From: Candidatus Woesearchaeota archaeon
Lineage (GTDB): Archaea > Nanobdellota > Nanobdellia > Woesearchaeales > JABIAG01
Assembly: GCA_018653365.1 (NCBI GenBank)
Contig: JABIAG010000001.1
Coordinates: forward strand, 448,001 to 512,000
Reading direction: 5' to 3'
Length of the DNA stretch: 64,000 bases
Part shown: positions 1 to 64,000 of the stretch, in pieces
How positions within the stretch are numbered: the first letter of the stretch is position 1
Layout: the number at the start of each line of letters is the position of its first letter
Notes under the pieces: generated by a model
Seen by the model: the letters and a program-made list of their open reading frames with translations, nothing else
Database searches by the model: none
Told to the model about the DNA's origin: nothing
Translations under genes and position numbers: made by a program

Positions 1-1242
1 CTTACTAAACTCGACATCCGAAGTAACAGCATTATTAATAATCTTAATTGGTTGACCATTTTCTAAAGGAGCAAATAATGCTAAATTAGCTAATTTTTTG
101 TAATCAATCAGGTGAGAATCAGATTGTAAATGTAATATGATTCCTGAATCTTTATTTTTTTCAATATCATGAAAAGTCGAGGGAAGAATTTTGGCTTTGT
201 CAATATCTTTTATTATGTAAAGTTTGAAATCTCCATCAGGAACGACCGGAAGCTGAGTAGTGGTTATCTCCAACTTATTTAATGATTCAAGAGCGGTCTT
301 AAGATAATCTTTACCCTCATTATTAGTAACATAAAGCGTTGGAATTCGTTTTACCTCAGGTAAACTAACATAAGCAACATTATCAACAGGAAAATCATCA
401 TTAACTTCTAGTTCAAACATGTTAGACCCTGGGGTTAAATCAAAATAAATCGACTCAACACCGTTAGCTCGAAGAACAAGTTCTTTAGATTGCGTTGCAG
501 ACTTAACGTTAAACTTGACATTTTGAGAATTATAATTCTTAATTTTTAGTCGGGCTTGATCAGTAACTTCTAGATCAATAATTCCTACATTGTTAACTGG
601 TTTGTTAAATGATTTAAAGACAACTCGAATATTCTTAGCATTTAACTGACGCTTAGCAATTACGGGTTCAGGAATAGAGGCAAAATCAGAAAGAATATAA
701 ACCGTTCCACCCTGCATTAAACTAGATGCTTGTAACATTGCATCCTCAATATTTGAAAGCGTATCTGAGGGTTGAATGTTAGCCAAAATATCTGCTGCCT
801 TTTCAGAACTGCCCTTCTCCACTAAGGTAAAGGGAATGTTCTCAGCAAGAATAATAGAAACTTTATCTTTATCTTTGATTAAACTTTGCGCTTCCTTAAT
901 CGCTGCACTAAATCGAGTTGAAGAATCATATTTAGCCTGCATGCTGGCACTAGAATCTAAAATTAAAGTAATGTGTTCCTCGCTCCTTTCTTGAGAGATG
1001 TTAAGTAACGGAGTTGCAGCAGCAAAAGCTAAAAGTAATATTGCTAATAATTGTAATATAAATAACATGTTAGCCATGAGTTTCTTAAAGAAGGCTGAAC
1101 GCTTTTTAATGGCTTTATCTTTAATAAAAAACATCAATGAAGAAAACACTTTCTTTTTAGGCTTACGAGAAAACAAATAAAATAAAACTAATGGAATAAG
1201 AAGAGCTAATGCGCTAAGTGCAAGGGGATTTCGGAAAGGCAT
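1..1242 (-). CDS. BatA/vWA domain protein (3' end runs off the window)
   Basis: Not in ORF track. Manual translation from ATG at 1242: MPFRNPLALSALALLIPLVLFYLFSRKPKKKVFSSLMFF (BatA-type N-terminus), later LILDSSASM (MIDAS DxSxS). Confidence 0.8.
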   Translation of the reverse strand, partial: MPFRNPLALSALALLIPLVLFYLFSRKPKKKVFSSLMFFIKDKAIKKRSAFFKKLMANMLFILQLLAILLLAFAAATPLLNISQERSEEHITLILDSSASMQAKYDSSTRFSAAIKEAQSLIKDKDKVSIILAENIPFTLVEKGSSEKAADILANIQPSDTLSNIEDAMLQASSLMQGGTVYILSDFASIPEPVIAKRQLNAKNIRVVFKSFNKPVNNVGIIDLEVTDQARLKIKNYNSQNVKFNVKSATQSKELVLRANGVESIYFDLTPGSNMFELEVNDDFPVDNVAYVSLPEVKRIPTLYVTNNEGKDYLKTALESLNKLEITTTQLPVVPDGDFKLYIIKDIDKAKILPSTFHDIEKNKDSGIILHLQSDSHLIDYKKLANLALFAPLENGQPIKIINNAVTSDVEFSK

Positions 1243-1317
1243 GATAACTTTTTGGCGAATGGGTTTATATAGTTTTTGCTGCTAAGCTTTATAAATGCAT
1301 CTTGATTATTTAAAAGC

Positions 1318-1824
1318 ATGATAGTGACGTTAAGCGATAGAGCTAGTTTAGAAGTTCCTGAAGAGTTCTTAGAGTACTTATCTTCACACAAAAAACCAGC
1401 TTTTGTAAAGGGCTTTTTTACTCGACTAAAACGAGTTGTAAGAGAACGAACAAAAGCCGAAGTTGGTTTAGATATTCTTGGGAATGAAACAAGAGGAATA
1501 ACTTTCTTCGCTCAACAAATTGGATTATACTTTCGAAGAGAGGATCAGTTACTTTTTGGTATAACCGAACCTAGTGAATATGCTCCCATAGTTCTTGGTA
1601 AAAAGGGACCTTTAAGAGGGGGAGTAAAACCGTTGAACGAATTTGATTTAGATTTCAAAGTGAATGGTGCTAGTTGTGAAGTTGTTTTAAGTTCAGATGT
1701 TTTATTAAAAAGCAGAATAACACAATTTAATAGAAGGTATGGTGCAGGAGTTGCAAATTATGCCCCTCATGCAACTCCATCAGAATTACACTTACTAGAA
1801 ACTTTTTTTGGATATGAAAGATAA
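1318..1824 (+). CDS. hypothetical protein
   Basis: 168-aa ORF with TTTATAAA box upstream; no recognisable motif. Confidence 0.6.
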   Translation: MIVTLSDRASLEVPEEFLEYLSSHKKPAFVKGFFTRLKRVVRERTKAEVGLDILGNETRGITFFAQQIGLYFRREDQLLFGITEPSEYAPIVLGKKGPLRGGVKPLNEFDLDFKVNGASCEVVLSSDVLLKSRITQFNRRYGAGVANYAPHATPSELHLLETFFGYER

Positions 1825-2164
1825 AGGTTACAAAAGTATATTGGTTAAAATCATGAGTCGAAGAGTTAATGTAGGGGACAGAAATGTTGAGGTTATTATC
1901 GGTAAAGGAATGCAAGCTCATCTAACTGAGGTTGTTTTCCCTAAAATGCGATTTACTCAGTATGGTGATTTTCTTAAAGTTTTGGAGAGGGAGGTAAGAA
2001 AATTATTTCAATCTGAACAATGTGAGGTATCTGATCCAAAAATGTGGGTGTTAAGATACGCAGGATATGAAGAAGAAAATGTGAAACCAACTGAAAATCA
2101 AAGAACTCTTCCTATAGAAAGAGGGATTTTTGGTGACCAAATGGTCTTCTATACAAACTTTTAA
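1814..2164 (+). CDS. hypothetical protein
   Basis: ORF overlapping previous stop; ATG at 1814 preferred to TTG 1808. Confidence 0.55.
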   Translation: MKDKGYKSILVKIMSRRVNVGDRNVEVIIGKGMQAHLTEVVFPKMRFTQYGDFLKVLEREVRKLFQSEQCEVSDPKMWVLRYAGYEEENVKPTENQRTLPIERGIFGDQMVFYTNF

Positions 2165-2208
2165 AAGTTCTACAAAACATTTAAATAGGTTCTGAATAAT
2201 AAACTAGT

Positions 2209-2364
2209 ATGAATCTCTTTAAAAAAAAATGTTATGTCTGTAGTAAATGTGGATATAAATCTGTACAAGCAATCAAGACCTGTCCCACGTGTGGAACGAG
2301 TCTAGAAGAATATTGTTGTAAGTGCGGATGTGCAAAAGGGAATTGTACTTGTAAAAAATGCTAA
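2209..2364 (+). CDS. 51-aa cysteine-rich metallothionein-like / Zn-binding peptide
   Basis: Not in ORF track. MNLFKKKCYVCSKCGYKSVQAIKTCPTCGTSLEEYCCKCGCAKGNCTCKKC*, 12 Cys; TTTAAATA box at about 2180. Confidence 0.75.
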   Translation: MNLFKKKCYVCSKCGYKSVQAIKTCPTCGTSLEEYCCKCGCAKGNCTCKKC

Positions 2365-2401
2365 TTATGAACCTAATTTCAGAATGGCACGGAGTGGAGT
2401 G

Positions 2402-3316
2402 ATGTTAGACACAATAATTATTGGAGGCGGACCCGCAGCACTAGCCGCAGCAGTATATGCCGCACGACAAAAAATAAAATTTATTGTTATTTCTAAAGAT
2501 GTTGGAGGACAGGTAGCCTGGAGTAGTGATGTTGAAAATTATCTTGGATTTAGCTCAATTGTTGGAATAAAATTAGCTGGAGAATTTAAAAAACATGTAG
2601 AAACCAATGGCGTTAAAGTTGAAATGGCTGAAGTTGTTGGAATTGAAAAAAAAGGAAAACAATTCATTGTTAAAACACCAACAAAAAATTATGAAACTAA
2701 AACAGTTTTGATCACCTCAGGAAAAAAACCAAGAAAATTAGGTGTGAAGGGCGAAGAAGATTACGAAAAAAGAGGAGTGGCATATTGTGCAACCTGTGAC
2801 GGACCAGTATTTAGCGGAATGAATGTTGCAGTTATTGGCGGAGGAAATTCGGCTTTAGACGCAGCATTGTTACTAGATAAGTATGCCAAAAAAATATATG
2901 TTGTTAATTTGAATAATCAATTATCTGGAGAACGAATGTTGCTTAGCAAAGTTAAGAAAAGCAAAAAAGTTCACATTTACGACAATGCAATCACTAAAGA
3001 AATAAAGGGAGATGGAAAAAAGGTAACCTCTCTAAGTTTTGAACAAAACGGAAAAGAGTTCGAAATTAAGGTTGGGGGAGTGTTTGTAGAAATTGGAAGT
3101 GTACCCTCAAATTCTTTTGATAAACTAACAAAGAAAAACCAGTGGGGAGAAATAACTATTCATACTAAAAATGGAATTTCAAATCAAACCTCAGTAACTG
3201 GAATGTTTGCTGCCGGAGATGTGAGTAGTGTTCCTGAGAAACAAGTGATAGTAGCAGCGGGAGAGGGAGTAAAAGCAATATTGGGAATATTTAAATACTT
3301 GAATGGTTTGAAATAA
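2402..3316 (+). CDS. trxB: thioredoxin reductase-like FAD/NAD(P) disulfide oxidoreductase
   Basis: GGGPAA FAD motif, CATCDG redox motif, GGGNSA NAD(P) motif, FAAGD; GGAGTG RBS before ATG 2402. Confidence 0.9.
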   Translation: MLDTIIIGGGPAALAAAVYAARQKIKFIVISKDVGGQVAWSSDVENYLGFSSIVGIKLAGEFKKHVETNGVKVEMAEVVGIEKKGKQFIVKTPTKNYETKTVLITSGKKPRKLGVKGEEDYEKRGVAYCATCDGPVFSGMNVAVIGGGNSALDAALLLDKYAKKIYVVNLNNQLSGERMLLSKVKKSKKVHIYDNAITKEIKGDGKKVTSLSFEQNGKEFEIKVGGVFVEIGSVPSNSFDKLTKKNQWGEITIHTKNGISNQTSVTGMFAAGDVSSVPEKQVIVAAGEGVKAILGIFKYLNGLK

Positions 3317-3331
3317 AAAAGGTGATAAAAC

Positions 3332-3658
3332 ATGGTTTCGCATGATGATAAAGTAATGGGAATGTTAGCACATCTATTAGGTATTTTTACTTGGTTTATA
3401 GGACCCTTGATTATACTCTTGGTTGCTAAAGACAAACACAAATTTGCATACAAAAATGCAGCACACGCAATAAACTTTCAGATAAGCGTAACAATCTACG
3501 CAATAATCTGCGCATTGTTGGTTCTGGTATTAATTGGGTTATTATTATTGCCAATACTTATGATATTTGCACTAGTAGTAGAAATCGTAGGAAGTGTGAA
3601 AGCATATGAAGGAGCAGTATACAAATACCCTCTAGAAATACCTTTTATTAAAGCATAG
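3332..3658 (+). CDS. DUF4870-like small membrane protein
   Basis: LAHL...GPLII...A.NFQIS...YKYP pattern; AGGTGA RBS. Confidence 0.8.
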   Translation: MVSHDDKVMGMLAHLLGIFTWFIGPLIILLVAKDKHKFAYKNAAHAINFQISVTIYAIICALLVLVLIGLLLLPILMIFALVVEIVGSVKAYEGAVYKYPLEIPFIKA

Positions 3659-3692
3659 AAAAGTTTTTATATTTCTTTTTCTTTTTTCTTAT

Positions 3693-5042
3693 ATGCAACT
3701 AACTAATTTAGATTTTATTCTGATACTAATATACTTTGCAGTACTGATTTTAATTGGGTATTGGAGTTCAAGAAAACAAAATGAAGAAGATTACTTGATC
3801 GCGAATAGAAAGTTGGGAGCATGGCAAACCATGTTCACTATAAACGCAAGTAAAACAGGAAGTATCTTAATGTTGTTCACAGCACTAGTTTACATCTTTG
3901 GATTTGCTGCAATGTGGTATTTTATAGGAATGATTATCGGGGTATTGCTCTTCTTGCCATTTGCTTTAAAACTAAAAGAACGTTCAAGTGGAAAGTTTTA
4001 TACTCTGGCAGATTATTTTAAAGCACATTATAGTAAAGGCGTTGCAGTAATAGCATCACTTATCTCAATATTCTTAATGTTTGGATTCTTAGTGATAAAT
4101 CTTATTGCAGGCTCTAAAATCTTCATGTTCTTTTCTGGATGGCCATTTTGGATTTGCGCGATTGTAATGATGCTAGTTGTACTGATATACATCTTAATGG
4201 GTGGATTTAAGGCAGTGGTGAAAACAGACATTCTACAATATGTGGCAATGCTATTCATCATGGTGTTGTTGTTCATTATACTCTTTAAAGGATCAATTAT
4301 TCCACCCTCTGATTGGAACATTTTTACTATAAGTTTACCAAACCTTATTGGCTTTTTCATAGCAGGAATACTATTCCCCTTTGCAATGCCTGATATGTGG
4401 CAAAGAGTTTATTCATCAAAAAACAAACAAACACTAAAACGGGGAATAATAAGCTCTGCAATAATCTATTTCGTATTTGCCTTCTTGTTAATTCTAATTG
4501 CATTAACAGTTAAATCACAGTTTCCTGGAGCAGATCCGGATCTAGCACTGCTTCACGGATTTGGAAGCTTACTTCCTACAGGACTGCTAGGACTATCAGT
4601 AGTGCTCTTATTTGCAGCAATAATGAGTACAATAGATACATCAATATTTACTTCCTCATCTGCAATAATTCAAGACTATTTTAACTGGAATAAGAAAAAA
4701 ACAATTAAAAACATTCGAAGAGTAATATTCATTGTATCAGTTCTAGGAGCGTTAGCTGCAATAGCAGTACAAAACTTAGTAATTGGAGCATACATCTTCA
4801 TTGCAGCACTAGTTGTTTTAGCAATGATTGTCATAATCACCTGGATGAAAATCAGGGTAAGATCATTAACACTCTTGAGCGGGTTTGTACTAGGATTAGT
4901 TGTATTTTTTATTGCACTGATTGTAGGAATGACAACTGGAAGCTTACAACCCACCATCGTTCTTTATTCCCTTGTTGCAACCCTAATTGGATTGTTAGCT
5001 GGTAGTATAGTTAGCTATTTCAAATATAGAAAGTTCAGATAA
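3693..5042 (+). CDS. sodium:solute symporter family protein
   Basis: DYLIANRKLG, GGFKAVVKTD, WQRVYS, AAIMSTID motifs; about 13 TM segments. Confidence 0.85.
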   Translation: MQLTNLDFILILIYFAVLILIGYWSSRKQNEEDYLIANRKLGAWQTMFTINASKTGSILMLFTALVYIFGFAAMWYFIGMIIGVLLFLPFALKLKERSSGKFYTLADYFKAHYSKGVAVIASLISIFLMFGFLVINLIAGSKIFMFFSGWPFWICAIVMMLVVLIYILMGGFKAVVKTDILQYVAMLFIMVLLFIILFKGSIIPPSDWNIFTISLPNLIGFFIAGILFPFAMPDMWQRVYSSKNKQTLKRGIISSAIIYFVFAFLLILIALTVKSQFPGADPDLALLHGFGSLLPTGLLGLSVVLLFAAIMSTIDTSIFTSSSAIIQDYFNWNKKKTIKNIRRVIFIVSVLGALAAIAVQNLVIGAYIFIAALVVLAMIVIITWMKIRVRSLTLLSGFVLGLVVFFIALIVGMTTGSLQPTIVLYSLVATLIGLLAGSIVSYFKYRKFR

Positions 5043-5667
5043 ATGTTTTCTCACCTAAACTTGAAGGAATATCACCAAACTCACAATCCTTACAGGTTGG
5101 ATCAAGATTAACCCAATCTCCCTGTCTGTAACGGTTTAGTGCTTCAGGTAACTGGGCCTGAATGTAAACGTGACCTGGAATGAAAACAAACTTAGTTTGA
5201 ATACCTACACTTCTCAATAAAGATGAAAGTAAAACTGCATGATCATCACAATCCCCACTTTGAACCTCTAATGTATAAGCAGGCTCTTTAACAAACTCAA
5301 ACTTAACAGGGTCATTAACATAATTAATATTATCTCTAGTGAACAAATAAAGTGCTTTAGCATTACAAATTCTATTGCTCTTACAAGAAATACTTGTTAT
5401 TTTATCTGCAACTTTCTTTATTTCACCATCAACCTTAACATATTGATAGAACTCCTGAATGCTGTTAATGGAAAAGTTAGTTTGAGAACTTGTACCCTGA
5501 AATACCTCTTCAATCGTTGGAATAATGGTTGGAGAGGGATCTAACTTAACAAAAGTGTTAGGAAGAACTGTTGCAATTATTATTAACGCTAAGAATATGG
5601 CTAAAACCCACTTAATTGGACTATGATACCATTTCTTGTCTTCAACCTCTTCTTCAATATGTTCCAT
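5035..5667 (-). CDS. membrane-anchored transglutaminase-like protein
   Basis: N-terminal TM; GDCDD, GHVY, WVNLDPT Cys-His-Asp triad. Confidence 0.85.
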   Translation of the reverse strand: MEHIEEEVEDKKWYHSPIKWVLAIFLALIIIATVLPNTFVKLDPSPTIIPTIEEVFQGTSSQTNFSINSIQEFYQYVKVDGEIKKVADKITSISCKSNRICNAKALYLFTRDNINYVNDPVKFEFVKEPAYTLEVQSGDCDDHAVLLSSLLRSVGIQTKFVFIPGHVYIQAQLPEALNRYRQGDWVNLDPTCKDCEFGDIPSSLGEKTFI

Positions 5668-5713
5668 AATCAGTTAGTGAAAAGATGTTTAATAAATGTT
5701 ATTATTAAAAGAA

Positions 5714-5980
5714 TTACTTAACTTTTTTAGCTTCGGTCTTAAAAGATTCAACTTGTTTTTTTAATGATTTTATTGCTTTTTTAACAACTGCTTTAGCATC
5801 TGTTGCTTCAACCTTCATTCTAGGAACACCTACAAGAGGGTGATCAATTCTATAAGTCGCTAATTTAACATTTTTATCATTAACTAGCTCTTCTTTTAGT
5901 AGATTACAGAAACCATGCGAAACACCTTCTATTTCAAAAGTAACTGAATTCTTTTTATCTTCAATAAATCGTATTTCCAT
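5714..5980 (-). CDS. rpoL: DNA-directed RNA polymerase subunit L (Rpo11)
   Basis: EGVSHGFCNLL...YRIDHPL motif; start at MEIRFIE (5980). Confidence 0.9.
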   Translation of the reverse strand: MEIRFIEDKKNSVTFEIEGVSHGFCNLLKEELVNDKNVKLATYRIDHPLVGVPRMKVEATDAKAVVKKAIKSLKKQVESFKTEAKKVK

Positions 5981-6020
5981 TTTTCTTTGTGATGATAACG
6001 TATTTAAAAATGTTACTGTT

Positions 6021-7232
6021 TTAATCCTTAATAATTCCATACCCAACTAATCTAAATCTGTTTCCCACCTTTCTTGAGATTGTAACTCTAGATTCAACAT
6101 CAGCACAAACAGGAATTTTAAGTCTACACGACGCAATACCTTTCTTAAGATCGGTAACCACCCCAACAGTAGCAGCAGAATTAACATTAAGCATTAAAAT
6201 CTCTTTATCAGCAATAGGTTTTACATCTTGTTCATCCTTAGTTCCAACAACTCTTTTAAGTAAATGAAGCTCAAGTTTGATAGACTCCCAAATCTTAGGT
6301 AGTTTACCTGGAGAACCAACAACAGTGCCTGCAAGAGTATCTGATTTAACAATAGAGGGGTCTAATGATGTAAGAATAGCAACAGAGCCTCCTGGAATGA
6401 TTTCTTCAACAGGAGTGGTACCAGACATTAAACCTAATACTTTAGTAATTAAATGACGAGGTTTGCCCTCAAACTCTTTAGCAGGTAAAATTTCAATTTC
6501 ATCACCAATTTTGATTTGGCCTTGTTGTAATGCTCCCCCTAGTACTCCCCCCTTAACTTTATCAGGGAAAATACCTGGTTTGTTAATATCAAAAGATCTA
6601 GCAACAAGCATTAAAGGATCCTTCTTTAAATCATTTTTAGGAGTTGGAATAACCTCTTGAATAGTTTTCAAAAGTAAATCAATATTTATCTTGTGAAATG
6701 CAGAAATAGGAATTATGGGCGCATCCTTAAATGCAGTATCTTTAATATACGCTTTTATTTGATTATAATTCTCTAAAGCTTTTTCTTTTGAAACCAAATC
6801 AATCTTGTTCTGAATAATTATAACTTTTTTAATTCCCACAATTTCTAGAGCAGCTAAATGTTCCTTAGTTTGGGGTTGAGGACACTCTTCATTAGCAGCA
6901 ATTAGAACTAATGCCCCATCCATAATCATTGCACCTGATAACATGGTAGCCATAAGACTCTCGTGTCCAGGAGCATCAACTAAACTGATATTTCTTACAA
7001 ATTTAGAACCTGTTTCTTTGAAAGGATATAGTTTAGCCCCTTTCTTGTATATCGAAACGTTAGCATAACCCAATCTTATTGTAATTCCTCTTTTAAGTTC
7101 TTCAGAATGAGTATCAGTCCATTTTCCACTTAATGACTGAGTAAGAGTAGTTTTACCATGATCAACATGACCCACAAGTCCAATGTTAACATCTGGTTGA
7201 ATATCCTCCTCTTTAACTTCTTTTTTAGTCAT
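6021..7232 (-). CDS. eif2g: translation initiation factor 2 gamma subunit
   Basis: GHVDHGKTT, RGITIRLGY, DAPGHESLM, CPQPQT, NKID, RSFDINKPG motifs. Confidence 0.97.
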   Translation of the reverse strand: MTKKEVKEEDIQPDVNIGLVGHVDHGKTTLTQSLSGKWTDTHSEELKRGITIRLGYANVSIYKKGAKLYPFKETGSKFVRNISLVDAPGHESLMATMLSGAMIMDGALVLIAANEECPQPQTKEHLAALEIVGIKKVIIIQNKIDLVSKEKALENYNQIKAYIKDTAFKDAPIIPISAFHKINIDLLLKTIQEVIPTPKNDLKKDPLMLVARSFDINKPGIFPDKVKGGVLGGALQQGQIKIGDEIEILPAKEFEGKPRHLITKVLGLMSGTTPVEEIIPGGSVAILTSLDPSIVKSDTLAGTVVGSPGKLPKIWESIKLELHLLKRVVGTKDEQDVKPIADKEILMLNVNSAATVGVVTDLKKGIASCRLKIPVCADVESRVTISRKVGNRFRLVGYGIIKD

Positions 7233-7340
7233 GGTTATGGGGGTGGGTGAGGCATTTATAAATGTTATTAAAGTTTTCTGCTAAACACAGTTGGAATAGA
7301 ATGGGGTGTATTAAAGTTTAAAAAAATAAAAAATAAAAAG

Positions 7341-7862
7341 CTAATCAAACTTATGTTCTAGTGCAAACAAGTTTTCAATAAAGAGTTTCTTTTTTGCTAA
7401 TGTTCTACCTTGTTTAAGCATAAATCCTCTGGCAACGTTACTATTGGTCCATCTTGAGACCGTTAGACTTGCGTCGTTTTTATACCCTTCTTTTTTTAGA
7501 AATTCTTCCATGATATCAATAATTTCTTTAGTTAAAAGAGCTTCTGCAATTGGATTTAAGTAATACAAATGTTTTTCATTTATCCCTGTGAAACAACTGT
7601 GATCAAACATTGCACCATAAACTCCTGCCGCAGGATAAAATACTCTTGCATTTTTAATTTCATTATCAACTACAGTCCCCCATATGATGGAATGAGTGTC
7701 ATCAATTGAATAAAATTTGTATTCTTTTCCCTCTGCTATGTCAGCCTTACTTCCGTCAATTGCGCTAAGCCAACTAGGTATGACTTCTTTAAATTCATCC
7801 TCTCCTATGCAGTCTATAGCTACACCTGTTAATTGATTAATAACCTTTTTAATTTCAAACAT
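7341..7862 (-). CDS. hypothetical protein
   Basis: 173-aa ORF with AGGTGA RBS. Confidence 0.65.
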   Translation of the reverse strand: MFEIKKVINQLTGVAIDCIGEDEFKEVIPSWLSAIDGSKADIAEGKEYKFYSIDDTHSIIWGTVVDNEIKNARVFYPAAGVYGAMFDHSCFTGINEKHLYYLNPIAEALLTKEIIDIMEEFLKKEGYKNDASLTVSRWTNSNVARGFMLKQGRTLAKKKLFIENLFALEHKFD

Positions 7863-7981
7863 TTTGTATCACCTAACCAAATTAACTTTTATTCAATATA
7901 TAAATATTGCTATTTTGAAATGTCTCTGTTGGAGGTGTTGTAATCATAATATTTAAATAGGTGTTTTGCAATAGTTCAAAT

Positions 7982-8668
7982 ATGAGAAGAGAAAAAGTCG
8001 TGTTAATAACTGGGGGCAATACTGGCATAGGAAAAGCAACCTGTGAAGAGTTCTTAAAAAAAGGATATTCAGTATTGATAACTTATCTTTCAGGCAAGGT
8101 ACAGAAAGGGGTAATGGGTATAAAAGCAGATCTAACAAAGAAAAAAGATGTTGAACGGGTAGTTAAAATAGTTAAAAAATATGGGTTGGATGTTCTGGTG
8201 AATAACGCAGGAATAGTAAAACACTCTAAGCTGAAAAAATTAGATTTGGAACAATGGAAAAAAACATTTGAAATAAATTTGTTTGGAATGTATGCACTGA
8301 CTAAAGCATTAGTTCCTTTAATGAAAAAAGGAAGAATAGTAAACATCTCATCTATTCGAGGAGTAATTGGAAGTAATCACGACATGGACTATTCTGCGTC
8401 AAAAGCAGGAGTGATTAATTTAACACAATCTTTAGCTAAAGAACTAGCGCCACACATTTGTGTAAACTCAGTAAGTCCGGGAATAACAAAAACTAAAATG
8501 CTAAAGAATTATAATAAAACTAAAATAAGAATAAAGAAATTAACTTTGTTAAAAAGAGTGGCCAATCCTTCAGAGATAGCAAAAGCAATTGTATTTTTGG
8601 GTTCAGAAGATGCTTCTTATATTACTGGACAGAATATTGTTGTAGACGGCGGATATATAATAAAATAA
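7982..8668 (+). CDS. short-chain dehydrogenase/reductase (FabG-like)
   Basis: TGGNTGIG, NNAG, YSASK, VDGG motifs. Confidence 0.92.
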   Translation: MRREKVVLITGGNTGIGKATCEEFLKKGYSVLITYLSGKVQKGVMGIKADLTKKKDVERVVKIVKKYGLDVLVNNAGIVKHSKLKKLDLEQWKKTFEINLFGMYALTKALVPLMKKGRIVNISSIRGVIGSNHDMDYSASKAGVINLTQSLAKELAPHICVNSVSPGITKTKMLKNYNKTKIRIKKLTLLKRVANPSEIAKAIVFLGSEDASYITGQNIVVDGGYIIK

Positions 8669-8678
8669 AAAATAAAAG

Positions 8679-9182
8679 CTATTTAGCTTCTTCCTTTTTT
8701 TCTTCAGCTTTAGGCTCTTCTGCTTTTTCCTTAGGCTCAGAACTTTTTGGTTCTGTTGCTTCTTTAGCAGGAGCTTCTTTAGCTTCTTCTTTAGGAGCGT
8801 CTCCTTCTTTAGCTTCACCCTCGGCTTTAGCTTCAGCAAAAATATCCTCTTTACCGGCTTTAATAACATAAAGATTTAATTGTGCAGTTGCAATAGAAAC
8901 AGTATTACCTCTAACAGTTTTTCTTTTTCTCATACCCTTACGTTTAATATGTGCACCTAAACTATTTGTAACAAGAATACGTTTTCTTTCTTCACCCTGA
9001 ACGTCCCTTCTCATGGGAAAGCCAGCAGAATCTGAACCTCCTCTGATTTCAAATTCATAACCCTCTAAACCAATACTAGAACCCTCAAGTTTATCGCCAA
9101 TTTTTAATCCACGTAAAGCTTTTTCATCTTCAAACTCAATTTGTTTTGCTTTACCTTTCTTATCTGATATAACTAATTTCAT
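8679..9182 (-). CDS. rps6e: 30S ribosomal protein S6e with Glu/Lys/Ala-rich C-terminal tail
   Basis: GYEFEIRGGSDSAGFPMR...RKRKTVRGN motif. Confidence 0.95.
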   Translation of the reverse strand: MKLVISDKKGKAKQIEFEDEKALRGLKIGDKLEGSSIGLEGYEFEIRGGSDSAGFPMRRDVQGEERKRILVTNSLGAHIKRKGMRKRKTVRGNTVSIATAQLNLYVIKAGKEDIFAEAKAEGEAKEGDAPKEEAKEAPAKEATEPKSSEPKEKAEEPKAEEKKEEAK

Positions 9183-9321
9183 TTTTTGCCTCCGACACTG
9201 TATTTTAGGATAGTTCCTAACAGCTCAGTAAGGTTAAGAATGAATAAATCATTTAAAAAGTTAACTGAAATAACGGTTATAAGGGACAAATGCTTTTAAA
9301 ACACCAAAATTTACATATTAC

Positions 9322-10125
9322 ATGGTGGATGGCAGACATATTCAACCCAATACTGTTAGTGATGGGTGGGCCAAAAGATTTGCACGATCTTCCTCTGGAT
9401 CTTATAAAATAAAACCGCATGTTGATTATGAAAAAATTGCATTAAGTGTGGTTAAAAAAGTGGGTGATTTAACTTCTGGAATGTTTTTAGTGAATGGATT
9501 ATTGGGTAGAACGGGAATAGAGCTGATTGCACTAACTGATTTTGAACCTAACACTTTGAAATCAATATATGGTTTGTTGAAAGCACATCCTCCCACGGTA
9601 CAAATGGCATATGCACAAAAACAAAAACTTGATAATGTTTGGTTAAATTTCAAACAGGATGAACTGCCAGTAACCTTAACAATGATTAACCAGAGAGCAA
9701 TAGATGCATTAAAAGGATTGAATCTTGATAATACAGGATATGTGAGATGTATGGAAACACATGTTGGCGGACAGACAGTAAAAGAAAGAGAGTTATTGCG
9801 AAATTTACGTGGAGGAAAGAGAGAGTGTGTATTTCCCTGCAAACAAGTTCAGGGAGAACTCCATTGCGGACATGGAGTTGCACATTTTGAGGATGGAGAG
9901 GTATATGTTGGACAACCATTGTTGCCTTTCTTATTAGGACCTGAAACTTTGGTGGAAGGAATATTGACTGATGCAGGAGATGAAATAAGAAACAATTTAA
10001 GAACGGCATTAAGAAAAACCTATGGTGAAAGTTCTGATAGAGTATCTTTAGTAAACGCACTTCCACGAATGACTCAATCACGATTAAACGCTTCTACAAG
10101 AAAATATCTGACTGAGTTTTTCTAA
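9322..10125 (+). CDS. hypothetical protein
   Basis: 267-aa ORF with TTTTAAAA box upstream; no recognisable family. Confidence 0.65.
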   Translation: MVDGRHIQPNTVSDGWAKRFARSSSGSYKIKPHVDYEKIALSVVKKVGDLTSGMFLVNGLLGRTGIELIALTDFEPNTLKSIYGLLKAHPPTVQMAYAQKQKLDNVWLNFKQDELPVTLTMINQRAIDALKGLNLDNTGYVRCMETHVGGQTVKERELLRNLRGGKRECVFPCKQVQGELHCGHGVAHFEDGEVYVGQPLLPFLLGPETLVEGILTDAGDEIRNNLRTALRKTYGESSDRVSLVNALPRMTQSRLNASTRKYLTEFF

Positions 10126-10207
10126 TTATGAAAAGTTTTCAATAAATCCGCAGGATTTTCGAAAAAGTGTCATTAAAATTTATTAACGTTCATAACCTTT
10201 AATTGCT

Positions 10208-10834
10208 ATGAACGCTAAAAATTTTTATTCACCTTATTTGGCAGAAATTCTTGGATTGTTGTGTGCTGAAGGCCATCACGCAATAGCTTATTCAAGTTAT
10301 TGGAGTCTTGATCGCGGTAAACCTCGTTTTCGTAAAAACAAAAGGTCAGAAAGAATCGAGATTTATAGTAAAGATATAAAACTTTTAAACCATTTTGCGT
10401 TTCTTGTAAAAAAACAGTTTGGTTATTTTCCAAACATAACTAAAGATAATAAAATATGTATTGCTAGAAAACAGGTTATGCGTGAGATAATTTCGCAAAC
10501 AGAGCTTGGTGTATTAAATTGGACAGTTCCCGGTTTTGTTTTCACGAGTAATAAAAAAACAAAATATGCTTTTATTAGAGGTTATTTAGATGGGGATGGC
10601 ACGGTAATAAATAATGTTCGTTTTTTCTCTTGTAATAAACCAGGTTTATTAGCAGTTCAAATATTGTTATTTTCTGTGGGTTTTAAAACAACTTTACAGG
10701 GTCCCATCATTAAACCTAAAAGGAAACCTGCTTATGTTCTTCAATTAACCAGAAAACAAAAAGAAACCTTTTTAAAGATAATAAAACCGATTAGTAAATG
10801 TGCGGGTGCTGTGCATCCAGCTATGCGGGGGTAA
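10208..10834 (+). CDS. free-standing LAGLIDADG (intein DOD-type) homing endonuclease
   Basis: Two LAGLIDADG helices (LAEILGLLCAEG; FIRGYLDGDG) plus block-H-like LLAVQILLFSVGF; no intein splicing motifs; stop overlaps tRNA-Leu 5' end. Confidence 0.85.
   Translation: MNAKNFYSPYLAEILGLLCAEGHHAIAYSSYWSLDRGKPRFRKNKRSERIEIYSKDIKLLNHFAFLVKKQFGYFPNITKDNKICIARKQVMREIISQTELGVLNWTVPGFVFTSNKKTKYAFIRGYLDGDGTVINNVRFFSCNKPGLLAVQILLFSVGFKTTLQGPIIKPKRKPAYVLQLTRKQKETFLKIIKPISKCAGAVHPAMRG
10769..10776 (+). promoter_or_regulatory. probable TATA box of the tRNA-Leu transcript, inside the LAGLIDADG ORF
   Basis: AAAGAAACC-TTTTTAAA; same TTTTTAAA core as upstream of the other two tRNAs. Confidence 0.55.
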
Positions 10835-10953
10835 TTAAAATCTCTAGAGCAAAGTCTGGTTAAATGCGCAGGACTTAAGAATGCGACACTCAATACTGAG
10901 TTGAGATATCCTGTCGCTTAGTGCGTTCGTGAGTTCAAATCTCATCCCCCGCA
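10825..10953 (+). tRNA. tRNA-Leu(UAA) with two introns (8/9: 10833-10847; 37/38: 10880-10907)
   Basis: Acceptor GCGGGGG/CCCCCGC-A, anticodon arm CAGGA-CT-TAA-G..A-TCCTG, long variable arm, GTTCAAAT T-loop; removing both inserts gives a canonical archaeal tRNA-Leu. Confidence 0.92.
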
Positions 10954-10986
10954 TTTATTTATTTTTTTAATAAGAATCAAATAAAG

Positions 10987-11712
10987 TTATCTTCTGTTAA
11001 CTCTTCGCTTACATCGATCATACCGTAACCCAAAATATGTATTAAATTCGTTAGCAGGCAATAAACTAACTTGTTGCTGTTTATATCTAGCATTTGGATA
11101 AAACCTACTGACTAATTCCTTTTTGACCTCAACCCTACTTCTTCCCAGTGTTAATGTTGGACAAATTTGAAGTGCTTTACATGCATCTAAAAATACTCTT
11201 GCTTTTCTGAAAGAATCACAATCAGCATAACTCCAGGGCGTATCAAGACGAAATTTATTTCTTACGTCCCTTTCAGGCATAACCTCTCCTGCTTTGTAAA
11301 CTCTAAATCTAAGCATTGCAGGGAGAAATTCTGTTTCAACAACATTCATCTCTCTGGGTTTTAGGCCTGTTTTTAATTTTTGAAGGGCAGTTTTGAAGAC
11401 ATCATCTGTGTGATCTGTGAGTTCGGTGCGATATTCATAAGAGAATCCTTCAAATTCAATTGAAATTGTATGATACTGTTGCTTGACTGTTGAAATACGG
11501 ACAAGACCTGTTAATGGTTCAAGACCGATCTTTGATCTAACTATGTTGTCTAAGAAGTGGGGGAATTCCTGCTTGCGACGTTCGGCCAATTTTTTACTGG
11601 CTAAAATTTCAGCTTGGTATTTAGTAAAATATTCGCGATCAGCAGGACTCATAGCAGCAAGCCTGTCTTCTTCATAATCTTGCCATGCACTTTCAAGTTC
11701 CTCGGGAGTCAT
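10987..11712 (-). CDS. hypothetical protein
   Basis: 241-aa ORF; no motif recognised. Confidence 0.65.
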   Translation of the reverse strand: MTPEELESAWQDYEEDRLAAMSPADREYFTKYQAEILASKKLAERRKQEFPHFLDNIVRSKIGLEPLTGLVRISTVKQQYHTISIEFEGFSYEYRTELTDHTDDVFKTALQKLKTGLKPREMNVVETEFLPAMLRFRVYKAGEVMPERDVRNKFRLDTPWSYADCDSFRKARVFLDACKALQICPTLTLGRSRVEVKKELVSRFYPNARYKQQQVSLLPANEFNTYFGLRYDRCKRRVNRR

Positions 11713-11746
11713 TTAATTATTGAGTAATACGTTTTGGTTTAAAAAA

Positions 11747-13375
11747 CTAATCTTCAAACCCAAACAATGCCGCACCTAATGCACCCACTAATTCGGGATG
11801 TTTAGGTATGAAAAACTTAGCATTAAACCGCTTGGATAATTCTTTAGTTACTCCAATATTTCTGGCAACTCCCCCAGTCATCATAAACTCTTTCTCTGGA
11901 TTAACTCTGCCTGCTAACGAAACAATTCGTGAAGATATGGCCTTACACAAACCTTGAATAATATCTTCCTTGTTCTTGTTTTGAGCAATTAGTGAGATTA
12001 CTTCAGATTCAGCAAAAACACTACACATACTGCTAATCGTAATATCCTCTTTTGATTTCAGAGCAAGTTTACCAAAATCATCAATGGGTGTTTCTAAAGT
12101 TTTAGCGGATACCTCTAAAAACCTACCTGTACCCGCGGCACACTTATCATTCATAGCAAAATTAACAACCTTGCCTGTTTCATCAATATGGATAGCTTTA
12201 CTATCTTGACCACCAACATCAATAATAGTTCGAATTTTTTTATTAAGAAAATTAGCACCCTTAGCATGACAGCTAATTTCAGTAACTTTCTTGTCAGCAA
12301 ATTCAATAGCGTCCCTACCATAACCCGTAGCAACAATTGTGCTAATGCTTTCTTTAGTTAGGTTAGCTTTCTTTAAAACCTCAGTAAGGGCTAGATTAGC
12401 ACTATCTCTACTTTTAGCACCAGTTTTAACACTGACTGAAGAGACTAACTTTTTGTTCTTATCTAAAATAACAATGTTGGTTGAAGTAGAACCTGAATCA
12501 ATTCCTAATGTAAATTCTTTTTCTTTAGTTATCATTTTAGTCTCTCCATTTAATGATTCCATGAATGCATGGAGTCGAGTTTTTAATTGTCCCTCGCTTT
12601 TTTCAGTATAATCCGTCTCAATCTTTAAAATAGGTTTTTTAATATTTTTTATCTTCATATATTCAAAATTATAAAAATCACAAAACTTAACCGTGTGATA
12701 AATTACGCCATCAATTAATTCTTGGTTCTTTTCTAGGGACTCATATCTCTTGCTAACATCGGCCATCCTTAAACAAGGAAACGAATTAAACAATTGAGCA
12801 ACATACCATTCAAACACTTTAGTTTTTGGAGGATTACTAAACTCAGAATGGTCTCCAGTACAGGTAAAGTTAAACATGACATTACACTCTTTTTCAATCA
12901 TCTTAATTAAAGAATCATTAGCTCTAGCACCTAACAAGGCTATATTGATCTTGCCTTTTGTGATCGTTTTTGTTTCTTTCTTGTTTAATATTCTGGCTAG
13001 TTCATTAACACTAAACCGTTTTTTAGAATATTTTTCATAAGCTTTAATGAACTTTAAGATTTCATCTTTGAACAGATCTACAGAACATTGATTATGTTTG
13101 TTAGGGAGGTCAATTAAATGAATAAACTTAAGTTTATCTTTTAAGATATCATACAATCTTCTAATACTATCACAACAATTAACTAATACTAATTCTTTAA
13201 CCTTGTTAGCAAGGCAGTATTCCAAAACTGCTTTGGCATAAAAACAAACATTGGTGTGCATTAATGCATCTGCATTATCAAAAGCAGAAACAGAGGGATC
13301 TAGTTTAATGGCTTTAGTTCTAAACGATTCAATGATTTCAACAGGGGTGTACTTACAAATATAATAAAGGGTCAT
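11747..13375 (-). CDS. 2-hydroxyacyl-CoA dehydratase subunit fused to ASKHA-type activator (HgdC/BadF-like)
   Basis: N-terminal HgdB-like part (NCCDSIRR, KFCD, QLKTRLHAFME); C-terminal GIDSGSTS, TGYGR, DVGGQD, MNDKCAAGTGRFLE, CSVFAESE. Confidence 0.9.
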   Translation of the reverse strand: MTLYYICKYTPVEIIESFRTKAIKLDPSVSAFDNADALMHTNVCFYAKAVLEYCLANKVKELVLVNCCDSIRRLYDILKDKLKFIHLIDLPNKHNQCSVDLFKDEILKFIKAYEKYSKKRFSVNELARILNKKETKTITKGKINIALLGARANDSLIKMIEKECNVMFNFTCTGDHSEFSNPPKTKVFEWYVAQLFNSFPCLRMADVSKRYESLEKNQELIDGVIYHTVKFCDFYNFEYMKIKNIKKPILKIETDYTEKSEGQLKTRLHAFMESLNGETKMITKEKEFTLGIDSGSTSTNIVILDKNKKLVSSVSVKTGAKSRDSANLALTEVLKKANLTKESISTIVATGYGRDAIEFADKKVTEISCHAKGANFLNKKIRTIIDVGGQDSKAIHIDETGKVVNFAMNDKCAAGTGRFLEVSAKTLETPIDDFGKLALKSKEDITISSMCSVFAESEVISLIAQNKNKEDIIQGLCKAISSRIVSLAGRVNPEKEFMMTGGVARNIGVTKELSKRFNAKFFIPKHPELVGALGAALFGFED

Positions 13376-14622
13376 TTTAACATCTCCAAAAACGCTTCTA
13401 CTCGAGTTTTTAGTTGGTGAGATTGGGTGTTTCTTCTATCCGCACCATCACCATCAATTGATAAAAATTTAATGTTATTTTTTTCTAGGGAATCTCTAAG
13501 TAAGCTAATTCCCCCCATGGATTGTTTACAACCCCAATGACAAAAATTAATTAGGGCATCAGCATTAAGATATTTAGACAGGGTAGTAATAGTTTTAACT
13601 CTGCGTTCATAATCTCCATTAAACATATTTAAAAGCATTTTTTTAGCTAATGAATTTAAGGGGTTTTCAACATCTAATTCATCTAAATAATCATAAGTAA
13701 AATCATCAACTAATAATTGGTGTTCTTCATTTAAGTTGAAAAATTCTTTGAGATCTTTTTGATAATAAGGAAGAACATGACTCCACATAATCCTTTTACC
13801 TGTAGACTCAGGAAAAGATTTAATGTCTTCAGCCATCATTTTGTAAAACTTTAAGGTTTCTTTTTTACCAATAAACGCGTGAGAAATCATAAATTTAAAC
13901 ATTTCTGCAGTAAGTGTATTTGGAAAGTATTTAGTTTTAAGCTCTTTCAAAAATAATTTAAAATATTTTTTAGACTCATTTTCTATTTGAAGAACATCTT
14001 TTAATTTAGATAAGTCTAATTTTTTATTTGTACTTTTCTCAAGTAAAGCTATGAACTCTTTAAGTTGACTAACAACATATTCTTCATTCTTTCTTGAATA
14101 TTCATGAGGTAAATCAAACACATATAATGGAAGGTTATATTTTTCTGCAGTATGTCTAAAACTACTAATGTTAGCATCACAAATCGCAGAGGTTGTTGCC
14201 GCCAATAATGGTTTGGGTAAAATTTCTTTTTCTATTGCACCTAAAAACGCTTTATGATAACTACATAATGTTTCAGAAACTCCTGTTTTTTCAGCATGAT
14301 CAATGTAATGATCTTCAATTTGAAATCCTCCCAAAAAAGAAGAAAATCCCTCAACAAATAAGGGATGCAAGTCTAGAGCATGTAATATTTCAACAGGAGC
14401 TAATAAATTAACAAAAACGGTTCGAGAGGGATCACTTAAAGATTTCAAAATAAATTTAGTTCCAATATATTGTAAGTACTGTAATGACTTAGGAATTTTT
14501 TTATCAGGAAACTTCTTTAGCTTAAAACATTGAAGCTTTAATCCTGTTTTAATCATACTCAAAACCTTTTCTGGGTTTTGCTTCTTTTTAATGCTATTAG
14601 CATATGATTTTGCGAGGTCCAT
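13372..14622 (-). CDS. 2-hydroxyacyl-CoA dehydratase family subunit (HgdA/B)
   Basis: LCSYHK, ICDAN, CHWGCK, QLKTRVEAFLE; 4-nt overlap with downstream gene. Confidence 0.88.
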   Translation of the reverse strand: MDLAKSYANSIKKKQNPEKVLSMIKTGLKLQCFKLKKFPDKKIPKSLQYLQYIGTKFILKSLSDPSRTVFVNLLAPVEILHALDLHPLFVEGFSSFLGGFQIEDHYIDHAEKTGVSETLCSYHKAFLGAIEKEILPKPLLAATTSAICDANISSFRHTAEKYNLPLYVFDLPHEYSRKNEEYVVSQLKEFIALLEKSTNKKLDLSKLKDVLQIENESKKYFKLFLKELKTKYFPNTLTAEMFKFMISHAFIGKKETLKFYKMMAEDIKSFPESTGKRIMWSHVLPYYQKDLKEFFNLNEEHQLLVDDFTYDYLDELDVENPLNSLAKKMLLNMFNGDYERRVKTITTLSKYLNADALINFCHWGCKQSMGGISLLRDSLEKNNIKFLSIDGDGADRRNTQSHQLKTRVEAFLEMLK

Positions 14623-14708
14623 AAACCCTGGGTGAATTAATCAATTATAAAGATATCGATATTATTGATATTAATAGTTTTATAAGCCGATTTAAGTTCT
14701 AGGTGAGC

Positions 14709-15026
14709 ATGGGCAGAAATACAGAATCTTGGGAAGTAGCAGCATTAAAACCTCGACCAATGAAAGGAAAAGATTTTAGACCTGCAAAACTTGAAGAACT
14801 AAAAGAAATGTTGGGAGCTTGTAATTTTGAATTAGATTGGCAAACTGGAATAGATCATTTAGTTGCTCGTGTTTGGCATGTAAGACAGATGAACCTAGTA
14901 AAACCGCAACACGTATGGTTTTTTTACAACAGACCCACAAATAAAATGCACATGTACATTATAAACAATTCCGCAGTTGGTAGAGATCAGGTTTATACCT
15001 CTCCTGATCTAGAATCTAGTGCATAA
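14709..15026 (+). CDS. hypothetical protein
   Basis: AGGTGA RBS before ATG 14709. Confidence 0.6.
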   Translation: MGRNTESWEVAALKPRPMKGKDFRPAKLEELKEMLGACNFELDWQTGIDHLVARVWHVRQMNLVKPQHVWFFYNRPTNKMHMYIINNSAVGRDQVYTSPDLESSA

Positions 15027-15058
15027 ACGTTATAAAATAAAATGAATTCTTCTTAAAT

Positions 15059-15376
15059 ATGGCAGACGATCAAGACTGGGATGTTGTGCGTGAAAGACTA
15101 GCTGAACAAATAGAACGGAATGAAAACCCTGATTCTGAATTGGAAGACATGTTTAAACCACCCGTAGAAACAAGAGAACAAGTTTACGCTCTTATTTGCA
15201 GAATAAACGAAGAAATGCAAAGATTTGGCCCTAAAAGAAGATTGAAAGAATTAGAAAAACAACACGGGCCTTTTTCACAAGAACATGTTCTTCCTGACGT
15301 AAAATATGTCGTCCACAAACCTAGTGCTAGATTGTTAATGTTTGCAAATGGGAGTTTGTATACTGGAAGACGGTAG
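15059..15376 (+). CDS. hypothetical protein
   Basis: 105-aa ORF with TTATAAAA box upstream. Confidence 0.6.
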   Translation: MADDQDWDVVRERLAEQIERNENPDSELEDMFKPPVETREQVYALICRINEEMQRFGPKRRLKELEKQHGPFSQEHVLPDVKYVVHKPSARLLMFANGSLYTGRR

Positions 15377-15389
15377 AAAAGTTTTTAAA
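15376..15389 (+). promoter_or_regulatory. BRE-TATA promoter of tRNA-Thr
   Basis: GAAAAGTTTTTAAA, identical to the 14-mer upstream of tRNA-Val; ends 26 nt before tRNA G1. Confidence 0.7.
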
Positions 15390-15414
15390 TGTAACATAAG
15401 TTCTTTTTTCTTAT

Positions 15415-15486
15415 GCCTCCGTGGCTTAGTGGTATAGCGTTGCATTGGTAATGCAGAGGTCCCGAGTTCAAGTCTCGGCGGAGGCC
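15415..15486 (+). tRNA. tRNA-Thr(GGU)
   Basis: GCCTCCG/CGGAGGC acceptor, TTGCA-TT-GGT-AA-TGCAG anticodon arm, GTTCAAGT T-loop; no intron. Confidence 0.95.
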
Positions 15487-15573
15487 TATTTATTCTTTTA
15501 ATTAGAAGCTCGTTGATGATCTAAAACTCTTTGTTCGATAACCTTTTTAAATATTCATTAGTTAGTGGGCTTA

Positions 15574-16806
15574 ATGAGATATGGGCTTGATTTTGGAACT
15601 TCAAATTCATCAATGTCGTTTAATGATGGGGAAGAAGTAGTTATGATTCCTTTAGAATCTTCAGGCGAAAGATTAACCCTTCCAAGTGCATGGTTTTTTG
15701 ATGATGAACAGAAAATTTGTCATATTGGCAGGTCTGCAATTCGAAAACTTGGATCTGGAACTCGTGGCAGATATATGCAGTCAATTAAACGATTTATTGG
15801 AGATAAATCTATTGAAGGTACTAATGTAAATGGAAAATTTATGACGTTTAAAGATATTATTGGTGCACTTATTTCTGATGTTAAACATACTGCGGATCAA
15901 TTTGTTGGACAAGATGTGAGATCAGTAAGAATTGGTATGCCCTTCAAATTTTCTTCTTCTGGTTCAAATGAATTGGCTCTGGAAAGGATTGCAGGAGCTG
16001 CACATGACGCAGGTTTTGAAGAAGTTGATTTCATGTTAGAACCTTTGGCAGCAACATATGCATTAAAGAGTTCAGTTACTTCAAGATCAAAAGTTTTAAC
16101 TTTGGATATTGGTGGTGGGACTACTGATCTGTCAGTAGTTGAATTGTACCCTGAAGGCCAGAACGAAGATAGAGTCTTATATTCTTCCGGAGTGGTTGTG
16201 GGGGGAGATGACTTTACAAGTGAAATAATGCGTAATAAGTTATTGCACTATTTTGGTTATGGTTCTATGATTAAAACAGGGCCTGAAACTTTAATCCCTT
16301 TTCCTTCAAATTTGATTACTGGAATCACTCATTGGTATAGTGCTTTAAGATTGGCAAGAGATAAAACTTTTAGGAACTCTTTGAGCTCAGTTAAACATAT
16401 GGCTGTTGATAAAGAAAAAATCGAAGCCTTGGAGGCGATAATTTATGGTAAGCAGGGGGTAAAACTATTTGAAGCAGTAGAAATTGCAAAAAAAGAATTA
16501 TCTGATGACCCTGATACTGCAATATTATTTTCTTTTGAACAAGTAGATATTTATGAAATTTTACGTAGAACTGAATTTGAACAATTTATTTCACCACACG
16601 TTGATAAAATAAATGACGCAATCCTTGATGTTAAGAGACAAACAGGCATTGATGATGTTGATTATGTGATGTTGGTTGGTGGATCTTCTCAAATTCCTCT
16701 TTTTAGACGAGTACTAAATTCTCATTTTTCTTCTGCGGAGTTGGTTGAAAATAATCAAGTTACTTCAGTTGCATATGGTTTAAGTCATGCAGAATATCAA
16801 GTTTAA
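15574..16806 (+). CDS. Hsp70-family ATPase (YegD-like, no substrate-binding domain)
   Basis: GLDFGTSNS, EPLAA, DIGGGTTD, VGGSSQIP; about 410 aa. Confidence 0.88.
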   Translation: MRYGLDFGTSNSSMSFNDGEEVVMIPLESSGERLTLPSAWFFDDEQKICHIGRSAIRKLGSGTRGRYMQSIKRFIGDKSIEGTNVNGKFMTFKDIIGALISDVKHTADQFVGQDVRSVRIGMPFKFSSSGSNELALERIAGAAHDAGFEEVDFMLEPLAATYALKSSVTSRSKVLTLDIGGGTTDLSVVELYPEGQNEDRVLYSSGVVVGGDDFTSEIMRNKLLHYFGYGSMIKTGPETLIPFPSNLITGITHWYSALRLARDKTFRNSLSSVKHMAVDKEKIEALEAIIYGKQGVKLFEAVEIAKKELSDDPDTAILFSFEQVDIYEILRRTEFEQFISPHVDKINDAILDVKRQTGIDDVDYVMLVGGSSQIPLFRRVLNSHFSSAELVENNQVTSVAYGLSHAEYQV

Positions 16807-16825
16807 TGTGAGAACTTGTTTGTTT

Positions 16826-17434
16826 TTAATTGTATTGTTGGCCTGTTCTAGAGCTTAAATGCGATAAACATAATTGTAATACGTCTTCTTTTCCTAAATA
16901 TGAGGTATCTATTAAAACGGGATTAAATGGTTCTGCCATACGTAACAAATTTGATTCTAATGCTGAATCCTCAAGTGTTTTTAAGTCTACCCTTGAAGTA
17001 TCTGTTTTAGTTTCTAGTCTTGCTCTCTTAACCTCAGACGATGCTTGAAGAAGAAACATAAGGTCTGGGATTACTATTTTATGTTTACCCATTTCTCTCA
17101 TAAATGCTTGATAACCTTGGTTAGATCGATATGTTCTTGTGTAAGCCACTTTTGAAGGAGCATATCTATCAAAAACTATAACTTTGCCTGCCTCTGCTTC
17201 CATAGAATGTCTTATTGTATAAACTAAATCATCCAAAAAAAGTAAGTCTTCATCTAATGAACTTACCTTGCCCATTTGGGCAATAATTTGAGCTCTATTA
17301 GCTACGGAAGGGATTAATTTAACATAAGTACTTGCAATACCGTTGCTTTGTAATCTGCTTACAATTCCTTTTGCAAGGACTGTTTTTCCAGTACAAGTAT
17401 TACCTTCTATGCCAATTGTGATAGTTTCATTCAT
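16826..17434 (-). CDS. thymidylate kinase-like P-loop kinase
   Basis: IEGNTCTGKT P-loop, DRY.PS..AY motif, PDL.FLL. Confidence 0.78.
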   Translation of the reverse strand: MNETITIGIEGNTCTGKTVLAKGIVSRLQSNGIASTYVKLIPSVANRAQIIAQMGKVSSLDEDLLFLDDLVYTIRHSMEAEAGKVIVFDRYAPSKVAYTRTYRSNQGYQAFMREMGKHKIVIPDLMFLLQASSEVKRARLETKTDTSRVDLKTLEDSALESNLLRMAEPFNPVLIDTSYLGKEDVLQLCLSHLSSRTGQQYN

Positions 17435-17492
17435 GGGGAAATTAAGAATCGAACTTGTTTATATAAATCTTCTTAAATAACTTAGAAATTTG

Positions 17493-17906
17493 TTAACATA
17501 AAGACTTTTTTATGTCTAGTGCTGCAGTTATTTCCTTCTTTAACCATTCGGGAAAGTCTTCTTTTAAAATTTGTTCAGGATCTATCCACTTAAATTCAGT
17601 GTGTTCTTCACTCAATGTTTCAATTCCACTTAAAAATTTACAATAGAAAGTAACACCCACCAATTGAAACTCTTTTTCTTTTTTAATTAATGTCCAACAA
17701 TGTGATGGTTTAATAATTTCTATTTCAATGCCAGTTTCTTCTTTGACTTCTCGTCTTAAAGCATCTTCGGGCGTTTCACCAAACTCCAATCTCCCACCTG
17801 GGATGTCAACAGTGTTAGGATTGATATCTTCTTTATCACTTTTAGTAATTAAAAGAACTTTTTCTTCTTTAAAAATTATAGCTTTTGTTGCAAATCCGAT
17901 TTCCAT
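17493..17906 (-). CDS. NUDIX hydrolase
   Basis: PGGRLEFGETPEDALRREVKEETG Nudix box. Confidence 0.95.
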   Translation of the reverse strand: MEIGFATKAIIFKEEKVLLITKSDKEDINPNTVDIPGGRLEFGETPEDALRREVKEETGIEIEIIKPSHCWTLIKKEKEFQLVGVTFYCKFLSGIETLSEEHTEFKWIDPEQILKEDFPEWLKKEITAALDIKKSLC

Positions 17907-17911
17907 TTTTA

Positions 17912-19468
17912 TTATTTCGTTTTTTTAGATGGTCTTAGATTAATAAAAGACCAAGGAAGTTTTCCTCTTATTTTAGTAAAGTATTTGTCGGTGTTTATTA
18001 AGTTTTCGATGTCTTTTCTTTTTGGATTAATTCCCAGAGCTGAATAAATCTTCTCTAAAAGCATTCCTTCTTTTTCAGACCCTCGTACAAGTATTGCTTC
18101 TAATAAAAGAAGTGTTTCATCCATATAATCAATTTTTATTTTTTTGAGAGCGCTTTTTATTTTATTTATATGTATTAAGTACTTGTCGACTTTTAATTGA
18201 GCATCACGTTCAAAATCAGTGTGGGGCTTTTTAATGTGACAGTTTATTGTAAGTTCAATCGTGGTTTTTTCTGAATTATTTGAATCCAAGATCTCTCGAG
18301 TTTTCTTTACCATTTTAATAATTTCTTGTCGATCTTTAGATGTTTCATTGGAAAATCCAATTATGAAAAAAAACTGAATAGTCTTATATTTATTTTTTGC
18401 TGCTAACCGTACACAATCATAAATTTGTTTATTTGTTATTTGTTTATTAATTTTATTTCGTAGATTTGCAGATGCAGTTTCTGGAGCGATGGTAAGCTTA
18501 TCGTTTTTAACGAACTTTAGTATGTCTTTCTTTTGAATTAAACGATCGGCCCTTTGTGATCCACTTTTAATAGAAAAGCCTAATTCTTTTAACTTTTCGT
18601 ATATTTTTTTGGCATTTGGATGATCACAAGATGATGGCGAAATTAACCTAATGTTTTTGCAAAATGAGATTTGTTTTTTAGCAATCTTTAGAATTTTATT
18701 TATTGAGCGCATTCTTGCTTCTTTGAAACTATGGCTTAAAATACAAAATTTGCAGTTATGTTGACATCCCCGTTGAATTTCAAGAAATAACGTATTTGGA
18801 AACTTTGAAAAAGGAGTGGTTATGTGTGAGGTTAAGTTAGTATTTAAGCTTGCAGTTTGTGCTTTTTTTACTTTGGTGTTGTATCCTGGTACGTAAACTC
18901 CTTGGACGGAACTAATCTTTTTTAGAAAATCGTGCTTTTTTAATTTGTTTTTATATGCTTTTAATATTTTTGGCAAAACGTCTTCAGCTTCTCCAATTAC
19001 AAATGCGTCAAAAATGTTTTTTAATGGTTCTGGGTTGTAGGTAGGACAAATCCCTCCTGCGATTAATATTGGAAAGCCACGTTTAGCTTTGTTTAGTTGA
19101 ATGCCAGATAAGTTAAGTAAATCTAATAACTTTAAATAATTGCCTTCATAGTTAAGACTGAAAAGAAGAAGTTCCATTTTATTTATTGGACTATTTGTTT
19201 CTTGTGTGAGAACAGGTATTTTACTTCTTTTGTGTAAATCTATCAAATCAGGATAATAAAACCGTTGACAAAAAAAGTCTTCATATTCATTAATCTTAAA
19301 GTAAATATATTGAAATCCAATTGTGTGTATGGCATATTTATATTCTGATGCAAATCCGAGTCCTATTTTAAATTGTGCTTTTGTTTTGTTTTTAAGATTT
19401 AGTGTGTTGCCCTTTTCTACTTGTAATAATTTCTTATTGTATTCTTTTATCTTAATTAAATCCGTCAT
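17912..19468 (-). CDS. radical SAM protein with N-terminal B12-binding-like domain (TIGR03960-like)
   Basis: GGICPTYNPEP, IGEAE, RGCQHNCKFC, APET, KKPHTDFE. Confidence 0.82.
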   Translation of the reverse strand: MTDLIKIKEYNKKLLQVEKGNTLNLKNKTKAQFKIGLGFASEYKYAIHTIGFQYIYFKINEYEDFFCQRFYYPDLIDLHKRSKIPVLTQETNSPINKMELLLFSLNYEGNYLKLLDLLNLSGIQLNKAKRGFPILIAGGICPTYNPEPLKNIFDAFVIGEAEDVLPKILKAYKNKLKKHDFLKKISSVQGVYVPGYNTKVKKAQTASLNTNLTSHITTPFSKFPNTLFLEIQRGCQHNCKFCILSHSFKEARMRSINKILKIAKKQISFCKNIRLISPSSCDHPNAKKIYEKLKELGFSIKSGSQRADRLIQKKDILKFVKNDKLTIAPETASANLRNKINKQITNKQIYDCVRLAAKNKYKTIQFFFIIGFSNETSKDRQEIIKMVKKTREILDSNNSEKTTIELTINCHIKKPHTDFERDAQLKVDKYLIHINKIKSALKKIKIDYMDETLLLLEAILVRGSEKEGMLLEKIYSALGINPKRKDIENLINTDKYFTKIRGKLPWSFINLRPSKKTK

Positions 19469-20676
19469 TGAACTAATTCCTCAAAATTTGAAATTATGTT
19501 CTTAGTTTTTGTAAAAACAAACTCTCCATCAATCATTCTTTTACTTGGGATGTGTGGACCTGCAAAAATAAGATTTGAAAGGACATTTTTTATGGGATGA
19601 AGGTTTGGTTTGTTAATCTCAAAAAAGTTTAGATCTGCATATTTGCCTTCTTTAATGACTCCATTATTGAATCCTAATGTCTTTGCAGGATTTTTTGTAA
19701 TCATATTAAAAAGAGCTTTAGGACTTATGTTTGCAGAACGATTTAAAAGAAATGTAAATTTGCATGCTTCAAGAAGAGATGCAGAATCATTTGTAGCTAA
19801 TCCGTCAGTTCCAATACATATGTTAATTCCTTTTTTTTGCATTGTACTTATGTCTGGAAGGCCTGTGTTTAAACAGGCATTAGAGGTTGGACAAAGGGTT
19901 ACATTTGCTTTCTTATTAGCTATAGTTGTCAAATCTTTTAAAGAACAATGATTTAAATGTACCAGGTTTGTTTGTGCCCTGATTAATCCATATTTGTCAA
20001 GAAGTTCAATTTCTGTTAAATGCGTTTTGTTTATTGTTCTTTGCATTTGTTTCTTTGTTTCACCAACATGGATTGTTAACATTATCTTCTTGTTTTTTGT
20101 TAATATCTTTGATACTTGTTTTAATCTTTCTTCGTCTATTTTATCTAGTGAATGAATCCATAGGCCCACTTTTACTTTCTGTGTTTTGTTCTTTGTGAGA
20201 ACTTCTTCGTTTTGTAAGGTTTCTTCAAATAGATCATTTTTGTAATATTTAATTAGTTTTTTAGATTTCATTAAAGGATAACTTAGTAATCCGCGAAGGG
20301 GGGTTTTTTTCATTGCTTTCCATCCTCGTGCGCAACTAATGGTTGAAGTTCCAGTCTCAATTGATTCTGCTATTGATAATTGTGAAATGGTTGTATGTAC
20401 TTTTTCTTCGGATGAAGCAACGCTCTCAGTGTAGGAAAGGTATGCCTTTAACGAATCTCGGGGAGCAAACCCTCGATATATAGTTTCACCAAGATGAAAG
20501 TGAGCATTTACAAAACTCGGTGAGATTAAATACTTTTCTCCGTTTATTACTTGATCTGTTTTAGTTTGAGAAAGTTTACCTAACTTTTTTATTTTTCCTT
20601 TTTCAATTCGAATATCTGAGTTTACTAATTGGTTATTCTCATCTATATATGTCGCATTTTTTATTAGGTATGTCAT
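19465..20676 (-). CDS. amidohydrolase-family deaminase (MTA/SAH/5'-deoxyadenosine deaminase-like)
   Basis: NAHFHL, IHVGET, VHLNH, CPTSN, GTDG metal-ligand motifs. Confidence 0.85.
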   Translation of the reverse strand: MTYLIKNATYIDENNQLVNSDIRIEKGKIKKLGKLSQTKTDQVINGEKYLISPSFVNAHFHLGETIYRGFAPRDSLKAYLSYTESVASSEEKVHTTISQLSIAESIETGTSTISCARGWKAMKKTPLRGLLSYPLMKSKKLIKYYKNDLFEETLQNEEVLTKNKTQKVKVGLWIHSLDKIDEERLKQVSKILTKNKKIMLTIHVGETKKQMQRTINKTHLTEIELLDKYGLIRAQTNLVHLNHCSLKDLTTIANKKANVTLCPTSNACLNTGLPDISTMQKKGINICIGTDGLATNDSASLLEACKFTFLLNRSANISPKALFNMITKNPAKTLGFNNGVIKEGKYADLNFFEINKPNLHPIKNVLSNLIFAGPHIPSKRMIDGEFVFTKTKNIISNFEELVQ

Positions 20677-21740
20677 TTTGCTTTAATTATTAGGGTGCAT
20701 AAATAATCTTCATGAACTAATTTCTTTTTTGGTATTTTTTTTATGTTTATATCTGCTAAGGGATTCTTTTTTATTTTTGCAAGTTTGTAACAAAGTGAAT
20801 CTGGAGCATCAAAAGTTTTACTTTTGAAATAAGCTCGACTGGCACATCCACCTTTACAAATCGTATAATGTTCACAGTCAGTGCAAAAATCAAGTTTTCT
20901 ATTATTGAATTCAATAAAACTTTTCGTGTTGGCAAGGTCTTTTTCGTGTCCTGCAATAATTGGATCTTGGATTGTATTCTTTGTTAGATAAACACAGGGG
21001 ACTATAGTTTTTTTTGGAGTTATTCTAAAGGATCTCTTTCCGCACGGACAACCATCTGCTTTAATATTTAAAAGAGCAGCTAAATAAGGATCTGGAACTG
21101 CGATTAAATTACTTCGTTCTAATAAATATCTAAATGCTTGGTGTGCTTTTTTTGGTGTTAAACTAAGTGATTTGTTAGTTGCACCTCTTCCTGTTGGTCT
21201 AAACAGGTTAATTCTTAAGTTACAATTATATTTTTTAGATAATGTAAGAAAGCCATCTAATATGCGTTTAGTGGTGTTTTTAGATGTGAAACATATAACT
21301 ATGCTAAATGGAATTTTGTATTGTTTTAATAAGTCCAAAGCATCAATTGCGTCATCCCAAGCGGTGTTACTTCCTCTAAACCAATTATGCTTTTTTTTGT
21401 TTGGAAAGTCGAGCGAAACATCAACATCATTCATATATTTTTTAACTAAGCTTATTGTTTCTTTATTAACACTCCATCCATTTGTAGTAATCCCTTGTTT
21501 TATGCCTTTAAGATGCGCATATTTGACAATCTCCCAAAAGTCTTTCTTTAATCCACATTCGCCTGTACCATAATTTAACGAACGAACATTTAATTCAGAT
21601 AACCAATTAATAACCTTCTTAGCTTCAGAAGTGTTAATTTCATCAATGCTCTTTTTAGCGGAAGAGTTATAACAATGTAAACAGCTTAAATTACAAGCAT
21701 TGGTTAATCCCCATCCCACGCTCCAATTGGTTTTTTTCAT
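20673..21740 (-). CDS. radical SAM / SPASM domain protein
   Basis: CNLSCLHC; SPASM GCPCG...VPC...CTDC.....CKGGC...LC. Confidence 0.9.
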   Translation of the reverse strand: MKKTNWSVGWGLTNACNLSCLHCYNSSAKKSIDEINTSEAKKVINWLSELNVRSLNYGTGECGLKKDFWEIVKYAHLKGIKQGITTNGWSVNKETISLVKKYMNDVDVSLDFPNKKKHNWFRGSNTAWDDAIDALDLLKQYKIPFSIVICFTSKNTTKRILDGFLTLSKKYNCNLRINLFRPTGRGATNKSLSLTPKKAHQAFRYLLERSNLIAVPDPYLAALLNIKADGCPCGKRSFRITPKKTIVPCVYLTKNTIQDPIIAGHEKDLANTKSFIEFNNRKLDFCTDCEHYTICKGGCASRAYFKSKTFDAPDSLCYKLAKIKKNPLADINIKKIPKKKLVHEDYLCTLIIKAK

Positions 21741-21779
21741 AGGTTAGAATTCTTTGATAAAATATATAAATGTTGTTGT

Positions 21780-21932
21780 TCACTTTAATTTAGGCATGAT
21801 GAAGTGAGCATATACTGCTGCTATAACAATAACTAACCAGAATAATAGTGTGTTGATCTTCTGAAAAGCAAATAATGCAATATTAGCTATAACAATAACA
21901 ATCACCATAATAGAAATAACTTTCTTTATCAT
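21780..21932 (-). CDS. 50-aa two-TM small membrane protein
   Basis: Not in ORF track. MIKKVISIMVIVIVIANIALFAFQKINTLLFWLVIVIAAVYAHFIMPKLK*; directly downstream of pyrG. Confidence 0.6.
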   Translation of the reverse strand: MIKKVISIMVIVIVIANIALFAFQKINTLLFWLVIVIAAVYAHFIMPKLK

Positions 21933-21956
21933 AATCAGGGAGTATTTTGTTACTAT

Positions 21957-23660
21957 TTAATTCTTTTCATTACACGCCCTAATAAAACCTAAAAATAGTG
22001 GTGCGGGATCACTTAATCTTGATTTGAATTCGGGATGTGCTTGAGTAGCCATGAAAAACTTATGATCTGGAAGTTCAATAAACTCCATTAGTTTTGTACC
22101 ATCCTCTCTGATGTGATGTCCTGAAAAACAAATACCCTTTTGTACTAAATTAGGAATGAATTTCGGGTTAACCTCATAACGATGACGGTGACGTTCTAAA
22201 ATTACGTTCTCACTTTCTAACTTACCTAATCTAAATTCCTCTTTTAATTCTAATACTTGTTGTTTGTCCGTTTCTAATCTTCCAGTTTCTTTGTAAAGCT
22301 GAAATGTTTTTGAAGAGGGGTTTAAAATAGCAGCATACGCTCCCAATCTCATTGTGCCCCCTTTTTCAGTTACCTCTTTTTGAGAATCAAGAATATCAAT
22401 AATTGGATAGGGAGTTTTATTGTTGACCTCCATAGTATTAGCAAATTGTAAACCGCAAACATTTCGGGCATATTCAATTAAGGCTAATTGCATACCATAA
22501 CATAATCCAAGAAAGGGAATGTTGTTTTCTCTAGCAACCTGGATAGCTCTGATCTTACCCTCAACACCGCTACTACCAAATCCGCCAGGAATAAGAATTC
22601 CATCATATTCTTTTAAATCATTTTCATCAAATGTTTTAGCATCAACCCATTCAATGTCAACACCAACATTCAAGTGCGCACCCGCATGTTGTAGTGCTTG
22701 GCTAATTGAATAATACGAGTCTTTTAGTGTGAACTTACCTACATTTAGATATTTGCCCACCATAGCAATTTTAACCTGATCTTTTGGATTGGTTATCTTA
22801 TTTACTAAATCTCTCCACTCACTCCAATCTGGTTTAGTTTTAGGCATTAAATGAAGCTTTTCTAAAACTTTCAAATCAAGATTTTCCTCATCCAAATTTA
22901 ACGGAATAACATATAGTGTATTGGCGGTTCCCTTACCAATCACATCAGGCATGGAAATAACATCTTCGGGATTAAGATTGCTGTAATCACTAATCTTCTT
23001 TTTTCTTATTGCATCAAGAGTTGTCTGTCCACGACAAAAAACAAGATCTGGCCGGATTCCTGCCTCTCTTAACATTCGAATTGCTAATTGTGTGGGTTTT
23101 GTTTTCATCTCTTCAATGTGAGAAGGGACTGGAAGATAACTAACTAAAACATAAATAATATTTTCTTTACCAATATCCTTTTCTAAGCTACTCATGGCAT
23201 TTAGAAATGGAATGTTTTCATAATCTCCAACTGTGCCCCCAATTTCAATCATAGCAATATCAAAATCTTTAGAAGCAACTTTGACCCTTCTTTTTATTTC
23301 ATCAGGAACATGAGGAATAGCTTGAACTGTCTCACCTAAAAAATCTCCCTTTCTTTCTTTATCAATTAAAGTTTTATAAATTTGTCCAGAAGTAATATTA
23401 TTTTCTTTAGGAATGCCTATGCCCAGAAAACGTTCATAATTACCTAGATCCTGATCAATTTCTCCACCATTATCAGTAACCCAAACCTCTCCGTGTTCAG
23501 TAGGCCGCATAGTGCCTGCATCACAATTCAAATAAGGATCTATCTTAAGGGCAGTAACAGAAAAACCATGCTTTTGAAGCATTTTACCCATAGAAGCAGT
23601 AGCAACACCTTTACCAACCCCGCTAATCACTCCCCCAACAACTACAATATATTTTGTCAT
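21957..23660 (-). CDS. pyrG: CTP synthase
   Basis: GGVISGVGKG, KIDPYLN, KTKPTQ, GLCYGMQ, RHRHRYEVN, QAHPEF. Confidence 0.97.
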   Translation of the reverse strand: MTKYIVVVGGVISGVGKGVATASMGKMLQKHGFSVTALKIDPYLNCDAGTMRPTEHGEVWVTDNGGEIDQDLGNYERFLGIGIPKENNITSGQIYKTLIDKERKGDFLGETVQAIPHVPDEIKRRVKVASKDFDIAMIEIGGTVGDYENIPFLNAMSSLEKDIGKENIIYVLVSYLPVPSHIEEMKTKPTQLAIRMLREAGIRPDLVFCRGQTTLDAIRKKKISDYSNLNPEDVISMPDVIGKGTANTLYVIPLNLDEENLDLKVLEKLHLMPKTKPDWSEWRDLVNKITNPKDQVKIAMVGKYLNVGKFTLKDSYYSISQALQHAGAHLNVGVDIEWVDAKTFDENDLKEYDGILIPGGFGSSGVEGKIRAIQVARENNIPFLGLCYGMQLALIEYARNVCGLQFANTMEVNNKTPYPIIDILDSQKEVTEKGGTMRLGAYAAILNPSSKTFQLYKETGRLETDKQQVLELKEEFRLGKLESENVILERHRHRYEVNPKFIPNLVQKGICFSGHHIREDGTKLMEFIELPDHKFFMATQAHPEFKSRLSDPAPLFLGFIRACNEKN

Positions 23661-23761
23661 GTTCACCCCTATTTCTTACTTTCTTAGAATCTTTAAAATG
23701 TTTATGAAACTAAAACACTCACTTTAGCAAACTTTTTAAACCCAACAAAAGTCCGTAGTTT

Positions 23762-24811
23762 ATGAAAGAAATAATTTGTTCTGCACCTGGAAGAATGGCA
23801 TTAGTTGGAAACCCATTTGATATTTATGGGGGTATGACTATTTCTATGACCCTAAAAGATTTACGAAGCATAGTGCATGTTAAAAAAGCAGAAGAACAAA
23901 TAATTCATTCAGATATTTTCAGACCTGGAAATCAAAGAACTTCACAACGAAGACAATTAGAACTAGCAACAATAGAAACATTAGACTTGCAACATCACAA
24001 ATTCGAATATTATGACGGTTCCAATATGCCTTATGAATCCGCACTGGCACGTTCAACCGCAGTAGTTGTAGCAATGATAAGAGCATTCAGCAAGCTATTT
24101 GGAAGAGGAGTAGTAGATAATTATGAGTTAGCAGAACAAGCATGGGCAACAGAACGAAAATTAGGGGTTTGTGGCGGACAAGAAAGATATGCAATTGCTT
24201 TTGATTATGAAGAACTATCCCAAGAAGAATCAATTCATTTATTGGCAGATATAAAAGCAGGAAAGAAAAAGTTAAGCACACGACCCGGAAAATTATTCTT
24301 TATGGACTTTAAAGGAAGAGAAGATCATTATTTTAACGGACATAATTATGCTAAGATTGAAGAACTGCCTTTGCCTGAAGTAAACTTTGCAATAGCATTC
24401 CAACCTGAGGGTGCAAGATTAAACTCGTTTAGTGTTCACCAAAAACTAAGAGAAAAATATGTTAGTGGGGGAAAAGAGTTAATTGATGGACTAAGAGACC
24501 GATCAAATACAATAGTAAAAAAAGCATATGAAAATTTTGTTAATGGATTTGATGTTAATATTCTTGGGGAGTGTATGAAAGACTCATTAAAGATAAGAAT
24601 GGCAATGCAAGACTTATTGTTGGCAGATGAATTAAAAGGACAACCTCTCTGTGAAGAAACACTTAAAATGATTGCAGTGGCAGAAGAGTTAAACTTAATA
24701 GGTTATAATCAACCAGGATCAAAATCACTTTGTTTTATTTATGCCAAGGAAGAAGATATAAAAGCATTTGTTGATAAGGGATATCAGGTTATTAAAGTAT
24801 GCAATTCTTAA
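23762..24811 (+). CDS. divergent GHMP kinase-family protein (glucuronokinase-like N-terminus)
   Basis: SAPGRMALVGNPFD.YGG motif 1; motif 2 degenerate (PYESALARSTA); ERKLG..CGGQE. Confidence 0.65.
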   Translation: MKEIICSAPGRMALVGNPFDIYGGMTISMTLKDLRSIVHVKKAEEQIIHSDIFRPGNQRTSQRRQLELATIETLDLQHHKFEYYDGSNMPYESALARSTAVVVAMIRAFSKLFGRGVVDNYELAEQAWATERKLGVCGGQERYAIAFDYEELSQEESIHLLADIKAGKKKLSTRPGKLFFMDFKGREDHYFNGHNYAKIEELPLPEVNFAIAFQPEGARLNSFSVHQKLREKYVSGGKELIDGLRDRSNTIVKKAYENFVNGFDVNILGECMKDSLKIRMAMQDLLLADELKGQPLCEETLKMIAVAEELNLIGYNQPGSKSLCFIYAKEEDIKAFVDKGYQVIKVCNS

Positions 24812-24834
24812 GTAATTATTCAGGAAAAACTAAG

Positions 24835-24848
24835 GAAAAGTTTTTAAA
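24835..24848 (+). promoter_or_regulatory. BRE-TATA promoter of tRNA-Val
   Basis: GAAAAGTTTTTAAA ending 24 nt before tRNA G1. Confidence 0.7.
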
Positions 24849-24871
24849 GGTTAAAATTTAGGAATATTTAC

Positions 24872-24955
24872 GGGCTTATGGTCTAGCGGTATGACGTCGC
24901 CTCGACAATGCATTCGAAGTGGCGGAAGTCCCCGGTTCAAATCCGGGTAGGCCCA
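24872..24955 (+). tRNA. tRNA-Val(GAC) with 12-nt canonical intron (24908-24919)
   Basis: GGGCTTA/TAGGCCC-A acceptor; TCGCC-TC-GAC-A|ATGCATTCGAAG|T-GGCGG; TCGA/TCGA central splice helix; GTTCAAAT T-loop. Confidence 0.92.
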
Positions 24956-25013
24956 TGAAATGCTCAAGAACAAAAGTTTTTGACGCCCATAAACGGGAGA
25001 GTGAGGTGAATAT

Positions 25014-26102
25014 TTGAAAAGCAATAATCAGAAACATAGACTGATTTTTTTCTATGCAACGTTTTTCGTATTAATACTGCTCTCAATTTATTTTCTTCTA
25101 CCATTCTTCAAATCAGTGCTAATAGCAATGATTCTAGCATTTATATTTCGTCCAGCATACAAGTGGTTAAGTAAAAAAACCAAAAAAGAGAGACTGTCTG
25201 CAGTGTTGATAACAATATTGGTGTTGTTGATAATCCTTGTACCCTTCGGATTTGTTATAAATGAAGTAATAAAAGAATCAACAGTAACTTTTGTATCACT
25301 AAAACAAAAACTTGCTGCCCCTCAAACATGTAGTGAACAAGATAGTAGAGTTTGTACCCTTTGGAATTCGGCAAGAGGATTACTGGCTGAACCAAGAATA
25401 AAATTTTATATAACTGATTCCTTAGAAAAAGGAACATCATTCATAACAGAAAAATTATCTGCATTTGTAGTCTCAATACCTCAATTAATCTTGGGTATAT
25501 TTATTACAATAATCTCCTTCTTTTATTTTTTGAAAGATGGTGATAAATTCTTAAAAAAAGTAAATGCAATACTGCCCTTGAAAAAAGCTAATCGAAACTT
25601 ATTGTATGACAAGTTTGTTAACATAAGTAAAGCAATAGTATTTGGATATTTTATAACTGCGTTAATTCAGGGAGCAACAGCACTAGTTGGATTTTATATT
25701 GTAAACATATTCTTTTCAGCAACAGGAATTCCAACAATTGGTACACCTTTACTCTGGGCAGCAGTTCTAGCACTATTCTCAATGATACCTGTATTAGGTT
25801 CAGCCTTTGTATGGGTGCCGTTATCTGCAGCAATACTTATTGAGGGTTACTTTCAAAATAATTCAAAAATAGTATGGGGGGGAATATTCTTATTTTTCTA
25901 TGGTTTGATACTAATATCTCAAATAGATAATGTAATTCGACCAATAATCTCTGGAAGAAGAGCACACATACACCCTTTAGTAATCTTCTTAGGTATATTT
26001 GGAGGACTAGTAACCTTTGGAGTAATTGGAATCGTAATCGGACCAATTTTGCTAGCATTATTACTTATTTACATAAAGTTATACGAGGAAGGAAATTTAT
26101 GA
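25014..26102 (+). CDS. AI-2E family transporter
   Basis: FYFLKDG, IPVLGS..VWVP, IDN.IRP, GG...FG..G..IGP; GAGGTG RBS before TTG. Confidence 0.9.
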   Translation: MKSNNQKHRLIFFYATFFVLILLSIYFLLPFFKSVLIAMILAFIFRPAYKWLSKKTKKERLSAVLITILVLLIILVPFGFVINEVIKESTVTFVSLKQKLAAPQTCSEQDSRVCTLWNSARGLLAEPRIKFYITDSLEKGTSFITEKLSAFVVSIPQLILGIFITIISFFYFLKDGDKFLKKVNAILPLKKANRNLLYDKFVNISKAIVFGYFITALIQGATALVGFYIVNIFFSATGIPTIGTPLLWAAVLALFSMIPVLGSAFVWVPLSAAILIEGYFQNNSKIVWGGIFLFFYGLILISQIDNVIRPIISGRRAHIHPLVIFLGIFGGLVTFGVIGIVIGPILLALLLIYIKLYEEGNL

Positions 26103-27592
26103 ATTTTAAAGTAAAAGACCTTGATATTGCATCTGGCGGAATCATGGTTGTGGTTGTAAACCAAGAAGACGCAATAAATTTAGACTTACACCATGGAGAT
26201 AGGGTTGGAATAATCTATGGTAAAAAGCACGCACATGTAATAATAGATATTGCAGAAAGCAAAAAAACAATACCTCTGGGAGAAATCGGATTATTTGAAG
26301 AAGTTTTAGATCATTTAGGAGTTAAGAAAGGAAAGAAAGTTAAACTTGTATTAGAAGAAAAACCAATTTCAGTACACTATATTAAAGAAAAATTAAAAGG
26401 AAAAAAATTAGAAGCATATAAAATTCACGAAATTGTCAAAGATATAGTTGCAGGGAGACTATCTAACATTGAACTAACCTATTTTGTAGCTGGAAGTTTT
26501 GCTCGTAAATTAAGTTCTAAAGAAACAGTAGCATTAACTAAAGCAATGATAGATACTGGAGAAACATTAAAAGTTAGAAGTAAAATTATTGTAGATAAAC
26601 ATTGTACTGGCGGAGTTGCAGGAAATAGAACAACAATGATTGTTGTCCCAATAATTGCTGCTGCGGGTCTGAAAATGCCAAAGACTAGTTCTAGAGCAAT
26701 AACCTCTCCTGCAGGAACTGCAGATACCATGGAAGTGTTAACCCCTGTTAACACCTCTAAAGAAAGAATGGAAAAAATTGTAAGTAATATAAATGGATGT
26801 ATAATGTGGGGAGGAGCAATGAATTTAGCCCCTGCAGATGATAAAATTATCAAAGTTGAACGTCCATTACGAATAGACGCAGAAGGACAAATGCTTGCTT
26901 CTATATTAGCAAAGAAAGGAAGTGTGGGAGCAACACATGTATTGATAGACATTCCAATTGGAAAAGAAACTAAAATTCATAATCTACGTAAAGCGAAACA
27001 TCTGGGGAAAAGGTTTGTTGACATTGGGAAAAAGTTGGGAATGAAAGTTAACTATATGACCAGCAATGGAAACGAACCAATTGGAAATGGAATCGGGCCT
27101 GCTCTAGAAGCAAAAGATGTTCTAAAAGTATTACAACGATCTGATTCAAGACCATTCGATTTGGAAAGGAAGTCTGTAATGATGGCGGGTCGCATTTTAG
27201 AAATGGCTGGAAAATGTAACAAAGGAAAAGGAATAGAATTAGCACAATCAATCCTAGATTCTGGAAAAGCAGGACAAAAAATGAAAGAAATTATCAAAGC
27301 ACAAGGCGGCAAAATTGTGAAATCTTCAGATATTAGAGTTGGTCGGGAAACTTATGATTTAGTTGCTGACAAATCTGGAAAGATAAAAGATATTGAAAAT
27401 CACATAATTTCAAATGTAGCACGATTTGCTGGAGCTCCAGCAGACAAAGGGGCAGGGTTATACTTACACGTACATGAAGGCGATAAAGTTAAGAAAGGAG
27501 ATAAAATATTAACAATACATGCAGATAGCAAAGAGAAGTTGAAGTTTGCAAAAAAAGTATTATTTTCAAATAAAGGAGTACTGATTAAATAA
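26099..27592 (+). CDS. AMP phosphorylase (archaeal thymidine phosphorylase family)
   Basis: N-terminal extra domain, DKHCTGGVAGNRTT, KTSSRAITSPAGTAD, GIGPALEA. Confidence 0.93.
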   Translation: MNFKVKDLDIASGGIMVVVVNQEDAINLDLHHGDRVGIIYGKKHAHVIIDIAESKKTIPLGEIGLFEEVLDHLGVKKGKKVKLVLEEKPISVHYIKEKLKGKKLEAYKIHEIVKDIVAGRLSNIELTYFVAGSFARKLSSKETVALTKAMIDTGETLKVRSKIIVDKHCTGGVAGNRTTMIVVPIIAAAGLKMPKTSSRAITSPAGTADTMEVLTPVNTSKERMEKIVSNINGCIMWGGAMNLAPADDKIIKVERPLRIDAEGQMLASILAKKGSVGATHVLIDIPIGKETKIHNLRKAKHLGKRFVDIGKKLGMKVNYMTSNGNEPIGNGIGPALEAKDVLKVLQRSDSRPFDLERKSVMMAGRILEMAGKCNKGKGIELAQSILDSGKAGQKMKEIIKAQGGKIVKSSDIRVGRETYDLVADKSGKIKDIENHIISNVARFAGAPADKGAGLYLHVHEGDKVKKGDKILTIHADSKEKLKFAKKVLFSNKGVLIK

Positions 27593-27631
27593 GAATAATA
27601 TTTAAATAGGAAGGGTTCTAGATTGTTGTTA

Positions 27632-29725
27632 ATGAAACATGCTAAACTTTTTGTTCTGGTTCTCACAATTTCTTTAGGAATTGTGCTTAACTCTCTTTTT
27701 GTTGTTTCGTTTGTTTGTAATGGAGATGTTGAATGTTCTTATGGTGACGCATCAACCTGTTTTAGGGAAGATGGAAGTTGCAATGCATGGAGTGTATGTT
27801 TGTGCGGAATGGATGCTACTCATGCTCCAACTACAACCTGGCAGGTATGGCCCAATGCAAACATGGATTGTGATAAAGATGGGGCTTGGATAGGTAGTGA
27901 TTGTGGTGCTCCAGGACCAGATTGTGACGATGCTAATAGCGCAATAACAGGTCCGGGAGTGGATGATGATGGAAATAGTGCAACCAATTCTTGTGATGAT
28001 GATGGAGATGGATATTATGATGAAACAATCGGAGGGACAGATTGTGATGATAACGATGCTCAAAAAAATCCTTCTATGACTTGGTATTTTGATGGCGATG
28101 GTGACGGTTATTGGGGGAATAAAAACCCTTGCGAACCGGGATCGGGCTCTGGTTGGAGTTTAGCAACATTATCCGTTAGAGATCAAGATTGTGATGATAG
28201 TGATGTGACTGAACATCCAGGGGTGTTGTGGGTTCAAGATGAAGATGACGACGGCCATATAGTTGACACAAACCTTTGCGAAAGAGGTACTGGATCTGGA
28301 TGGAGAGTTAGCGCAGCTAGTGATGAAATGAATGATTGTATAGATACCAATCCTGCATATCATAAATTTGAATACTGGGGATTGAATGCTGATGGTGATG
28401 ATTATTATGGAACTTGTGTTTTAAGTTGTGGACATCCAACCTTAGCTTATGAAAAAATATCTCACGCACAATATTCAGGTATAGAATGCGATGATTGTGA
28501 TGATGGAGATAGTACCGAGTATCCTGGTGTTAACTGGGTTCAAGATCAAGATAATGATGGCTGGGTGATTGGAGTCAATAGGTGTGAACGAGGGGCAGGA
28601 CCTGGATGGCGAGTACACCAATCTGGAGACCAGGGAATAGATTGTGAGGATAGTAATGCAGCAATATATCCAGGAATTGTTAATCCTTTAGATGAGTGCG
28701 AAATTTGTGATGCTAGTGGAGGATTTGTATTTCATAATGGCAACAATCAAGGTAAAGATGGAGATTGTTATTATTGTGATTCTGTAACAAGTTCAAAAGT
28801 CGTATTAAGTGGGGCAGGATCACCTTATGAAAGCGGTGACGGAGATTGCCTAGTTTGTGATGGAGGAGATGTTCCTACCGCAGATCCTGCAGGGATTGGA
28901 GATTCAGCAGCAATAGACTGTAAAAAGTGTGCAGCAGATGGATCATTAACTGCGAATGATGATACTGAAGACCCTGGGATATGTAAAGAATGTTCTGGGG
29001 GCGTAATAGTTCCAGAGAATTCTGAAAACCCTATGGGTGATGGTGATTGTAAAAAATGTGATGGGGGAAATTTAGGAAATGATGATGGTGATACTGGAGT
29101 TACAATCCCTTGCAAAAAATGTTTGGGAGGGGGATTAATTCCCAAAAGTGATGGTGAAATTTGTGGAACAGATAAGGCGTGTTGTTCAGGAACTTGTTAT
29201 GATGAGGATACTGCTTTATGTTGTTCTGGAAGTGTAAAACAAAAGTCTGGTGATAGTAGTTGTGGAGCATGTGATAATAATTGTCTAATGAATCAAGGGA
29301 TTGAATGTAACAAACACTATCCTACAAACTGTAAAGTATCTAGTGGTTTATTTGCCTCATCTTATGCATGTAGAGAATGTACAGGAGGAGCATTAGCAAC
29401 TGTAGAATGTGGTCAAGATCACAACTGTGTATTTGGCCAGTGTGTAGATTCAATTCCTAGTACTATTTGGGCCTGTTTAACAAGTGGACCATATTATGTT
29501 GGTTTGTCATCACCAGTACTAGACCCTAGCGTTTTAAGTGATGTTTGTAAAGGACAGATTCCTGCTTATAATCCAACCTGTGAAGAGTGGGTTGTTTCTG
29601 CTGCAAACCTTATTGTCCCTGTTTTACCAAGTTTAACTTATAAAGTGGCCTGTGAAATTAAAGACCTCAAATGTGGAACACCTTTGCCTTCAGAATGTAC
29701 TACTACTTGTATGGTGACACCTTAA
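27632..29725 (+). CDS. secreted Cys/Asp/Gly-rich repeat protein (DCDD...WxxDxDxDG repeats, CxxCxGG repeats)
   Basis: Signal peptide; about 4 repeats of roughly 50 aa followed by about 7 CxxC-D/S-GG units. Confidence 0.8.
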   Translation: MKHAKLFVLVLTISLGIVLNSLFVVSFVCNGDVECSYGDASTCFREDGSCNAWSVCLCGMDATHAPTTTWQVWPNANMDCDKDGAWIGSDCGAPGPDCDDANSAITGPGVDDDGNSATNSCDDDGDGYYDETIGGTDCDDNDAQKNPSMTWYFDGDGDGYWGNKNPCEPGSGSGWSLATLSVRDQDCDDSDVTEHPGVLWVQDEDDDGHIVDTNLCERGTGSGWRVSAASDEMNDCIDTNPAYHKFEYWGLNADGDDYYGTCVLSCGHPTLAYEKISHAQYSGIECDDCDDGDSTEYPGVNWVQDQDNDGWVIGVNRCERGAGPGWRVHQSGDQGIDCEDSNAAIYPGIVNPLDECEICDASGGFVFHNGNNQGKDGDCYYCDSVTSSKVVLSGAGSPYESGDGDCLVCDGGDVPTADPAGIGDSAAIDCKKCAADGSLTANDDTEDPGICKECSGGVIVPENSENPMGDGDCKKCDGGNLGNDDGDTGVTIPCKKCLGGGLIPKSDGEICGTDKACCSGTCYDEDTALCCSGSVKQKSGDSSCGACDNNCLMNQGIECNKHYPTNCKVSSGLFASSYACRECTGGALATVECGQDHNCVFGQCVDSIPSTIWACLTSGPYYVGLSSPVLDPSVLSDVCKGQIPAYNPTCEEWVVSAANLIVPVLPSLTYKVACEIKDLKCGTPLPSECTTTCMVTP

Positions 29726-29726
29726 A

Positions 29727-30479
29727 ATGAAAAAAGAAATAATGTTAACATTGATGATTTTGTTAGTTTTACCTTTAGCTAGTGCGTCATTAGATGAATT
29801 TATGAGTGATACGTCTTCAATAGAGGTTCTTTACCAAGGAACTGATTCAGAAATAATGAACGTAATTGATGATTTTGGACTTGGCTTGGTAACAGAATTA
29901 GACACAACTAAAAAAACAATAGTGATTAACGCAGACGAAATTTTATCTGTTGATTCAGTCTCATTACATCTAGTTGCTCCAAGAACTATTTCGTATATGG
30001 AAGAAGATGCAAATCTAATAAAAATATATTTAAAAGAACTGCCAGAAATTGAAGGACAATCAAACATAAATGAAAAACACGAAATCCTAACCGAATTTTT
30101 TTCATTTCTTAATGCACCCGACACAAAAGTGTTTATGCTAGAATTTGAGGCTAGTGGACTAACCAAATATGCTGAACAAGATTGCGAACAATTAAATGCG
30201 GTGGGTATTTATCAAAAAGAAGCATTTAACCTTGCGGGTAATGTACTAGAAGAAAAATGTGATGAAGAAGATTCTAATAAACTATATGAGTTAAGTTGTA
30301 ATAATAACCAAGTCGGCTTTAATATAATTCAGTGTGTTAATGGATGTACGGGGGGAAAATGCAAAAAAGGCAAAACTTTTGGAACATTTTCTTCTTTAGT
30401 GGCAAGATTATTAATGAGAACAGAGTCACACTCAAGAACAGAACTAGTGGATGAGATAAAAGAATGGTTAAACAAATAA
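29727..30479 (+). CDS. secreted protein with C-terminal Cys-rich module
   Basis: Signal peptide; CVNGCTGGKC; abuts neighbours. Confidence 0.7.
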   Translation: MKKEIMLTLMILLVLPLASASLDEFMSDTSSIEVLYQGTDSEIMNVIDDFGLGLVTELDTTKKTIVINADEILSVDSVSLHLVAPRTISYMEEDANLIKIYLKELPEIEGQSNINEKHEILTEFFSFLNAPDTKVFMLEFEASGLTKYAEQDCEQLNAVGIYQKEAFNLAGNVLEEKCDEEDSNKLYELSCNNNQVGFNIIQCVNGCTGGKCKKGKTFGTFSSLVARLLMRTESHSRTELVDEIKEWLNK

Positions 30480-31732
30480 TATTAATTACAGTGTTAAGTA
30501 TGCTAGTTTTCCTTAGTGCTTGTAATTTTGGAAGTGCAGTATTTCAACAACAACCCCTAGTTACACGAACAATAATTGGAACCACGGTAACACTTCAAAT
30601 AAAAGACTCTGTTAATGAAAACATAATAATTGCAGAACAACTTCCCTCAGGCGTAACTGCTTCAGAATTCAGTATAAACCCGGTAATAAACGAGGACGAT
30701 ATTCTGGTTTGGATTCTTTCAGAACAAGCCCCTATAATGGTTGGGGGGATTGGAGTCGCATACAAGCCAGTTCCTAAAATAACTTATGAAATAAGTATGG
30801 GGGAAGAAATAACAGGAAAATGGGGATTACTTGATTCAGAAATAGAGGGAGTAATTCCAACAATAATCTCTCAAGAATCTAAACTTCAAAAGATAGATGA
30901 AATAAAAATAACAGGAACTAAAAACGTTGAAGTAAAAGTAAAAGGAAAAGAATTAAATGAGATAACTGAAGAAGAAACAATAGAAATTTATGACGAAAAC
31001 AAAAAATTAGTGGAGTTTGGTCATGATTTTTCAGAAGCTTCAATTGATTTGTCTGAGGTTGCAATAGAAAAAACTGTAAACTCTCTTGTTGTAAATTTTT
31101 CAGACCAGTTGAGTGAGGGCGAAACAAAAACCCTCTATGTAGAAAATAATAATTTTGTAACTTTGTGTGTTAAAGATGCACCAATACAATCAGAAACTGA
31201 AATTAATGCTGCTTGTACTGGTGATGAAGAGTATGATTTTACACAATGTCTTTCAACAGGAAGTTTAAGAGTTAATGGAATAAATTGTACACTGGACTCT
31301 GGCATTATAAAAATAGAAAATTTAACCCATTCTGGCGTTAAAGGAACTGTTGCAGTGGTCGCTTCTCCAATTGGAAATGGTGGAAGTGGTGGCGGAGGCA
31401 GCGGAGGCGGCGGAAGCAGTGAAGCAGAAGTCGTTGTTGAAGTTTGTAAAGAAGATTGGATCTGTGAAGGATTTAAGAAGTGTGTTGATGGAATGCAAAC
31501 ACAAAGATGTTTTGATGGAAATAATTGTGGAACAACACTACGTCAACCTTTATTGGAAAAGGAGTGTCAAGAAGAAGTTAAACCGATTGAAGTTGTGGCT
31601 GAACCTTTAGTTGAGGTTGTTTCTGAACCTGAAATAGAACAATATAGTAAGTCAAATAAGTTAATTCCCATCTTGATTATTCTTGGGGTAATTGTGGTAA
31701 TAATTATAATTTATATTAAAAAAAGAAAATAA
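30464..31732 (+). CDS. cell-surface protein with Gly/Ser linker and C-terminal TM anchor
   Basis: Signal/lipobox-like LSAC, HSG motif, GGSGGGGSGGGGSS, C.EDW.C...C..G.Q...C.D.N.CG, C-terminal TM plus KKRK. Confidence 0.8.
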   Translation: MVKQIILITVLSMLVFLSACNFGSAVFQQQPLVTRTIIGTTVTLQIKDSVNENIIIAEQLPSGVTASEFSINPVINEDDILVWILSEQAPIMVGGIGVAYKPVPKITYEISMGEEITGKWGLLDSEIEGVIPTIISQESKLQKIDEIKITGTKNVEVKVKGKELNEITEEETIEIYDENKKLVEFGHDFSEASIDLSEVAIEKTVNSLVVNFSDQLSEGETKTLYVENNNFVTLCVKDAPIQSETEINAACTGDEEYDFTQCLSTGSLRVNGINCTLDSGIIKIENLTHSGVKGTVAVVASPIGNGGSGGGGSGGGGSSEAEVVVEVCKEDWICEGFKKCVDGMQTQRCFDGNNCGTTLRQPLLEKECQEEVKPIEVVAEPLVEVVSEPEIEQYSKSNKLIPILIILGVIVVIIIIYIKKRK

Positions 31733-31733
31733 A

Positions 31734-32084
31734 TTATTTTTCTTCTAATAAAGCAATAATACGATCTAATTTTCTATTAATATCACTTAGATCTGGACCT
31801 TTACTAGAACCTGGTCCTTTGCCTTCTTTTCTGAAACAATCACTACAGAAAACAGGTTTGTTAGAAGTTGGTTTAAATGGTACTTCACAACTTTCACCAC
31901 ATCCATCACAAGTAACACGAGTTTTTTCAAAATCTCGTCTGTTGCTACTATTACGACTAGAATCCCTTCTTGGACGGTCCTCAAAGTCTCGACTTCTACC
32001 TCTGTTGCCTCTATCTCCTCTATCTTCAAAGTCTCGGCCTCTGCCGCCTCTGTTATTTCCTCTTGGTCCTTCAAATCGTGCCAT
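31734..32084 (-). CDS. CxxC-x17-CxxC domain protein with RG/RD-rich N-terminus
   Basis: CDGCGESCEVPFKPTSNKPVFCSDCF. Confidence 0.9.
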   Translation of the reverse strand: MARFEGPRGNNRGGRGRDFEDRGDRGNRGRSRDFEDRPRRDSSRNSSNRRDFEKTRVTCDGCGESCEVPFKPTSNKPVFCSDCFRKEGKGPGSSKGPDLSDINRKLDRIIALLEEK

Positions 32085-32158
32085 AAGAATGATAAAAACA
32101 GGGTGAGTTTATAAAGTTATCCGGAAGAGGTGGTAAAAAATCGCTTCTTTTAATTAAA

Positions 32159-33259
32159 CTAACAATTTGCTTGAACCATATCACCTAATCGGTTAACAAT
32201 ATGGTCGATTAATTCTTTAGATTTTGTCTCATTTACTTTCTTTGTGGGATCCCAATCTATTCCCGGACCAGAATTGCCCTCCATAAAATACAGGTTGCCA
32301 TTATTACTTTTTATGAAATCTAGGGCATATAGCGAGTGTTCTAAATTCATCTTTTCATCCAATTTACTCTTTATTCTTTTAATTGCTTTTAGAACATTCC
32401 AGGGAATTATGCCGTTTGGCATGTAAACTAAATTGCCTCCTTGGTGTTCGTTACACTTGAAATTGCCTTTTTTTGCAACTCTTATATATGTTTGAAGGAT
32501 TTTATTGTTCATTAAAATAATACGTAAGTCAATAAACCCATTATATTCGTTAAAAACAAAGCCCTTTTCACAATTAATAAATGGTTGAAGAACAAAAGAG
32601 GTTGAGGACTTTTCTTTTTGATTCTCTTTGTAATGCTCAATGATCTTTTCAAATCCGGATTTAGCAAAATCAATTTTATAAATTTTAAATCCTCCTGCAC
32701 CCAAATTATCTTTTAATATGTATTTATCACTAAAATCTTCAGAATTCTCATGATCTTGTAATATACTATCAAGTTTGACTTTAGCTTCTTTAATATCTTC
32801 TAGGGAAGAACTAGTTATTTCAACAGAAGGAATTGCAATTTTTTTAAACTCCTTATAGGTATATAATTTGTTTTGAAATAAAGTTTTCATCTTACGATTG
32901 CTAAAAGTAGTAATAGATTTAGAAGCAGTAAGCAACCTTAATCTATTCTTTTGTTTGTCTGTAGTTGGGGAAAACTTATCAAAAAGTGTTTCTGAATAGG
33001 CTTGACACTCATGTTTAATCCACTTTTTATCAAACGTCCAAAAACTTTGAAACAAACCCGGACCAATAATATCTTTAGATGTTGTGAATGCTGCTTTAAT
33101 TCCCTTTTTTTTACACTGTAATAAAAGATAGCTGTAACTATCGTTATATCCTGCACATCTACTTTTCAAAGAGAACGGAGTTGGTTCCTCATCTCTTGCG
33201 CTAAATGTATCCTGTTTAGAATAAACAACCATAACATCAAACTTATTGGTTTTAATCAA
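32159..33259 (-). CDS. ATP-grasp domain protein (RimK/YheCD-like)
   Basis: NKLYTY, LKDNLGAGG, LQPFI, DLRI, NEHQGG, LDF, MEGNSGPG. Confidence 0.8.
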   Translation of the reverse strand: MIKTNKFDVMVVYSKQDTFSARDEEPTPFSLKSRCAGYNDSYSYLLLQCKKKGIKAAFTTSKDIIGPGLFQSFWTFDKKWIKHECQAYSETLFDKFSPTTDKQKNRLRLLTASKSITTFSNRKMKTLFQNKLYTYKEFKKIAIPSVEITSSSLEDIKEAKVKLDSILQDHENSEDFSDKYILKDNLGAGGFKIYKIDFAKSGFEKIIEHYKENQKEKSSTSFVLQPFINCEKGFVFNEYNGFIDLRIILMNNKILQTYIRVAKKGNFKCNEHQGGNLVYMPNGIIPWNVLKAIKRIKSKLDEKMNLEHSLYALDFIKSNNGNLYFMEGNSGPGIDWDPTKKVNETKSKELIDHIVNRLGDMVQANC

Positions 33260-33376
33260 ATCTTTCTATAAACGCCTCAATAAGAGTATGTGGGGGCTGT
33301 TTATAAGCTTTCTGAAAAATAGGGGGTTAATTGCTTTTTAATAAGTATTAAATATAAGTAAACTATTTTATTTAAT

Positions 33377-33835
33377 ATGAACAAAATATGGAAACTAATC
33401 ATATCTTTAGTACTGCCATTTATTGCAAGTGCGATTGGAGGATTATTTACTGTTAGTTCTGTTTCAACATGGTATGTAGATTTAGTTAAACCCTCATTTA
33501 ACCCTCCAAGTTGGCTTTTTGGTCCAGTATGGACAATATTATACTTATTAATGGGAATAGCACTTTATTTAGTTTGGACTAAAAAATTCAATAAACAAGC
33601 ATTTACACTTTTTGGAATTCAATTAGTTCTTAATGCACTATGGTCAATTCTATTTTTTGGATTAAAACAACCCCTTCTAGCATTTATAGAAATAATAATC
33701 TTGTGGGTAATGATCTTGGTTACAATAATTTATTTTTATAAAATAAATAAAAATTCGGCTTATTTGTTAATACCTTATTTGCTGTGGGTTAGCTTTGCAG
33801 CAATTCTTAATTTAGCAATATTTATTTTAAACTAA
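33377..33835 (+). CDS. tspO: TspO/MBR family tryptophan-rich sensory protein
   Basis: WY..L.KP.FNPP.W.FGPVWT.LY, LN..WS..FF, PY..WV.FA..LN. Confidence 0.93.
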   Translation: MNKIWKLIISLVLPFIASAIGGLFTVSSVSTWYVDLVKPSFNPPSWLFGPVWTILYLLMGIALYLVWTKKFNKQAFTLFGIQLVLNALWSILFFGLKQPLLAFIEIIILWVMILVTIIYFYKINKNSAYLLIPYLLWVSFAAILNLAIFILN

Positions 33836-33836
33836 A

Positions 33837-34259
33837 ATGGTCAGAATAAATCTAATAAACCCCGAAAACCTAGCAGATCAACACTTAATCGCAGAATATA
33901 ATGAGATACTAATGTTGTTAGGTTATGTTAAAAAATATCCTTCGTTGGGAGACCTTCCTTTAAAATATAAGTTAGGAAAAGGACACGTACTGTTTTTTAA
34001 GAATAAACTTACGTATATTAAAAAAAGACATGAGCTAATAAAAAAAGAAATGAAAAAAAGAGGTTTTGCTACAAATATTACCATAAATCTTAACAAATTT
34101 AATAAAAAACTAGTTAATGATTGGAAGCCGGTCAAAGATGATGTAAATATTATCAAAAAAAGAATAATAACCAAAATAGAACTAAAACCTAACTTTTATC
34201 GATATTACGGGGTGCATAAATCTAAAAAATTCTTTATCGAATTAGTCAAAAAAGGTTGA
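33837..34259 (+). CDS. pyrimidine dimer DNA glycosylase (T4 endonuclease V-like)
   Basis: MVRINL..P..L.DQHL.AEY.E, Y.LG.GHV.FF.NKL, EM..RGF. Confidence 0.88.
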   Translation: MVRINLINPENLADQHLIAEYNEILMLLGYVKKYPSLGDLPLKYKLGKGHVLFFKNKLTYIKKRHELIKKEMKKRGFATNITINLNKFNKKLVNDWKPVKDDVNIIKKRIITKIELKPNFYRYYGVHKSKKFFIELVKKG

Positions 34260-34265
34260 GTGAAA

Positions 34266-34754
34266 TCATTTTTTAATCTTATTAATAATTAAGTTAATGG
34301 TTTTTATAATGGAATTCTTTTCTGTATTTATTTCAATGTCTTCTTTATCGGGGTAAGCATGTTTGTTATGCATTTCCTCAACTAATTTAGGTCTGATATA
34401 TTTCTTTTGTCGGATTCGATCGCGCTTTTTGGCCTCAGTTAGGGTGCAATGTAAGTAAAAAGAAATTATTCGGTGCTTTTTGTCTACTCTTTTCTTAACT
34501 GTGGGTGCTCTTAACTCTTGAAGAATTATGTTGATGTTATGTTTTAATAATCCCTTAGCAATGAGAAAAACAGCTTCTTTGCTTAATTCTTTGGCAAGGT
34601 TTGAATTTTTGGTTTTAATATTTTTTAACATAACATCTTTGATGTAAGCTCGGTCAACTAAAACGTAATTTGGAAGTTTATCTTTTAGTTTAGAAACAAT
34701 AGTGCTCTTACCACTACCCATAGGGCCATGAATCACAATAATATTTGCCATCAT
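34266..34754 (-). CDS. P-loop kinase (AAA_33-like)
   Basis: IHGPMGSGKST; LHC...EAKKRD..R lid. Confidence 0.78.
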   Translation of the reverse strand: MMANIIVIHGPMGSGKSTIVSKLKDKLPNYVLVDRAYIKDVMLKNIKTKNSNLAKELSKEAVFLIAKGLLKHNINIILQELRAPTVKKRVDKKHRIISFYLHCTLTEAKKRDRIRQKKYIRPKLVEEMHNKHAYPDKEDIEINTEKNSIIKTINLIINKIKK

Positions 34755-34863
34755 ATAATTTGATTAAGTGAGTTTAAATACTTTTTGTATGGACTTTTTA
34801 TTTATTTAGTTCAACACGTTTAGTAAGTTCAATAGCATTCGCTAAAAAACTGTTTGTAAGACT

Positions 34864-35055
34864 TTAAGCTCTTTTTAATCGTTTTTCAACCAAAAGTTTA
34901 ATTAATTTGTCTGTAAGCTTAAACTCTGCTCTTGCTTCTATCAAAACTTCATAAAAAACATCCAAAGGAACTATTATGCTTTCAGTATAATCTTCAATTT
35001 TGATTAAGGGATCACCTTTGAATCTTCCATTAATTTTAATTTTCTTACGTCCCAT
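34864..35055 (-). CDS. small hypothetical protein
   Basis: 63-aa ORF with TTTATATA box upstream. Confidence 0.5.
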   Translation of the reverse strand: MGRKKIKINGRFKGDPLIKIEDYTESIIVPLDVFYEVLIEARAEFKLTDKLIKLLVEKRLKRA

Positions 35056-35150
35056 TTCACATCAACCAGTATAACAATAAGAAAAGATTATATAAATGTT
35101 TCTATTTTATAAAAGGGATTATGAATGGGTGTATTTGAGTGATAACTTCT

Positions 35151-35879
35151 TTAAGGTTTGGTTACTTTCCATAAAAGATCAAAGTATTTGCGGTATGAAT
35201 CTGCTGCGATTTTTTCATCGATAAGAACTCCAAATGGTTTAGGTAAGTATACAAGTATTGCTACCCTATTGCCACAGATTACTGTTTCAGTCATTTGTTC
35301 AAATACTTGTTTTGTAGTTCGGACTTCAGTTAAGGGGTACTCATTCATGATGGGAACCCAATGTTTTATTGAGGCGTTAAAAATTAATTGGGCTTTGATT
35401 TTTTTTTCATAACGTTTAGTGTGGAAGTTCTTCCAAAAAAAATCTCCAAAAAGGTCAATGCTTGTTTGGTTGCCTCCATATGCTACGTACTTTTTTGCAT
35501 CAGTGTCGAGCATATGGTGGAGAAGTTCTTTAGCTCCTTTAAAGCCTTGATAAACAATAACTTGTGGTTTAGATTCGGATGCTTTAATTCTTGCTTGTAA
35601 TTCGGGAATAATGCTTTGTAGATTTGCACGTTTTTCTTCTAAATGTGTTAGAAGTAAATTTGGGTCAACTGCTTGATAATTTTTCTTTTTACTAACTAAA
35701 GTGTAAGTAAGTAGGCCCTTACCGGTTAATGAATGCAATGCTCTGTGAATTGTAGTATTTTGGAGCCCTGTTTTTTCCATGATGTCGCCTGCACTTGATG
35801 AACCTAAGTCAATTAAAGCAAGAAAAACTTTGATTTCTATTTGTGTTAAGCCAATATCTTGAAGTATTGAGGTATCCAT
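35151..35879 (-). CDS. TrmB-family HTH transcriptional regulator
   Basis: L.DIGLT..E.KVFLAL, HTH, L..L..KGL, Y.AV.P, YQG.KG, F..LW. Confidence 0.9.
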   Translation of the reverse strand: MDTSILQDIGLTQIEIKVFLALIDLGSSSAGDIMEKTGLQNTTIHRALHSLTGKGLLTYTLVSKKKNYQAVDPNLLLTHLEEKRANLQSIIPELQARIKASESKPQVIVYQGFKGAKELLHHMLDTDAKKYVAYGGNQTSIDLFGDFFWKNFHTKRYEKKIKAQLIFNASIKHWVPIMNEYPLTEVRTTKQVFEQMTETVICGNRVAILVYLPKPFGVLIDEKIAADSYRKYFDLLWKVTKP

Positions 35880-35921
35880 ATTAAACTAATATTGTGCTTA
35901 CTTAAATATCTTTCTATTCAC

Positions 35922-35937
35922 GTACACAAATGTGGAC
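35922..35937. promoter_or_regulatory. candidate TrmB operator (imperfect palindrome GTACACA-AA-TGTGGAC)
   Basis: 6/7 inverted repeat between the divergent promoters, just upstream of AAATAGTTATAT (BRE/TATA-like). Confidence 0.45.
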
Positions 35938-35976
35938 ACAAATAGTTATATGTGCCGTCTCTTTCTAGTAGTTAAA

Positions 35977-37083
35977 ATGAAACATAAAAATATTTTATAT
36001 ATATTTATTGTGCTGAGTTTAATCGCGGTTACTTTTTTTGTATTTCAAAACAACCCAGACTCACAAAACATTAAAATTGGAGCATTATTAATTTTAACTG
36101 GTACTGGCGCTGAATGGGGTCAACACTCAGTTCAAGGAATAGATTTAGCTGTTGAAGAAATAAATGCTCGAGGGGGAGTTTTAGGAAAACAATTGCAAAT
36201 TGTTTACGAAGACAATCCAAATGATGATGGAAACAGCGCATTAACATCATTAAACAAATTAATTCAAGATGATGTTCAAATAGTGGTGGGAACTACCTGG
36301 TCTGGTTCAGGACTGGCAACAGCACCTGCAGCTTGTGAAAATAAACTTCTTATGATCTCGCCAACATTGGGAGTTGCAGGTTTTAATGAGGAATGCGATT
36401 ACATATTCAACTTATGGCCACATGACAAATACATAAACGAACAATATGGCGCATATATCTATCAACAAGGGTATAATAAAATAGCAATCATAGGTTCACA
36501 ACAAATATGGGAAAAAGAGCAAGCAGATGCAATTAAGAAAGGATTTGAAGAAGCCGGAGGCGAAGTTGTTATCTTTGAAAATGGACTACCAAATCAAAAG
36601 GATTTCAGAACAGATGTTCTAAAGATAAAAAGTTCTGAAGCGGAAGCAATAGCAATTACTAGAAACTTTGGAGTTTCTTTGCTAAGTAAAGATATCAAAA
36701 AAGCAGGTCTGGAACTTCCAATATATACTGCACATCTAGACGCAAGTTATCTAGTTGAAGCCGAAGGTAGTTTAGAGGGAGCATATTCAAGTAATGCATT
36801 CTTACCTACAGAAGAGTTTAAAACAAAATTCCAAGGAATATATGGTGTAGAACCTGAAATAGGTGCAGACTCTTCATATGATACAATCATGTTTATTGCT
36901 CAAGCAATTGAAAGCACACAATCTACTGACCCAACTGTCTTAAAAGATTATATGAACGCTGTTGAAGTATTTGAGGGTGCATCTGGAAAGCTCATATTTG
37001 ATGACAAGGGCGGAGTGGACAAGACTGGTTACGTGACAGTTGCAAAAGGAGATCAACTAGTATTCCTGGAGAACATCCAATGA
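35977..37083 (+). CDS. LivJ-like (branched-chain amino acid type) solute-binding protein, membrane-anchored
   Basis: N-terminal TM, IKIG...LTG..A..G, LAVEEIN..GGVLGK, YD, GASG...FD..G. Confidence 0.88.
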   Translation: MKHKNILYIFIVLSLIAVTFFVFQNNPDSQNIKIGALLILTGTGAEWGQHSVQGIDLAVEEINARGGVLGKQLQIVYEDNPNDDGNSALTSLNKLIQDDVQIVVGTTWSGSGLATAPAACENKLLMISPTLGVAGFNEECDYIFNLWPHDKYINEQYGAYIYQQGYNKIAIIGSQQIWEKEQADAIKKGFEEAGGEVVIFENGLPNQKDFRTDVLKIKSSEAEAIAITRNFGVSLLSKDIKKAGLELPIYTAHLDASYLVEAEGSLEGAYSSNAFLPTEEFKTKFQGIYGVEPEIGADSSYDTIMFIAQAIESTQSTDPTVLKDYMNAVEVFEGASGKLIFDDKGGVDKTGYVTVAKGDQLVFLENIQ

Positions 37084-37805
37084 AGACCAAAGCAAATGCG
37101 TTCAAAGGTAAAATAAGTAAGGGATATGATATTTTAAAGAAAAATATTTTCCCAAACTATTTTGATTTACAAAAAATTGTGGCATTGGAGTTAAAGAAGA
37201 ATCTTAAATCAAAACCTCATTTACTAGATATTGGTCTGGGTACTGGAGTTTCTACAGAAACCGCATTTTCAGTTAACAAAAATGCACACATTACTGCTGT
37301 TGATAATTCAGCGGAAATGACCAAACAGGCGAAACATACGCTACTTGAATGTATAACTGAGGGAAAATTATTAGTAGTTACAAATGATGCACTAAAGTTT
37401 CTTAAAACAGCAAAAACCGCTTCATTTGATGCAATTTTCTCAGTATTAACCATACATAACTTCACAAACAGTTACAAGAAAAAAGCGTTAAAAGAAATTT
37501 ACAGAGTGATGAAAAAAGAAGCAATCTTTGTAAATGCAGATAAAATCGCACAAAACAACATAAACGAACATCAAAAACACTTCAAAGACAAACTCGAGCT
37601 TATCAGAACGGAATTCTCCAAAGAGAACAGACAAGATTTAGTAAAAGAATGGACCGATCACTATCTTGTTGATAACAAACCTAATATAAAGATAAACGAA
37701 AAAGAACTTAGAACGTTGATGGAAGATGCAGGTTTTACTTCTATAAAAAAAATATATCGCGAAGGTATGGATGCCATTATTATTGCAAAAAAGACAGTTG
37801 ATTAA
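37080..37805 (+). CDS. class I SAM-dependent methyltransferase (CmoA/Methyltransf_25-like)
   Basis: LLDIGLGTG, VDNSAEM, FDAIFS..TIHNF; ATGA overlap with upstream gene. Confidence 0.88.
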   Translation: MKTKANAFKGKISKGYDILKKNIFPNYFDLQKIVALELKKNLKSKPHLLDIGLGTGVSTETAFSVNKNAHITAVDNSAEMTKQAKHTLLECITEGKLLVVTNDALKFLKTAKTASFDAIFSVLTIHNFTNSYKKKALKEIYRVMKKEAIFVNADKIAQNNINEHQKHFKDKLELIRTEFSKENRQDLVKEWTDHYLVDNKPNIKINEKELRTLMEDAGFTSIKKIYREGMDAIIIAKKTVD

Positions 37806-37900
37806 ATTTATAAACCTTCTTATTTTGTTAATTAATGACTAGAAAATAGTTTGTAACCCAAAACGATAAATTTAAAAATTAACTAAGTATTGAAAAAATA

Positions 37901-38505
37901 ATGATTGAACAATTAATCTTGATTGCATTGGGATTTATTGCCTTTTTCGCAACAGGAATAGACGATACTATTGCGTATGCAGGTTCTTATTTAAGTAATA
38001 AAAGAGAAATAAATAGAAGATTGATCTCTTTTGGAATAATTTTAGGAACTCTTGTTGCTTTAGGAATTTCAATCTTTGCAGGAAAACTGATGTTAAACGT
38101 TCCGTCAAGACACTTAATTGGAGGAGCAGTTCTGATAACTTTAGGTTTAGTATCATTCACTAGCTCTTGGAGAGGCACAAAACTAACAGAATCTCATACA
38201 AAAAGAGTAGAAAAACACCTAGAAAAATCCTTAAACAAAACATATTTCGCCAAACCCAGATAATCTTATTGGGATTTGTTCTTTTCTTTGCAACAGGAAT
38301 AGACGATATACTTGCTTATTCAAATTTAATGATGATTGAAGGATCCTGGTGGACAATATGTGTTGGAGTACTCATAGCAACATTTGTTTCTTTATTCATA
38401 GCACACCTGTTAGAAGAAAAACTAGAAAAATTCCCACACCCAGAAAAAATAGGTGGCACAATAATCATCCTAATGGGAATTTTATTGGCATTACAGATTC
38501 TATAA
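37901..38505 (+). pseudogene. CadD/LysE-type small metal transporter split by a -1 frameshift
   Basis: Two internally repeated halves (FFATGIDDTIAY; FFATGIDDILAY) in overlapping frames 37901-38263 and 38167-38505. Confidence 0.65.
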
Positions 38506-38655
38506 TTGATTTCTTAAAAGCTTTAGAGAATAATAATGTTGTTGGAAGTAAGACGCCACCGCCCGACGTCGAACGTGCAGTTCATATCCGCAACTAATTC
38601 CTGCTTCTTATAACGTAACTAACCCGTAGGTGATATAAATAATCTTCCATTTTGC

Positions 38656-38692
38656 GATGAGAGGTTCTAGTCAATGATTGAGCCATCTCATC
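38656..38692. other. long imperfect hairpin
   Basis: GATGAGA-GGTT-C-TAGTC-AAT-GATTG-AGCC-A-TCTCATC. Confidence 0.5.
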
Positions 38693-38749
38693 ATAATAAA
38701 AACAAGATTTAAATACTTTGTAGCCCTGAAAGGTACTTGAAGATTAAAT

Positions 38750-39589
38750 ATGAAAGTTATCTTAAGTAGAAAAGGGTTCGATTCAGGTTACGGTGGTTAT
38801 CCTAGTTTAATTCTTCCAGATTGTAAATTGATATCGCTTCCGATTCCTTCAAAGGATTCAACAAGATATTCTGATTTAAAATTAAATAAACAACAGACAT
38901 ATTTTGATTTAATGAAAGAAATAAAACCCGCAATTAAATATAACAAACAATGGCATGAATTAACAAAAGATACAGAATGTCATTTAGATCCAGATATTTA
39001 TACTTCTGTTTTAGAAAGAAGTAAAGAATGGAAAGCTTGTTTTGGACAAGTTGGAGGATCACAAACGCATTTAATGAATCAAAATGTTAAAGAAGGAGAT
39101 TTGTTTTTGTTTTTTGGTTGGTTTAAACAAACCCGTTTGAAAGATAAAAAACTATGTTTTGATAAATTGGCCCATGATTTACATGTTATTTTTGGCTATT
39201 TTCAAATCGGCGAAATAATACATACTAACCAGCAGACCCAAATTTCTAAATGGTTAAAGTCTCACCCGCATATGTTAGAAAAATATAATAACAAAAAACA
39301 AAATACTATTTATATCGCAAGAAACACATTAACCTGGAATGATAAACTGCCTGGTGCAGGTACTTTCAAATTTAATCAAGATCTAGTTTTAACTAAAAAA
39401 GGCTTTTCACGTTCAAGGTGGAAGCTATCCGATTTCTTTGAGAATGTAAACATAAGTCATCATTCTAAAAAGTCTTGGAAACATGAAGGATACTTTCAAT
39501 CTGCAGGTATCGGACAAGAATTTGTGATTGAAGACAATGTTCTAATTGAAAACTGGGCTAAAAACTTAATAAAAAACAATACAGTTTAG
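38750..39589 (+). CDS. nucleotide modification associated domain 3 (Nmad3) protein
   Basis: MKVILSRKGFDSGYGG.PS...LISLPIP, HLDPD, GDLFLFFGWF, GQEFV. Confidence 0.82.
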   Translation: MKVILSRKGFDSGYGGYPSLILPDCKLISLPIPSKDSTRYSDLKLNKQQTYFDLMKEIKPAIKYNKQWHELTKDTECHLDPDIYTSVLERSKEWKACFGQVGGSQTHLMNQNVKEGDLFLFFGWFKQTRLKDKKLCFDKLAHDLHVIFGYFQIGEIIHTNQQTQISKWLKSHPHMLEKYNNKKQNTIYIARNTLTWNDKLPGAGTFKFNQDLVLTKKGFSRSRWKLSDFFENVNISHHSKKSWKHEGYFQSAGIGQEFVIEDNVLIENWAKNLIKNNTV

Positions 39590-39600
39590 AAATACATCGT

Positions 39601-39873
39601 TCATTTATCCTGAAGATAAAAACACTTTTCACAAAACGATTTAACATCTTTCTTTTCATAATCATCACAATGTACGGTAGCGGGCTCCCCACAATTACAT
39701 GTGGGTTTTGCCGTTTTCCAAGTTTCCTCAAAGATTCTTTGACATTCTGGATTATTACACACCATATCTTCTATATCTACATGCATAAGCTCAAACTCTT
39801 CATTAATGGGCGTAGTAACAGTTACATCGGTTTTAAACATTTTTCTACACACTTGACATTCTAACTTTCGCAT
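39601..39873 (-). CDS. small multi-CxxC Zn-binding protein
   Basis: CQVC, CNNPEC, CNCG...HC...CEKC; GAGGGG RBS. Confidence 0.65.
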   Translation of the reverse strand: MRKLECQVCRKMFKTDVTVTTPINEEFELMHVDIEDMVCNNPECQRIFEETWKTAKPTCNCGEPATVHCDDYEKKDVKSFCEKCFYLQDK

Positions 39874-39909
39874 TTTTATATAAAACCCCTCATTATTACA
39901 TAGAACATA

Positions 39910-40119
39910 TTATTTCACAAACCTTGTTTGGTCTAAACACTTTTTACACTTAATAATTATTTTGCCATTTTTAATAAAGGGTGTTGGATATTTTACTTTC
40001 TTACCACAATTATGGCAAATTTCCCAATTTCCAGGCATTTCTTCATACTTTTTTTCACACTCAGAACTACATAAGAACTTTTCGGTTTCTTTTCCACAAA
40101 TAAAACATTTTGATTTCAT
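39910..40119 (-). CDS. small double Zn-finger protein
   Basis: CFICG...LCSSEC; CHNCG...CKKC. Confidence 0.65.
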   Translation of the reverse strand: MKSKCFICGKETEKFLCSSECEKKYEEMPGNWEICHNCGKKVKYPTPFIKNGKIIIKCKKCLDQTRFVK

Positions 40120-40208
40120 TTTATTGATTTAATAATGTTTGACTAAATAAATATTGTTGTATTAGAATGCCGAAAAGCTTAAATACTAGGTGCTATCATA
40201 TGCTATAC

Positions 40209-40529
40209 GTGACTGTTCAAATGAATATGCGACTATCAGAAAAACTCATTTCAGATATAGACTTTGTAGCTCAAATATTGGGCGTTACAAGAAGTGAATG
40301 GCTAAAAGTAAAATTCGCAGAATTTGTAAAAGAACAAAAAGAAATACTATTAGAAGAACTAGAAATGAAATTCGTAAGAGAACAAATAACCGAAACCGAA
40401 TTTAAGAAAAAAGCAGGATACGCTCCAACTAAAGCAATGATGTATGCACAAAAACAAATAAAACAAGCAGCACAAAACTATCTCTCCGATATGACAAACA
40501 AAGCATTAAAAAGAAAATATGGCTATTGA
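40209..40529 (+). CDS. ribbon-helix-helix DNA-binding protein
   Basis: VQMNMRLSEKL...ID..A...G.TRSEWL; GTG start fits TATA spacing. Confidence 0.7.
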   Translation: MTVQMNMRLSEKLISDIDFVAQILGVTRSEWLKVKFAEFVKEQKEILLEELEMKFVREQITETEFKKKAGYAPTKAMMYAQKQIKQAAQNYLSDMTNKALKRKYGY

Positions 40530-40541
40530 ATGGGATGAAAA

Positions 40542-40730
40542 ATGGAATTAAAAGATAAAGTAGCAATCATGACTGATGAGGGTATTCATAATATTGTGAT
40601 GTCTGCGTGTAAGAAGTTTAATTTAAGTTTTGAAGAAGCTAATGATTTAGTGGGTGATTGGATACGTTATTCTTATGATCTAAAAAGAGCAGAAGAAGAA
40701 AAAAATAAGGGAGTTTTAAAAAGTTTTTAA
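40542..40730 (+). CDS. small hypothetical protein
   Basis: 62-aa ORF following the RHH gene. Confidence 0.5.
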   Translation: MELKDKVAIMTDEGIHNIVMSACKKFNLSFEEANDLVGDWIRYSYDLKRAEEEKNKGVLKSF

Positions 40731-40903
40731 TAAGAGAGGTCCTAATAATTAAACTAACTAAACTAAGTAAAGAATTAGAAGCTGAAATGCCAGAAGAAAT
40801 TAGAAAATTAAGAATGTTCTATTTTGAGGAAATTGAAGGAAAACTCTATTAATCCTGGTTGGTTGTAGAAAGTATTTTAAATGTGGAGTGTTATTTATGC
40901 ACG

Positions 40904-41593
40904 ATGGTTATAAAAACGGTTTCAATAAAACAAGCATATAAGCAATGGGCAGGTAAGTATGAACAAGATTTGCCTTACCTTTTTGAAAGTGAAAGTGAAA
41001 AGATAATGCCTCTACTTGGAAATGTTAAAGGAAAAAGAATTCTTGATTTAGGTTGTGGTACGGGACGATATAGCATTGCGCTTGCCAAAAAAGGCGCAAT
41101 TGTAACAGCTGTTGACTTTTCTGAAGAAATGTTGTCTATGGCTAAAGATAAAGCTAAAAATGCTAAAGTTAAGATTGATTTTAAGTGTATTGATTTGAAA
41201 AAGAAATTTCCATTTAAAAAAGAAAGCTTTGATATTGTTTTATCAATGTTAGTTCTTGGACATTTCAAGAATTTAGAACCTATGATAAATAAAATTTCAA
41301 AAGTTCTTAAACTCGATGGAACATGTATGATTTCAACATTCAATCCAAATAAAGAAGGCGGGAAAATGGCACTTGTTCAAAGTCTCGGGCTTGACGCAAG
41401 AAAGTATTCACAAACAAAAGAAGAATACATTAATGCTATAAAAAAAGCCAAACTTTCACTTGAAAAGTATTTGGAAATAAAATTCTCAAAGCAGGCGGTA
41501 TTTAATGCAAAGAAAGATGGTGTAAACCTTAAACCTTACAGCCATAAACCCTTTCTAATAGCTTTTAAAATAAGAAAGAAGATTAACTTTTAA
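40904..41593 (+). CDS. class I SAM-dependent methyltransferase
   Basis: ILDLGCGTG, VDFSEEM, FDIVLS. Confidence 0.9.
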   Translation: MVIKTVSIKQAYKQWAGKYEQDLPYLFESESEKIMPLLGNVKGKRILDLGCGTGRYSIALAKKGAIVTAVDFSEEMLSMAKDKAKNAKVKIDFKCIDLKKKFPFKKESFDIVLSMLVLGHFKNLEPMINKISKVLKLDGTCMISTFNPNKEGGKMALVQSLGLDARKYSQTKEEYINAIKKAKLSLEKYLEIKFSKQAVFNAKKDGVNLKPYSHKPFLIAFKIRKKINF

Positions 41594-42758
41594 CTTCAGA
41601 AGCTAATCTTACTGGAAAGAATAAACCAATAAGAATAAAGACTGCACAACCAATAAAGACTATTGGCAAACTTATTGTAGCAAGTCCTGCTAAAGTTCCA
41701 ATAATCATAATATCAAACAAGGAATCCAATCCAGAGAATAAAGACAATACTGTTGATCTGCTCTTGGTAATATAATCATTTGCTACTTGTGTCATAATGG
41801 GGGTTCTTAACCTTCTTAGTACGAATAATGCCACAAATACGATTAAAGCTACAATAAGAATATTTCCTAAAAATGCGGCTGCAAGAAACGCAACAAGATT
41901 TAAAATAGCAATTGAATAAATCAAAGTTTTAGTTTTAAACTTATTCTCAAACCATTCGATTTTGTTAAGAACAAAGTAAACGAACAGATAAGATAAAGCG
42001 TAAATTAAACCAAACCACATAACCGCAACCCCCGCATTAGTTAAGAATGGTTGAGCCATTTCTCTAAAAGCCCAGAAAGGAATATAAATAAACATTTGAC
42101 CAATTGCCATTAAAAAATAAGGCGATTTTCTTATGAATCTAAAACCTTCCTTAAGATGTTCATAAGGATGAATCAATCTTGAAAGTTCATGAGATTTAGG
42201 AGTTGTTAACTTAAATAATAAACCAAGCTTTACAAGACTAAAAACAATTCCTAAAACAATTACAATAATAAACTGCATTTCAGTCAAATCTTTAGCAATG
42301 TACGCCCCAAAGATAACTGCAATAGCTAAAGCAATCTGAGGAGCAGAAGTTATCTTGCCCCAAACCTTACTCATAGTATGTTTCTTTCCTATCTCTTCCA
42401 ACGACTCATAAATTAAAGCATCTTTCACACCTGAATGGAAAGTAGTTGAAATACCAACCAAAGCCGCAATCAAATAAAACATCCATTTATCAAAAGCAAA
42501 AATCAATAACACTATGGATAAAATAAATATTAATTGCGAAACGATTAAAGAAGCTTTATGGCCATATTTATCAGCAAAGGTTCCAGTAGGAACTTCAAAA
42601 ATCAATGAAAAAACAACATCAATAACAAACAATATTAAAATATCCGACAAGGTCAAACCCCTATGCAAATAGAATAAAGTCAATACCGGGACTAAAAAGC
42701 TAATACTACCAAAAAACGAAGCCCAAAAATATATTTTTGGGTTATCTTTAACCGCCAT
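41583..42758 (-). CDS. MFS transporter
   Basis: FEVPTG..ADKYG.K, SG...AL.YESL; about 12 TM. Confidence 0.9.
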   Translation of the reverse strand: MAVKDNPKIYFWASFFGSISFLVPVLTLFYLHRGLTLSDILILFVIDVVFSLIFEVPTGTFADKYGHKASLIVSQLIFILSIVLLIFAFDKWMFYLIAALVGISTTFHSGVKDALIYESLEEIGKKHTMSKVWGKITSAPQIALAIAVIFGAYIAKDLTEMQFIIVIVLGIVFSLVKLGLLFKLTTPKSHELSRLIHPYEHLKEGFRFIRKSPYFLMAIGQMFIYIPFWAFREMAQPFLTNAGVAVMWFGLIYALSYLFVYFVLNKIEWFENKFKTKTLIYSIAILNLVAFLAAAFLGNILIVALIVFVALFVLRRLRTPIMTQVANDYITKSRSTVLSLFSGLDSLFDIMIIGTLAGLATISLPIVFIGCAVFILIGLFFPVRLASEVKS

Positions 42759-42792
42759 ACCGCTAATATTCTAATATTAAGTATTTAAATCT

Positions 42793-42951
42793 TTATCCAA
42801 AACCTCTTCTTAACAACTCTTTCTTAACACTCATTCTAATAAAAGAAGAAACAGAAATGTTTTCTCCACATATATCTTGTATTTTTTCCCATAATTCAAG
42901 AGATATGCTTATACTTCTCGATCTAGTCCGTTTTCTAACTCTTTCAAGCAT
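42793..42951 (-). CDS. 52-aa ribbon-helix-helix protein
   Basis: Not in ORF track. MLERVRKRTRSRSISISLELWGKIQDICGENISVSSFIRMSVKKELLRRGFG*; GGAGGA RBS; overlaps upstream RHH gene. Confidence 0.7.
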   Translation of the reverse strand: MLERVRKRTRSRSISISLELWEKIQDICGENISVSSFIRMSVKKELLRRGFG

Positions 42952-43106
42952 TTTAGTATCTCCTCCAATTTGGTTGTTAGTGAAGATTCCATTAAGGCCA
43001 TAAAACGAATATAATCACTTTTCTTAACAAAACCAAGCTTTTCAGCTCTTAATTGGATTTCTCTTTCTTGTTCTTCAGAAAGCAATAACTCATATCTTTT
43101 CTTCAT
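42909..43106 (-). CDS. ribbon-helix-helix (CopG-like) protein
   Basis: RYELLLSEEQ...I...A...GF..KSDYIR. Confidence 0.75.
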   Translation of the reverse strand: MKKRYELLLSEEQEREIQLRAEKLGFVKKSDYIRFMALMESSLTTKLEEILKCLKELENGLDREV

Positions 43107-43174
43107 AATAATAAGAATATCTAACTTTTATTTAAACCCCTCACGAGTGTCTTTCCCAGAGTTTCTACCCCCGT

Positions 43175-43398
43175 TTACTTTATTATGAATTTTTCAGTAC
43201 TATCTGCTGGGTTTTTATCAAGAAGCATCAATAAAGCATTTCTTCCATTTAAATCAATAAGATAATAATGTAAACAATCGCCTTTTTTAATAAGTTTCCT
43301 AAAATAAGCTCTTTTGCCAATGTTAGAAAGTGGTAACTTTTCTTCTCTTGGATTCTTAATTTCCAACCAACTCCCGCAAATTTAGCTATAAATGTCAT
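43175..43398 (-). CDS. AbrB/SpoVT-like DNA-binding protein interrupted by a -1 frameshift at A_AAA_AAG
   Basis: ATG 43398 frame gives MTFIAKFAGVGWKLRIQEKKSYHFLTLAKELILGNLLKK; the -1 frame continues GDCLHYYLIDLNGRNALLMLLDK. Confidence 0.5.
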
Positions 43399-43621
43399 GA
43401 TTATGAAACAAGATGAACTGCTATGACAGTTTACCCTTTTTGAATAGCCTCTTTTTTACGTCAAAATCATTAATTTTAACAATTATTAAAGAACCAAGAA
43501 TAGTTTATAAAGAACACCTTATACTTACTCAATTTGATTATTAAACTACTTGATGGAAATGTTGTGCGCTTACTTGTGCGGTTTAATTTTAACAATACAG
43601 AAGCTCAGGGCCAATAATTCG

Positions 43622-46600
43622 CTACTTTGTGCGGTTTAAATTGCTATTAATAACAGAGTTTTTTTGACCGCTAAATTGTAACTGCACAAATTCCTTTATT
43701 TCATGACGCAATAACATTTTTAGACCGTGCTTGGCAAAACTGTTTTTGATTCTATTTCCTGTTAATATAATATAAGCACGCTTCCCATAATCTCTTACTA
43801 TATTCTCAAACTTTTCTTTTTTGTTCTTTCTATTTTCTCTTAAACATATGCCGGTTTCAACTTCTAAACCTATCTTTTGTCCTAATTTATTCTTAAAAAC
43901 AACATCGGGTTTCTTAGTCTGATAACATTTAACCTCTTTTGTATACTTTCTTATCTCTTCTGCAATTATTGCAACTAAAAAAGTATGTTCAGCAGATTCA
44001 GGATGATTAGGCTTAACATAATAAGGAAAAGGACCGGATTCAAGATTATGACACTTCATAAGCACATAATTGTGATTATTCAACATATTAATTTGTAAAG
44101 GAGTTAAACCTTTAGCTCCATGAAATGGCTTGTTAATGTCAATATTAGCTTTTTCATCTTCCTTATCATCCTTTACTTTAGGCAGTTTAGCCTCACCTAA
44201 GCTTATAAGCTCATTAGGATTGGTGGTTATTAGTTTATGCTCCTCTTCACTCGCAACTACCTTTAATTCTTGATGATCATTATCCATAATTAAAACACCA
44301 TCTCCGGGCATGGCAGATAACAAATAATCTTGTTCTGGCTGACTTAAATTAAATGTTGTTGCTACACTTCTTATTACCGCTGGTTTTTGTCTTAGAAGAA
44401 AAGTATAAGAAGTATTAGAAAGAACAGCATGACCTGCCTTTGAAGCAACTAAATCAGCAACATCCTGAGTAATCATCAACAACCCCAAATTATGCTTTCT
44501 ACACGTCTTAACAATTTCAAAAATATAACTTGATTCTTTAGCAGTCTGCAATAAAGACCAAGCTTCATCAATAACAAAAACCTTCTTTCTATTTGTACCT
44601 TTCATCTTCATATAAACATAATCAAGAACTAAATACATAACAACGGGTTTGACCTGTTTAGGCATGTTACCAATATTAAAACACAAAAAATTATTATCAA
44701 AGTTAATTCTGGTTTTTCTATCAAGAAAACCAAAAACACCCCGTTCAGTGTACATCTGCAAACGATTAAGTAATGCTCGATAAGTTACTTTTTCCTGCTG
44801 AACAGAAGCCTTTTCTAACTTACTTAAAGTTAAAAAAAGATCAGACATTATTGGTGGTTCATGACTATTATAATCATCTCTTGTTATCCCACAGTTCTCA
44901 TAAGTTAAGTCAATAGCTCTATCAAGAATAGACTTTTGTAATTCATTAAGGTCCTTAAACATTATTTGAAATAAATCCATCAAACTAAGCCTTTTTTCAA
45001 GATACTCATGCCCCATAAGATCCAACGGATTAATAATAGTTTCAGAATCCTTAGAAATAGTTATACACTCACCACCATAATGCTGTGTAATAGCCAAATA
45101 CTCCCCCTGAGGATCAATAATTATGATATCTGTTCCATTCATAAACTGTCTTGCAATAAGAAGCTTAGTAAAATAACTCTTACCACCTCCCGATGTTGAA
45201 AGAACAAGACCATTAGCATTAGCTAAGTTGAAGATGTTTTTAATTAATGGAATGCCATTCTTATTTAACCCTAATAAAATGCCATCATTATCAATATTTA
45301 AAAAAGGACTTGAAAAAGGAAAAAAAGCAGCTAATCCTTTTGTGTGAATATTTCTTGTAAGTTTTAAAGCATTATTAGCTAAAGGAAGCATACTAGTATA
45401 ACTCTCCATCATCTGAAACAAAGGAGGCTTATTCTGAATCATCAAAGAATCTAACTCAGCTTTAACCTTTTTAGAAAGCAAATCAATCTCTTCCTTATCT
45501 CTGCCCTTACACATAACATATAAAGAAACATCAAAAAGCTTCTGCTGACCCTTTTGTAAATCTGTTAAAATTTCCTTTGTAGCTTTGAACTTAATATCCA
45601 AACTTGGATTAAGAATACCTTTTTGAGAATCAACATACAAATCAGCTTGTTGCTTTTGCAAATCCCTATTTAACTGAATCATCATCATGTCAATTGGATA
45701 CGGTTGAATATGAATACTAATATCATATTTATCCCCCGAACCAATAATTCTGTCTAAAAAACCTTTTTCAACAGAACTAGGATAACCAAAAACTGCGATG
45801 AGTTTACAAAATAAGTTATCAATAGCAAAATGATCTGGGAAGAATTTAACTTCATTAGGAGAAAACAAGAAATGGGCAACTTCCTTAATCTCTTTTTCAA
45901 CCTTCTTATCTTTCATAACAGCAAACAACTTAATAAGAGAATTATCAGTTAATCTCTTTACTTTTAAACCAATATTAGAAAGCTTCTCAGCACAAACATC
46001 AGCTTGTACCTCAATATTATCTTTTTCCCTTATTATTATGTAAAAATTCCTATTCTGAACACCATTAACTTCAATAGACCTTTCTATAAACTGCTTATAT
46101 GATTCAAATAACGAGTTTGATCTTTCAGTATTTGCAAGCTTGCCAATATGTTCAAAATGATCTTTCAAAGAAATAGGATTAGTAGTAATATGGATTTGGA
46201 TAGGAAAATCTAAACTGTTTAAAAACTTCTGAAATCCAATAAGAATAGCTTCCTTCTCATCATCGGTCTTAAGCATAAAATTCATAGGAATAACTTCCAA
46301 AATAGCAAGCTTGCTCTTAGACTGAATTATAGTATTATTTCGTATAGCTTTAATATCAACTATGCTCTGAAGAATCTGACTTAAAACACTTACTTTAGGA
46401 TTCTTCTTATAATTATAAAAGTTTTTAAGCTTATTTTTCCCATCAAAAAACATAAAAAAAGCAGCAGTACAAAGAATAAATAAAATAATCGTGCTTGTCA
46501 CTTCCACAGACAAACCAGACTTAAAAGCAATAATAAAACAGATTAAGAATGTGGGTAGAGCATAAACAAGTTGAGAGAAGGTTAAACCAAACAAAATCTT

Positions 46601-46639
46601 CTCCTTATGCTGAAGCGGAGGAGGGATGTCGTAAGCCAT
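43622..46639 (-). CDS. virB4: PrgI-like membrane domain + VirB4-type ATPase + C-terminal PD-(D/E)xK-like nuclease domain fusion
   Basis: N-terminal YDIP...EKILFGLT..Q plus 2 TM; FLNSLDFPIQI; Walker A STSGGGKS, IIDPQGEY, Walker B VIDEAW, ITQDV; C-terminal ESAEH...PDVVF...LEVETG. Confidence 0.88.
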   Translation of the reverse strand: MAYDIPPPLQHKEKILFGLTFSQLVYALPTFLICFIIAFKSGLSVEVTSTIILFILCTAAFFMFFDGKNKLKNFYNYKKNPKVSVLSQILQSIVDIKAIRNNTIIQSKSKLAILEVIPMNFMLKTDDEKEAILIGFQKFLNSLDFPIQIHITTNPISLKDHFEHIGKLANTERSNSLFESYKQFIERSIEVNGVQNRNFYIIIREKDNIEVQADVCAEKLSNIGLKVKRLTDNSLIKLFAVMKDKKVEKEIKEVAHFLFSPNEVKFFPDHFAIDNLFCKLIAVFGYPSSVEKGFLDRIIGSGDKYDISIHIQPYPIDMMMIQLNRDLQKQQADLYVDSQKGILNPSLDIKFKATKEILTDLQKGQQKLFDVSLYVMCKGRDKEEIDLLSKKVKAELDSLMIQNKPPLFQMMESYTSMLPLANNALKLTRNIHTKGLAAFFPFSSPFLNIDNDGILLGLNKNGIPLIKNIFNLANANGLVLSTSGGGKSYFTKLLIARQFMNGTDIIIIDPQGEYLAITQHYGGECITISKDSETIINPLDLMGHEYLEKRLSLMDLFQIMFKDLNELQKSILDRAIDLTYENCGITRDDYNSHEPPIMSDLFLTLSKLEKASVQQEKVTYRALLNRLQMYTERGVFGFLDRKTRINFDNNFLCFNIGNMPKQVKPVVMYLVLDYVYMKMKGTNRKKVFVIDEAWSLLQTAKESSYIFEIVKTCRKHNLGLLMITQDVADLVASKAGHAVLSNTSYTFLLRQKPAVIRSVATTFNLSQPEQDYLLSAMPGDGVLIMDNDHQELKVVASEEEHKLITTNPNELISLGEAKLPKVKDDKEDEKANIDINKPFHGAKGLTPLQINMLNNHNYVLMKCHNLESGPFPYYVKPNHPESAEHTFLVAIIAEEIRKYTKEVKCYQTKKPDVVFKNKLGQKIGLEVETGICLRENRKNKKEKFENIVRDYGKRAYIILTGNRIKNSFAKHGLKMLLRHEIKEFVQLQFSGQKNSVINSNLNRTK

Positions 46640-46692
46640 AAAATAAAACTGATTAAATTATATAATAAGGGGTTTAATAGAAATTACGTGAT

Positions 46693-47385
46693 TTATTGTA
46701 TAATCTTCTCGCTTAAATCTCCTGCTTTATTAACAATATAACCTTTTGCTACCCAATACATACTACTCATTACTGTAGATACGCAGGTAGGACAGGTTCG
46801 TGCAAAGGTGGTAAGTCCAAATGTTCGCGAAAAGCTTCCCACACCAGAAAAAACAAGTTTATGAACTCCCCCACTAGTTATTAACATCAATTCCACTGTG
46901 AAAGAAACTGACTTCTTTAAAACTAAGTCAACAGAAGAAGAATCAGTTTTATCAAGAGAATAACAAGCTCCTACAAGTTCATTATAATTATCTACTAAAG
47001 GTGCATAACGATTTAAATTATTATTAAACTTGTGATAATTATCTGAAGCCTTACCAAAAAGCTTCATCTCTTTGTCAATTTTATCATTATATACGTTAAT
47101 TACAAAATTTAACTTATCAACCATTAATTTATAATCTTCATAGGAATAAAATTCTTTAACATCAAGCTTTTTTAGATTGGCTTTTTTAATGGGATTTGCT
47201 ATACTTTTTGCTAAATCATATTTAAGTTCAAACTGCGCACTTTCGTTTTTCTTAAGATCTGATAAATAATCTTTGGAAGAATCTACGATTTTAACAATGT
47301 TACCAGTCACTTTATTGTGTTCTTTCTCTGTACATGCAATTAATAAAAACAGCAAAAACAGAACGAAAATAATCGATAACCTCAT
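46693..47385 (-). CDS. putative lipoprotein
   Basis: MRLSIIFVLFLLFLLIAC signal/lipobox; ATGA overlap with nuclease gene. Confidence 0.7.
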   Translation of the reverse strand: MRLSIIFVLFLLFLLIACTEKEHNKVTGNIVKIVDSSKDYLSDLKKNESAQFELKYDLAKSIANPIKKANLKKLDVKEFYSYEDYKLMVDKLNFVINVYNDKIDKEMKLFGKASDNYHKFNNNLNRYAPLVDNYNELVGACYSLDKTDSSSVDLVLKKSVSFTVELMLITSGGVHKLVFSGVGSFSRTFGLTTFARTCPTCVSTVMSSMYWVAKGYIVNKAGDLSEKIIQ

Positions 47386-47666
47386 CGTCCTTTGTTTTTG
47401 CAACCTCTCGCTCTCATCCTTTGGTTTATTGACCCATCTTTGTTTGACATATTACCCACTTGTCGTCCATACCTGTCTTTTGCGACTGGTTTCCAAATAA
47501 CAACCCCTTTGCTTCTTCCAGTCATACTTGCAACACGTCTTGTTGCTTTACTTCCACCGAATTGATGTCTTTCGGGAGCACGAACATTATTTAATCTAAA
47601 TTTTGTTCCATCAGTAAATGTGCCCGAATCTCCATCAATCCAATGATCAACTCTTTTTCTTATCAT
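47382..47666 (-). CDS. minimal thermonuclease (SNase) domain protein
   Basis: IDGDS, FRL..VRAPE, DRYGR motifs; no signal peptide; GGAGGT RBS. Confidence 0.8.
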   Translation of the reverse strand: MIRKRVDHWIDGDSGTFTDGTKFRLNNVRAPERHQFGGSKATRRVASMTGRSKGVVIWKPVAKDRYGRQVGNMSNKDGSINQRMRARGCKNKGR

Positions 47667-47678
47667 TTTAGACCTCCG

Positions 47679-47855
47679 TTACCTTTTTGAGTTTCCAATA
47701 CACCAATGACAATTATCAAAACCAGCAGCATGTGCTTGTTGAAGTGTATAAAAACCTTCTTTATGTTCTTCTTTTATTTCATTTAGTTGACATTGTTTTT
47801 TTTCATTGTCAATATCATGAACTTCCATTGTGTTTTTATTTCCTAAATATTTCAT
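47679..47855 (-). CDS. 58-aa Ada-like metal-binding domain protein
   Basis: Not in ORF track. MKYLGNKNTMEVHDIDNEKKQCQLNEIKEEHKEGFYTLQQAHAAGFDNCHWCIGNSKR*; AGGTGAT RBS. Confidence 0.75.
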   Translation of the reverse strand: MKYLGNKNTMEVHDIDNEKKQCQLNEIKEEHKEGFYTLQQAHAAGFDNCHWCIGNSKR

Positions 47856-47991
47856 TTTTTATCACCTTAAACAAAATTAATTTTAAGACATAATTAGTTT
47901 TCTGAAGTTATTGGCGAATATTTGTATCAATTGCGAGTATTATTACCAAATAATAATAAAAATTATAAATAACCACATATTCTTAAATAAA

Positions 47992-48666
47992 ATGATGAAA
48001 AAAGATATGATTAGAAATGCTCTTACGAGTTTTAAAAATTTGTCAAAAAGTCAAGCAGATGCATTGATAATCATAATAAAACAACAAAAAAAATTGACTA
48101 AAACTGAAATAGTTAATCTTTTGGATAAAGAGAATATATCTAATAAACAAACTGCTTATCGATTGCTAAATGAATTAGTAACGAGAAAAGTTCTTTTTAT
48201 AGACAATAATTATTATCAACCAATAAATACGCGAATGCTGATTGATGATTGCAATAACTCATTAACGTTAATGGAAACTGAAATAGAAGGATTGGAAATT
48301 ACTGCAGATTGGGAGAAGTCTGATCCAAGTAATAGAGCCAAAATAATAGTTCAAGAACATGAAATTATACACGAAATTTATGGGATACAAAGCCAAAATT
48401 GTGATATGTATTATTACTATAAAGAAAATGATAATAATTTGAGTTTTTGGAAAACTCTTAAGGAACGATTTAATGGTATTAAACTCGAAAAAGGTACATA
48501 TAATTGTATAGTATTCATAAATAAAGACAATAAACCTTTTGAGTCGGGAGTAATAATATTGTCGAAGAGAGTTACAAAACAGGGTGCAAACCAGTATTAT
48601 GGTAGTCTAATTTTTGATGAAGAACTACCTAAGAAGTTTATGAAAAAGAGGGGAAAAGATGAATAA
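47992..48666 (+). CDS. winged-HTH (TrmB-like) regulator
   Basis: LSKSQADAL...LTKTEI...QTAYRLLNELV.RK.L pattern. Confidence 0.65.
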   Translation: MMKKDMIRNALTSFKNLSKSQADALIIIIKQQKKLTKTEIVNLLDKENISNKQTAYRLLNELVTRKVLFIDNNYYQPINTRMLIDDCNNSLTLMETEIEGLEITADWEKSDPSNRAKIIVQEHEIIHEIYGIQSQNCDMYYYYKENDNNLSFWKTLKERFNGIKLEKGTYNCIVFINKDNKPFESGVIILSKRVTKQGANQYYGSLIFDEELPKKFMKKRGKDE

Positions 48667-49096
48667 AACATTAAAAATAAATGAGTTAATTATACTTGTA
48701 GTGGGATTTATTGGCTGTGTTTATGGGAGAACATTTATACAAAAGCTCTTTTTTTTGATTGAGAATGAATTATTTAAAGATATGGATTTAAATTATATTA
48801 AATATCATTATGGCCCCTATAGTACTGAATTAAGAGATGCAGTTGAAGCATTGAAGAGAAAAGAACTTATTAAAGATGTGTGCATCATAATGGATGGACA
48901 TGTGGGACACTGTTATGAGTTAACGGAAAAAGGCAAACACAAATTTACTTCTTTAGATACTAAAACTAGTCGAGTGGCATCAAAGCTTAATTCTTTTTGT
49001 GATAGATATAAAGAGTATAAACCTAGTGAGTTATTAAGATTAGTATATTCCAAATATCCGCTTTGGACAGTGAATAGTGTGCTGGTAAACAACTAA
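48659..49096 (+). CDS. YwgA / DUF4065 (SocA/Panacea-like) family protein
   Basis: GRT.IQKL.FL, Y.KYHYGPYS.EL, YELTEKG, LL..VY..YP. Confidence 0.78.
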   Translation: MNKTLKINELIILVVGFIGCVYGRTFIQKLFFLIENELFKDMDLNYIKYHYGPYSTELRDAVEALKRKELIKDVCIIMDGHVGHCYELTEKGKHKFTSLDTKTSRVASKLNSFCDRYKEYKPSELLRLVYSKYPLWTVNSVLVNN

Positions 49097-50532
49097 TTAA
49101 TTTTTTTTAATTTTTTAATAATCCAAACCATTCCTTCAGTATCTAAACCGCAATACTTTAATAGGTTTTTTCTAATTTCTTCTTTGTTTTCTAGTTTAGG
49201 CTTAATATGACTATAAAAGTATAACATACTTGCATCTGAACCATTATTAATTTCAAGTTCTGAATAACTTTTTCCAGTAATTGCAGGTAAAACTTTCTTT
49301 ATTGAGTAAGACCCTTTTTGAGATTTATTATAATAATCAAACGCTCTAAACGGATCTGCTAAATCAACAATCCTATTTATTGCTTGTTCAAGCCAATCTT
49401 TATGTTCTGGAAAATCTTCAGCTAGTTTTTTCATAACACTTATCTCAAATGATTTATTAAATACTATAATATCTCCTGTGCCTTCTAGATCTGTTTTCAT
49501 TTGATCTAATAACTTAAATCGTGGGTCTTTAGTTCCTTCTGCTAAAAACTCTTTATGCTCTATTGCACCATCTTCTTGTTCAATATGCAACGAATATTGA
49601 AAAGGCATCTTCTGATAAGGCCCAGACTTATCAAAAATAGGAACTGCAGTATCAAAAGTTTCAAAATCAAAATGAAACAAAGGATAATTCAAATCATCCA
49701 AAAACAACCTGGCCTTTTCTTTATTAACCTGAACTTTATTAGTTTTAACAGCTTCAATCATAATCTTATCCTTCTCTGAAAGCTTGGTACCCTGTGGAAT
49801 ATCCTCTAAATCTTTGATGCCCTCTTCTAATAATTTCCAATAAACTCTCCAATTAGTGAGTTGTAAAACATTATTCTCTGGAAGAGTTGCCCAACAATTT
49901 TTTTTCAAAGGACAATCATAAGGTTTATTGCAGTACATAGAAATATGCATTTCGGGGGACTTATCTTGATTAATAACATCCATAAACAATTTAGATTTTT
50001 CTTCAATATCATTAATTAAACTAACTTTTTCCGTTACTTCTTCAACAATAGCTAATTCTTTGGAGTTTATTTCACCGTTTTTTACATAGTCTTTATTTAA
50101 GTAAATTAAAAAGCATTTATTTATTTTTAATCCACATTTTTCTATTACATGTTTTTGAAATGCCAAATCAGGGATATGTGGGGGTTTAGCTTTAGAAGTT
50201 GATTTAATTTCATACAAATCCCAACCCTCTTTTGTGGGTATTATTAAGTCAGATCTTACAAATAAATCATCAATCATAAAGCTTGCTTCAAATATGGTGT
50301 TGCTTTGTTCAATTAACTGTTTTGTTTTAATTAAATTCTCTTTGAAGTCAAGCCCTTTTAGATCTTTCGCATCAGGATATAATTTCTTAACATATTCTTC
50401 AAACTCATAACCTTGACTAAACTTATGTTCATCAGAAAGAGTAATCTCAGGAAGAAGCTTTTTATTAGCATGCCATAATAACCTATGACACTGCAAACCA
50501 TTTAAGTATTTGGATTTAGTTAGTAGTGTCAT
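49093..50532 (-). CDS. DUF2779 domain protein (Cas4/RecB-like nuclease + RNase H-like domain)
   Basis: LTKSKY..GLQC...LW, D...YEIKS, DFETF, PFQYSLH, SYSIKKVLP, YC.LDT. Confidence 0.85.
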   Translation of the reverse strand: MTLLTKSKYLNGLQCHRLLWHANKKLLPEITLSDEHKFSQGYEFEEYVKKLYPDAKDLKGLDFKENLIKTKQLIEQSNTIFEASFMIDDLFVRSDLIIPTKEGWDLYEIKSTSKAKPPHIPDLAFQKHVIEKCGLKINKCFLIYLNKDYVKNGEINSKELAIVEEVTEKVSLINDIEEKSKLFMDVINQDKSPEMHISMYCNKPYDCPLKKNCWATLPENNVLQLTNWRVYWKLLEEGIKDLEDIPQGTKLSEKDKIMIEAVKTNKVQVNKEKARLFLDDLNYPLFHFDFETFDTAVPIFDKSGPYQKMPFQYSLHIEQEDGAIEHKEFLAEGTKDPRFKLLDQMKTDLEGTGDIIVFNKSFEISVMKKLAEDFPEHKDWLEQAINRIVDLADPFRAFDYYNKSQKGSYSIKKVLPAITGKSYSELEINNGSDASMLYFYSHIKPKLENKEEIRKNLLKYCGLDTEGMVWIIKKLKKIN

Positions 50533-50538
50533 TTTGAT

Positions 50539-50862
50539 TTATCGAAGTCTTTTCTTCATATGTTCAGCTGCTTGCTTTTCAGCTTCTGCTGTTGCTATTT
50601 TTGCTGCTTTTTGTGCTTCTGCAACTTCACCTTTTGGACTTATTGAAAGATTTACTTTTTGAACTTGTTCAGCCTCAACTTTTGCACCAAAATTAACTAT
50701 CTGAATATCTAATCCTCCGCCAACTTTTCCTTTTACTACGGCGGACAATTCTAATTTAATAGGTTCGGATAGTTCCCAATCAGCCCCCAATCCTTCAACA
50801 GTCGATTCTTTTGTTTTCTTAATAAAATCTGCCAAAGAAGTTTCAACTTTATCTTCACTCAT
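50539..50862 (-). CDS. Trypco2-like small protein
   Basis: SLADFI...IKLELSAVV....GGGL.I.IV..G......VQKVNLSI.P; ATGA overlap with hsdM. Confidence 0.55.
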   Translation of the reverse strand: MSEDKVETSLADFIKKTKESTVEGLGADWELSEPIKLELSAVVKGKVGGGLDIQIVNFGAKVEAEQVQKVNLSISPKGEVAEAQKAAKIATAEAEKQAAEHMKKRLR

Positions 50863-52358
50863 TTTTCATCTCCACTTAAATCATCAGAAATTGATTTTAA
50901 CTCTTCCAATGCACTTTCCAAGTCATCAACTAACTCTTGTGCAATTATGTTTGGTTCTGGAAGATTATCCAAGTCATCTAAACTCTTATCTTTAATCCAG
51001 AATAAGTCTAGATTCGTTTTATCTCGTTTTAGAATTTCTTCATAAGTATATTTTCTCCATCTTGCGTCTGGACTTTCTTTCGAATAAAGTTCTTTTCTTT
51101 CGTGTCTGTTATCTGGATTGTAACATTCAATAAATTCTTTTAAGTCATTATATTTAAATGGATTTTCTTTTGGTGTAAAGTGCATATTCGTTCTTAAATC
51201 ATAGAACCATATTTCTTTTGTTTGTGCATCTGGAGATGCTCCTTTCTTTTCAAAGAATAGAACATTTGCCTTTACTCCTGGTTTATAAAATATTCCTGTT
51301 GGTAATCGCAAAATAGTATGTAAATCACAAGTTTCCATAATCTTCTTTCTTACTGTTTCAGAACCTCCTCCTTCAAATAATACATTATCTGGAAGAACAA
51401 CGGCGGCGACACCCTTTATTTTTAGAATGCTTCTAATGTGTTGTAAAAAGTTTATTTGCTTGTTACTTGAAGTTACCCAAAAATCATCTCGTAAGACATT
51501 CAAGTCTTTTGTTTTCGCTTCACCTTCATCTGTAACGAATTTTTCAGAAGACTTTTTCCCAAAAGGTGGATTTGTTAAAACCATATCAAATATCGGACCA
51601 GGATTTTCTTTTAATGCGTCAGATCCTGCATCAATAGGACTTTCATCACTTGCAAGTCCGTGAAGATAAATGTTCATAACGCAAAGACGTGCAGCCATAG
51701 GTACAATTTCGACACCAGAAAAGCTTCCTGACTTTAATTTAATTAGTTGATCTCTATCTAATTTATAATGTTTCAATATAAAATTATAAGCAGAAAGTAA
51801 GAATCCTCCAGTTCCACAACAAGGGTCGTGAATTTTGTATGTTTCTTTTCCAGGAGGTTGTGGTTTCATAACTTTAACCATTGCATCAATTAACGGTCTT
51901 GGAGTGAAATACTGTCCAGCTCCACCTTTAACATCAGAAGCATTCTTTTCTAAAAGTCCTTCATAAGCATCTCCTTTTGTATCTGTATCGAGAGAAAGCC
52001 AGTTTTCTTTTGCAATAAGTTCTACAATGAGTTTTTTTAGTTTAGCAGGATCTTGAATTTTATTTTGCGATTTTCTAAATATAACTCCTACAATTCCTTT
52101 TTCTTTTCCAAGAGAATTCAGCGTTTTTAGATATTGTTGTTCTAATTCAACACCATCTTTGCTCAATAAAGTTTCCCAATTATATTCATTTGGAATCTTT
52201 GATTTTTTATTGAAGGGAGGTTTTGTTCGTTCGTCGTCCATCTTTAAGAAAAGAAGAAATGTTAATTGTTCTACATAATCACCATAAGATAAACCATCAT
52301 CTCGTAGAATACCACAATAATTCCATAATTTATTTACTATTTGTTTTGGATCAGTCAT
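50859..52358 (-). CDS. hsdM: Type I restriction-modification methyltransferase subunit M
   Basis: KLW..C..LRDDG, GQYFTPR, DPCCGTGGFL, TNPPF, LPTGIFY. Confidence 0.96.
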   Translation of the reverse strand: MTDPKQIVNKLWNYCGILRDDGLSYGDYVEQLTFLLFLKMDDERTKPPFNKKSKIPNEYNWETLLSKDGVELEQQYLKTLNSLGKEKGIVGVIFRKSQNKIQDPAKLKKLIVELIAKENWLSLDTDTKGDAYEGLLEKNASDVKGGAGQYFTPRPLIDAMVKVMKPQPPGKETYKIHDPCCGTGGFLLSAYNFILKHYKLDRDQLIKLKSGSFSGVEIVPMAARLCVMNIYLHGLASDESPIDAGSDALKENPGPIFDMVLTNPPFGKKSSEKFVTDEGEAKTKDLNVLRDDFWVTSSNKQINFLQHIRSILKIKGVAAVVLPDNVLFEGGGSETVRKKIMETCDLHTILRLPTGIFYKPGVKANVLFFEKKGASPDAQTKEIWFYDLRTNMHFTPKENPFKYNDLKEFIECYNPDNRHERKELYSKESPDARWRKYTYEEILKRDKTNLDLFWIKDKSLDDLDNLPEPNIIAQELVDDLESALEELKSISDDLSGDEK

Positions 52359-53571
52359 TATTATTATATCTCACTAACTTGCCATCAAAGGCAGATTTTA
52401 AAATTGATTTTCGAAAAGTTTCAACTTTAAGTAAAGATGCATTAACAGTTTCTTCGAGTTTATCTATAACTGAAAATTGAATCTCTATTTCTTGAACGAC
52501 TTGTTCTCGAACCGAACTATCTGGTGTGGGAAATATCATGTTTGTAAGTATATTTAAGTTGATATTCTTTTGAGCAGTTGCAGATGCTTTATTATCCAAA
52601 ATTTGTTGAACAAAGTCTAAATAATATTTAACAAATAAAGTTGTGTATTTATCTTTTGAACAAAATCCTACAACGCTGTCGGGAAAACACGCATCAATAT
52701 CTAATACTGCGGTTTTTGCAATGTTTGCTGCAATAGTTATACAAAGAGTTCCTTTTGACCATAGTTTACTTTGTTTTAAACCTATTTCATTGTATGTTTT
52801 AGAATAGTTATTTAACTTCCCCCCATTTGCACGTGATATTTCTCCGGTTTGAACAAAAGGATATTTGCCGTTAAATAAAACAGGATCATTTCTTGGTCTG
52901 TGTTTTGATTTTCCCCTCCCAAAAGTTCCTAAACTTGATAATGGCCCCGTATCCCAATTTAATGGTATTTTCAATATAAAATTGAATAAATTTATTTCTT
53001 GAAATTCTTCTTTTGAAAACCTACCTCCCTCGAAAGATGATCTTAAAATACTTTTTCTATAAATTTCAAGTTTTTTCTTAATTGTTTGCAAACTCTTAAT
53101 GGCAGAATCTAATCTTGTAAATTGTATTTCAATCTCCCCAACAAGATGTTTTTGCTTTGGTAAATCAATCTTTTTATTTTTATTTATGGGAAATATAAAA
53201 TCAAGATTTTGATATACTGATATATAATATCGTTTGTGCGTACTTGAATTTATTTGTTTAGAAGCCATTTGATAATAAACATATTTTATAGATACATCCG
53301 TTCGTTTTAATTTTAATATTTTCATTGCACTTGACTTTACTTTGAAAGGAAAATCAACAAACTTTAAATTAGTTGTAAAATCATCAAAAATAATAACTGG
53401 CACATTTTCATAAATACCTTCTGTGTCGTCTGTATACCCTTTGATAAATCCTTTATTAGCAGTTAAAACGGGTATGTTTGTTTTCTCTTTTTTTATTGGA
53501 CTTGTAACTATAAATGGGTTTGGCTGGTCATAATCCAAGACTTCTTTTAATTTTAAAGTTTCACATTCCAT
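52351..53571 (-). CDS. hsdS: Type I restriction-modification specificity subunit S
   Basis: Two TRDs, each followed by a conserved helical spacer (Q..LV.EIE.QF..LD; RKSIL.S.F.G). Confidence 0.92.
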   Translation of the reverse strand: MECETLKLKEVLDYDQPNPFIVTSPIKKEKTNIPVLTANKGFIKGYTDDTEGIYENVPVIIFDDFTTNLKFVDFPFKVKSSAMKILKLKRTDVSIKYVYYQMASKQINSSTHKRYYISVYQNLDFIFPINKNKKIDLPKQKHLVGEIEIQFTRLDSAIKSLQTIKKKLEIYRKSILRSSFEGGRFSKEEFQEINLFNFILKIPLNWDTGPLSSLGTFGRGKSKHRPRNDPVLFNGKYPFVQTGEISRANGGKLNNYSKTYNEIGLKQSKLWSKGTLCITIAANIAKTAVLDIDACFPDSVVGFCSKDKYTTLFVKYYLDFVQQILDNKASATAQKNINLNILTNMIFPTPDSSVREQVVQEIEIQFSVIDKLEETVNASLLKVETFRKSILKSAFDGKLVRYNNND

Positions 53572-53575
53572 ATCT

Positions 53576-56335
53576 TCACACACTCAACTCATTTAGTTCT
53601 TCGATTATTCCATTCAATCTGTCTCCAAAGACTTGATGTGCTTTTCCAAGCCCACCCATTTGGGCAAGTGTTCCTAATTCAAAGTCGTCTGTTGTGATTT
53701 CAACTGATTCTGAAATGTGTTCTTTGATTTTTTCAAGCCAGTTCAATTGTTCTTGACTAAATGAAACTCCCATTGCTTTTTGTTTAGAAAGCCAGTTTGA
53801 AAACCTTTCATTAACTGTTACAACATATGGTTCTAATGTTTCATCTTTACCAAGTTCAAATCTTAATAATGATACGAAATCTACTGGTTTTCCTTTTGCT
53901 GAACCGTGGACTTTTCCATCTTCTAATTGTTTGTAAGCACTCCATAGTTTTGGAGATGTTAAACTATAAGGGGGTGTTCTAATCTTTTCAACCATTTCTT
54001 TAAGGTCAGAATACTTCAAATTCTTATTATTGTAGAATGCTTGGATAATGGTTAGTTCATCTTTGTTTTCTTCAATAAACTTCTCAAACGATTGAATAGT
54101 TTGTTTCGCCTTCTCTGTCGATTCTTCTGAGAAACCTGTTTCTAAGACTTCATCAACTGAAACGTTATCAATTATTACTTCTGTTTCTTTCTTAATCTCT
54201 GGAAGTCTTGTTAGTAGTTCTCCGTGATTTAAGAATTCTGTAATTGCAACATTTCTGGATTCTGCACAAACTTCATTTAATTGATCTGTTGTAACGTCAT
54301 CTCCAAACTTTTCTCTTGCTTTTGTAAGATTATTATCCGGGTTGATTGCTTCAACAAATAACTTTGCAAAGAATTTCAAGTCTGCTCCGCCTGATAATTT
54401 TTCTATCTCTGCTTTTTGTGTGTCATTTAGTTTCTTTTGTAATCGAGATAATCTGCTTGCCATTGAAGACAAGTCTTCATCTGTTGGGTCGCCATATCTG
54501 ATATTTTGTAATAATTTTTCAAATGAAACTCCAAGTTTTTGTTCTAATGGCTTACTTTCTGATAACTCGTGATCTGCATCTGTGACACCAACTGCATCTA
54601 CAATTATGAAATGGTCTTTTGCCATTGCATCAGGAGTTACAGCCTTAAAGTCATCATTGGGTATTACTCGGACTCCTCGTCCTTTCATCTGCTCAAAATA
54701 ATTGCTGCTGTGAATATCTCTCATAAAGAATACTACTTCCAATGGTTTAATGTCCGTTCCTGTTGCAATCATATCAACTGTAACAGCAATTCGTGGGTAG
54801 AAACTATTTCTAAATTGTTGAATTAAATTCTTTGGAGTTTCTCCTTCTGTTTTGTAAGTGATTTTAACAGCAAACTTATTTGATTCTCCAAATTCTTCTC
54901 TAACTATTTGAACTATTTCTTCTGCGTGATTATCATCTTTTGCAAAAATAAGAGTTTTAGGCATTACTGTTCTACCTGGAAATATTTCTGTGAATAATTT
55001 GTCCTTGAAAGTTCTAACGATGGTTCTAATTTGATTGGTTGCAACTACTGACCTATCTAGTTTTGAACTATCATAGACTTCTGCTTCTTCAAGTGTTTCC
55101 CATCGTTTTCTTCTGGTTCTTTTATCTCTTTTTTGAATAACAGTTCCAGCATCAATAGTAGAACCATCTTCTGTAATTTTAGTTTTAATTCTATACACAC
55201 CAAAATCAACATTTACTCCATCTGCAACTGCTGCTTCGTGTCCATACTCCATAACCATATTTTGATTAAAGAACCCGATAGTGTGCATTGATGGTGTTGC
55301 TGTAAGTCCAAGTAAGAAGGAATCAAAATAATCTAATACTTGTTTCCATTGGTTATAGATTGAACGATGGCACTCATCAACAATAACTATGTCAAATTCT
55401 TCGATAGGAATCTTTTCATTATATTCAACTTTTTTCATTTCGTCAGGACCTGTTTCAAAACCAGACCTTTCTTCTGCTGATTCGTCAAGTTCTTCTCCTC
55501 GAAGCATAGAATAAACTCTTTGTATAGTTGAAATACATACTTTACTTGAACTATCAATAAAGTTACTTGTTAATCTTTGAACGCCATATATTTCTGTAAA
55601 TTTACGACCATCATCTGGTGTTGTGAATTTTTGGAATTCTGTTTCTGTTTGTTCTCCTAAATTTCCTCTATCTACGAGGAATAATATTCTTTTTGCTTTG
55701 GCATTTTTTAGAAGCCTGTAACAAATATTAACTGCTGTGTAAGTTTTACCGCTTCCAGTTGCCATTTGAAGCAATGATTTTGGTTTCCATAAAGCGAGAG
55801 AACTTTCTGTATTGATAATTGCTATTTTTTGGGCAGGCCAAAGAGTATCATTATTTAATTCATGAGTTGTTGATAACCGTTTCCTAAAAGTTTCACGACC
55901 TTCTTCAAGCCAGTTCTCACAAGTTTCCGGTCTATGAAAACTAAATACTGCTCTACTTTGAGGTTTTGGATCCCAAAGATTTGTAAAATGAGTTTCCGAA
56001 CCTGATGTTTCATATACAAAAGGGAGAGGTAATGGGACACTTTTGAATTGTTCTGGAAACCCTTCAGCATATCTGCTTGACTGGATTTCCTTTCCAGTTA
56101 ATGTTTCGCCTTCTTTTTTAGCTTCAATAATTCCACAAGCAATGCCATTTACAAATAGAACATAATCTGCTTCGCCAACACCTTGTCCCATATGAAAGTA
56201 TTCTACCGCTATGCCTTTCGCGGCCCTTATGTTGGCATTTTTAAAATCTTGAATAATCCAACCTGCTTTTTTTAGCATTGGATTAATAACTTTATGGCGC
56301 GCTTTATCTTCGGGAGTATGGATATATTCAGTCAT
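53576..56335 (-). CDS. hsdR: Type I restriction endonuclease subunit R (EcoAI/EcoEI-like)
   Basis: ADY.L...IEAKK nuclease motif, ATGSGKT, DECHRS, TATP, QMKGRG.R. Confidence 0.95.
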   Translation of the reverse strand: MTEYIHTPEDKARHKVINPMLKKAGWIIQDFKNANIRAAKGIAVEYFHMGQGVGEADYVLFVNGIACGIIEAKKEGETLTGKEIQSSRYAEGFPEQFKSVPLPLPFVYETSGSETHFTNLWDPKPQSRAVFSFHRPETCENWLEEGRETFRKRLSTTHELNNDTLWPAQKIAIINTESSLALWKPKSLLQMATGSGKTYTAVNICYRLLKNAKAKRILFLVDRGNLGEQTETEFQKFTTPDDGRKFTEIYGVQRLTSNFIDSSSKVCISTIQRVYSMLRGEELDESAEERSGFETGPDEMKKVEYNEKIPIEEFDIVIVDECHRSIYNQWKQVLDYFDSFLLGLTATPSMHTIGFFNQNMVMEYGHEAAVADGVNVDFGVYRIKTKITEDGSTIDAGTVIQKRDKRTRRKRWETLEEAEVYDSSKLDRSVVATNQIRTIVRTFKDKLFTEIFPGRTVMPKTLIFAKDDNHAEEIVQIVREEFGESNKFAVKITYKTEGETPKNLIQQFRNSFYPRIAVTVDMIATGTDIKPLEVVFFMRDIHSSNYFEQMKGRGVRVIPNDDFKAVTPDAMAKDHFIIVDAVGVTDADHELSESKPLEQKLGVSFEKLLQNIRYGDPTDEDLSSMASRLSRLQKKLNDTQKAEIEKLSGGADLKFFAKLFVEAINPDNNLTKAREKFGDDVTTDQLNEVCAESRNVAITEFLNHGELLTRLPEIKKETEVIIDNVSVDEVLETGFSEESTEKAKQTIQSFEKFIEENKDELTIIQAFYNNKNLKYSDLKEMVEKIRTPPYSLTSPKLWSAYKQLEDGKVHGSAKGKPVDFVSLLRFELGKDETLEPYVVTVNERFSNWLSKQKAMGVSFSQEQLNWLEKIKEHISESVEITTDDFELGTLAQMGGLGKAHQVFGDRLNGIIEELNELSV

Positions 56336-56553
56336 CTTGATTGGCCTTTAATTGTTTTTTTCATATAAATTTTAAATTGTTTATAATTTAATATTGTGTG
56401 TGTTTTCAAATTTTATTCATAATTAACCATTTTGTGACCTGTGATGAATATTAATCCTTGAGATTTATAAATATTTACTGTTTTTAGCGTTTCGTTCTTC
56501 TTCCGTAGTTTTTGTTAAACTGCTATAAATAAAACCATAATATTTCTTAATTC

Positions 56554-57624
56554 ATGAAAAAATGCAGAGCTTGCGATAAAGAACTTGAAAAAAACGAATT
56601 TGATTTTTGTTCTACTTGTTTAAAATTTCATGATAAGAACTACAATAAACAAAAGAAAAAAGAGCTTTATAACAAATATGAAGAAATTCATAAACCAAAA
56701 GTAATAGATTTATTTGCAGGTTGTGGAGGATTAAGTTACGGATTTCACAGTGCAGGTTTTAATGTTGTTGGATTCATAGAAAAATGCAAGACAGCAATTG
56801 ACACTTTTAAAAAGAACTTTCCTAATGCCATTCATATAGGAACAGATATTAAACAAGTAAAAAACTCAGAACTTCTAAAATACAAAAACAAAATTGACAT
56901 AATTACTGGAGGACCGCCATGTCAAGGGTTTAGTTTTTGCGGAAAAAGAAATCCAAAAGATAAAAGAAATCAGTTATACAAAGAATTCATAAGAATAATT
57001 TCTATAATCAACCCCAAAATTGTTGTTATTGAAAACGTTCCAGGAATAAAGAGTATGAAAGACCTGGATAAAAGAAGCATTCTCGATAAAATACTTAAAG
57101 AATTAATAAGTTTAGACTATTCTGTAAGCCATAAACTTCTTGTTGCTTCAGATTTTCAAGTTCCACAAAACCGAAAAAGGTTAATCATAATAGCAAAGAA
57201 AAATGAATTCTTCCCAGAACCTTCAAAAAATAAGGTAACTGTTATTGAAGCAATAAAAGATCTGCCAAAAGAAGGATCTGATTTAAATGGACATGTTTTA
57301 TTTCAAACAACACAAAAAGTAATCGAAAAGATAAAAAACACCAAACAAGGTGGCAAACTTTCTGACAAATACAACTTTTGCAGACAAAGATTATATGCTA
57401 ACAAACCTTCAAAAACAATAACAACAGAACCCATATTCATTCATCCAGTACATGACAGATTCTTAACACCAAGAGAACTAGCAAGACTCCAAAGCTTTCC
57501 AGATTCTTTTGTATTTATGGGAACTAAAACTTCGATACTTAAACAAATTGGAAATGCGGTTCCACCAAAACTTGCTTTTGCAATTGCTCAAAAGATAAGA
57601 GAGGTTCTAGAAAATGATAACTAA
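56554..57624 (+). CDS. dcm: C5-cytosine DNA methyltransferase with N-terminal Zn-finger
   Basis: CRAC...CSTC extension; DLFAGCGG, GGPPCQGFS, ENV, QNRKR, RE.ARLQSFPD, QIGNAVPP. Confidence 0.95.
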   Translation: MKKCRACDKELEKNEFDFCSTCLKFHDKNYNKQKKKELYNKYEEIHKPKVIDLFAGCGGLSYGFHSAGFNVVGFIEKCKTAIDTFKKNFPNAIHIGTDIKQVKNSELLKYKNKIDIITGGPPCQGFSFCGKRNPKDKRNQLYKEFIRIISIINPKIVVIENVPGIKSMKDLDKRSILDKILKELISLDYSVSHKLLVASDFQVPQNRKRLIIIAKKNEFFPEPSKNKVTVIEAIKDLPKEGSDLNGHVLFQTTQKVIEKIKNTKQGGKLSDKYNFCRQRLYANKPSKTITTEPIFIHPVHDRFLTPRELARLQSFPDSFVFMGTKTSILKQIGNAVPPKLAFAIAQKIREVLENDN

Positions 57625-57916
57625 AGAAACCTTTGTTGTTTTCGTATTCTTTGTAATAATCTTTCCCTTAAGTGCGGCGCTATGGTACAAATCTGGAGTG
57701 AATTTTGCAGAATTGTTAATCGTGTATGCAATTAATACTGCCATAATTCTTCTCTACATTAGCGTCGCACTTATCACCCATAAATTACGATTAAAAAAAC
57801 AAAAACCATTGATTGAACCAGAATATGATGAGTTTGAGGACGAATTAGAATGTGAAGATAAAGAATTTGAGGGTTTTCGCAATCTTTTCTGTAATGCAGA
57901 AGGAGGAAAAAAATGA
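57614..57916 (+). CDS. two-TM membrane protein with acidic tail
   Basis: GAGGT RBS; overlaps dcm stop. Confidence 0.65.
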   Translation: MITKETFVVFVFFVIIFPLSAALWYKSGVNFAELLIVYAINTAIILLYISVALITHKLRLKKQKPLIEPEYDEFEDELECEDKEFEGFRNLFCNAEGGKK

Positions 57917-58362
57917 ATGAACAAAAACCTGAAGAAAGTTTGAGTTTTAGTAGAACGTTTCAACCAGAAGATCTTGATGTAATGGTTGATAGAACTTTAG
58001 CATTATTTGACACTGGCGATTTACAAGAAAGTAATGAGTTAGCAGTTTACAATATGCATAACCTTTTGCAAAATGTAGCAGAATACGCAAAAAGTGTTAG
58101 TAGAAAACTATCTGGAAGAGAAATAACCTTAATGCAAAACTCAGCAGGAGTAATGGTAACATTAGCTGAAAAAGCAAGAGAAGTACAAACACCACAAGAC
58201 TATTTGAGAGGAGTGGCCGAACTAATGGATGAAAGCGTTGTAGGAACAAATCATGCAAGAAACAGTATAAACTTACAACAAGGAAGCCTGGGAGAATATC
58301 GGTTTTCTACAGATGTGAGAGAACAAGTTGAAGGAATGAAAGCCCAAGGTGTGTTAGAATGA
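57913..58362 (+). CDS. hypothetical protein
   Basis: GGAGG RBS; ATGA overlap. Confidence 0.65.
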   Translation: MNEQKPEESLSFSRTFQPEDLDVMVDRTLALFDTGDLQESNELAVYNMHNLLQNVAEYAKSVSRKLSGREITLMQNSAGVMVTLAEKAREVQTPQDYLRGVAELMDESVVGTNHARNSINLQQGSLGEYRFSTDVREQVEGMKAQGVLE

Positions 58363-59378
58363 AAGACGCAAGACAAGAAGCAGATGAGCTTCTTGAACAA
58401 TTTTCCCATAGGTTAAAGCAATATACTGCTAAAGACAACATTACCGTAGATGATTGTGATGATTTTATGGCTGATGTTGGCAAGTTTGGTATTGCTATAA
58501 CCTCATTGTTAAAAGATTTAGGGTTTAGTAATGGACAAATAAATGATTTTAAATCAGAACATTTAGATGATTTGCTAAGGTCTAGTGATGTAAGTTATGA
58601 CCAAGTTGTAAATGATCCAAGATTTAGAAACCTTTTTTTTGGTGAAAAAATAAGACCTGGAAGTCATAAATTACTTACAACACTAACAAGTTTAGTTTTA
58701 GGTAGTTCATTATTAACAAATGTCCTACTTTACAATAGACTACCTCAAGAAACAATAGGAAAAACACGCACTGAATATAAAACAGTTTATCTAAACCCCT
58801 TTCAATCACGACTTTTTGACACAGTTTATCGACTCAGCAGTAAACAAATAAGAAGACGACCTTTTGTTTCTCGTGGAGATTGGAATCAACAAGTAAAAAG
58901 TTATGCAAATTTTCTCTTTGATAAACCACAAGAAAAAGACCTTGAAATTGTAGATAAAATACTGCGTAATTATGTAAAAAACAGGTTAAAAGGCGAAGAA
59001 TCAGAACAAAGCTTAGATGAAGTTATTGATTCATATGGTGGAGAAACACTTACTGCCAACTATGTTTTTGATCAAAGATCTGATTGGACAACTTACATGA
59101 AACATATGGAAGTTCAAAGATTAAAAGAAAAATTAGAAGATTACCTTGATACGGAAGGAGAATTGAAACTTAGAGGACATTGGCGAACAGCGGTCTGGAA
59201 GTTTTCAGAAAAGTTTTATGACGATTATTACCTTGATGCCAATAAACGGTTAGAAGTAACCGACCTTCTTTTACGTGAATTACATGGAAGCTACCAACAT
59301 GAAAAAATAACTATGGTCCCAGCAACCATTTGGTTAGGTCAAGGATTCGTAATCAAATATTCTGGAGGTAAACAATGA
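58359..59378 (+). CDS. hypothetical protein (one central hydrophobic segment)
   Basis: 339 aa; ATGA overlaps at both ends. Confidence 0.65.
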   Translation: MKDARQEADELLEQFSHRLKQYTAKDNITVDDCDDFMADVGKFGIAITSLLKDLGFSNGQINDFKSEHLDDLLRSSDVSYDQVVNDPRFRNLFFGEKIRPGSHKLLTTLTSLVLGSSLLTNVLLYNRLPQETIGKTRTEYKTVYLNPFQSRLFDTVYRLSSKQIRRRPFVSRGDWNQQVKSYANFLFDKPQEKDLEIVDKILRNYVKNRLKGEESEQSLDEVIDSYGGETLTANYVFDQRSDWTTYMKHMEVQRLKEKLEDYLDTEGELKLRGHWRTAVWKFSEKFYDDYYLDANKRLEVTDLLLRELHGSYQHEKITMVPATIWLGQGFVIKYSGGKQ

Positions 59379-59695
59379 AAATAGCCTTGCTCTTTTTGTT
59401 TTTGTTATTAATGCCAGTTGTATTAGCAGAAATCGATTTTGACCAAGAATTAACAGATGAGGAAGAAGAACAATTTGACGCAATACTTGCCCCAGTAATG
59501 AAAATCTACAGTTTCATAAGGTACGCAGCAACAGTTATTGGAGTTTTAATGCTGGTGTTTGCAGGAATAACCTTTGTAACTGCAGGTGGAGAAATGGCCA
59601 AAAAAGAAAAAGCTAAGAACATAGCAACAGGAGTAATAATTGGCCTTATTGTAATCTGGGTAGCACCATTAATCGTCAAATATGTTTTTGGCTAA
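59375..59695 (+). CDS. VirB2/TrbC-like T4SS pilin
   Basis: Signal peptide, then TM-GITFVTAGG...KEKAK....VIIGL-TM pilin hairpin. Confidence 0.8.
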   Translation: MKIALLFLFLLLMPVVLAEIDFDQELTDEEEEQFDAILAPVMKIYSFIRYAATVIGVLMLVFAGITFVTAGGEMAKKEKAKNIATGVIIGLIVIWVAPLIVKYVFG

Positions 59696-59697
59696 AC

Positions 59698-61743
59698 ATG
59701 AAAAAAGCACTATTTGTTTTACTTTTAATAATAATCCCTTTAGCTAACGCTTTTGAATGTGAAACAACAACAGATAAAAATTATTGTGAAATTATACAAA
59801 GTTCTTCTTTAAGCGAAGTTGATAAAGACTCTTTTTATTCTGCTTTGCTTTATACCAATCATTCAGAACCAGATCATCGTTTTATAGAAGATTATAACCT
59901 TAATGTTATAGTTAATGATTCTCCTTTCGATGCTGAAGTTAAAAGCTCCAAATATATAAAGAATGCTTGGGTTTCTATATTTAGTGTTTTTCCTTCTGTT
60001 TATGAAAACACAACATTATATGTTCCAAACAAAATTAACGTATTAAGTAGTTATGATTATGAAATTGATTTACCAAATGATTATAGTGGTTCTTACCCTG
60101 ATACAAGTAATGGAGATTGTGCAAGAACATATGACCTTGTAAAGAACGAATACAGGTTTAAACAATCATTTAATGACGAACTTAAAAGTTCAAACAAACT
60201 AATAGAAGTTGACGTTAATATAGACGGCCAATTAAAAGCAGAGCTATCAATAGAAACAGAAGTAAAGATAAGTCAGTATCACTGGAAAAGATACTGTTGT
60301 GTAAGAGGAAAAGACGGTTGTAAAGAATACTGCCACAAATGCGACCAGTACAAAACAAGTTATGAAACAGATAATGTTGAAGTAGAAGAAACAAAAGATA
60401 TAACTTTATACATCAAAGATCCAAGTATAAAAATAAACTTTCTTGATTCTTATTACAATACAACAAAAGGTAATTTTACAGCTTCAGATTATACAAGCTT
60501 TATTATTAACTTTCCAAAATCATATGTTAAAAACAATTTGTACCGTTACGAAGTCATTTTTGAAAAAAAGCCACTATACTTTGCATATTTAAAAGCAAAA
60601 GAAATTAACCAAACAACACATAAAAACCTTTATCTCTCAGATAACACATTCTTTGTAAATAACGCAAGTTATTGTAATTATGTTATACAAGATTATTTTT
60701 CTAAAACTGAAGGTTTTGTTAATGTAGAAGTTGAAAGACAAGAATTAAAAAAATTAGAAACCGAAGAAAGAAACTTCAAGATTGCATTGCTCTTTAAGAT
60801 TTTAATTCTTATTGGTATTTGTTACGTTGTTTATGTTATACTTCGTTCCAAATTCAAAAAAGTTGGAATATTTGTTTTATTAATTCTAATTTGTTTGCCA
60901 ACAGTATTAGCAGAAGAAGAATGCGGATTAACAAACCTAGCATCATGCATCCCAGAAAAAATGTATGAATACTTCATTCACATACTCAATTTGCCATTAG
61001 CACCCCTTCTAGGGACCGTTTCTTCATTACTTACAGCAAACCCCTCAACAAACATCTTTTATCATCTGTGGGCAATTATGAGATATATTATAAGCTTCTT
61101 TTACGTATTCATCTTTATTTATGCAGGATACATTTTCTTAACTTCAAACGCAAACCCCATAAAAAGAGCACAAGCAAAAGAACTATTAAAAAACACATTC
61201 ATAATGATTGTACTGATCCAAGGATCTTTTTACTTATATGATTTAATATTATATTTAAGTAGTGTTATGAACAGTACAATAATCGGGATGATAGATCCTC
61301 ACTTTTTCATGCTTACAGCGGATAATCTATTAAATATTGGTTTGGAACTTGTATTCTCGGGAACTTATCTAATTGTGTTACTTTTCACAGTCATCTTATT
61401 GACCCTTCGCTTCATGCTAGTAAGCTTTGGAGTAGTACTCTTGCCCTTAAGCATATTTTGTTACTTCCTACCACCACTAAAACAATATGGAAAGTTTTTG
61501 CTGCACTTATTGGGTAGCTTCATATTCGTAACATTCTTAGACCTCTTGATAATTTTAGGATGCTCAATGCTAATCAATGTTCCACTATTTGAAAACTTCA
61601 AAATAGTAGTAATGATAGTATGCTTCATCCTCGTTGATTACACATTAATATTACTAATAAAATTTGCAATGAACGGAGCAAGTAACAACCCCATTAAAGA
61701 AGACCTTGGTCAGGCTATGAAATACGTGGCGTTGTTGGTTTGA
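59698..61743 (+). CDS. VirB6/TrbL-like polytopic membrane protein with large N-terminal extracellular domain
   Basis: Signal peptide, about 340-aa soluble domain, then multi-TM region with AGY.FLTS..NP.KR..AK, LRF.LV..GVVL.PL....YF.P. Confidence 0.7.
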   Translation: MKKALFVLLLIIIPLANAFECETTTDKNYCEIIQSSSLSEVDKDSFYSALLYTNHSEPDHRFIEDYNLNVIVNDSPFDAEVKSSKYIKNAWVSIFSVFPSVYENTTLYVPNKINVLSSYDYEIDLPNDYSGSYPDTSNGDCARTYDLVKNEYRFKQSFNDELKSSNKLIEVDVNIDGQLKAELSIETEVKISQYHWKRYCCVRGKDGCKEYCHKCDQYKTSYETDNVEVEETKDITLYIKDPSIKINFLDSYYNTTKGNFTASDYTSFIINFPKSYVKNNLYRYEVIFEKKPLYFAYLKAKEINQTTHKNLYLSDNTFFVNNASYCNYVIQDYFSKTEGFVNVEVERQELKKLETEERNFKIALLFKILILIGICYVVYVILRSKFKKVGIFVLLILICLPTVLAEEECGLTNLASCIPEKMYEYFIHILNLPLAPLLGTVSSLLTANPSTNIFYHLWAIMRYIISFFYVFIFIYAGYIFLTSNANPIKRAQAKELLKNTFIMIVLIQGSFYLYDLILYLSSVMNSTIIGMIDPHFFMLTADNLLNIGLELVFSGTYLIVLLFTVILLTLRFMLVSFGVVLLPLSIFCYFLPPLKQYGKFLLHLLGSFIFVTFLDLLIILGCSMLINVPLFENFKIVVMIVCFILVDYTLILLIKFAMNGASNNPIKEDLGQAMKYVALLV

Positions 61744-61808
61744 TTATATTTGTTAGTTCTTGAATAAACATTAGTGTTATTTTAATTAAACATAAAGTTT
61801 ATAAGGCT

Positions 61809-62225
61809 ATGTTGGATTCTGTTATTATGTTAAATTTCATAAATGAACTGATTATTAATAATGTAGATACTTTTGCAGTTATGTGCACAACATTATTTCT
61901 TATTATAATCGGAACGCCTCTGATTTCTTTCAAAGGGGGCATTCCCCGGATTGCTGGAGTTATAATTAGAAAAGGAAAATCAATCGCAGTAGCAGTCCTG
62001 TTAGCAATCATTATTTTTTTTGTAATTGCTCCTCTTTTAAATCTATTATTTAGATCTCTGATAAAGGCTTTTGTTGATTTTACAATACCTGTATTGATTG
62101 TTTTTGCAGGTCTAACTTTATGGGAGTGGGATAAAAAGATGCGATGGGATTATAAATGGTATTGGATCCCAGTTCTATTGGTAGGTATTTTGTTTGTTAT
62201 CCTTGAGATATTTTTAATAAATTAA
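61809..62225 (+). CDS. membrane protein
   Basis: 138 aa, about 4 TM segments. Confidence 0.6.
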   Translation: MLDSVIMLNFINELIINNVDTFAVMCTTLFLIIIGTPLISFKGGIPRIAGVIIRKGKSIAVAVLLAIIIFFVIAPLLNLLFRSLIKAFVDFTIPVLIVFAGLTLWEWDKKMRWDYKWYWIPVLLVGILFVILEIFLIN

Positions 62226-62381
62226 TAATACCCAAAGTTTGTTAATTAAATAATACGTAATACTGAAAAGAATAATGTATTTAGATATGAAAAGGCGAAG
62301 CCTCTTTTAGTTAATACATTAAGGGGAGTTCCTTTTATAAAATAGAAATATTTATAGTCCACATTGAATATCTTGATTATT

Positions 62382-64000
62382 GTGAAGAGACCGCTTAATC
62401 ATGTTAAAGAAACAGAATCTTTTGCCTATGTGGAAGATACTTTAAAAGAATGGGTGCCCAACAGATTAAATAATGATTATGGGATAGACTATGATATTCA
62501 AATATTTGAAAAAGAAGAAGGAACAGAATTAAATTTTGGAGCTCAAATAAAATCAACAGAATCATCAAATGTTGATAAAGAACACTACAAATATAGTTTA
62601 GATACAGAACACATTGACTATTTCTTCAAACAAAATAGGCCCATACTCTTAATAGTATATGATATTCCTAGTAAAAATGCTTTCTGGGTAGTAATGCAAG
62701 ATTATGTATGGGATGTCCTAAATAAAGAAAATCCTAATTGGTTAAATCAGAGATCATCAACAATCAAACTACCGCTTAGGAATCTGTTAACAGATAAGAA
62801 AGCAATCAAAATAGCTGTAAAGTCCTGTTTTAAACGAATCGCAGTAAAAAACTTCCATAATTTATCAATAGAAGATGGGTTGGGGCTAAATGAAACTTTA
62901 GAAGACATTGAAAAACTTAAAGCATTTGAAGAAAAAACTGAATATGTTCTAAACAATAAAAAAATACTCCTAGCACAAAAACTAGCAATTACTGGTGATT
63001 ATGAGACTGTATTCAAAAAATTAAATGAAGTTTACTCACAACAAAAAAATGATATTGCACATTTAAGAGCAATTATTGCACTTGTAACATATAGTAATAT
63101 TGCAATAGAAGAAGAAAACAAGAAATTAGTTCAATTAGCAGACGAAGGTCTAAAAATAGCAGAACTGCTTGATGAGAAAATCGGGTTTGCAATACTATTA
63201 GTCTATCGAGCACAAGCATTACACTTAACGCTCACAAGAAGAATAACAGAAAGTCTATATGCAAAAAAAGCAATGGGGCACATGGATATTGCATATATTA
63301 TAAACTTAGAATCAGATAAAAAGATAAAAGAATTAAATGAAGCACTCACTAAAGTAAGCCTTGAAGTAAGGGAAGCATTTAAAATCTTAATACAATCGCA
63401 AGATTACTTTACTCTCGCATATCTATTAACAATTAATTTACATATGACTACGATGACAATACAGCAGATAAGTGTGATTGTAGGGAAGGATAAATTCATA
63501 GATGAAATAAAACAAAAGGATATTCTAGCACAACATCTGATTAATTTGATAAAGGTATTCAATGACGAAACGCTTGAAATAAATATTAGAGAATCTGTAG
63601 CAAATTATTATTATTATACAAGGGGTGCAGAAGATGCACTAATAGTAATAGAACCTGCTTTAAAGATAGCAGAAAAATTAAAAGACCAACCACAATTCAA
63701 AAAGATTAAAATGATGATTAATACTTTCAAAGCCAGACCCGATCCATATCAGGTAGAAGATAGAAAATTTGAAGAACTTTCGATAAAAGAAGTAAAAGAA
63801 CTAACTATAAAGCATATAGAGTTAATGGGAGAAAATCTAAGTGATGGTTCAGACAATAGTAGTGCATTAAACTGGGGATTAAAAGATATGGATCCTGAAC
63901 CCTATCTTAAGACTTGCGAAGAGCTTCATATTCATTATTCAAGCACAAGTTACTTAGGACAAATGACTGGAGTTCATTCAATAGGATTTAAATTATTGTG
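62382..64000 (+). CDS. DUF4365 (restriction-endonuclease-fold) protein with helical C-terminus, 3' end off window
   Basis: Not in ORF track. GTG start MKRPLNHVKETES...NNDYGIDYDIQIFE...GAQIKST. Confidence 0.8.
   Translation, partial: MKRPLNHVKETESFAYVEDTLKEWVPNRLNNDYGIDYDIQIFEKEEGTELNFGAQIKSTESSNVDKEHYKYSLDTEHIDYFFKQNRPILLIVYDIPSKNAFWVVMQDYVWDVLNKENPNWLNQRSSTIKLPLRNLLTDKKAIKIAVKSCFKRIAVKNFHNLSIEDGLGLNETLEDIEKLKAFEEKTEYVLNNKKILLAQKLAITGDYETVFKKLNEVYSQQKNDIAHLRAIIALVTYSNIAIEEENKKLVQLADEGLKIAELLDEKIGFAILLVYRAQALHLTLTRRITESLYAKKAMGHMDIAYIINLESDKKIKELNEALTKVSLEVREAFKILIQSQDYFTLAYLLTINLHMTTMTIQQISVIVGKDKFIDEIKQKDILAQHLINLIKVFNDETLEINIRESVANYYYYTRGAEDALIVIEPALKIAEKLKDQPQFKKIKMMINTFKARPDPYQVEDRKFEELSIKEVKELTIKHIELMGENLSDGSDNSSALNWGLKDMDPEPYLKTCEELHIHYSSTSYLGQMTGVHSIGFKLL

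Follow-up and report, generated by a model that had tools for sequence, protein, structure and literature searches.

The classes of thioredoxin reductase (TrxR)-like enzymes have been reviewed (PMC7278568), and such enzymes that are fed by ferredoxin, independently of pyridine nucleotides, are known to exist (FFTR; PMC12796991). Pairs of glutaredoxin-like (Grx) and TrxR genes occur in archaea and in Thermotoga. A small Cys4 zinc site is tied to the thioredoxin (Trx) system in Trx2 (TrxC), the zinc-binding double-CXXC domain of which has been proposed to be redox responsive and to release zinc on exposure to oxidants (PMC8945050). Among archaeal microproteins, those of the C(P)xCG zinc-finger type (HVO_2753/PF07754, Brz and DUF7129-type) are 50–90 aa long, have four Cys pairs with CPxCG-type knuckles and carry no enzymatic domain; one of them, Brz, regulates bop, and its own gene lies upstream of bop (PMC2253796). 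Metallothioneins (MTs, e.g. bacterial SmtA/BmtA) are small, Lys-rich proteins with CC, CxC and CxxC motifs and a high Cys content, and the review ‘Redox and Thiols in Archaea’ (PMC7278568) nowhere mentions metallothionein. The locus described here adds a new family and a new genomic association to the archaeal Cys-rich zinc-ribbon microproteins.

The locus lies in a window (the whole stretch of 64,000 nucleotides that was analysed, in the genome henceforth referred to as G000) in which the gene of a 51-aa microprotein (henceforth the ‘small gene’ and ‘small protein’) directly precedes that of a TrxR-like flavoprotein (henceforth ‘TrxR-A’). The features concerned are as follows (positions in the window):

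2180..2187, plus strand: TATA-box-like octamer TTTAAATA, with an A-rich stretch 5' of the box and 21 nt to the ATG
2209..2364, plus strand: gene of the 51-aa Cys-rich microprotein, with ATG start and stop codon included
2391..2399, plus strand: Shine-Dalgarno-like run GGAGTGGAG, ahead of the TrxR-A start
2402..3316, plus strand: TrxR-A, 304-aa low-molecular-weight thioredoxin-reductase-like flavoprotein (Pfam Pyr_redox_2, 2e-36)
3332..3658, plus strand: DUF4870 membrane protein (Pfam PF09685, 4e-29), 15 nt 3' of TrxR-A

The original prediction of a 51-aa ORF with 12 Cys and nine Lys at 2209–2364 on the plus strand was borne out, as was its spacing of 37 nt to the reductase, counted from the end of the ORF to the conserved ATG at 2402. 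The Cys residues (positions 8, 11, 14, 25, 28, 36, 37, 39, 41, 46, 48 and 51) make up 23.5% (12/51) of the small protein and form CC, CxC and CxxC motifs. The claim that the gene has its own TATA box also stood, the octamer TTTAAATA being kept 21–22 nt before the ATG in G002 and G001, the other two species of the genus. Its position fits an archaeal promoter and, because it is only 21 nt from the ATG, the small-gene mRNA is probably leaderless; the run GGAGTGGAG before the reductase fits an operon-internal gene. The DUF4870 gene, which is kept in G002 and not in G001, is possibly the third gene of the unit. Cys-rich ORFs are rare in the 1.09-Mb genome G000, where five of 6,240 mechanical ORFs of 30–120 aa have at least 12 Cys, and several of these five are junk frames. 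A spurious ORF can be excluded for practical purposes in the case of the small gene, the proof being its conservation; between G000 and G002 it shows 13 synonymous and 12 non-synonymous codon differences. The gene had been described as unannotated, which is not so: gene callers do predict the ORF and its homologues, as hypothetical proteins. Directly upstream, two overlapping ORFs of 168 and 118 aa without a Pfam match occupy window positions 1318–2164 (plus strand), the shorter with a 119-aa counterpart at the same position in G002 (L002:1707-2066), and positions 1–1242 (minus strand) encode a divergent BatA/VWA-domain protein with an aerotolerance-regulator N-terminal domain, DUF7407 and DUF7408, a neighbour that is also present in G002.

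Orthologues of the small protein are found in both other species of the genus (G002, 76% identity; G001, 55% identity; lengths 51 and 50 aa). A word-indexed single-sequence search matched the small protein to itself only, and an exhaustive phmmer search yielded mostly repetitive multi-ribbon proteins and one true relative, the distant P0020. A profile search returned 37 clusters, which are named Woesearchaeota or Nanoarchaeota ‘hypothetical protein’ or are nameless and among which no Pfam domain was found. Altogether, the HMM search for conserved Cys spacing that had been suggested with the original prediction gives about 40 homologues, all with eight invariant Cys. In an alignment of 41 sequences these are C11, C14, C25, C28, C36, C39, C46 and C48, spaced as CxxC-x9/10-CxxC-x7-CxxC-x6-CxC, and Y9, R/K13, G15, Y16, R/K17, L32, E33, A42, G44 and N45 are near-invariant. 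The small gene is real and conserved, and its family of Woesearchaeota microproteins is undescribed; the lack of conservation that the original prediction had allowed for was found neither within the genus nor among the homologues. In size, in its four Cys pairs and CPxCG-type knuckles, in its archaeal hosts and in having no enzymatic domain the family resembles the archaeal zinc-finger microproteins, but it reaches the cut-off of none of their models, its last knuckle is CxC, and it has a signature of its own (YxCGRCGYR...LEE.C..C..A.GNC.C) as well as, in close relatives, TrxR-A as a neighbour.

A typical member of the family is 68–98 aa long, with eight Cys and a Lys/Arg-rich tail at its end, which in most members comprises 20–45 residues. 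In the genus of the window (three genomes) this tail is lost and Cys8, Cys37 and Cys51 are gained; Cys41 occurs in G000 only, and 11 Cys are common to the genus. The set of 12 Cys to which attention had been drawn therefore holds in part: eight are family-wide and three genus-specific, whereas Cys41 is absent even from the genus relatives. The eight invariant Cys fit two predicted Cys4 sites of zinc-ribbon/rubredoxin type. Since only the genus of the window shows the tail loss and the additional Cys, the metallothionein look arose late and locally, on top of a core with two sites (Cys4+Cys4). Distant subfamilies of 41–62 aa (L004:1346-1486, L032:1498-1665, and L067-L079 around position 1500) are not beside TrxR; they mostly have the same CxxC-x9/10-CxxC-x7-CxxC-x6-CxC spacing and end in CICN or CTGGSTKEP..KH, and one member, L068, scores over the cut-off of the Pfam heavy-metal-binding domain HMBD (25.0 vs 23.6 bits).

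Linkage to the reductase gene, the second check suggested at the outset, is tight. In 14/14 loci of close relatives with a readable gene context, the window included (G000, G001, G002, G106, G253, G193, G575, G450, the short contig L025 and five assembly loci), the small gene lies immediately upstream of TrxR-A on the same strand, and the linked TrxR-A orthologues are 55–76% identical. The gap between the two genes is 4–37 nt in most loci and about 370 nt in genus g105, with L029 at 245 nt. There is no gap in G001, where the small-gene stop and the reductase start overlap (ATGTTAG), an arrangement that indicates translational coupling. In a maximum-likelihood tree the 11 TrxR-A proteins linked to the small gene form one clade (support 87/86), the sister of which is a pair of TrxR-A genes without it. 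The unity of this clade and the consistent linkage show that the pair was inherited together, and by all appearances the small gene is co-transcribed with TrxR-A. Across the order, a TrxR-A match (E <= 1e-80) is found in 13 of 401 genomes; the small gene is present in six of the 13 and absent from seven, so that TrxR-A does not depend on the small protein. A search for fusions longer than 173 aa returned no fused forms with TrxR, Trx or Grx, which is weak evidence.

Over its full length TrxR-A aligns with archaeal TrxRs and with the AhpF C-terminal module, and it has the FAD and dinucleotide folds, a GGGPA motif and a redox-active CxxC (CATC). Because this CxxC disulfide is kept, TrxR-A can be expected to perform dithiol chemistry. 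It differs from AhpF and the low-Mr TrxRs in several respects. It scores 272 bits against the TIGR01292 equivalog cut-off of 343 bits, and the AhpF model (TIGR03140) gives 269 bits in an alignment that covers AhpF residues 214–515 only, the N-terminal double thioredoxin-fold domain of AhpF being absent. The NADPH motif HRRxxxR is also absent: VVNLNNQLSGE stands in its place, whereas the canonical TrxR of a related genome (L078) has HRRSEFRA, and in some orthologues of TrxR-A the Glu that belongs to NADH sites of the AhpF type is present. The nearest solved relative is the AhpF C-terminal module (PDB 1fl2/1hyu, 6e-59). Further PDB chains (6gna-6gnd and 5j60), which are listed as ‘Thioredoxin reductase’ and which we take to be FFTR and DDOR, match TrxR-A at 1e-25 to 1e-33. 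An AhpF/AhpC system was considered and rejected, as no peroxiredoxin was found in G000, where the sole PF00578 match is the thioredoxin.

The original prediction had proposed the small protein as a possible substrate of the reductase, arguing that no thioredoxin gene is nearby. The tight linkage does make a role as partner or substrate plausible, but the argument from a missing thioredoxin fails at the level of the genome. G000 has a thioredoxin gene (88 bits; C1:529248-529541) about 79 kb from the small gene, and 1.7 kb from it a second TrxR (TrxR-B; G000:C1:526720-527595; 291 aa, 35% identical to TrxR-A, with RSK at the dinucleotide site), 15–17 kb past the end of the window; TrxR-B and the adjacent Trx are probably the housekeeping pair. 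A Grx gene (G000:C1:235880-236050) is present as well, and the small protein as sole substrate for want of Trx was rejected on account of all three.

As in the known pairs of archaea and Thermotoga, Grx-like genes adjoin TrxR-A in relatives. Where TrxR-A is without the small gene, a Grx-like gene of 76–86 aa (CPYC, CPWC or CAEC) often fills the upstream slot, at 1–11 nt from TrxR-A in L090, L095 and L097 and at 47 nt in L094. In L057 the gene order is Grx, small gene, TrxR-A, Prx-like, Trx-like and DsbD. The slots around TrxR-A can be taken by Grx-like genes as well as by Cys-rich microproteins. A further arrangement is seen in family f129, where the operon consists of Grx (CPWC), a 53-aa protein with 10 Cys, TrxR-A, a 48–51-aa protein with nine Cys and a single-cluster ferredoxin:

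L103:1498-2967 (G344): f129 operon; also in L104, L108, L110, L117 and L118

Each of the two f129 microproteins has a CxxC...CxxC ribbon followed by a CC/CxC cluster; the nine-Cys protein (CxxC...CxxCGCCxxCCxCG) has an acidic N-terminus and is encoded downstream of TrxR-A. The tallies for f129, 7/11 and 9/11 genomes, include the unpublished genomes G208, G598 and G601, and the alignments and operon maps cover G344, G599, G600, G132, G264 and G054 only. Comparison by hhalign among the three Cys-rich families around TrxR-A gave probabilities of 50% and 18%, in each case over single knuckles only, which does not establish homology. The ferredoxin gene in this operon suggests that TrxR-A is possibly fed by ferredoxin. 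Elsewhere in G000, outside the window, a 67-aa ferredoxin-like ORF (G000:C1:571003-571206, minus strand) has a canonical second cluster motif (CIDCGACIETCP) and, in place of the first motif, C..KCTCGCC....KCC...CP, which resembles the tails of Cys-rich microproteins.

Other genes recur near TrxR-A in relatives. They encode rubrerythrin, a dual-specificity Cys-phosphatase, a ZIP transporter (scoring 108 bits in L098 and 34.5 bits in L094) and, at one locus, an ArsR-type regulator. A DUF7128-like zinc-finger protein of 52–60 aa also recurs beside the TrxR-A module:

L052:2553-3953: TrxR-A module with recurrent neighbours
L054:2508-3919: TrxR-A module with recurrent neighbours
L056:2532-3995: TrxR-A module with recurrent neighbours
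L098:3-1400: TrxR-A module with recurrent neighbours

The rubrerythrins of the order are recurrent weak matches of the small peptide. They carry an extra Cys-rich tail (e.g. CMCFEADCERCDDGC) after the C-terminal rubredoxin-like domain; to our knowledge such a tail has not been described. Examples are:

L024:1444-2040 (G000 contig 2): rubrerythrin with Cys-rich tail
L013:1346-1891: rubrerythrin with Cys-rich tail
L097:166-732: rubrerythrin with Cys-rich tail

Searches of Pfam, NCBIfam and PDB sequences with the small protein and its family gave nothing over threshold except the HMBD match of L068. The Pfam model DZR (PF12773) was matched by four of 41 members (best E 5e-4) and fell short of its threshold (12.8 vs 27.3 bits); DUF7129 (best E in the family 9e-4) did not reach its cut-off, and PF07754 (HVO_2753 type) matched one of 41 members at E 0.004. 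Rubredoxin PF00301 is not among the listed matches of any family member, no rubredoxin or ferredoxin model matches the family, and no metallothionein model is among the Pfam and NCBIfam matches at E <= 1. Scores in the protein atlas, which serve as a lead only, do not exceed 0.89. AlphaFold2 with the family alignment predicts (mean pLDDT 76.7) a beta-hairpin ribbon for the N-terminal half, with strands at 9–11 and 31–35 and two CxxC knuckles (C11-x2-C14 and C25-P-x-C28-G), and is weaker for the C-terminal part. The best structural matches are zinc ribbons (rmsd 1.0–2.5 A over 26–35 residues, Foldseek E about 0.4, VIA Z <=3.7), and the Foldseek and VIA-align matches are generic only: LapB, rubrerythrin, Nop10, ribosomal proteins and the heavy-metal-binding domain of CopA. 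The small protein was also considered as the equivalent of the ribosome-associated HVO_2753, a candidate that was rejected since G000 has its own HVO_2753-family gene elsewhere (64 bits).

We considered whether the small protein is a genuine metallothionein, as the original prediction had it, in which 11–12 thiolates would bind at least three Zn, Cd or Cu ions for storage or detoxification and the reductase would keep the apo-form reduced. The very high Cys content with CC, CxC and CxxC motifs and the 11 Cys kept throughout the genus speak for this, and so do the ZIP and ArsR/SmtB-type genes in related TrxR-A neighbourhoods and the distant subfamily member that exceeds the HMBD cut-off. However, the MT-like features are limited to one genus: the family fixes eight Cys as zinc-ribbon pairs, the extras that would form a cluster occur in three genomes only, and the CC/CxC tail that had been read as typical of MTs is a genus-specific addition, absent from the family core. 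Metallothioneins have few aromatic residues or His, whereas Y9 and Y16 are near-invariant here and His and Phe are kept in most members; no MT family is matched at E <= 1, and near the locus in G000 there is no ZIP or metal-regulator gene. The family core, with its two predicted Cys4 sites, also corresponds to the outcome that the original prediction had named as speaking against its own claim. We therefore consider a genuine metallothionein improbable, and the label is not to be applied on present evidence. An iron-binding one-electron carrier deserves more attention, even if we regard it as unlikely on balance. Such a protein, with a rubredoxin-like Fe or an Fe-S cluster, would pass electrons between the TrxR-A flavin and a partner, either as a donor in the style of ferredoxin and FFTR or, like rubredoxin after NROR, as an acceptor that hands them on to rubrerythrin or superoxide reductase. 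Its CxxCG(Y)...CPxCG knuckles are the same as those of rubredoxin and of the rubredoxin-like domain of rubrerythrin (PF00301, PF21349), with short spacing within them; this domain and LapB are structural matches of the small protein, and the order's rubrerythrins match the peptide recurrently, if weakly. The CxxCxxC...CP string in the genus of the window, the lack of the HRRxxxR signature of canonical TrxR in TrxR-A, the ferredoxin gene of the f129 operons, and the presence in G000 of rubrerythrin and a desulfoferrodoxin-type gene, with PF00301 rubredoxin not found there, all fit a carrier. On the other hand, plain zinc ribbons (RadA, ribosomal proteins) commonly have these knuckles too, the inter-knuckle spacing of rubredoxin is about 29 residues compared with 9–10 in the small-protein family, a second Cys4 site is predicted, and neither a rubredoxin nor a ferredoxin model matches above noise. 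TrxR-A itself is nearer to AhpF than to the 6gna-6gnd and 5j60 chains, some of its orthologues have the Glu of NADH sites, and within the order rubrerythrin has a far wider distribution than the small-protein family.

The basic tail of most members raises a further question, namely whether the small protein is a Brz-like zinc-ribbon regulator that binds nucleic acid, controls the operon of TrxR-A at the level of transcription or translation, and possibly uses its Zn-thiolates as a sensor of oxidants, instead of taking part in electron transfer. Besides the Lys/Arg-rich tail, the weak similarity to ribosomal and RNA-binding zinc ribbons and the place of the small gene, first in the unit and, like that of Brz, directly upstream of its putative target, would agree with such a role. 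However, the genus of the window lost the basic tail and keeps both gene and linkage, the gaps of 4–16 nt and the stop/start overlap suggest an output matched to that of the enzyme, the small gene is mid-operon in L057, and TrxR-A has three families of Cys-rich microproteins beside it, of which one is encoded downstream and has an acidic N-terminus; we consider a regulator quite unlikely. That TrxR-A is AhpF-like yet without the AhpF N-terminal domain, and that the gene pair is tight and co-inherited, could also be explained by a structural zinc-ribbon subunit or assembly factor without redox chemistry, which might for example dock in place of the missing domain. Seven of the 13 genomes of the order with TrxR-A orthologues have no small gene, and the lineage-specific extra Cys suggest that the thiols themselves matter, so that a purely structural role appears improbable.

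The explanation that we favour, tentatively and as a possibility that stops short of probable, is that the small protein serves TrxR-A as a metal-thiolate redox partner or client: its thiolates would be oxidised under stress, and the enzyme would reduce them again, either itself or via Grx. It rests on the conservation of the small protein (the 76% and 55% identical orthologues and about 40 homologues with eight invariant Cys), on the 14/14 linkage to a single TrxR-A clade (87/86), on the Grx-like gene that fills the same slot (L090, L094, L095, L097) and in L057 stands beside the small gene, and on the other Cys-rich microproteins that recur at TrxR-A in f129. It is further supported by the redox and metal genes (rubrerythrin, ZIP, ArsR, Cys-phosphatase) near TrxR-A in relatives, and by the fact that TrxR-A keeps its CxxC and that G000 has a separate TrxR-B next to Trx, probably for housekeeping. 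The small protein would fold around two Cys4 metal sites, most likely binding Zn, and the three or four extra Cys of the genus, in place of the Lys/Arg tail, may enlarge the thiolate cluster. Oxidants would attack the metal-thiolates, with formation of disulfides and release of metal; the CATC dithiol of TrxR-A, acting either itself or by way of the Grx-like protein found in the same slot in relatives, would then re-reduce the small protein and allow metal to rebind. The small protein would thereby take part in the oxidative-stress response, as a small redox buffer or switch based on thiols and zinc. Trx2 offers the nearest likeness, in that a small Cys4 zinc site is tied to the thioredoxin system; however, its Zn(CxxC)2 domain is 30–35 residues fused to thioredoxin, whereas the small protein stands alone, with two predicted sites and without a thioredoxin fold, and it is the reductase with which it is paired; no sequence homology is shown between them. 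Several observations argue against a redox partner: the long Lys/Arg tail of most members looks like one for nucleic-acid binding, fusions with TrxR, Trx or Grx were not found (weak evidence), and the distant subfamilies have the same Cys spacing without linkage to TrxR. In addition, the fold matches are generic ribbons at low significance (Foldseek E about 0.4, VIA Z <=3.7), the gene pairing is equally compatible with an electron carrier or a regulator, and the family is patchy, with the small gene in 6/13 TrxR-A genomes.

A more far-reaching form of the redox-partner proposal, which we offer as speculation and believe unlikely, is a hitherto undescribed thiol/metal redox relay of DPANN (Woesearchaeota-type) archaea. 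In such a relay an AhpF-like, possibly NADPH-independent TrxR-A would work with at least three unrelated Cys-rich microprotein families, all built of a CxxC ribbon and a CC/CxC tail, instead of or besides thioredoxin-fold proteins. The partner in the genus of the window would have turned into a cluster protein with 11–12 thiolates; no archaeal protein of metallothionein-like character would have been known before to come with a reductase of its own, and the operon would encode a thionein/thionin cycle.

The redox biology of DPANN archaea is almost wholly inferred from annotation, and their microproteins are as a rule passed over. The module described here, consisting of a reductase paralogue and a Cys-rich microprotein, has only two genes, and two small recombinant proteins would suffice for a direct test. 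Even if the microprotein were only a structural ribbon or a regulator, its family would still be new and well defined and would merit a name and a model. If it is a client or electron carrier, the known partners of TrxR would extend beyond thioredoxin-fold proteins, and this could explain the handling of oxidative stress and zinc in the reduced genomes of DPANN archaea.

Follow-up and report, generated by a model that had tools for sequence, protein, structure and literature searches.

The window analyzed here, a stretch of 64,000 nucleotides from a Candidatus Woesearchaeota archaeon (G000:C1:448001-512000), carries a class-II tRNA-Leu gene with anticodon UAA which, as read from the sequence, extends from 10825 to 10953 on the plus strand and is interrupted twice. 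The first interruption, between nucleotides 8 and 9, is very probably (a probability of roughly 0.85 is assigned) a genuine intron that would be spliced by EndA and RtcB, whose splicing motif includes part of the 5' leader, and that resides in the only recognizable tRNA-Leu(UAA) gene of the genome. This reading of the insert as a bulge-helix-bulge (BHB) intron is based on the cloverleaf that is restored upon its removal, on covariation across an entire family of such introns, on the presence of both EndA and RtcB, on the failure to find any other tRNA-Leu(UAA), and on the interruption of the same site in 123 of the loci listed. The genome to which the window belongs measures 1.09 Mb, has a GC content of 34% and is ~95% complete; of note, GTDB places the Woesearchaeota within the Nanoarchaeota.

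The tRNA-Leu(UAA) gene and its probable splice motif

The initial annotation described a 15-nt insert between U8 and A9, excision of which was held to restore a tRNA that additionally bears a canonical 37/38 intron, and the sequence at 10825-10851 indeed reads as described. ARAGORN found no tRNA in the unedited gene, whether or not the intron option was used, and it was only upon deletion of 10833-10847 that the program called a tRNA-Leu(taa) with a clean cloverleaf and a 28-nt intron at 37/38 (10880-10907). The match to the Rfam tRNA model is sub-threshold (10848-10945, 19.8 bits) and starts only at model position 9, and by default ARAGORN and Rfam the tRNA-Leu(UAA) gene is left unreported. 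The fold of the canonical intron combines a 4-bp helix with a 3' bulge of 3 nt and a 5' bulge as long as 10 nt. The component parts of the locus are presented in Table 1.

Table 1. Features of the tRNA-Leu(UAA) locus, with positions counted from the first letter of the window
Feature	Position	Strand	Basis
Free-standing two-motif LAGLIDADG homing-endonuclease ORF, 208 aa	10208-10834	+	ORF list, Pfam LAGLIDADG_3
TATA-like box, putative tRNA promoter, inside the 3' end of the endonuclease ORF	10767-10776	+	Sequence
Leader strand of the distal outer helix, pairing with D-loop 10853-10854 and 10856-10859	10817-10822	+	MFE fold, family covariation
Proximal outer helix: leader base -1 with G1 and C2, pairing with 10849-10851	10824 (base -1)	+	Sequence, family alignment
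Exon 1, nt 1-8	10825-10832	+	Sequence, ARAGORN, family alignment
G3-G6, 5' strand of the central 4-bp helix	10827-10830	+	Sequence, family alignment
5' bulge: G7, U8 and first intron base; predicted cut after 10832	10831-10833	+	Geometry
15-nt intron at 8/9	10833-10847	+	Sequence, ARAGORN, family alignment
Inner 2-bp stem of the 8/9 intron	10834-35 with 10840-41	+	Sequence, family alignment
3' strand of the central helix, within the 8/9 intron	10842-10845	+	Sequence, family alignment
3' bulge: last two intron bases and A9; predicted cut after 10847	10846-10848	+	All folds computed
Exon 2, nt 9-37: D-arm and 5' half of the anticodon arm, anticodon UAA	10848-10879	+	ARAGORN (spliced), Rfam partial match
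Canonical 37/38 intron, 28 nt	10880-10907	+	ARAGORN, fold
Exon 3, nt 38-73: long variable arm, T-arm, 3' acceptor strand, A73	10908-10953	+	ARAGORN, sequence

All of the pairings that had been listed for the motif are possible, i.e., U-1:A12, G1:C11 and C2:G10, the pairing of G3-G6 with 10842-10845, and a 2-bp inner stem. The outer helix of the window copy comprises three base pairs together with the distal leader/D-loop helix, the central helix includes two G-U pairs among its four, and the inner helix consists of two A-U pairs closing a 4-nt loop, where typical members of the family possess ~10 bp. The local fold of the 8/9 region has a z value of -2.5, beyond what chance would give, and stronger evidence against a chance fold comes from the recurrence of this architecture, with covariation, in the 97 distinct related sequences described below. 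In the MFE fold (-12.9 kcal/mol) the central helix is extended through pairing of G7 and U8 with intron bases, and the 5' bulge is absent, while the BHB as originally drawn amounts to -7.5 kcal/mol, or to -10.4 kcal/mol if the 2-bp inner stem is omitted. The 3' bulge, the central helix and the outer helix are present in all folds computed; the 5' bulge is not. The 3-4-3 geometry, with two 3-nt bulges around a 4-bp helix, can thus be drawn in the window copy, though it is not its MFE fold. The designation 'strict BHB' given in the initial annotation therefore stands as regards this spacing, and does not stand as a statement of a stable structure, since the inner helix has only two A-U pairs and the drawn BHB is less stable than the MFE fold. 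Given that the favored local fold lacks the 5' bulge, the substrate offered by the window copy would be closer to a bulge-helix-loop. It was also observed that the G-run in nt 3-7 permits a register-shifted central helix, and that the MFE fold of a typical 31-nt member of the family employs nt 4-7 for the central helix.

The 8/9 intron family and its proposed processing

A survey of 40 genomes from the order found the 8/9 site uninterrupted in most of their tRNA-Leu(UAA) genes, although many contain D-loop or T-loop introns. The family was scanned for by means of a pattern in which a purine occupies the place of U8 before the conserved D-arm and anticodon arm, yielding 52 loci in species-representative genomes and at least 80 metagenome loci. 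The 135 pattern matches listed include the window and related loci obtained from other searches, and in 123 of these an exact 8/9 intron with 3-4-3 geometry could be placed, the remaining matches being mostly cut by contig ends. The 123 listed loci represent 97 distinct sequences, the introns of which range from 15 to 37 nt, with 31 nt being the most frequent length (54 sequences), followed by 32 nt (16 sequences). The 15-nt form is the shortest in the family and is confined, among the 97, to the window and to the same-genus genome G001; a 15-nt insert at the 8/9 site is also present in a metagenome contig. The 5' bulge triplet is GUA or GUU in 86 of the 97 sequences, and the 3' bulge reads AGA in 88. 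A comparison of G001 with the window genome (G000) revealed three differing intron positions, with the two inner A-U pairs being retained in both, and the -1:12 pair being U-A in the window genome and C-G in G001. The 15-nt form derives, by shortening, from an intron of ~31 nt with a wide distribution across the Woesearchaeota.

The 97 distinct intron-bearing sequences were assembled into an alignment (A1), in which 91.2% of the cells are paired, compared to 81.5% in column shuffles (none of 500 reaching the observed value) and 27-48% when the partners were slid. Changes on both sides of a pair were detected in 265 cells versus 95 expected, and none of 500 shuffles attained the observed covariation. 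Covariation is apparent at all 10 inner-helix pairs, and the central helix alternates between G-U, A-U and G-C. The splice-site finder required the central helix and the 1:11 and 2:10 pairs, so that their 100% pairing is partly by construction; the -1:12 pair, which was not imposed by the finder, is formed in 95 of 95 distinct sequences.

The distal helix between leader and D-loop (columns 7-13 with 80-86 of A1) is 92.5% paired and exhibits a clear G-C/A-U exchange at one position, its leader strand being a segment of the CCAG-purine-C type. Leader and D-loop can form at least 6 contiguous base pairs in 87% of the intron-bearing alleles (6% with shuffled leaders), compared to 12% of the intron-less alleles that were fetched with a matching pattern as a control (11% with shuffled leaders), which indicates that the leader element is part of the splicing motif of the intron. 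As this helix is specific to intron-bearing alleles, it argues for splicing of a leader-containing precursor, i.e., before RNase P. The wider statement of the initial annotation, by which splicing has to come before cloverleaf folding, CCA addition and U8 modification, is an inference. The TATA-like box would give rise to a leader of ~25 nt, and a similar box is located at a similar distance in alleles without the endonuclease described below. A further candidate element, a leader 'decoy acceptor' in which 10800-10806 pairs with the 3' acceptor strand in the MFE fold of the whole precursor, was rejected as a family feature, since its excess over shuffles is small and a single perfect case was found.

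With regard to the enzymes that would carry out the splicing, the window genome contains a single EndA gene (~G000:C1:14503-15036) encoding a protein of 177 aa with N and C domains, and a second EndA (beta) subunit was not detected in the genome. The protein aligns end to end with the M. jannaschii (1A79) and N. equitans (3IEY_A) enzymes (E 2.4e-31 and 5.6e-37, respectively), and the region of the Y/H/K triad is aligned to that of both. In a departure from the N. equitans alpha subunit, it is without the Lys/Arg-rich insert found before the catalytic His. The single EndA is alpha4-like. The missing insert, and the strict motif that alpha4 enzymes have been reported to require (PMC3239211), weigh against the spliced-intron reading of the window copy. 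The RtcB gene is intact (C1:408850-410136).

It is proposed that the gene would be transcribed with a ~25-nt leader, and that in the precursor the 5' acceptor strand would be left unpaired with its 3' counterpart. Nucleotides 3-6 and the 3' end of the intron would instead form the central 4-bp helix, nucleotides -1, 1 and 2 would pair with nucleotides 12, 11 and 10 of the D-stem, and the CCAG-type leader segment would pair with CUGG of the D-loop. The junctions U8|A and G|A9 would thereby be situated in two 3-nt bulges, both of which would be cut by the single alpha4-like EndA, whereupon RtcB would ligate U8 to A9. The spliced RNA could then refold into the cloverleaf and RNase P would presumably remove the leader last.

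A related alternative concerns the manner in which the window copy is recognized. According to this alternative the intron is spliced, with the 15-nt copy being taken as a relaxed bulge-helix-loop (hBH/BHL) and not as a strict hBHBh', such that the 5' cut would fall within a loop of 11 nt, with only the central helix and the 3' bulge to position it. The fold energies given above, in which the BHB with its inner stem is less stable than both the form without it and the MFE fold, are in favor of this possibility, as is the canonical intron, whose 10-nt 5' bulge implies that EndA may routinely take loose 5' sites. It has furthermore been reported that alpha4 enzymes in several DPANN lineages accompany many disrupted tRNA genes (Kaneta et al. 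2018; PMC5829648). A relaxed motif is nevertheless considered unlikely: G000 and G001 have both kept the two A-U pairs despite three differences in the intron, the usual intron of the family has a strong inner helix of ~10 bp, and alpha4 enzymes have been reported to require a strict motif (PMC3239211). Regardless of this assessment, the weak inner helix of the window copy and the 10-nt 5' bulge of the canonical intron suggest that the EndA of this genome may tolerate loose 5' sites.

The proposal of a spliced intron was also weighed against the need for the gene. TTA is the most used Leu codon of the genome, representing 4.04% of codons in long ORFs. The initial annotation had named another intact tRNA-Leu(UAA), in combination with unspliced RNA only, as the mark of a pseudogene, and a genome-wide search by ARAGORN, by BLAST with the gene and by a BHB-aware splice-and-rescan procedure did not find one in this ~95% complete genome, although the same searches did find Leu(tag) and Leu(gag); a loose anticodon-arm pattern returned only the known locus. 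The sole other 'Leu taa' call, an alternative ARAGORN call at C2:77776-77925, was rejected, as it possesses a class-I D-arm and a G.A mismatch in the anticodon stem, and is devoid of a variable arm. That the locus is a pseudogene or harbors a neutral insertion that is never removed, with UUA being read by another tRNA, would agree with its rejection by standard finders, and a second copy could lie in the ~5% of the genome that is missing. Such an explanation is nonetheless highly improbable in light of the codon usage, the conservation of the insert and its partners with compensatory changes across 97 sequences, and the flawless cloverleaf formed by the exons once the insert is removed. An assembly or sequencing artefact, for which nothing was found in favor other than the metagenome-derived nature of the assembly, has a negligible probability, as the insert is covered without any difference by contigs from three marine metagenome runs (X7, X8 and X9) that carry no flag as the source, which identifies it as real DNA, and as a 15-nt insert occurs at the same site in G001 and in a metagenome contig.

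An upstream LAGLIDADG endonuclease linked to the intron

The endonuclease ORF located upstream of the tRNA gene matches Pfam LAGLIDADG_3 on its second half (E 3.2e-12), with a weak match on its first half. It is uninterrupted and runs through the TATA-like box and the leader, such that its last codons constitute the putative tRNA promoter, the leader and nucleotides 1-7 of the tRNA, while its stop codon is composed of U8 and the first two bases of the intron. As the stop codon is positioned at U8 in only 9 of the ~21 endonuclease loci, no functional conclusion is drawn from its overlap with the splice site.

Homologues of the endonuclease, displaying 50-62% identity, occupy the same position upstream of many intron-bearing alleles, and at five loci the endonuclease is reduced to fragments. 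In a count limited to distinct loci whose upstream sequence extended over 750 nt or more, an endonuclease was present directly upstream of 23 of the 87 intron-bearing alleles listed, as opposed to none of the 105 intron-less ones (Fisher p 2e-9, the related genomes being non-independent samples). The closest relative, G002, whose EndA is 96% identical to that of the window genome, possesses neither the endonuclease nor the 8/9 intron, while G001, with an EndA identity of 84%, possesses both elements, including the same derived 15-nt form of the intron, its endonuclease copy being 62% identical and containing an in-frame TAG stop. A joint and recent gain or loss of the endonuclease and the intron is thus indicated. 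G000, G001 and G002, although of one genus, show no synteny in the genes that flank the locus, and the donor and direction of transfer are for this reason not reconstructable. For the same reason, the idea that the ancestral promoter is kept upstream of the endonuclease, which had been prompted by a 15-nt resemblance to G002, was discarded.

Two further LAGLIDADG ORFs in this genome are associated with interrupted tRNA genes. One of them, of 325 aa, extends 15 nt into a tRNA-Val(tac) gene with a D-loop intron; the other lies on the strand opposite to a tRNA-Arg(tct) gene that bears an intron, and overlaps this gene at its 3' end.

It is tentatively proposed, at about even odds or slightly less, that a single mobile cassette comprises the endonuclease, the tRNA promoter with the leader, the first exon and the mini-intron at 8/9, and that it is moved by double-strand-break repair. 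Intron-less tRNA-Leu(UAA) genes would be the targets of the LAGLIDADG enzyme, with the cut falling on or close to the 8/9 junction; repair off a cassette-bearing allele would copy in the endonuclease, the leader helix that the intron needs for splicing, and the intron, which would then shield the gene from renewed cutting. The same logic could apply to the tRNA-Val locus of the window genome.

The main rival of such a cassette is vertical hitch-hiking with loss, whereby a single insertion placed the endonuclease upstream of a gene that already bore the intron, and inheritance and loss followed without any role for the endonuclease in spreading the intron. This scenario, which is possible if on balance doubtful, would be in line with the 64 of 87 intron-bearing alleles that are without an endonuclease, with the divergence of the copies (50-62% identity), and with their decay, as seen in the in-frame stop of the G001 copy and in the several loci that retain fragments only. 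It accounts less readily for the complete absence of the endonuclease from the 105 intron-less alleles, and for the distribution among relatives, in which the closest, G002, is without both elements and the more distant G001 has both, including the 15-nt form. In addition, endonuclease-bearing loci span several intron/acceptor subtypes that also hold members without an endonuclease, and the two other LAGLIDADG ORFs that abut or overlap intron-bearing tRNA genes in this genome likewise speak against a single insertion with passive inheritance.

Relation to known systems and significance

Non-canonical BHB introns are known from the tRNA genes of Thermoproteales, N. equitans and ARMAN-2 (Marck and Grosjean 2003, Sugahara 2008, Fujishima 2011; reviews PMC4090602, PMC4033280), and their sites include 3/4 and the acceptor-stem region (PMC4090602, PMC12397907). 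Disrupted tRNA genes have also been noted in DPANN archaea of the Woesearchaeota type (PMC5829648). The positions listed are 3/4, 20/21, 22/23, 25/26, 29/30, 30/31, 45/46, 53/54, 56/57 and 59/60 (PMC4090602); 8/9 is absent from the intron positions listed in the reviews consulted, as distinct from primary intron catalogues. The present intron resembles these known non-canonical introns in being short, in its two 3-nt bulges around a 4-bp helix and in its independence of the anticodon loop, as well as in its coexistence with a canonical intron, in its removal by EndA and RtcB, as proposed here, and in being missed by tRNA finders. It differs from them in its site and in the alpha4-like EndA of its Woesearchaeote host, which is of neither the (alpha-beta)2 nor the epsilon2 type.

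A closer parallel as regards the leader is provided by the 3/4 introns of Thermoproteales and by the split tRNAs of N. equitans and Caldivirga, in which the motif is likewise partly built from the leader and competes with the acceptor stem. It is because such motifs reach outside the mature tRNA that tRNAscan-SE 2.0 adds 60 nt of flanking sequence to its candidates (PMC8450103). Unlike in the 3/4 introns and split tRNAs, the leader pairs here with the D-stem and D-loop (nt 12 and ~15-20), and no published description of a leader/D-loop splicing helix was found.

The arrangement of endonuclease and intron is reminiscent of collaborative homing, which is exemplified in cyanophage S-PM2, where F-CphI is encoded as a free-standing gene adjacent to a psbA gene that contains an intron (Zeng, Bonocora and Shub 2009; PMC6083498); trans homing is represented by mobE and I-TevIII of T4 (PMC2790892). 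As with F-CphI and psbA, the endonuclease lies outside an ORF-less intron, adjoins the interrupted gene and is never located beside an uninterrupted allele, and its presence among close relatives is patchy, with some of the copies described here decaying. The two systems differ in that the phage intron is of the self-splicing group I kind and interrupts a protein gene, while the present one is a protein-spliced mini-intron in an archaeal tRNA gene; the endonuclease is, unlike in the F-CphI system, of the LAGLIDADG type, and its cleavage of the intron-less allele is a predicted activity. The archaeal rRNA BHB introns with I-DmoI and I-PorI display the same pairing of a BHB intron with a LAGLIDADG enzyme in a stable-RNA gene; in these, however, the ORF is situated inside the intron, whereas here it is located upstream and extends across promoter and leader into exon 1. 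Within the literature covered, full-text searches returned no mention of an intron at 8/9 and no report of free-standing endonucleases beside archaeal tRNA genes.

For this genome, the consequence of the 8/9 intron is that standard finders report no tRNA for its commonest Leu codon. The same hidden gene is present in at least 52 species-level Woesearchaeota genomes and in many metagenome contigs, so that it explains one of the tRNAs overlooked by standard finders in these DPANN genomes. With a motif to which 5' leader, acceptor strand and D-arm all contribute, splicing should precede both RNase P action and cloverleaf folding, and such processing would be performed by an enzyme of the alpha4 type, which is said to be strict. 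The mechanism by which non-canonical tRNA introns spread has been called unknown in a review (PMC4090602). Should the proposed cassette be genuine, it would constitute an archaeal version of collaborative homing based on a protein-spliced intron, and would offer a definite route by which non-canonical tRNA introns could spread. The exclusive link between endonuclease and intron, together with a closest relative that lacks both, renders the question of intron spread directly testable.

Folding of the tRNA-Leu(UAA) precursor

The canonical 37/38 intron of tRNA-Leu(UAA) is likewise predicted not to form a strict bulge-helix-bulge (BHB) splice motif, since in its fold the 3' bulge has the proper 3 nt and the helix 4 bp, but the 5' bulge measures 10 nt. 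When the whole precursor is folded with its leader, the minimum free energy structure pairs the 3' acceptor strand with a heptamer of the leader similar to this tRNA's 5' acceptor strand, and nucleotides 1-7 are thereby left free for the BHB. A near-duplicate of the 5' acceptor strand also occurs in the leader of the same-genus genome G001 and of a few other loci, being perfect in L064; as a general trait of the family with an 8/9 intron, the heptamer was rejected, its excess over shuffled sequences being small and L064 the sole perfect case.

Disrupted tRNA genes and LAGLIDADG ORFs in the genome

Another tRNA in the window is given 50.5 bits and an insertion of ~18 nt within the anticodon arm by Rfam. 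ARAGORN reads it as Arg(tcg) and places an intron of 11 nt at position 32, possibly a non-canonical site in the anticodon loop.

Only ~30 tRNA genes were returned by ARAGORN and Rfam for the whole genome; genes for Val, Pro, Asp and Gln were recovered by the BHB-aware rescan only. No gene for Met, Tyr or Asn tRNA was recovered by ARAGORN, Rfam or the rescan across the whole genome, and several other isoacceptors were likewise absent from all three; many additional disrupted tRNA genes are probably still hidden.

Outside the window, tRNA-Val(tac) is entered for 15 nt by a 325-aa LAGLIDADG ORF that crosses a TATA-like box, an architecture identical to that of the Leu locus; this tRNA carries a 25-nt D-loop intron and probably a second one. 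The 3' end of tRNA-Arg(tct), which has a 27-nt intron after approximately nucleotide 23, is overlapped for 21 nt by a 283-aa LAGLIDADG ORF on the opposite strand, and the same ORF is situated 136 nt upstream of tRNA-Cys.

Locations of the features described (C1-C3, contigs of the genome under study; L numbers, related tRNA-Leu(UAA) loci)
Feature	Sequence	Positions or loci
Leader heptamer	window	10800-10806
3' acceptor strand paired with heptamer	window	10946-10953
37/38 intron fold	window	10869-10913
tRNA-Arg(tcg)	window	24872-24955
tRNA-Val(tac), 325-aa ORF	C2	78189-79271
tRNA-Val(tac) D-loop intron	C2	79172-79196
tRNA-Arg(tct), 283-aa ORF	C2	126606-127665
T-loop intron of tRNA-Pro(tgg) (BHB-aware rescan)	C1	271427-271456
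Further free-standing LAGLIDADG ORF	C2	81058-81840
Further free-standing LAGLIDADG ORF	C3	42536-43330
Further free-standing LAGLIDADG ORF	C1	751114-751746
Segment shared with L135 (reverse strand)	L052	3629-5005
D-loop intron, orthologous tRNA-Leu(UAA)		L013, L015, L017, L027
T-loop intron, orthologous tRNA-Leu(UAA)		L007, L011, L015, L019, L027
T-stem intron, orthologous tRNA-Leu(UAA)		L023

Variation among tRNA-Leu(UAA) loci

Loci L052 and L135, on contigs of different sources, are 100% identical over 1377 nt, the identity beginning 105 nt upstream of G1 of the tRNA and the sequence further upstream being unrelated. One of the pair possesses a complete endonuclease and the other just its final ~35 codons, a difference that represents either a presence/absence polymorphism of the endonuclease or a chimeric contig.

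In marine metagenome runs X6-X8, the loose ends at window positions 10847-10848 and 10879-10880 come from other organisms: the Leu(UAA) gene on their contigs is either continuous at 8/9 or terminates in a 3' tail of the kind that characterises the longer 8/9 introns. The occurrence of both contig types in the same metagenomes indicates that intron-bearing and intron-less alleles co-occur in one marine community.

Orthologues from other families of the order carry non-canonical introns elsewhere in the gene, at up to three places per gene, which indicates that the tRNA-Leu(UAA) gene has been invaded repeatedly at differing positions.

Follow-up and report, generated by a model that had tools for sequence, protein, structure and literature searches.

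The window, i.e. the whole stretch of 64,000 nucleotides analyzed here, belongs to a DPANN genome of 1.09 Mb with 34% G+C and a completeness of ~95%; related records are labelled Woesearchaeota or Nanoarchaeia. On its forward strand, a free-standing LAGLIDADG homing-endonuclease gene runs into the gene for tRNA-Leu(UAA), which is interrupted by two introns. The following features were assigned at this locus:

10179..10186, + strand: TATA-like box TTTATTAA, a sequence reading, ~22 nt before the ATG of the nuclease ORF
10208..10834, + strand: free-standing LAGLIDADG homing-endonuclease gene, 208 amino acids, ATG start, TAA stop at 10832-10834
10253..10273, + strand: LAGLIDADG motif 1, GLLCAEG, with the predicted catalytic Glu21 at 10268-10270
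10571..10600, + strand: LAGLIDADG motif 2, FIRGYLDGDG, with the predicted catalytic Asp130 at 10595-10597
10760..10776, + strand: BRE/TATA-like stretch AAAGAAACCTTTTTAAA inside the ORF, in the K-E-T-F-L-K codons of the last helix, a candidate tRNA promoter
10790..10799, + strand: weaker alternative A/T box ATTAGTAAAT in the I-S-K codons, at -35 from the tRNA, with a putative promoter role
10825..10953, + strand: tRNA-Leu(UAA) gene with three exons, defined by in-silico splicing, the sole copy in the genome
10825..10832, + strand: exon 1, tRNA nt 1-8, GCGGGGGT, which also codes for the last residues (M)RG of the ORF and supplies the T of its stop codon
10833..10847, + strand: intron 1 at position 8/9, 15 nt, BHB, no ORF
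10848..10879, + strand: exon 2, tRNA nt 9-37
10880..10907, + strand: intron 2 at the canonical position 37/38, 28 nt, BHB
10908..10953, + strand: exon 3, tRNA nt 38-73, comprising the variable arm, the T arm and the discriminator A
10954..10968, + strand: T-rich run 3' of the tRNA, a probable terminator as judged from its sequence

The window's tRNA-Leu(UAA) gene was called by ARAGORN neither with nor without the intron mode, and Rfam gave only a sub-threshold match to it, covering model positions 9-63. Removal of 10833-10847 and 10880-10907 in silico yielded a tRNA-Leu(UAA) of 86 nt that forms a perfect cloverleaf and possesses a long variable arm as well as A73. The first-pass annotation of this DNA had described an ORF interlocked with a doubly intron-interrupted tRNA and ending on a TAA composed of U8 and two intron bases. 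Both statements were borne out by the spliced model, which contains introns at 8/9 (15 nt) and 37/38 (28 nt) and places U8 at 10832, so that the stop codon is formed by this base and the first two bases of intron 1.

The BHB of intron 1 consists of an outer helix G1C2/G10C11, a central helix GGGG/CUCU, and the bulges GU/A (5') and AG/A (3'), the former of which merges with the loop because the intron is so small. Intron 2 has a central helix CUUA/UGAG and a 3' bulge AU/A, with a relaxed 5' side. Single-sequence folding of the two BHB regions gave only modest z-scores (-1.6 and -1.8); the support for these structures is comparative: across 36 loci, the central helix of the 8/9 BHB covaries with the acceptor stem (GAGG/CCUC, GGAG/CUCU, GGGG/CCUU). 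TTA is the commonest Leu codon of the genome, accounting for 42.5% of its Leu codons, and the genome encodes EndA (PF01974 match, 2.4e-31, G000:C1:14530-14790), the only enzyme that BHB splicing requires. As the gene is the sole tRNA-Leu(UAA) copy, both introns must be spliced.

The nuclease ORF (10208-10834) matched Pfam LAGLIDADG_3 (PF14528) at 3e-12, whereas a Pfam domain search of the 208-aa product found no Hint or intein domain. The initial reading as a LAGLIDADG ORF without a splicing domain was thus correct. A protein search with the nuclease returned 40 proteins of ~200 aa with 38-62% identity, 39 of them at ≥46%. The residues E21 and D130 are invariant in all 24 aligned family members, as are G129 and G131, and both catalytic acids are also present in 24 intact orthologues. 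In a PDB profile search, residues 35-191 matched I-DmoI at 3e-8, and intein endonuclease domains matched as well. The AF2 (AlphaFold) model of the protein had a pLDDT of 91.9, with values <50 for residues 201-208; the last ~10 residues, whose codons lie in the tRNA leader and in exon 1, are predicted to form a disordered tail. Foldseek searches with this model gave I-DmoI-DNA complexes as the best matches (E ~5e-10, TM 0.65-0.75) and WhiA among the weaker ones. The AF2 model, Foldseek, HMM and Pfam results agree on the pseudo-dimeric fold with two copies of alpha-beta-beta-alpha-beta-beta-alpha. Judged by sequence and fold, the ORF product is predicted to be an intact I-DmoI-like monomeric LAGLIDADG endonuclease with all the marks of an active enzyme of this type. 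The dN/dS ratio was ~0.13 in a related orthologue pair, the sole one with unsaturated synonymous sites, and the nuclease is under purifying selection where it is present.

Promoter-like elements are found both ahead of the ORF and within it. The box TTTATTAA is probably the promoter of a leaderless nuclease mRNA, and a genome of the same genus carries the same TTTATTAACGTTCA ahead of its ORF. Inside the ORF, TTTTTAAA at 10769-10776 is directly preceded by the BRE-like AAAGAAAC, with the box lying 49-56 nt upstream of the tRNA +1. This stretch is a candidate for the tRNA promoter. A probable TATA box of the tRNA within the ORF had been noted before; the box is indeed there, and its promoter role is putative, with ATTAGTAAAT present as a second box. 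The -35 spacing of the latter corresponds to that of the TATA boxes in the genome's other Leu tRNA genes (~-33). Relatives in which the ORF body is lost and its 3' end is kept together with the intron (see below) support the idea that the 3' end of the ORF may serve as tRNA promoter.

Homologous ORFs were gathered from GTDB species representatives and metagenome contigs without reference to tRNAs. In each of the 29 distinct loci having sequence 3' of the ORF, all from Woesearchaeota-type DPANN genomes, a tRNA-Leu(UAA) gene adjoins it. Given this conserved linkage (29/29), we reject chance adjacency of ORF and tRNA. Two layouts occur: either the ORF passes through exon 1 and stops within intron 1, as in the window, or it stops at ...PISK, in which case it is separated from the tRNA by a ~100-nt spacer containing a TATA box of its own. 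In the window and 28 other loci, the nuclease gene lies beside, not inside, the gene with the ORF-less intron. One of the 29 ORF-containing loci (L018) comes from an unpublished genome (G212); this genome is also represented by a single row in the trees as well as in the Mantel test, and it supplies one partner of the L018/L181 comparison described below; two further genomes flagged as unpublished (G183, G132) were left out.

As a background, 201 genomes of the same order were surveyed, among which 85 ORF-less ones had a readable tRNA-Leu(UAA) gene; ORF-less status was defined as no match in a genome-wide protein search at E ≤ 1e-10. An intron at 8/9, better read as 9/10 in one host clade, was present in 28 of the 29 ORF-linked tRNAs compared to 8 of the 85 ORF-less relatives, the remaining 77 being without it (naive Fisher p = 2e-18). 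These introns are homologous, mostly ~30 nt long, and contain an AAG...CTT hairpin. To account for shared ancestry, we used a host tree based on RpoB (87 genomes, single-gene FastTree), which provided 11 phylogenetically independent pairs with and without ORF: the intron tracked the ORF in 9-10 pairs and showed the opposite pattern in none (sign test ~0.004). The proposed check for co-occurrence across relatives is thus strongly positive for the 8/9 intron and holds in independent pairs, with the reservation that a linkage of 8 bp would by itself yield an association of ORF and intron. In contrast, introns of the anticodon region, including those at 37/38, were equally common with the ORF (24/26) and without it (67/85; p = 0.15), which shows that the system does not include the intron at 37/38. 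The first-pass view of the nuclease and the tiny BHB introns as one system is consequently supported for the intron at 8/9 and not for the one at 37/38. The linkage of ORF, intron and tRNA across related DPANN genomes is newly shown here.

More distant homologues with 30-41% identity come mostly from Aenigmatarchaeota, together with one from Woesearchaeota and one from an unassigned archaeon. Their reading frames extend into genes for tRNA-Ser and tRNA-Cys, and an intron at 8/9 is missing from several of these. In DPANN, the nuclease family and its relatives are found next to Leu, Ser, Cys and other tRNA genes.

Within the order, the ORF is rare. It was found in 4 of the 201 genomes, and in one of these (G093) as a C-terminal remnant only. 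On the RpoB host tree, at least 15 state changes are needed for the presence of the ORF and at least 20 for that of the intron. Five of the 29 ORFs are broken, among them the copy in the same genus as the window, which has an in-frame TAG. The nuclease ORF thus shows the optional, patchy presence with decay that characterizes a selfish life cycle. In the eight ORF-less loci that carry the intron, no ORF body was found, and an upstream stretch resembling the last ~70 nt of the ORF is kept. The coding frame of this retained stub is gone, but a box of the TTTTTAAA type (~-40 to -50) and an ACCAGRC leader are present; naive loci have a TATA box at ~-33, like the genome's other Leu tRNA genes. One of the ORF-less, intron-bearing genomes (G027) contains a C-terminal protein remnant (tblastn E = 0.007), whereas tblastn detected no ORF remnants upstream of the intron-less, ORF-less loci. 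At locus L116, there is only a distant LAGLIDADG gene, located downstream of the tRNA. G094, which is nested in a clade with ORF and intron, lacks both elements and has kept the leader motif of the clade. It had been proposed that holding the tRNA promoter would make the nuclease gene hard to delete. This proposal is contradicted by the eight relatives that have lost the ORF body but retained the intron and the promoter-bearing end of the ORF.

The 267-aa and 241-aa genes flanking the locus in the window are absent in the same-genus and same-family genomes, in which only S6e is kept, and no exact boundary of an empty site could be drawn from flanking-gene synteny in these genomes. G108, a member of the same family, has kept the tRNA near S6e; the intron at 37/38 is present there, whereas the ORF and the intron at 8/9 are both absent. 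In the comparison of L181 with L018, homology begins only ~40 nt before the tRNA; L182 and L032 share both flanks, and the indel between them additionally comprises a second ORF. The same strain and some relatives were present in DNA contigs from four marine runs, with no informative polymorphism of ORF or intron.

With respect to inheritance, the divergence of the nuclease gene correlated with that of RpoB (Mantel r = 0.62, p = 0.0005, n = 21). The nuclease tree recovered a host clade of nine genomes (clade A) and the sister pair G216/G217. No recent long-range horizontal transfer was seen, and the resolved parts of the nuclease tree agree with the host tree. The element is old, has mostly co-diverged with its hosts and was lost many times. 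Such a pattern fits a homing element that is maintained because it spreads among close relatives or within populations. Given the congruence with the hosts and the lack of recent transfer, its long-term persistence could instead mean a benefit for the host.

The interpretation that we prefer, and to which we assign about as much chance of being right as of being wrong, is an archaeal form of collaborative homing, in which the nuclease cuts the intron-less tRNA-Leu gene and the paired intron splits the cleavage site. The nuclease gene and the ORF-less 8/9 BHB intron 8 bp downstream would form a composite selfish element at the 5' end of tRNA-Leu(UAA). The enzyme would recognize the highly conserved intron-less tRNA-Leu(UAA) DNA around position 8/9 and cut at this predicted site, and repair off the occupied allele would copy the nuclease gene and the intron jointly. 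In the occupied allele, the intron would split the recognition site and presumably protect the sole tRNA-Leu(UAA) gene of the host from cleavage, while its excision by EndA would keep the tRNA functional. The insertion would be harmless because the 3' end of the nuclease gene provides the displaced tRNA gene with a putative promoter and its leader. Once the element is fixed, decay or deletion of the nuclease gene would leave behind an "orphan" 8/9 intron and a promoter-bearing stub. All stages of this life cycle, i.e. intact element, decaying ORF, orphan intron and empty site, are visible among the loci. A counter-example is locus L023, where an intact ORF with both motifs is located beside an intron-less tRNA-Leu(UAA) with ordinary 5' sequence, which argues against a simple immunity model. 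Since all genomes are MAGs, L023 could be a population chimera. Furthermore, the distant homologues next to tRNAs without an 8/9 intron suggest that, for the wider family, disruption of the site may be due to the insertion itself.

There is an alternative which we consider unlikely, yet worth weighing: the nuclease might home to the junction of 5' flank and tRNA or a position nearby, its own insertion disrupting the site, and the 8/9 intron might be a passenger. Being 8 bp from the nuclease gene, the intron would lie within any co-conversion tract; it could also be a spliceable repair scar of a past cleavage. L023 would be accommodated easily, as would the distant family members adjoining tRNA-Ser(GGA), tRNA-Cys and a Ser-like tRNA (L038; assigned by visual inspection; no gene called by ARAGORN), none of which has an 8/9 intron, and the 8/9 introns appear to be monophyletic, as expected of a linked passenger. 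Such a passenger would leave unexplained, however, why the two elements are so asymmetrically distributed, the ORF occurring without the intron in 1 of 29 loci and the intron without the ORF being common, and why the insertion lies exactly within the most conserved DNA beside the ORF. The intron-borne origin of the arrangement, a question separate from its present function, is to our mind very improbable: the ORF would once have been "inside" the tRNA gene, either in an ORF-bearing BHB intron or as an intra-tRNA cassette with a replacement 5' end, and the old 5' fragment would be stranded upstream. In the distant loci L031 and L033, the 5' strand of the acceptor stem, GCCGAGG(T), does occur twice, 20-25 nt apart. 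Against this, the 400 nt preceding the ORF contained no detectable tRNA 5' fragment in 24 Leu(UAA) loci, and a duplicate of exon 1 was absent from the 60-nt leader in 26 loci; local alignments compared with shuffled sequences gave p ≥ 0.045 throughout, with none of 26 at p ≤ 0.05. The ORF sits 5' of exon 1 and hence is not inside any intron now. An intron-encoded homing endonuclease between two exons was therefore rejected, the 24 loci having no upstream fragment, and so was a cassette with a replacement tRNA 5' end, for which a possible duplicate exists only in L031 and L033.

A different explanation for the persistence of the nuclease gene is that the LAGLIDADG protein was domesticated and is inherited vertically because it benefits the host, e.g., by maturase-like help in folding or splicing the unusual pre-tRNA, by regulation of the tRNA gene or by supply of its promoter. 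LAGLIDADG maturases and the regulator WhiA are precedents for host-beneficial LAGLIDADG proteins, and WhiA appeared among the weaker fold matches. The correlated divergence of nuclease and host (r = 0.62, p = 0.0005), the recovery of host clade A in the nuclease tree, the dN/dS of ~0.13 and the lack of recent horizontal transfer would be in line with this explanation as well. We nevertheless judge it rather improbable. Among the 201 genomes of the order, the ORF was found in just 4, and in one of these as a C-terminal remnant only; over the host tree it is scattered, with at least 15 state changes needed; and 5 of 29 copies are pseudogenes, including the one in the same genus. Moreover, eight genomes possess the same intron without the ORF, EndA suffices for BHB splicing, and both catalytic acids, which are often lost in domesticated LAGLIDADG proteins, are invariant.

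If collaborative homing is the correct reading, the concept would be extended from group I introns of phages to protein-spliced introns of archaea. The window bears on the open question of how introns in archaeal tRNA genes arrive at non-canonical positions and what makes them persist: together with ~30 orthologous loci, it offers a concrete candidate route for intron spread at the DNA level. Here, a selfish gene overlaps with an essential tRNA gene, whose candidate promoter it contains. A more general proposal, which is possible but doubtful in our opinion, is that free-standing LAGLIDADG nucleases targeting tRNA genes are a general engine for the gain and retention of non-canonical BHB introns in archaea. 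In that case, introns at odd positions such as 8/9 would arise or spread as immunity inserts against nucleases, and many "orphan" tRNA introns at odd positions would be fossils of departed nucleases.

LAGLIDADG genes in BHB introns of archaeal rRNA genes, such as those for the endonucleases I-DmoI, I-PorI and I-Tsp061I, and collaborative homing in phages are both already known. The nuclease described here resembles I-DmoI, its best match in sequence and fold, in being a predicted monomer of ~200 aa with two LAGLIDADG motifs, and in its association with a BHB intron of a gene for a stable RNA. In contrast to I-DmoI, its ORF is located outside the intron, 5' of exon 1, and the intron itself is tiny and ORF-less. 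Furthermore, the host gene is a tRNA gene and the hosts are DPANN, whereas the hosts of I-DmoI-type enzymes are Thermoproteota.

Non-canonical and multiple BHB introns in tRNA genes have been described for Thermoproteales, ARMAN and Asgard archaea, and the routes by which they arrived were suggested to be RNA-level transposition or integrative elements, or were left open (PMC4090602, PMC4033280, 10.64898/2026.10.13.758758). The tRNA gene of the window is similar to these genes with respect to the non-canonical BHB position (8/9), the presence of several introns and their expected removal by EndA. In one of these studies, an October 2026 preprint about tRNA introns of Asgard archaea, the arrival route is still open, and neither LAGLIDADG proteins nor homing are mentioned (10.64898/2026.10.13.758758). 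In a full-text literature search, no study connecting homing endonucleases with tRNA introns of archaea was found.

The closest parallel to the proposed mechanism is the collaborative (trans) homing of phages, for which F-CphI beside the ORF-less psbA group I intron of cyanophage S-PM2 and mobE of T4 with the I-TevIII intron are examples (PMC6083498, PMC2790892). In both settings, a free-standing nuclease gene adjoins a gene with an ORF-less intron and the two co-occur. The proposed logic is also alike, i.e. cleavage of the intron-less allele at or near the insertion site and immunity conferred by the intron, with cleavage being a prediction for the archaeal enzyme. There are also differences. 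The phage pairs reside in phages and the pair of the window on an archaeal chromosome; the nuclease of the latter is a LAGLIDADG protein, whereas the phage enzymes are Endo VII-like or HNH nucleases; and the intron is a protein-spliced BHB intron of 15-34 nt instead of a ribozyme. Unlike in the phage pairs, the presumed target is a tRNA gene, and the nuclease gene overlaps this target gene and carries its candidate promoter.

The nuclease ORF and the tRNA-Leu(UAA) gene that it overlaps are flanked by the following two genes in the window.

9322-10125, gene encoding a 267-aa product, no match in Pfam
10987-11712, gene encoding a 241-aa product

Homologues of these two genes were not found in the genomes of the same genus and the same family. 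The only neighbour that keeps its place beside the nuclease-tRNA unit in these genomes is the S6e gene (8679-9182), and the neighbourhood of the unit is therefore variable. A contig of a relative was found in the marine metagenome run X8, and this metagenome also contains the strain of the window. In this contig, TTGTCGGGGT is joined directly to AGCAAAG, with the junction at window position 10848. The junction is a tRNA-Leu 5′ end lacking both intron and ORF.

Three to five introns are present in the tRNA-Leu(UAA) genes of ten of the compared loci (L013, L014, L017, L026, L029, L030, L098, L102, L110, L116). The intron sites in such very heavily split genes are 8/9, the D-loop, about 30/31 plus 38/39, and the T-loop, and an 8-nt micro-exon, ACUUAAGA, is left between the introns at about 30/31 and 38/39. 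Across the entire genome from which the window comes (G000), no more than about 30 tRNA genes are recognised by ARAGORN and Rfam, with several of the isoacceptors missing. Many tRNA genes of G000 are probably masked by non-canonical introns, like the tRNA-Leu(UAA) gene of the window.

In the tRNA leader, i.e., within the tail of the ORF, CUGUGCAU is located at 10809-10816. Its complement, AUGCGCAG, lies at 10864-10871 (tRNA nucleotides about 22-29). At the equivalent leader place, CCUG(C/U)G..CCAGA occurs in related loci, some of which are ORF-less (L137). Leader and body of the pre-tRNA may pair at these sequences.

Six orthologous nuclease loci (L008, L012, L018, L025, L076, L078) contain the motif CACTGG(A/T)CA 40-70 nt 5′ of the ORF start, some of them twice. 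The motif is similar to CTGGTCA of the tRNA D-loop and could represent an operator, a target mimic, or a chance occurrence.

A second free-standing LAGLIDADG gene of G000 is located outside the window.

G000:C2:126606-127457 (L003:1120-1971), + strand, Pfam LAGLIDADG_3 (8e-8)

Its 283-aa product contains the motifs LIGVLMGDG and FLRGVFDTDG. The 3′ end of this gene overlaps, in antisense orientation, the 3′ end of an intron-containing tRNA-Arg(UCU) gene, and a tRNA-Cys gene follows after about 60 nt.

In G042, the genome of a relative, the tRNA-Leu(UAA) gene (L116) is ORF-less and has no 8/9 intron; on its downstream rather than its upstream side lies a LAGLIDADG gene that is only distantly similar (26% identity, E=8e-7). 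Homologues with 30-41% identity (L031, L033-L035, L037-L039) also run into the 5′ end of tRNA-Ser or tRNA-Cys genes; their hosts are mostly Aenigmatarchaeota, besides a Woesearchaeota member (L037) and an unassigned archaeon (L035). At L031 and L033, the adjoining tRNA is interrupted by an intron of the 8/9 type, and there are two copies of the acceptor 5′ strand GCCGAGG(T), spaced 20-25 nt apart.

Follow-up and report, generated by a model that had tools for sequence, protein, structure and literature searches.

A VirB2-type pilin and an Ig-like/VirB6 fusion protein in a six-gene operon on a woesearchaeal tRNA-Ser island: probable components of a minimal type IV secretion system

Six intact genes on the forward strand span positions 56554-61743 of the window, the 64,000-nucleotide stretch of DNA from a Candidatus Woesearchaeota archaeon that was analysed as a whole. 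The open reading frames listed for the window include exactly the six tightly joined genes that a preliminary description had claimed, which encode in succession proteins of 356, 100 (p100), 149 (p149), 339 (p339), 106 and 681 residues, the first four junctions being overlaps of 11, 4, 4 and 4 nt and the fifth a gap of 2 nt. The centre of a TATA box on the same strand (56524-56531, TATAAATA) lies about 26 nt ahead of the first ATG, a spacing that would fit a leaderless archaeal transcript, and GGAGG-like Shine-Dalgarno sites are found ahead of the p149 and pilin genes, the 3' end of the 16S rRNA reading ...GGATCACCTCCT. The tight joining of the genes is real, yet ordinary for so compact a genome, which is tiny at 1.09 Mb: in a crude genome-wide set of open reading frames, 271 of 684 neighbouring pairs on the same strand lie no more than 5 nt apart, and runs of at least six tightly joined genes occur nine times. 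It is the spacing that suggests transcription as a single unit. Five of the genes are under purifying selection, with dN/dS values of 0.05-0.22 versus the congener G001, and the locus is intact in G000, G001 and 24 further contigs from other samples.

The first gene (56554-57624, + strand) encodes a C5 DNA cytosine methylase (Dcm; PF00145, 254.9 bits, E 1.7e-75; TIGR00675) with the motifs FAGCGG, PPCQGFS, ENV, QNRKR and GNAVPP and a Zn-ribbon-like CxxC-x13-CxxC segment at its N-terminus, whose relatives in the PDB are M.HaeIII, M.HhaI and the catalytic domain of DNMT1. No restriction partner for this enzyme is found within the operon. Its proposed co-expression with a mating-pair module gains weight from a linkage that recurs: in 12 of 52 surveyed DPANN loci a Dcm gene lies upstream of the module on the same strand, for eight of them with the next operon gene within 300 nt. 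Operons of the order Dcm - p100 - pilin - VirB6 - VirB4, headed by Dcm orthologues, are present in other DPANN genomes, one of which holds this arrangement as two inverted copies flanking integrases. Since only about a quarter of the related loci contain the methylase, it is an optional component.

The following protein, p100 (57614-57916, + strand), is predicted to contain two transmembrane helices (residues 6-24 and 36-54) and its charged tail terminates in an FRxLF motif, which is present in 10 of 16 aligned sequences. It has no Pfam family, and its 23 homologue clusters are all unannotated. Homologues occur in 16 loci overall and immediately 5' of the pilin gene in 11 of the 52 loci with enough flank, and this recurrence directly upstream of the pilin makes p100 a candidate conserved accessory subunit of the machine. 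Next in order, p149 (57913-58362, + strand) is an acidic soluble protein that matches nothing in Pfam or NCBIfam, has only two homologue clusters in 5.8 billion proteins and shows a dN/dS of 0.10 versus G001. Its neighbour p339 (58359-59378, + strand), with three clusters of homologues among 1.84 billion representatives, starts with a three-helix bundle, continues with a conserved hydrophobic helix (residues 104-125; alignment A3) and ends in a winged-helix-like region and is probably a bitopic membrane protein. The folds that best match its AF2 model (pLDDT 66) are helical bundles of a generic type (Z 7.7) and, over residues 242-339, winged helices (Z about 6), and no VirB8-like match was found among them. 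Homologues of p149 and p339 occur together in G001 and on the independent metagenome contig L109, and on this contig they directly precede a pilin gene. Both genes form a rare lineage-specific two-gene cassette. The three proteins had all been proposed as new components, which stands for p100, recurring with the module, but was not supported for p149 and p339 as general parts of the machine, in light of their few homologue clusters, their absence from most surveyed T4SS loci and an element that has a p339 homologue next to another type of DNA methylase but neither pilin nor VirB6.

The fifth gene (59375-59695, + strand) encodes the 106-residue precursor of a VirB2/TrbC-type T4SS pilin, its earlier assignment as VirB2 being confirmed by a match to PF18895 (T4SS_pilin, 42.4 bits, cut-off 26.6). 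The match to TrbC scores 27.7 bits with a cut-off of 27.9, and two families of pilin-like proteins, pLS20_p028 and Mbov_0395, are matched weakly. The protein contains a signal peptide, an acidic stretch and two hydrophobic helices. The 681-residue product of the last gene (59698-61743, + strand), modelled with AF2 on 59 sequences (pLDDT 83), had been described as VirB6-like, which holds for its C-terminal but not for its N-terminal half, the latter being an exported double Ig-like ectodomain rich in Cys (about 19-350) with a transmembrane anchor (363-384), in which residues 84-348 are similar to Ig-like adhesin domains in tandem (Z 6-7). The C-terminal half, a polytopic VirB6/TrbL-like domain (about 390-681) opening with a pilin-like hairpin, models as VirB6: the top three matches of residues 432-662 are all TrwI/VirB6 of R388 (8rt9_F, 7o3v_G and 8rtd_L; Foldseek probability 0.98), with VIA-align Z scores of 10.1, 9.9 and 9.6 over 215-225 residues (224 of 272 at a Z of about 10), although for helical bundles a Z of 10 is below the level that is safe on structure alone. 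Sequence profiles of the protein do not reach VirB6 significantly in PDB or Pfam; they include a T4SS_pilin match at 451-507 and a weak precomputed match to TrbL_3. In many relatives, the Ig-like and VirB6-like halves are separate genes.

The sole VirB4-type ATPase of the genome (43622-46639, - strand; P-loop_TraG 98 bits, DUF87, AAA_10) is located, as described previously, about 10 kb away on the opposite strand, 9.9 kb from the start of the methylase gene and separated from the operon by a type I restriction-modification (R-M) system. Its residues 8-77 form a fused PrgI segment (27.1 bits, cut-off 27). The proposed minimal module of VirB2, VirB4 and VirB6 is thus found with all three parts identified, but the list was incomplete since VirB3 is also present as part of the VirB4 protein. 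The best NCBIfam matches of this protein, the ICE ATPase Mbov_0397 (329 bits) and the CD1110 VirB4 (307 bits), score below the respective equivalog cut-offs of 590 and 325. The Walker region is kept, and an extra C-terminal domain shows conservation of the residues E880, H884, D911, E925, E927 and K942 across 50 homologues. Together, the pilin, the VirB6-like protein and VirB4 constitute a real minimal T4SS set. No VirD4 or FtsK scored over cut-off in the genome, nor was there a recognisable relaxase, coupling protein, replication gene or oriT.

These genes reside in an island of about 27 kb (window position 38553 to about 65940) at a tRNA-Ser(UGA). The right border is defined by this intron-containing tRNA (window-equivalent 65833-65940, - strand; aragorn -i), which is abutted by a tyrosine integrase (window-equivalent 64585-65802, L004:1585-2802, - strand; PF00589, 53 bits), and the gene beyond is a core TFB that is 98% identical in the congener G002. 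At the left border, a displaced remnant of a tRNA-Ser 3' end (38553-38595, - strand) is a candidate attachment site. Its 12-nt GC-rich core ACGCCACCGCCC is found only twice in the 1.09-Mb genome, in the remnant and at the 3' end of tRNA-Ser(UGA) (window-equivalent 65833), and the similarity reaches into the T-arm, with the border consisting of the core with degenerate flanks only. In G002, a homologous remnant is located about 1.5 kb from the tRNA and the island is absent at that site, parts of this mosaic region being on another contig, and in G001 a different integrase is found at the same tRNA-Ser. The defence cargo between VirB4 and the operon (49093-56335, - strand; Pfam matches) comprises a DUF2779/Cas4-like nuclease, a Trypco2-like gene, hsdM, hsdS and hsdR; in G001 the interval between VirB4 and Dcm measures only 2.9 kb, with other genes inside. 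Downstream of the operon, p138 (61809-62225, + strand; four predicted transmembrane helices) starts after 65 nt and is not conserved with the module, with no homologue in 79 surveyed loci. It is followed by island cargo encoding a 609-residue DUF4365-domain protein (62364-64000, continuing to window-equivalent 64193, + strand; 77.8 bits) with its own TATA box and, beyond the window, by an open reading frame with a weak match to NikA-like RHH proteins. The context is the same in all 24 other contigs carrying the locus and hence shows no sign of recent excision.

In a survey of gene neighbourhoods, 73 DPANN loci share a core of pilin, VirB6-like protein and VirB3/VirB4, and the pairing of the former two is conserved, with the pilin adjoining the VirB6-like gene in 61 of 66 loci. 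VirB4 lies downstream in the same orientation in 55 of 57 loci and abuts in 33, its position on the opposite strand, 10 kb from the operon, being restricted to this genus among the surveyed loci. Rather than being a single-copy core feature at a fixed locus, the module is accessory and borne by mobile elements: it is carried by 10 of 40 relatives within the order, as traced by the 681-residue protein, the pilin family scores above cut-off in 24 of 201 genomes, an integrase lies within 10 kb in 15 of 39 loci and several genomes contain multiple divergent copies. Identities are out of step with kinship (63% and 39% within the same genus, 40% in another family). The homologous loci are from Woese-, Pace- and Nanoarchaeota, consistent with a DPANN origin. 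No paper on such a DPANN cassette was found in the searched literature, and the linkage of methylase and p100, the p149-p339 cassette and the integration at tRNA-Ser are new.

The locus has counterparts in several known systems. The T4SSs of CPR bacteria, found in 2,417 of 3,035 assemblies, often near oriC (Quinonero-Coronel et al. 2025, PMC12102498), equally combine a VirB4 related to MPF-FATA with PrgI/VirB3, a VirB6-like protein and a PF18895 VirB2-like pilin close to virB4 in ultra-small, host-dependent organisms and usually without a relaxase. These bacterial systems are near-universal in their phylum and contain no VirB3-VirB4 fusions (PMC12102498), whereas the present one is archaeal, patchy and island-borne, contains this fusion and an Ig-like head on VirB6 and has an operon headed by a C5 methylase and p100. 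With Ced (Sulfolobales) and Ted (Thermoproteales), domesticated chromosomal systems importing DNA for repair (Beltran et al. 2023, PMC9905601), it shares a VirB2-like pilin, a VirB6-like channel and a single VirB4-like ATPase, as in CPR (PMC12102498), and the absence of relaxase and coupling protein. The N-terminus of its VirB6-like part is homologous to pilin, as in CedA/CedA1, its pilin is made with a signal peptide that can be cleaved, like TedC, and a small extra two-TM protein is also found as CedA2 (PMC9905601). This likeness is one of parts and architecture, whereas the module here is an accessory one, linked to integrases and present in several copies in some genomes, and the best sequence matches of its VirB4 are Mollicutes/Firmicutes ICE ATPases. 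Archaeal ICEs and Sulfolobus conjugative plasmids likewise combine a tyrosine integrase at tRNA-type sites, VirB4, VirB6 and VirB3 with R-M and other defence cargo and no relaxase (Krupovic 2019, PMC6563490). These elements pair VirB4 with VirD4/TraG and often carry type IV pilus genes (PMC6563490), in contrast to the VirB2-type pilin and missing VirD4 found here; their TFIIB paralogues beside T4SS genes (PMC6563490) recur in 15 related loci, but this island is without a TFB paralogue of its own. The best family-level matches, sub-cut-off for VirB4, are MPF-FATA systems of monoderm bacteria (Mbov_0395/0397 of a Mycoplasma ICE, CD1110 of C. difficile, pLS20, PrgH/I/J of pCF10), compared to which the present locus has no recognisable VirB1 hydrolase, PrgL/VirB8-like protein, coupling protein or relaxase. 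Finally, SPEARE-type giant proteins of Nanohaloarchaeota, which are also DPANN, place Ig-like adhesion domains and a T4SS component across one membrane anchor, with about 75 Ig domains fused to a VirB4-like ATPase (PMC10266531) versus two fused to VirB6 here.

In light of these features, we find it fairly probable that the six genes encode the half of a minimal T4SS that resides in the membrane and at the surface, and that this machine, of monoderm type, related to MPF-FATA and similar to Ced/Ted, is carried by an integrated mobile tRNA-Ser island. The same proteins might instead build a cell-contact apparatus of a symbiont for the Ced-like uptake of DNA or nucleotides from hosts or for the delivery of effector proteins to them, with the Ig-like head acting as adhesin and the methylase marking self against imported DNA. 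Such a function would agree with the lack of a recognised relaxase and coupling protein, with the Ig-like ectodomain on VirB6, with the DNA import by the same trio of parts in Ced/Ted (PMC9905601), with the matching and mostly relaxase-free CPR system, whose components are essential for epibiotic growth of Southlakia (study cited in PMC12102498), and with the proposed action on hosts of the nanohaloarchaeal giants that join Ig-like repeats to a VirB4 domain (PMC10266531). We nevertheless hold it to be rather unlikely, as patchiness within the order, integrases, multiple divergent copies and a tRNA-hotspot island that is absent in a congener are a better fit to a selfish element than to a lifestyle-essential organelle.

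A doubtful proposition is that the methylase, p100, p149 and p339 belong to a separate module for DNA modification, defence or anti-defence that merely abuts the pilin and VirB6 genes. Defence cargo is abundant on the island, Dcm, p149 and p339 are missing from most related loci and, besides the winged-helix-like C-terminus of p339, one of its homologues (P0125) has a NikA-like gene and a DNA methylase of the N6/N4 type as neighbours, on an element with an integrase but neither pilin nor VirB6. Conversely, p100 and Dcm head pilin - VirB6 - VirB4 with overlapping junctions and no room between in several unrelated genomes, p149 - p339 stand directly ahead of the pilin on an independent contig, and the C-terminal domain of p339 contains no invariant Asp or Glu in five aligned homologues and thus no nuclease-type catalytic signature. 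The unusual position of VirB4 and the copy in G026, which is clearly disrupted by inserted genes that split VirB6 and which lacks a VirB4 in its vicinity, could point to a decaying remnant, inactivated when an inversion and the insertion of cargo parted VirB4 from pilin and VirB6. With genes that are intact in G000, G001 and the 24 further contigs, dN/dS well below 1 and a VirB4 that has retained its Walker region and conserved C-terminal residues, we regard this as highly improbable.

For the T4SS on a mobile island, gene identities, fold match, conserved synteny, patchy integrase-linked distribution and purifying selection are established, and we infer that DNA is the substrate, in which direction it is transferred and what the methylase and p100 do. 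In the proposed mechanism, one probably leaderless transcript from the TATA box at 56524 would support coupled translation of the genes. The pilin would be exported, cleaved at VLA|EIDF and assembled on the VirB6-like platform with energy from the displaced VirB3::VirB4 ATPase, whose conserved nuclease-like C-terminal domain is a candidate DNA-processing activity, and the double Ig-like head on VirB6 may contact the partner cell. As a conserved accessory subunit, p100 may dock a cytoplasmic partner via its cytoplasmic FRxLF tail, whereas p149 and p339 would be a lineage-specific insertion kept by selection outside of the general machine. The solitary C5 methylase would mark both island and chromosome, and transferred DNA may thereby arrive shielded from cytosine-sensitive restriction.

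The operon comprises six genes on the forward strand, which encode a C5 DNA methylase of 356 residues (Dcm, 56554-57624), the proteins p100 (57614-57916), p149 (57913-58362) and p339 (58359-59378), named according to their length, a pilin of 106 residues (59375-59695) and a VirB6-like protein of 681 residues (59698-61743). Its organization, as proposed in the preliminary description, agrees exactly with the ORF list, where successive genes overlap by 11, 4, 4 and 4 nt, followed by a gap of 2 nt ahead of the last one. A promoter box (TATAAATA, 56524-56531) is located about 26 nt ahead of the first ATG, and GGAGG-like sites that match the 3' end of the 16S rRNA precede the third and the fifth gene. 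The tight joining of these genes is real but common for this genome (1.09 Mb on 3 contigs, with an archaeal SSU rRNA), in which at most 5 nt separate the genes in 271 of 684 pairs of neighbours on one strand and runs of at least six tightly joined genes are found nine times. The gene for VirB4, which had been placed about 10 kb away on the opposite strand with restriction-modification cargo in between, resides at 43622-46639 on the reverse strand, 9.9 kb from the start of the methylase, and the interval contains hsdM, hsdS and hsdR, a DUF2779 nuclease and a Trypco2-like gene.

The product of the fifth gene is a pilin of the VirB2 type, as defined by its match to PF18895 (42.4 bits at a cut-off of 26.6), whose TrbC score falls just under the threshold (27.7 vs 27.9) and whose sequence predicts a signal peptide followed by two hydrophobic helices. 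In the sequence of the adjacent 681-residue protein, a precomputed weak TrbL_3 hit is the sole sign of a relationship to VirB6: a profile of 59 homologues finds no meaningful match among PDB sequences, Pfam scans of three homologues with precomputed TrbL_3/DUF8186 labels do not recover these hits at E ≤0.05, and a search of the genome with PF19590 returns nothing. The proposed kinship to VirB6 is instead supported by an AF2 model built on 59 homologues (pLDDT 83), in which residues 432-662 resemble TrwI/VirB6 of the R388 T4SS with Z-scores of 10.1, 9.9 and 9.6 over 215-225 aligned residues. The top three structural matches are all VirB6 proteins (Foldseek probability 0.98), the best of them with an rmsd of 5.3 over 224 residues. 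This VirB6 part opens with a pilin-like hairpin, manifested in a T4SS_pilin match at residues 451-507, and a VirB6-type start of this kind was reported for CedA/CedA1 (PMC9905601). Residues 84-348 are predicted by the model to fold into two Ig-like sandwiches similar to adhesin domains, and since the two halves are encoded by separate genes in many relatives, the protein is a fusion.

VirB4 is recognized by P-loop_TraG (98 bits), DUF87 and AAA_10 and by VirB4-type families of NCBIfam with E-values of 6e-98 and 2.7e-91. It is the single VirB4-family ATPase of the genome, and its closest families are ICE ATPases of Mollicutes and Clostridia. Because a PrgI segment (residues 8-77, 27.1 bits at a cut-off of 27) forms the N-terminus of the protein, a VirB3-like subunit is present as a fusion. 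The minimal set of VirB2, VirB4 and VirB6 previously suggested has thus been identified in full and is extended by this fused part. The nuclease-like C-terminal domain of VirB4 (43622-44120, residues about 840-1005), which is present in 50 DPANN homologues, matches no Pfam family, and the residues conserved among these 50 proteins (E880, H884, D911, E925, E927 and K942) display a PD-(D/E)xK-like pattern. For VirD4/TraG, PF02534 scores at most 10.3 bits (E 0.14) across the genome, at a site outside the locus, nothing above cut-off is detected for FtsK/SpoIIIE in the genome, and no relaxase family is found among the Pfam matches of the ORFs of at least 89 residues scanned between 38.7 and 66 kb. 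Relaxase-related traces are confined to NikA-like RHH hints and the nuclease-like tail of VirB4. A 68-residue ORF between a DUF4365 gene and the integrase (contig stretch L004:1316-1520, corresponding to about 64316-64520 on the forward strand in window numbering carried past its end) has a precomputed match of NikA-like (ribbon-helix-helix) type, which is weak.

The neighbourhood of the pilin/VirB6-like pair, whose survey across DPANN had been advised in the preliminary description, was examined by phmmer and jackhmmer in 73 of the 79 loci that a scan of species genomes gave. Homologous loci are labelled as Woese-, Pace- and Nanoarchaeota, which makes an assignment to DPANN reasonable. The pilin gene is located directly upstream of the VirB6-like gene in 61 of 66 cases, and in 55 of 57 VirB4 lies downstream in the same orientation, with the two genes abutting in 33. 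An opposite-strand VirB4 is confined to this genus (the present genome and its congener G001). In 15 loci, VirB4 has a TFB paralogue nearby, an association also described for other T4SS loci of archaea (PMC6563490). In three contig stretches of relatives (L016:4304-5399; L017:1439-2484; L018:6448-7487), VirB4 is followed by two genes that the island described here lacks, one small and conserved, the other a TFB paralogue that shares about 28% identity with the core TFB. u235 and p138, the latter a four-TM protein encoded downstream of the operon (61809-62225, forward strand), were considered as conserved parts and dismissed, with zero homologues in the 79 surveyed loci. Within the order, the 681-residue protein is found in 10 of 40 relatives, with identities (63% and 39% for members of the genus, 40% for one of another family) that do not follow kinship, and 24 of 201 genomes contain a pilin-family match above the cut-off. 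Among the surveyed DPANN loci, an integrase is encoded at a distance of at most 10 kb in 15 of 39. We are thus dealing with a module of mobile type and not with a fixed set of core genes.

The first gene of the operon encodes a complete C5 DNA methylase, with a PF00145 match of 255 bits covering nearly the full length of the family (positions 2-323 of 324). The motifs I (FxGxG), IV (PCQ), VI (ENV), VIII (QxRxR) and X (GNAVP) used to define the Dcm family are all contained in its translation as FAGCGG, GGPPCQGFS, ENVPG, QNRKR and GNAVPP; M.HaeIII and M.HhaI are its relatives in the PDB and its N-terminus carries a CxxC-x13-CxxC segment. Counted by phmmer only (in jackhmmer, the Dcm search strayed to other methyltransferases, with 57 hits), a Dcm gene is found upstream on the same strand at 12 of the 52 T4SS loci surveyed, in 8 of the 12 at most 300 nt from the next operon gene, and other genomes show the order Dcm - small protein - pilin - VirB6 - VirB4, in which the genes overlap where they join. 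From these counts and junctions, we regard the methylase as a recurrent, optional operon member that leaves no room for a restriction partner. In CAZCGN010000001.1 (L027:1-15213), two divergent operons of the order Dcm - pilin - VirB6 - VirB4, one of them also with a p100 homologue, are placed back to back, with two integrase gene fragments between them from which both operons point outwards; the assembly holds a third VirB6-like locus on a different contig (L045).

Among the three proteins put forward as candidate components, p100, which recurs in Dcm-headed operons, retains this status, whereas p149 and p339 are rare and lose it. Homologues of p100, which fall into 23 unannotated clusters and match no Pfam family, consist of two TM helices joined by a charged linker to an (L/A/G)FRxLF motif at the C-terminus. 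For p149 and p339, 2 and 3 homologue clusters were found, respectively, and the pair precedes the pilin gene in this genome, in G001 and in one metagenome contig only. The model of p339 (pLDDT 66) suggests a three-helix bundle, a hydrophobic helix that is conserved, and a C-terminus resembling a winged helix; its fold matches are helical bundles of generic type (Z 7.7) and, at Z about 6, winged helices, and all ESM Atlas matches show TM <0.33. A VirB8-like identity of p339 found no support, as the fold searches with this model of middling confidence list no NTF2/VirB8-like match. The ESM Atlas model of p149 (pLDDT 0.43) gives uninformative matches.

The first gene past the window end encodes a tyrosine integrase (PF00589, 53 bits), which starts 30 nt from the 3' end of a tRNA-Ser(UGA) containing a 22-nt intron (L004:2833-2940, window-equivalent 65833-65940, reverse strand). 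This tRNA is detected with aragorn -i only and missed by default ARAGORN and Rfam. A tRNA-Arg(UCG) with an 11-nt intron (24872-24955) is also detected with aragorn -i only. The tRNA-Ser is followed by the core TFB gene, which is 98% identical in the congener G002; none of our conclusions draws on the unpublished genome G004. The last 12 nt of the tRNA (ACGCCACCGCCC on the forward strand) occur in one other copy genome-wide, at 38553, where the surrounding T-arm similarity is partial, and no repeats of at least 16 nt are found between the candidate borders; the left border is degenerate. In G002, a homologous remnant and the tRNA are about 1.5 kb apart with small nucleotidyltransferase/HEPN-like cargo in between, which is not a clean empty site, and G001 carries a different integrase (28% identity) at the same tRNA. 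Border repeat, spacing in G002 and integrase in G001 together point to about 27 kb (38553-65940) as an insertion at a tRNA hotspot. The region is mosaic, since parts of it sit on another contig in G002. Each of the 24 further contigs read, which come from other samples, shows the same locus in the same context, and the island is therefore stable in this population.

The view of the tRNA-Ser(UGA) beside the core TFB as an integration hotspot is based on the contig stretches L004:2833-2940, L023:9100-9186, L024:3169-3268 and L022:8878-9050. Within the cargo, hsdS (52351-53583) encodes 410 residues and its counterpart in another assembly of the same species (L110:4738-5712) 324 residues, with flanking genes of equal lengths, which suggests variation of the specificity subunit between strains. 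The DUF2779/Cas4-like nuclease (49093-50532) is 73-81% identical in G026, from a different family, and G002 (L019:12901-14310; L025:8230-9654), and in G026 it adjoins a pilin/VirB6 locus that is disrupted, as well as an integrase of 47% identity; this similarity suggests an exchange of cargo between these islands. The left part of the island contains genes for Nmad3, which is associated with nucleotide modification, and for a SAM methyltransferase (38750-39589 and 40859-41593), and a homologue of the latter adjoins VirB4 in a further relative (L018:7767-8858).

Part for part, this inventory equals that of the T4SS of Patescibacteria (CPR) and of the archaeal DNA-import systems Ced and Ted. We consider it probable that the operon belongs to an integrated element and encodes, for a minimal machine of the conjugation type, its surface half. 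For this machine we infer that DNA is the substrate, in which direction it is moved and what Dcm and p100 contribute: the methylase would shield the DNA that is passed on, p100 would serve as conserved accessory subunit and p149 and p339 would form a lineage-specific cassette. The strongest competing explanation, an apparatus for host contact or DNA import, appears rather unlikely to us. Such a role has been proposed for the CPR system (PMC12102498) and for Ced/Ted (PMC9905601), and a role towards the host for the giant Ig-VirB4 proteins of Nanohaloarchaeota (PMC10266531). However, a domesticated importer of the Ced/Ted type is chromosomal and vertically inherited, whereas the module described here is patchy, integrase-linked and multi-copy, with sequence identities off kinship, which speaks against an organelle essential for lifestyle.

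That the first four genes constitute an independent modification module has a small chance of being correct. In its favour, an element that bears an integrase but neither pilin nor VirB6 encodes a p339 homologue (P0125), with a NikA-like gene and an N6/N4 DNA methylase next to it; against it, the Dcm-headed operons of other genomes include both pilin and VirB6. Hardly probable is also a machine with built-in methylation, a DPANN-specific minimal T4SS with Dcm and p100 as true subunits, where p100 would use its cytoplasmic FRxLF tail to recruit either VirB4 or the methylase to the channel formed by VirB6, DNA would be modified while leaving or entering, and the nuclease-like tail of VirB4 would stand in for a relaxase. 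It is very unlikely that the module is decaying; compared with G001, the five of the six operon genes for which dN/dS was computable, all except p100, exhibit values of 0.05-0.22 at saturated dS.

Our literature searches found no VirB2/VirB6/VirB4 cassette described in Woese-, Pace- or Nanoarchaeota. New are the recurrence of Dcm and p100 as leading genes of the operon, the cassette of p149 and p339, the fusion of an Ig-head to VirB6 predicted by a confident model, and the borders assigned to the island at tRNA-Ser. Little is known of how DPANN archaea exchange DNA among themselves or with host cells. The locus provides a well-delimited example of the cassette on an integrated island, with the pilin, the Ig-head/VirB6 protein and a VirB3-VirB4 fusion with a nuclease-like tail as constant parts, and it singles out the C5 methylase and the small FRxLF-tailed membrane protein as recurrent extras that are directly testable. 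If DNA were moved without relaxase or coupling protein, the system would offer a simple model of the minimal needs for conjugation-type transfer and, if true, a route for the spread of defence systems among ultra-small archaea.
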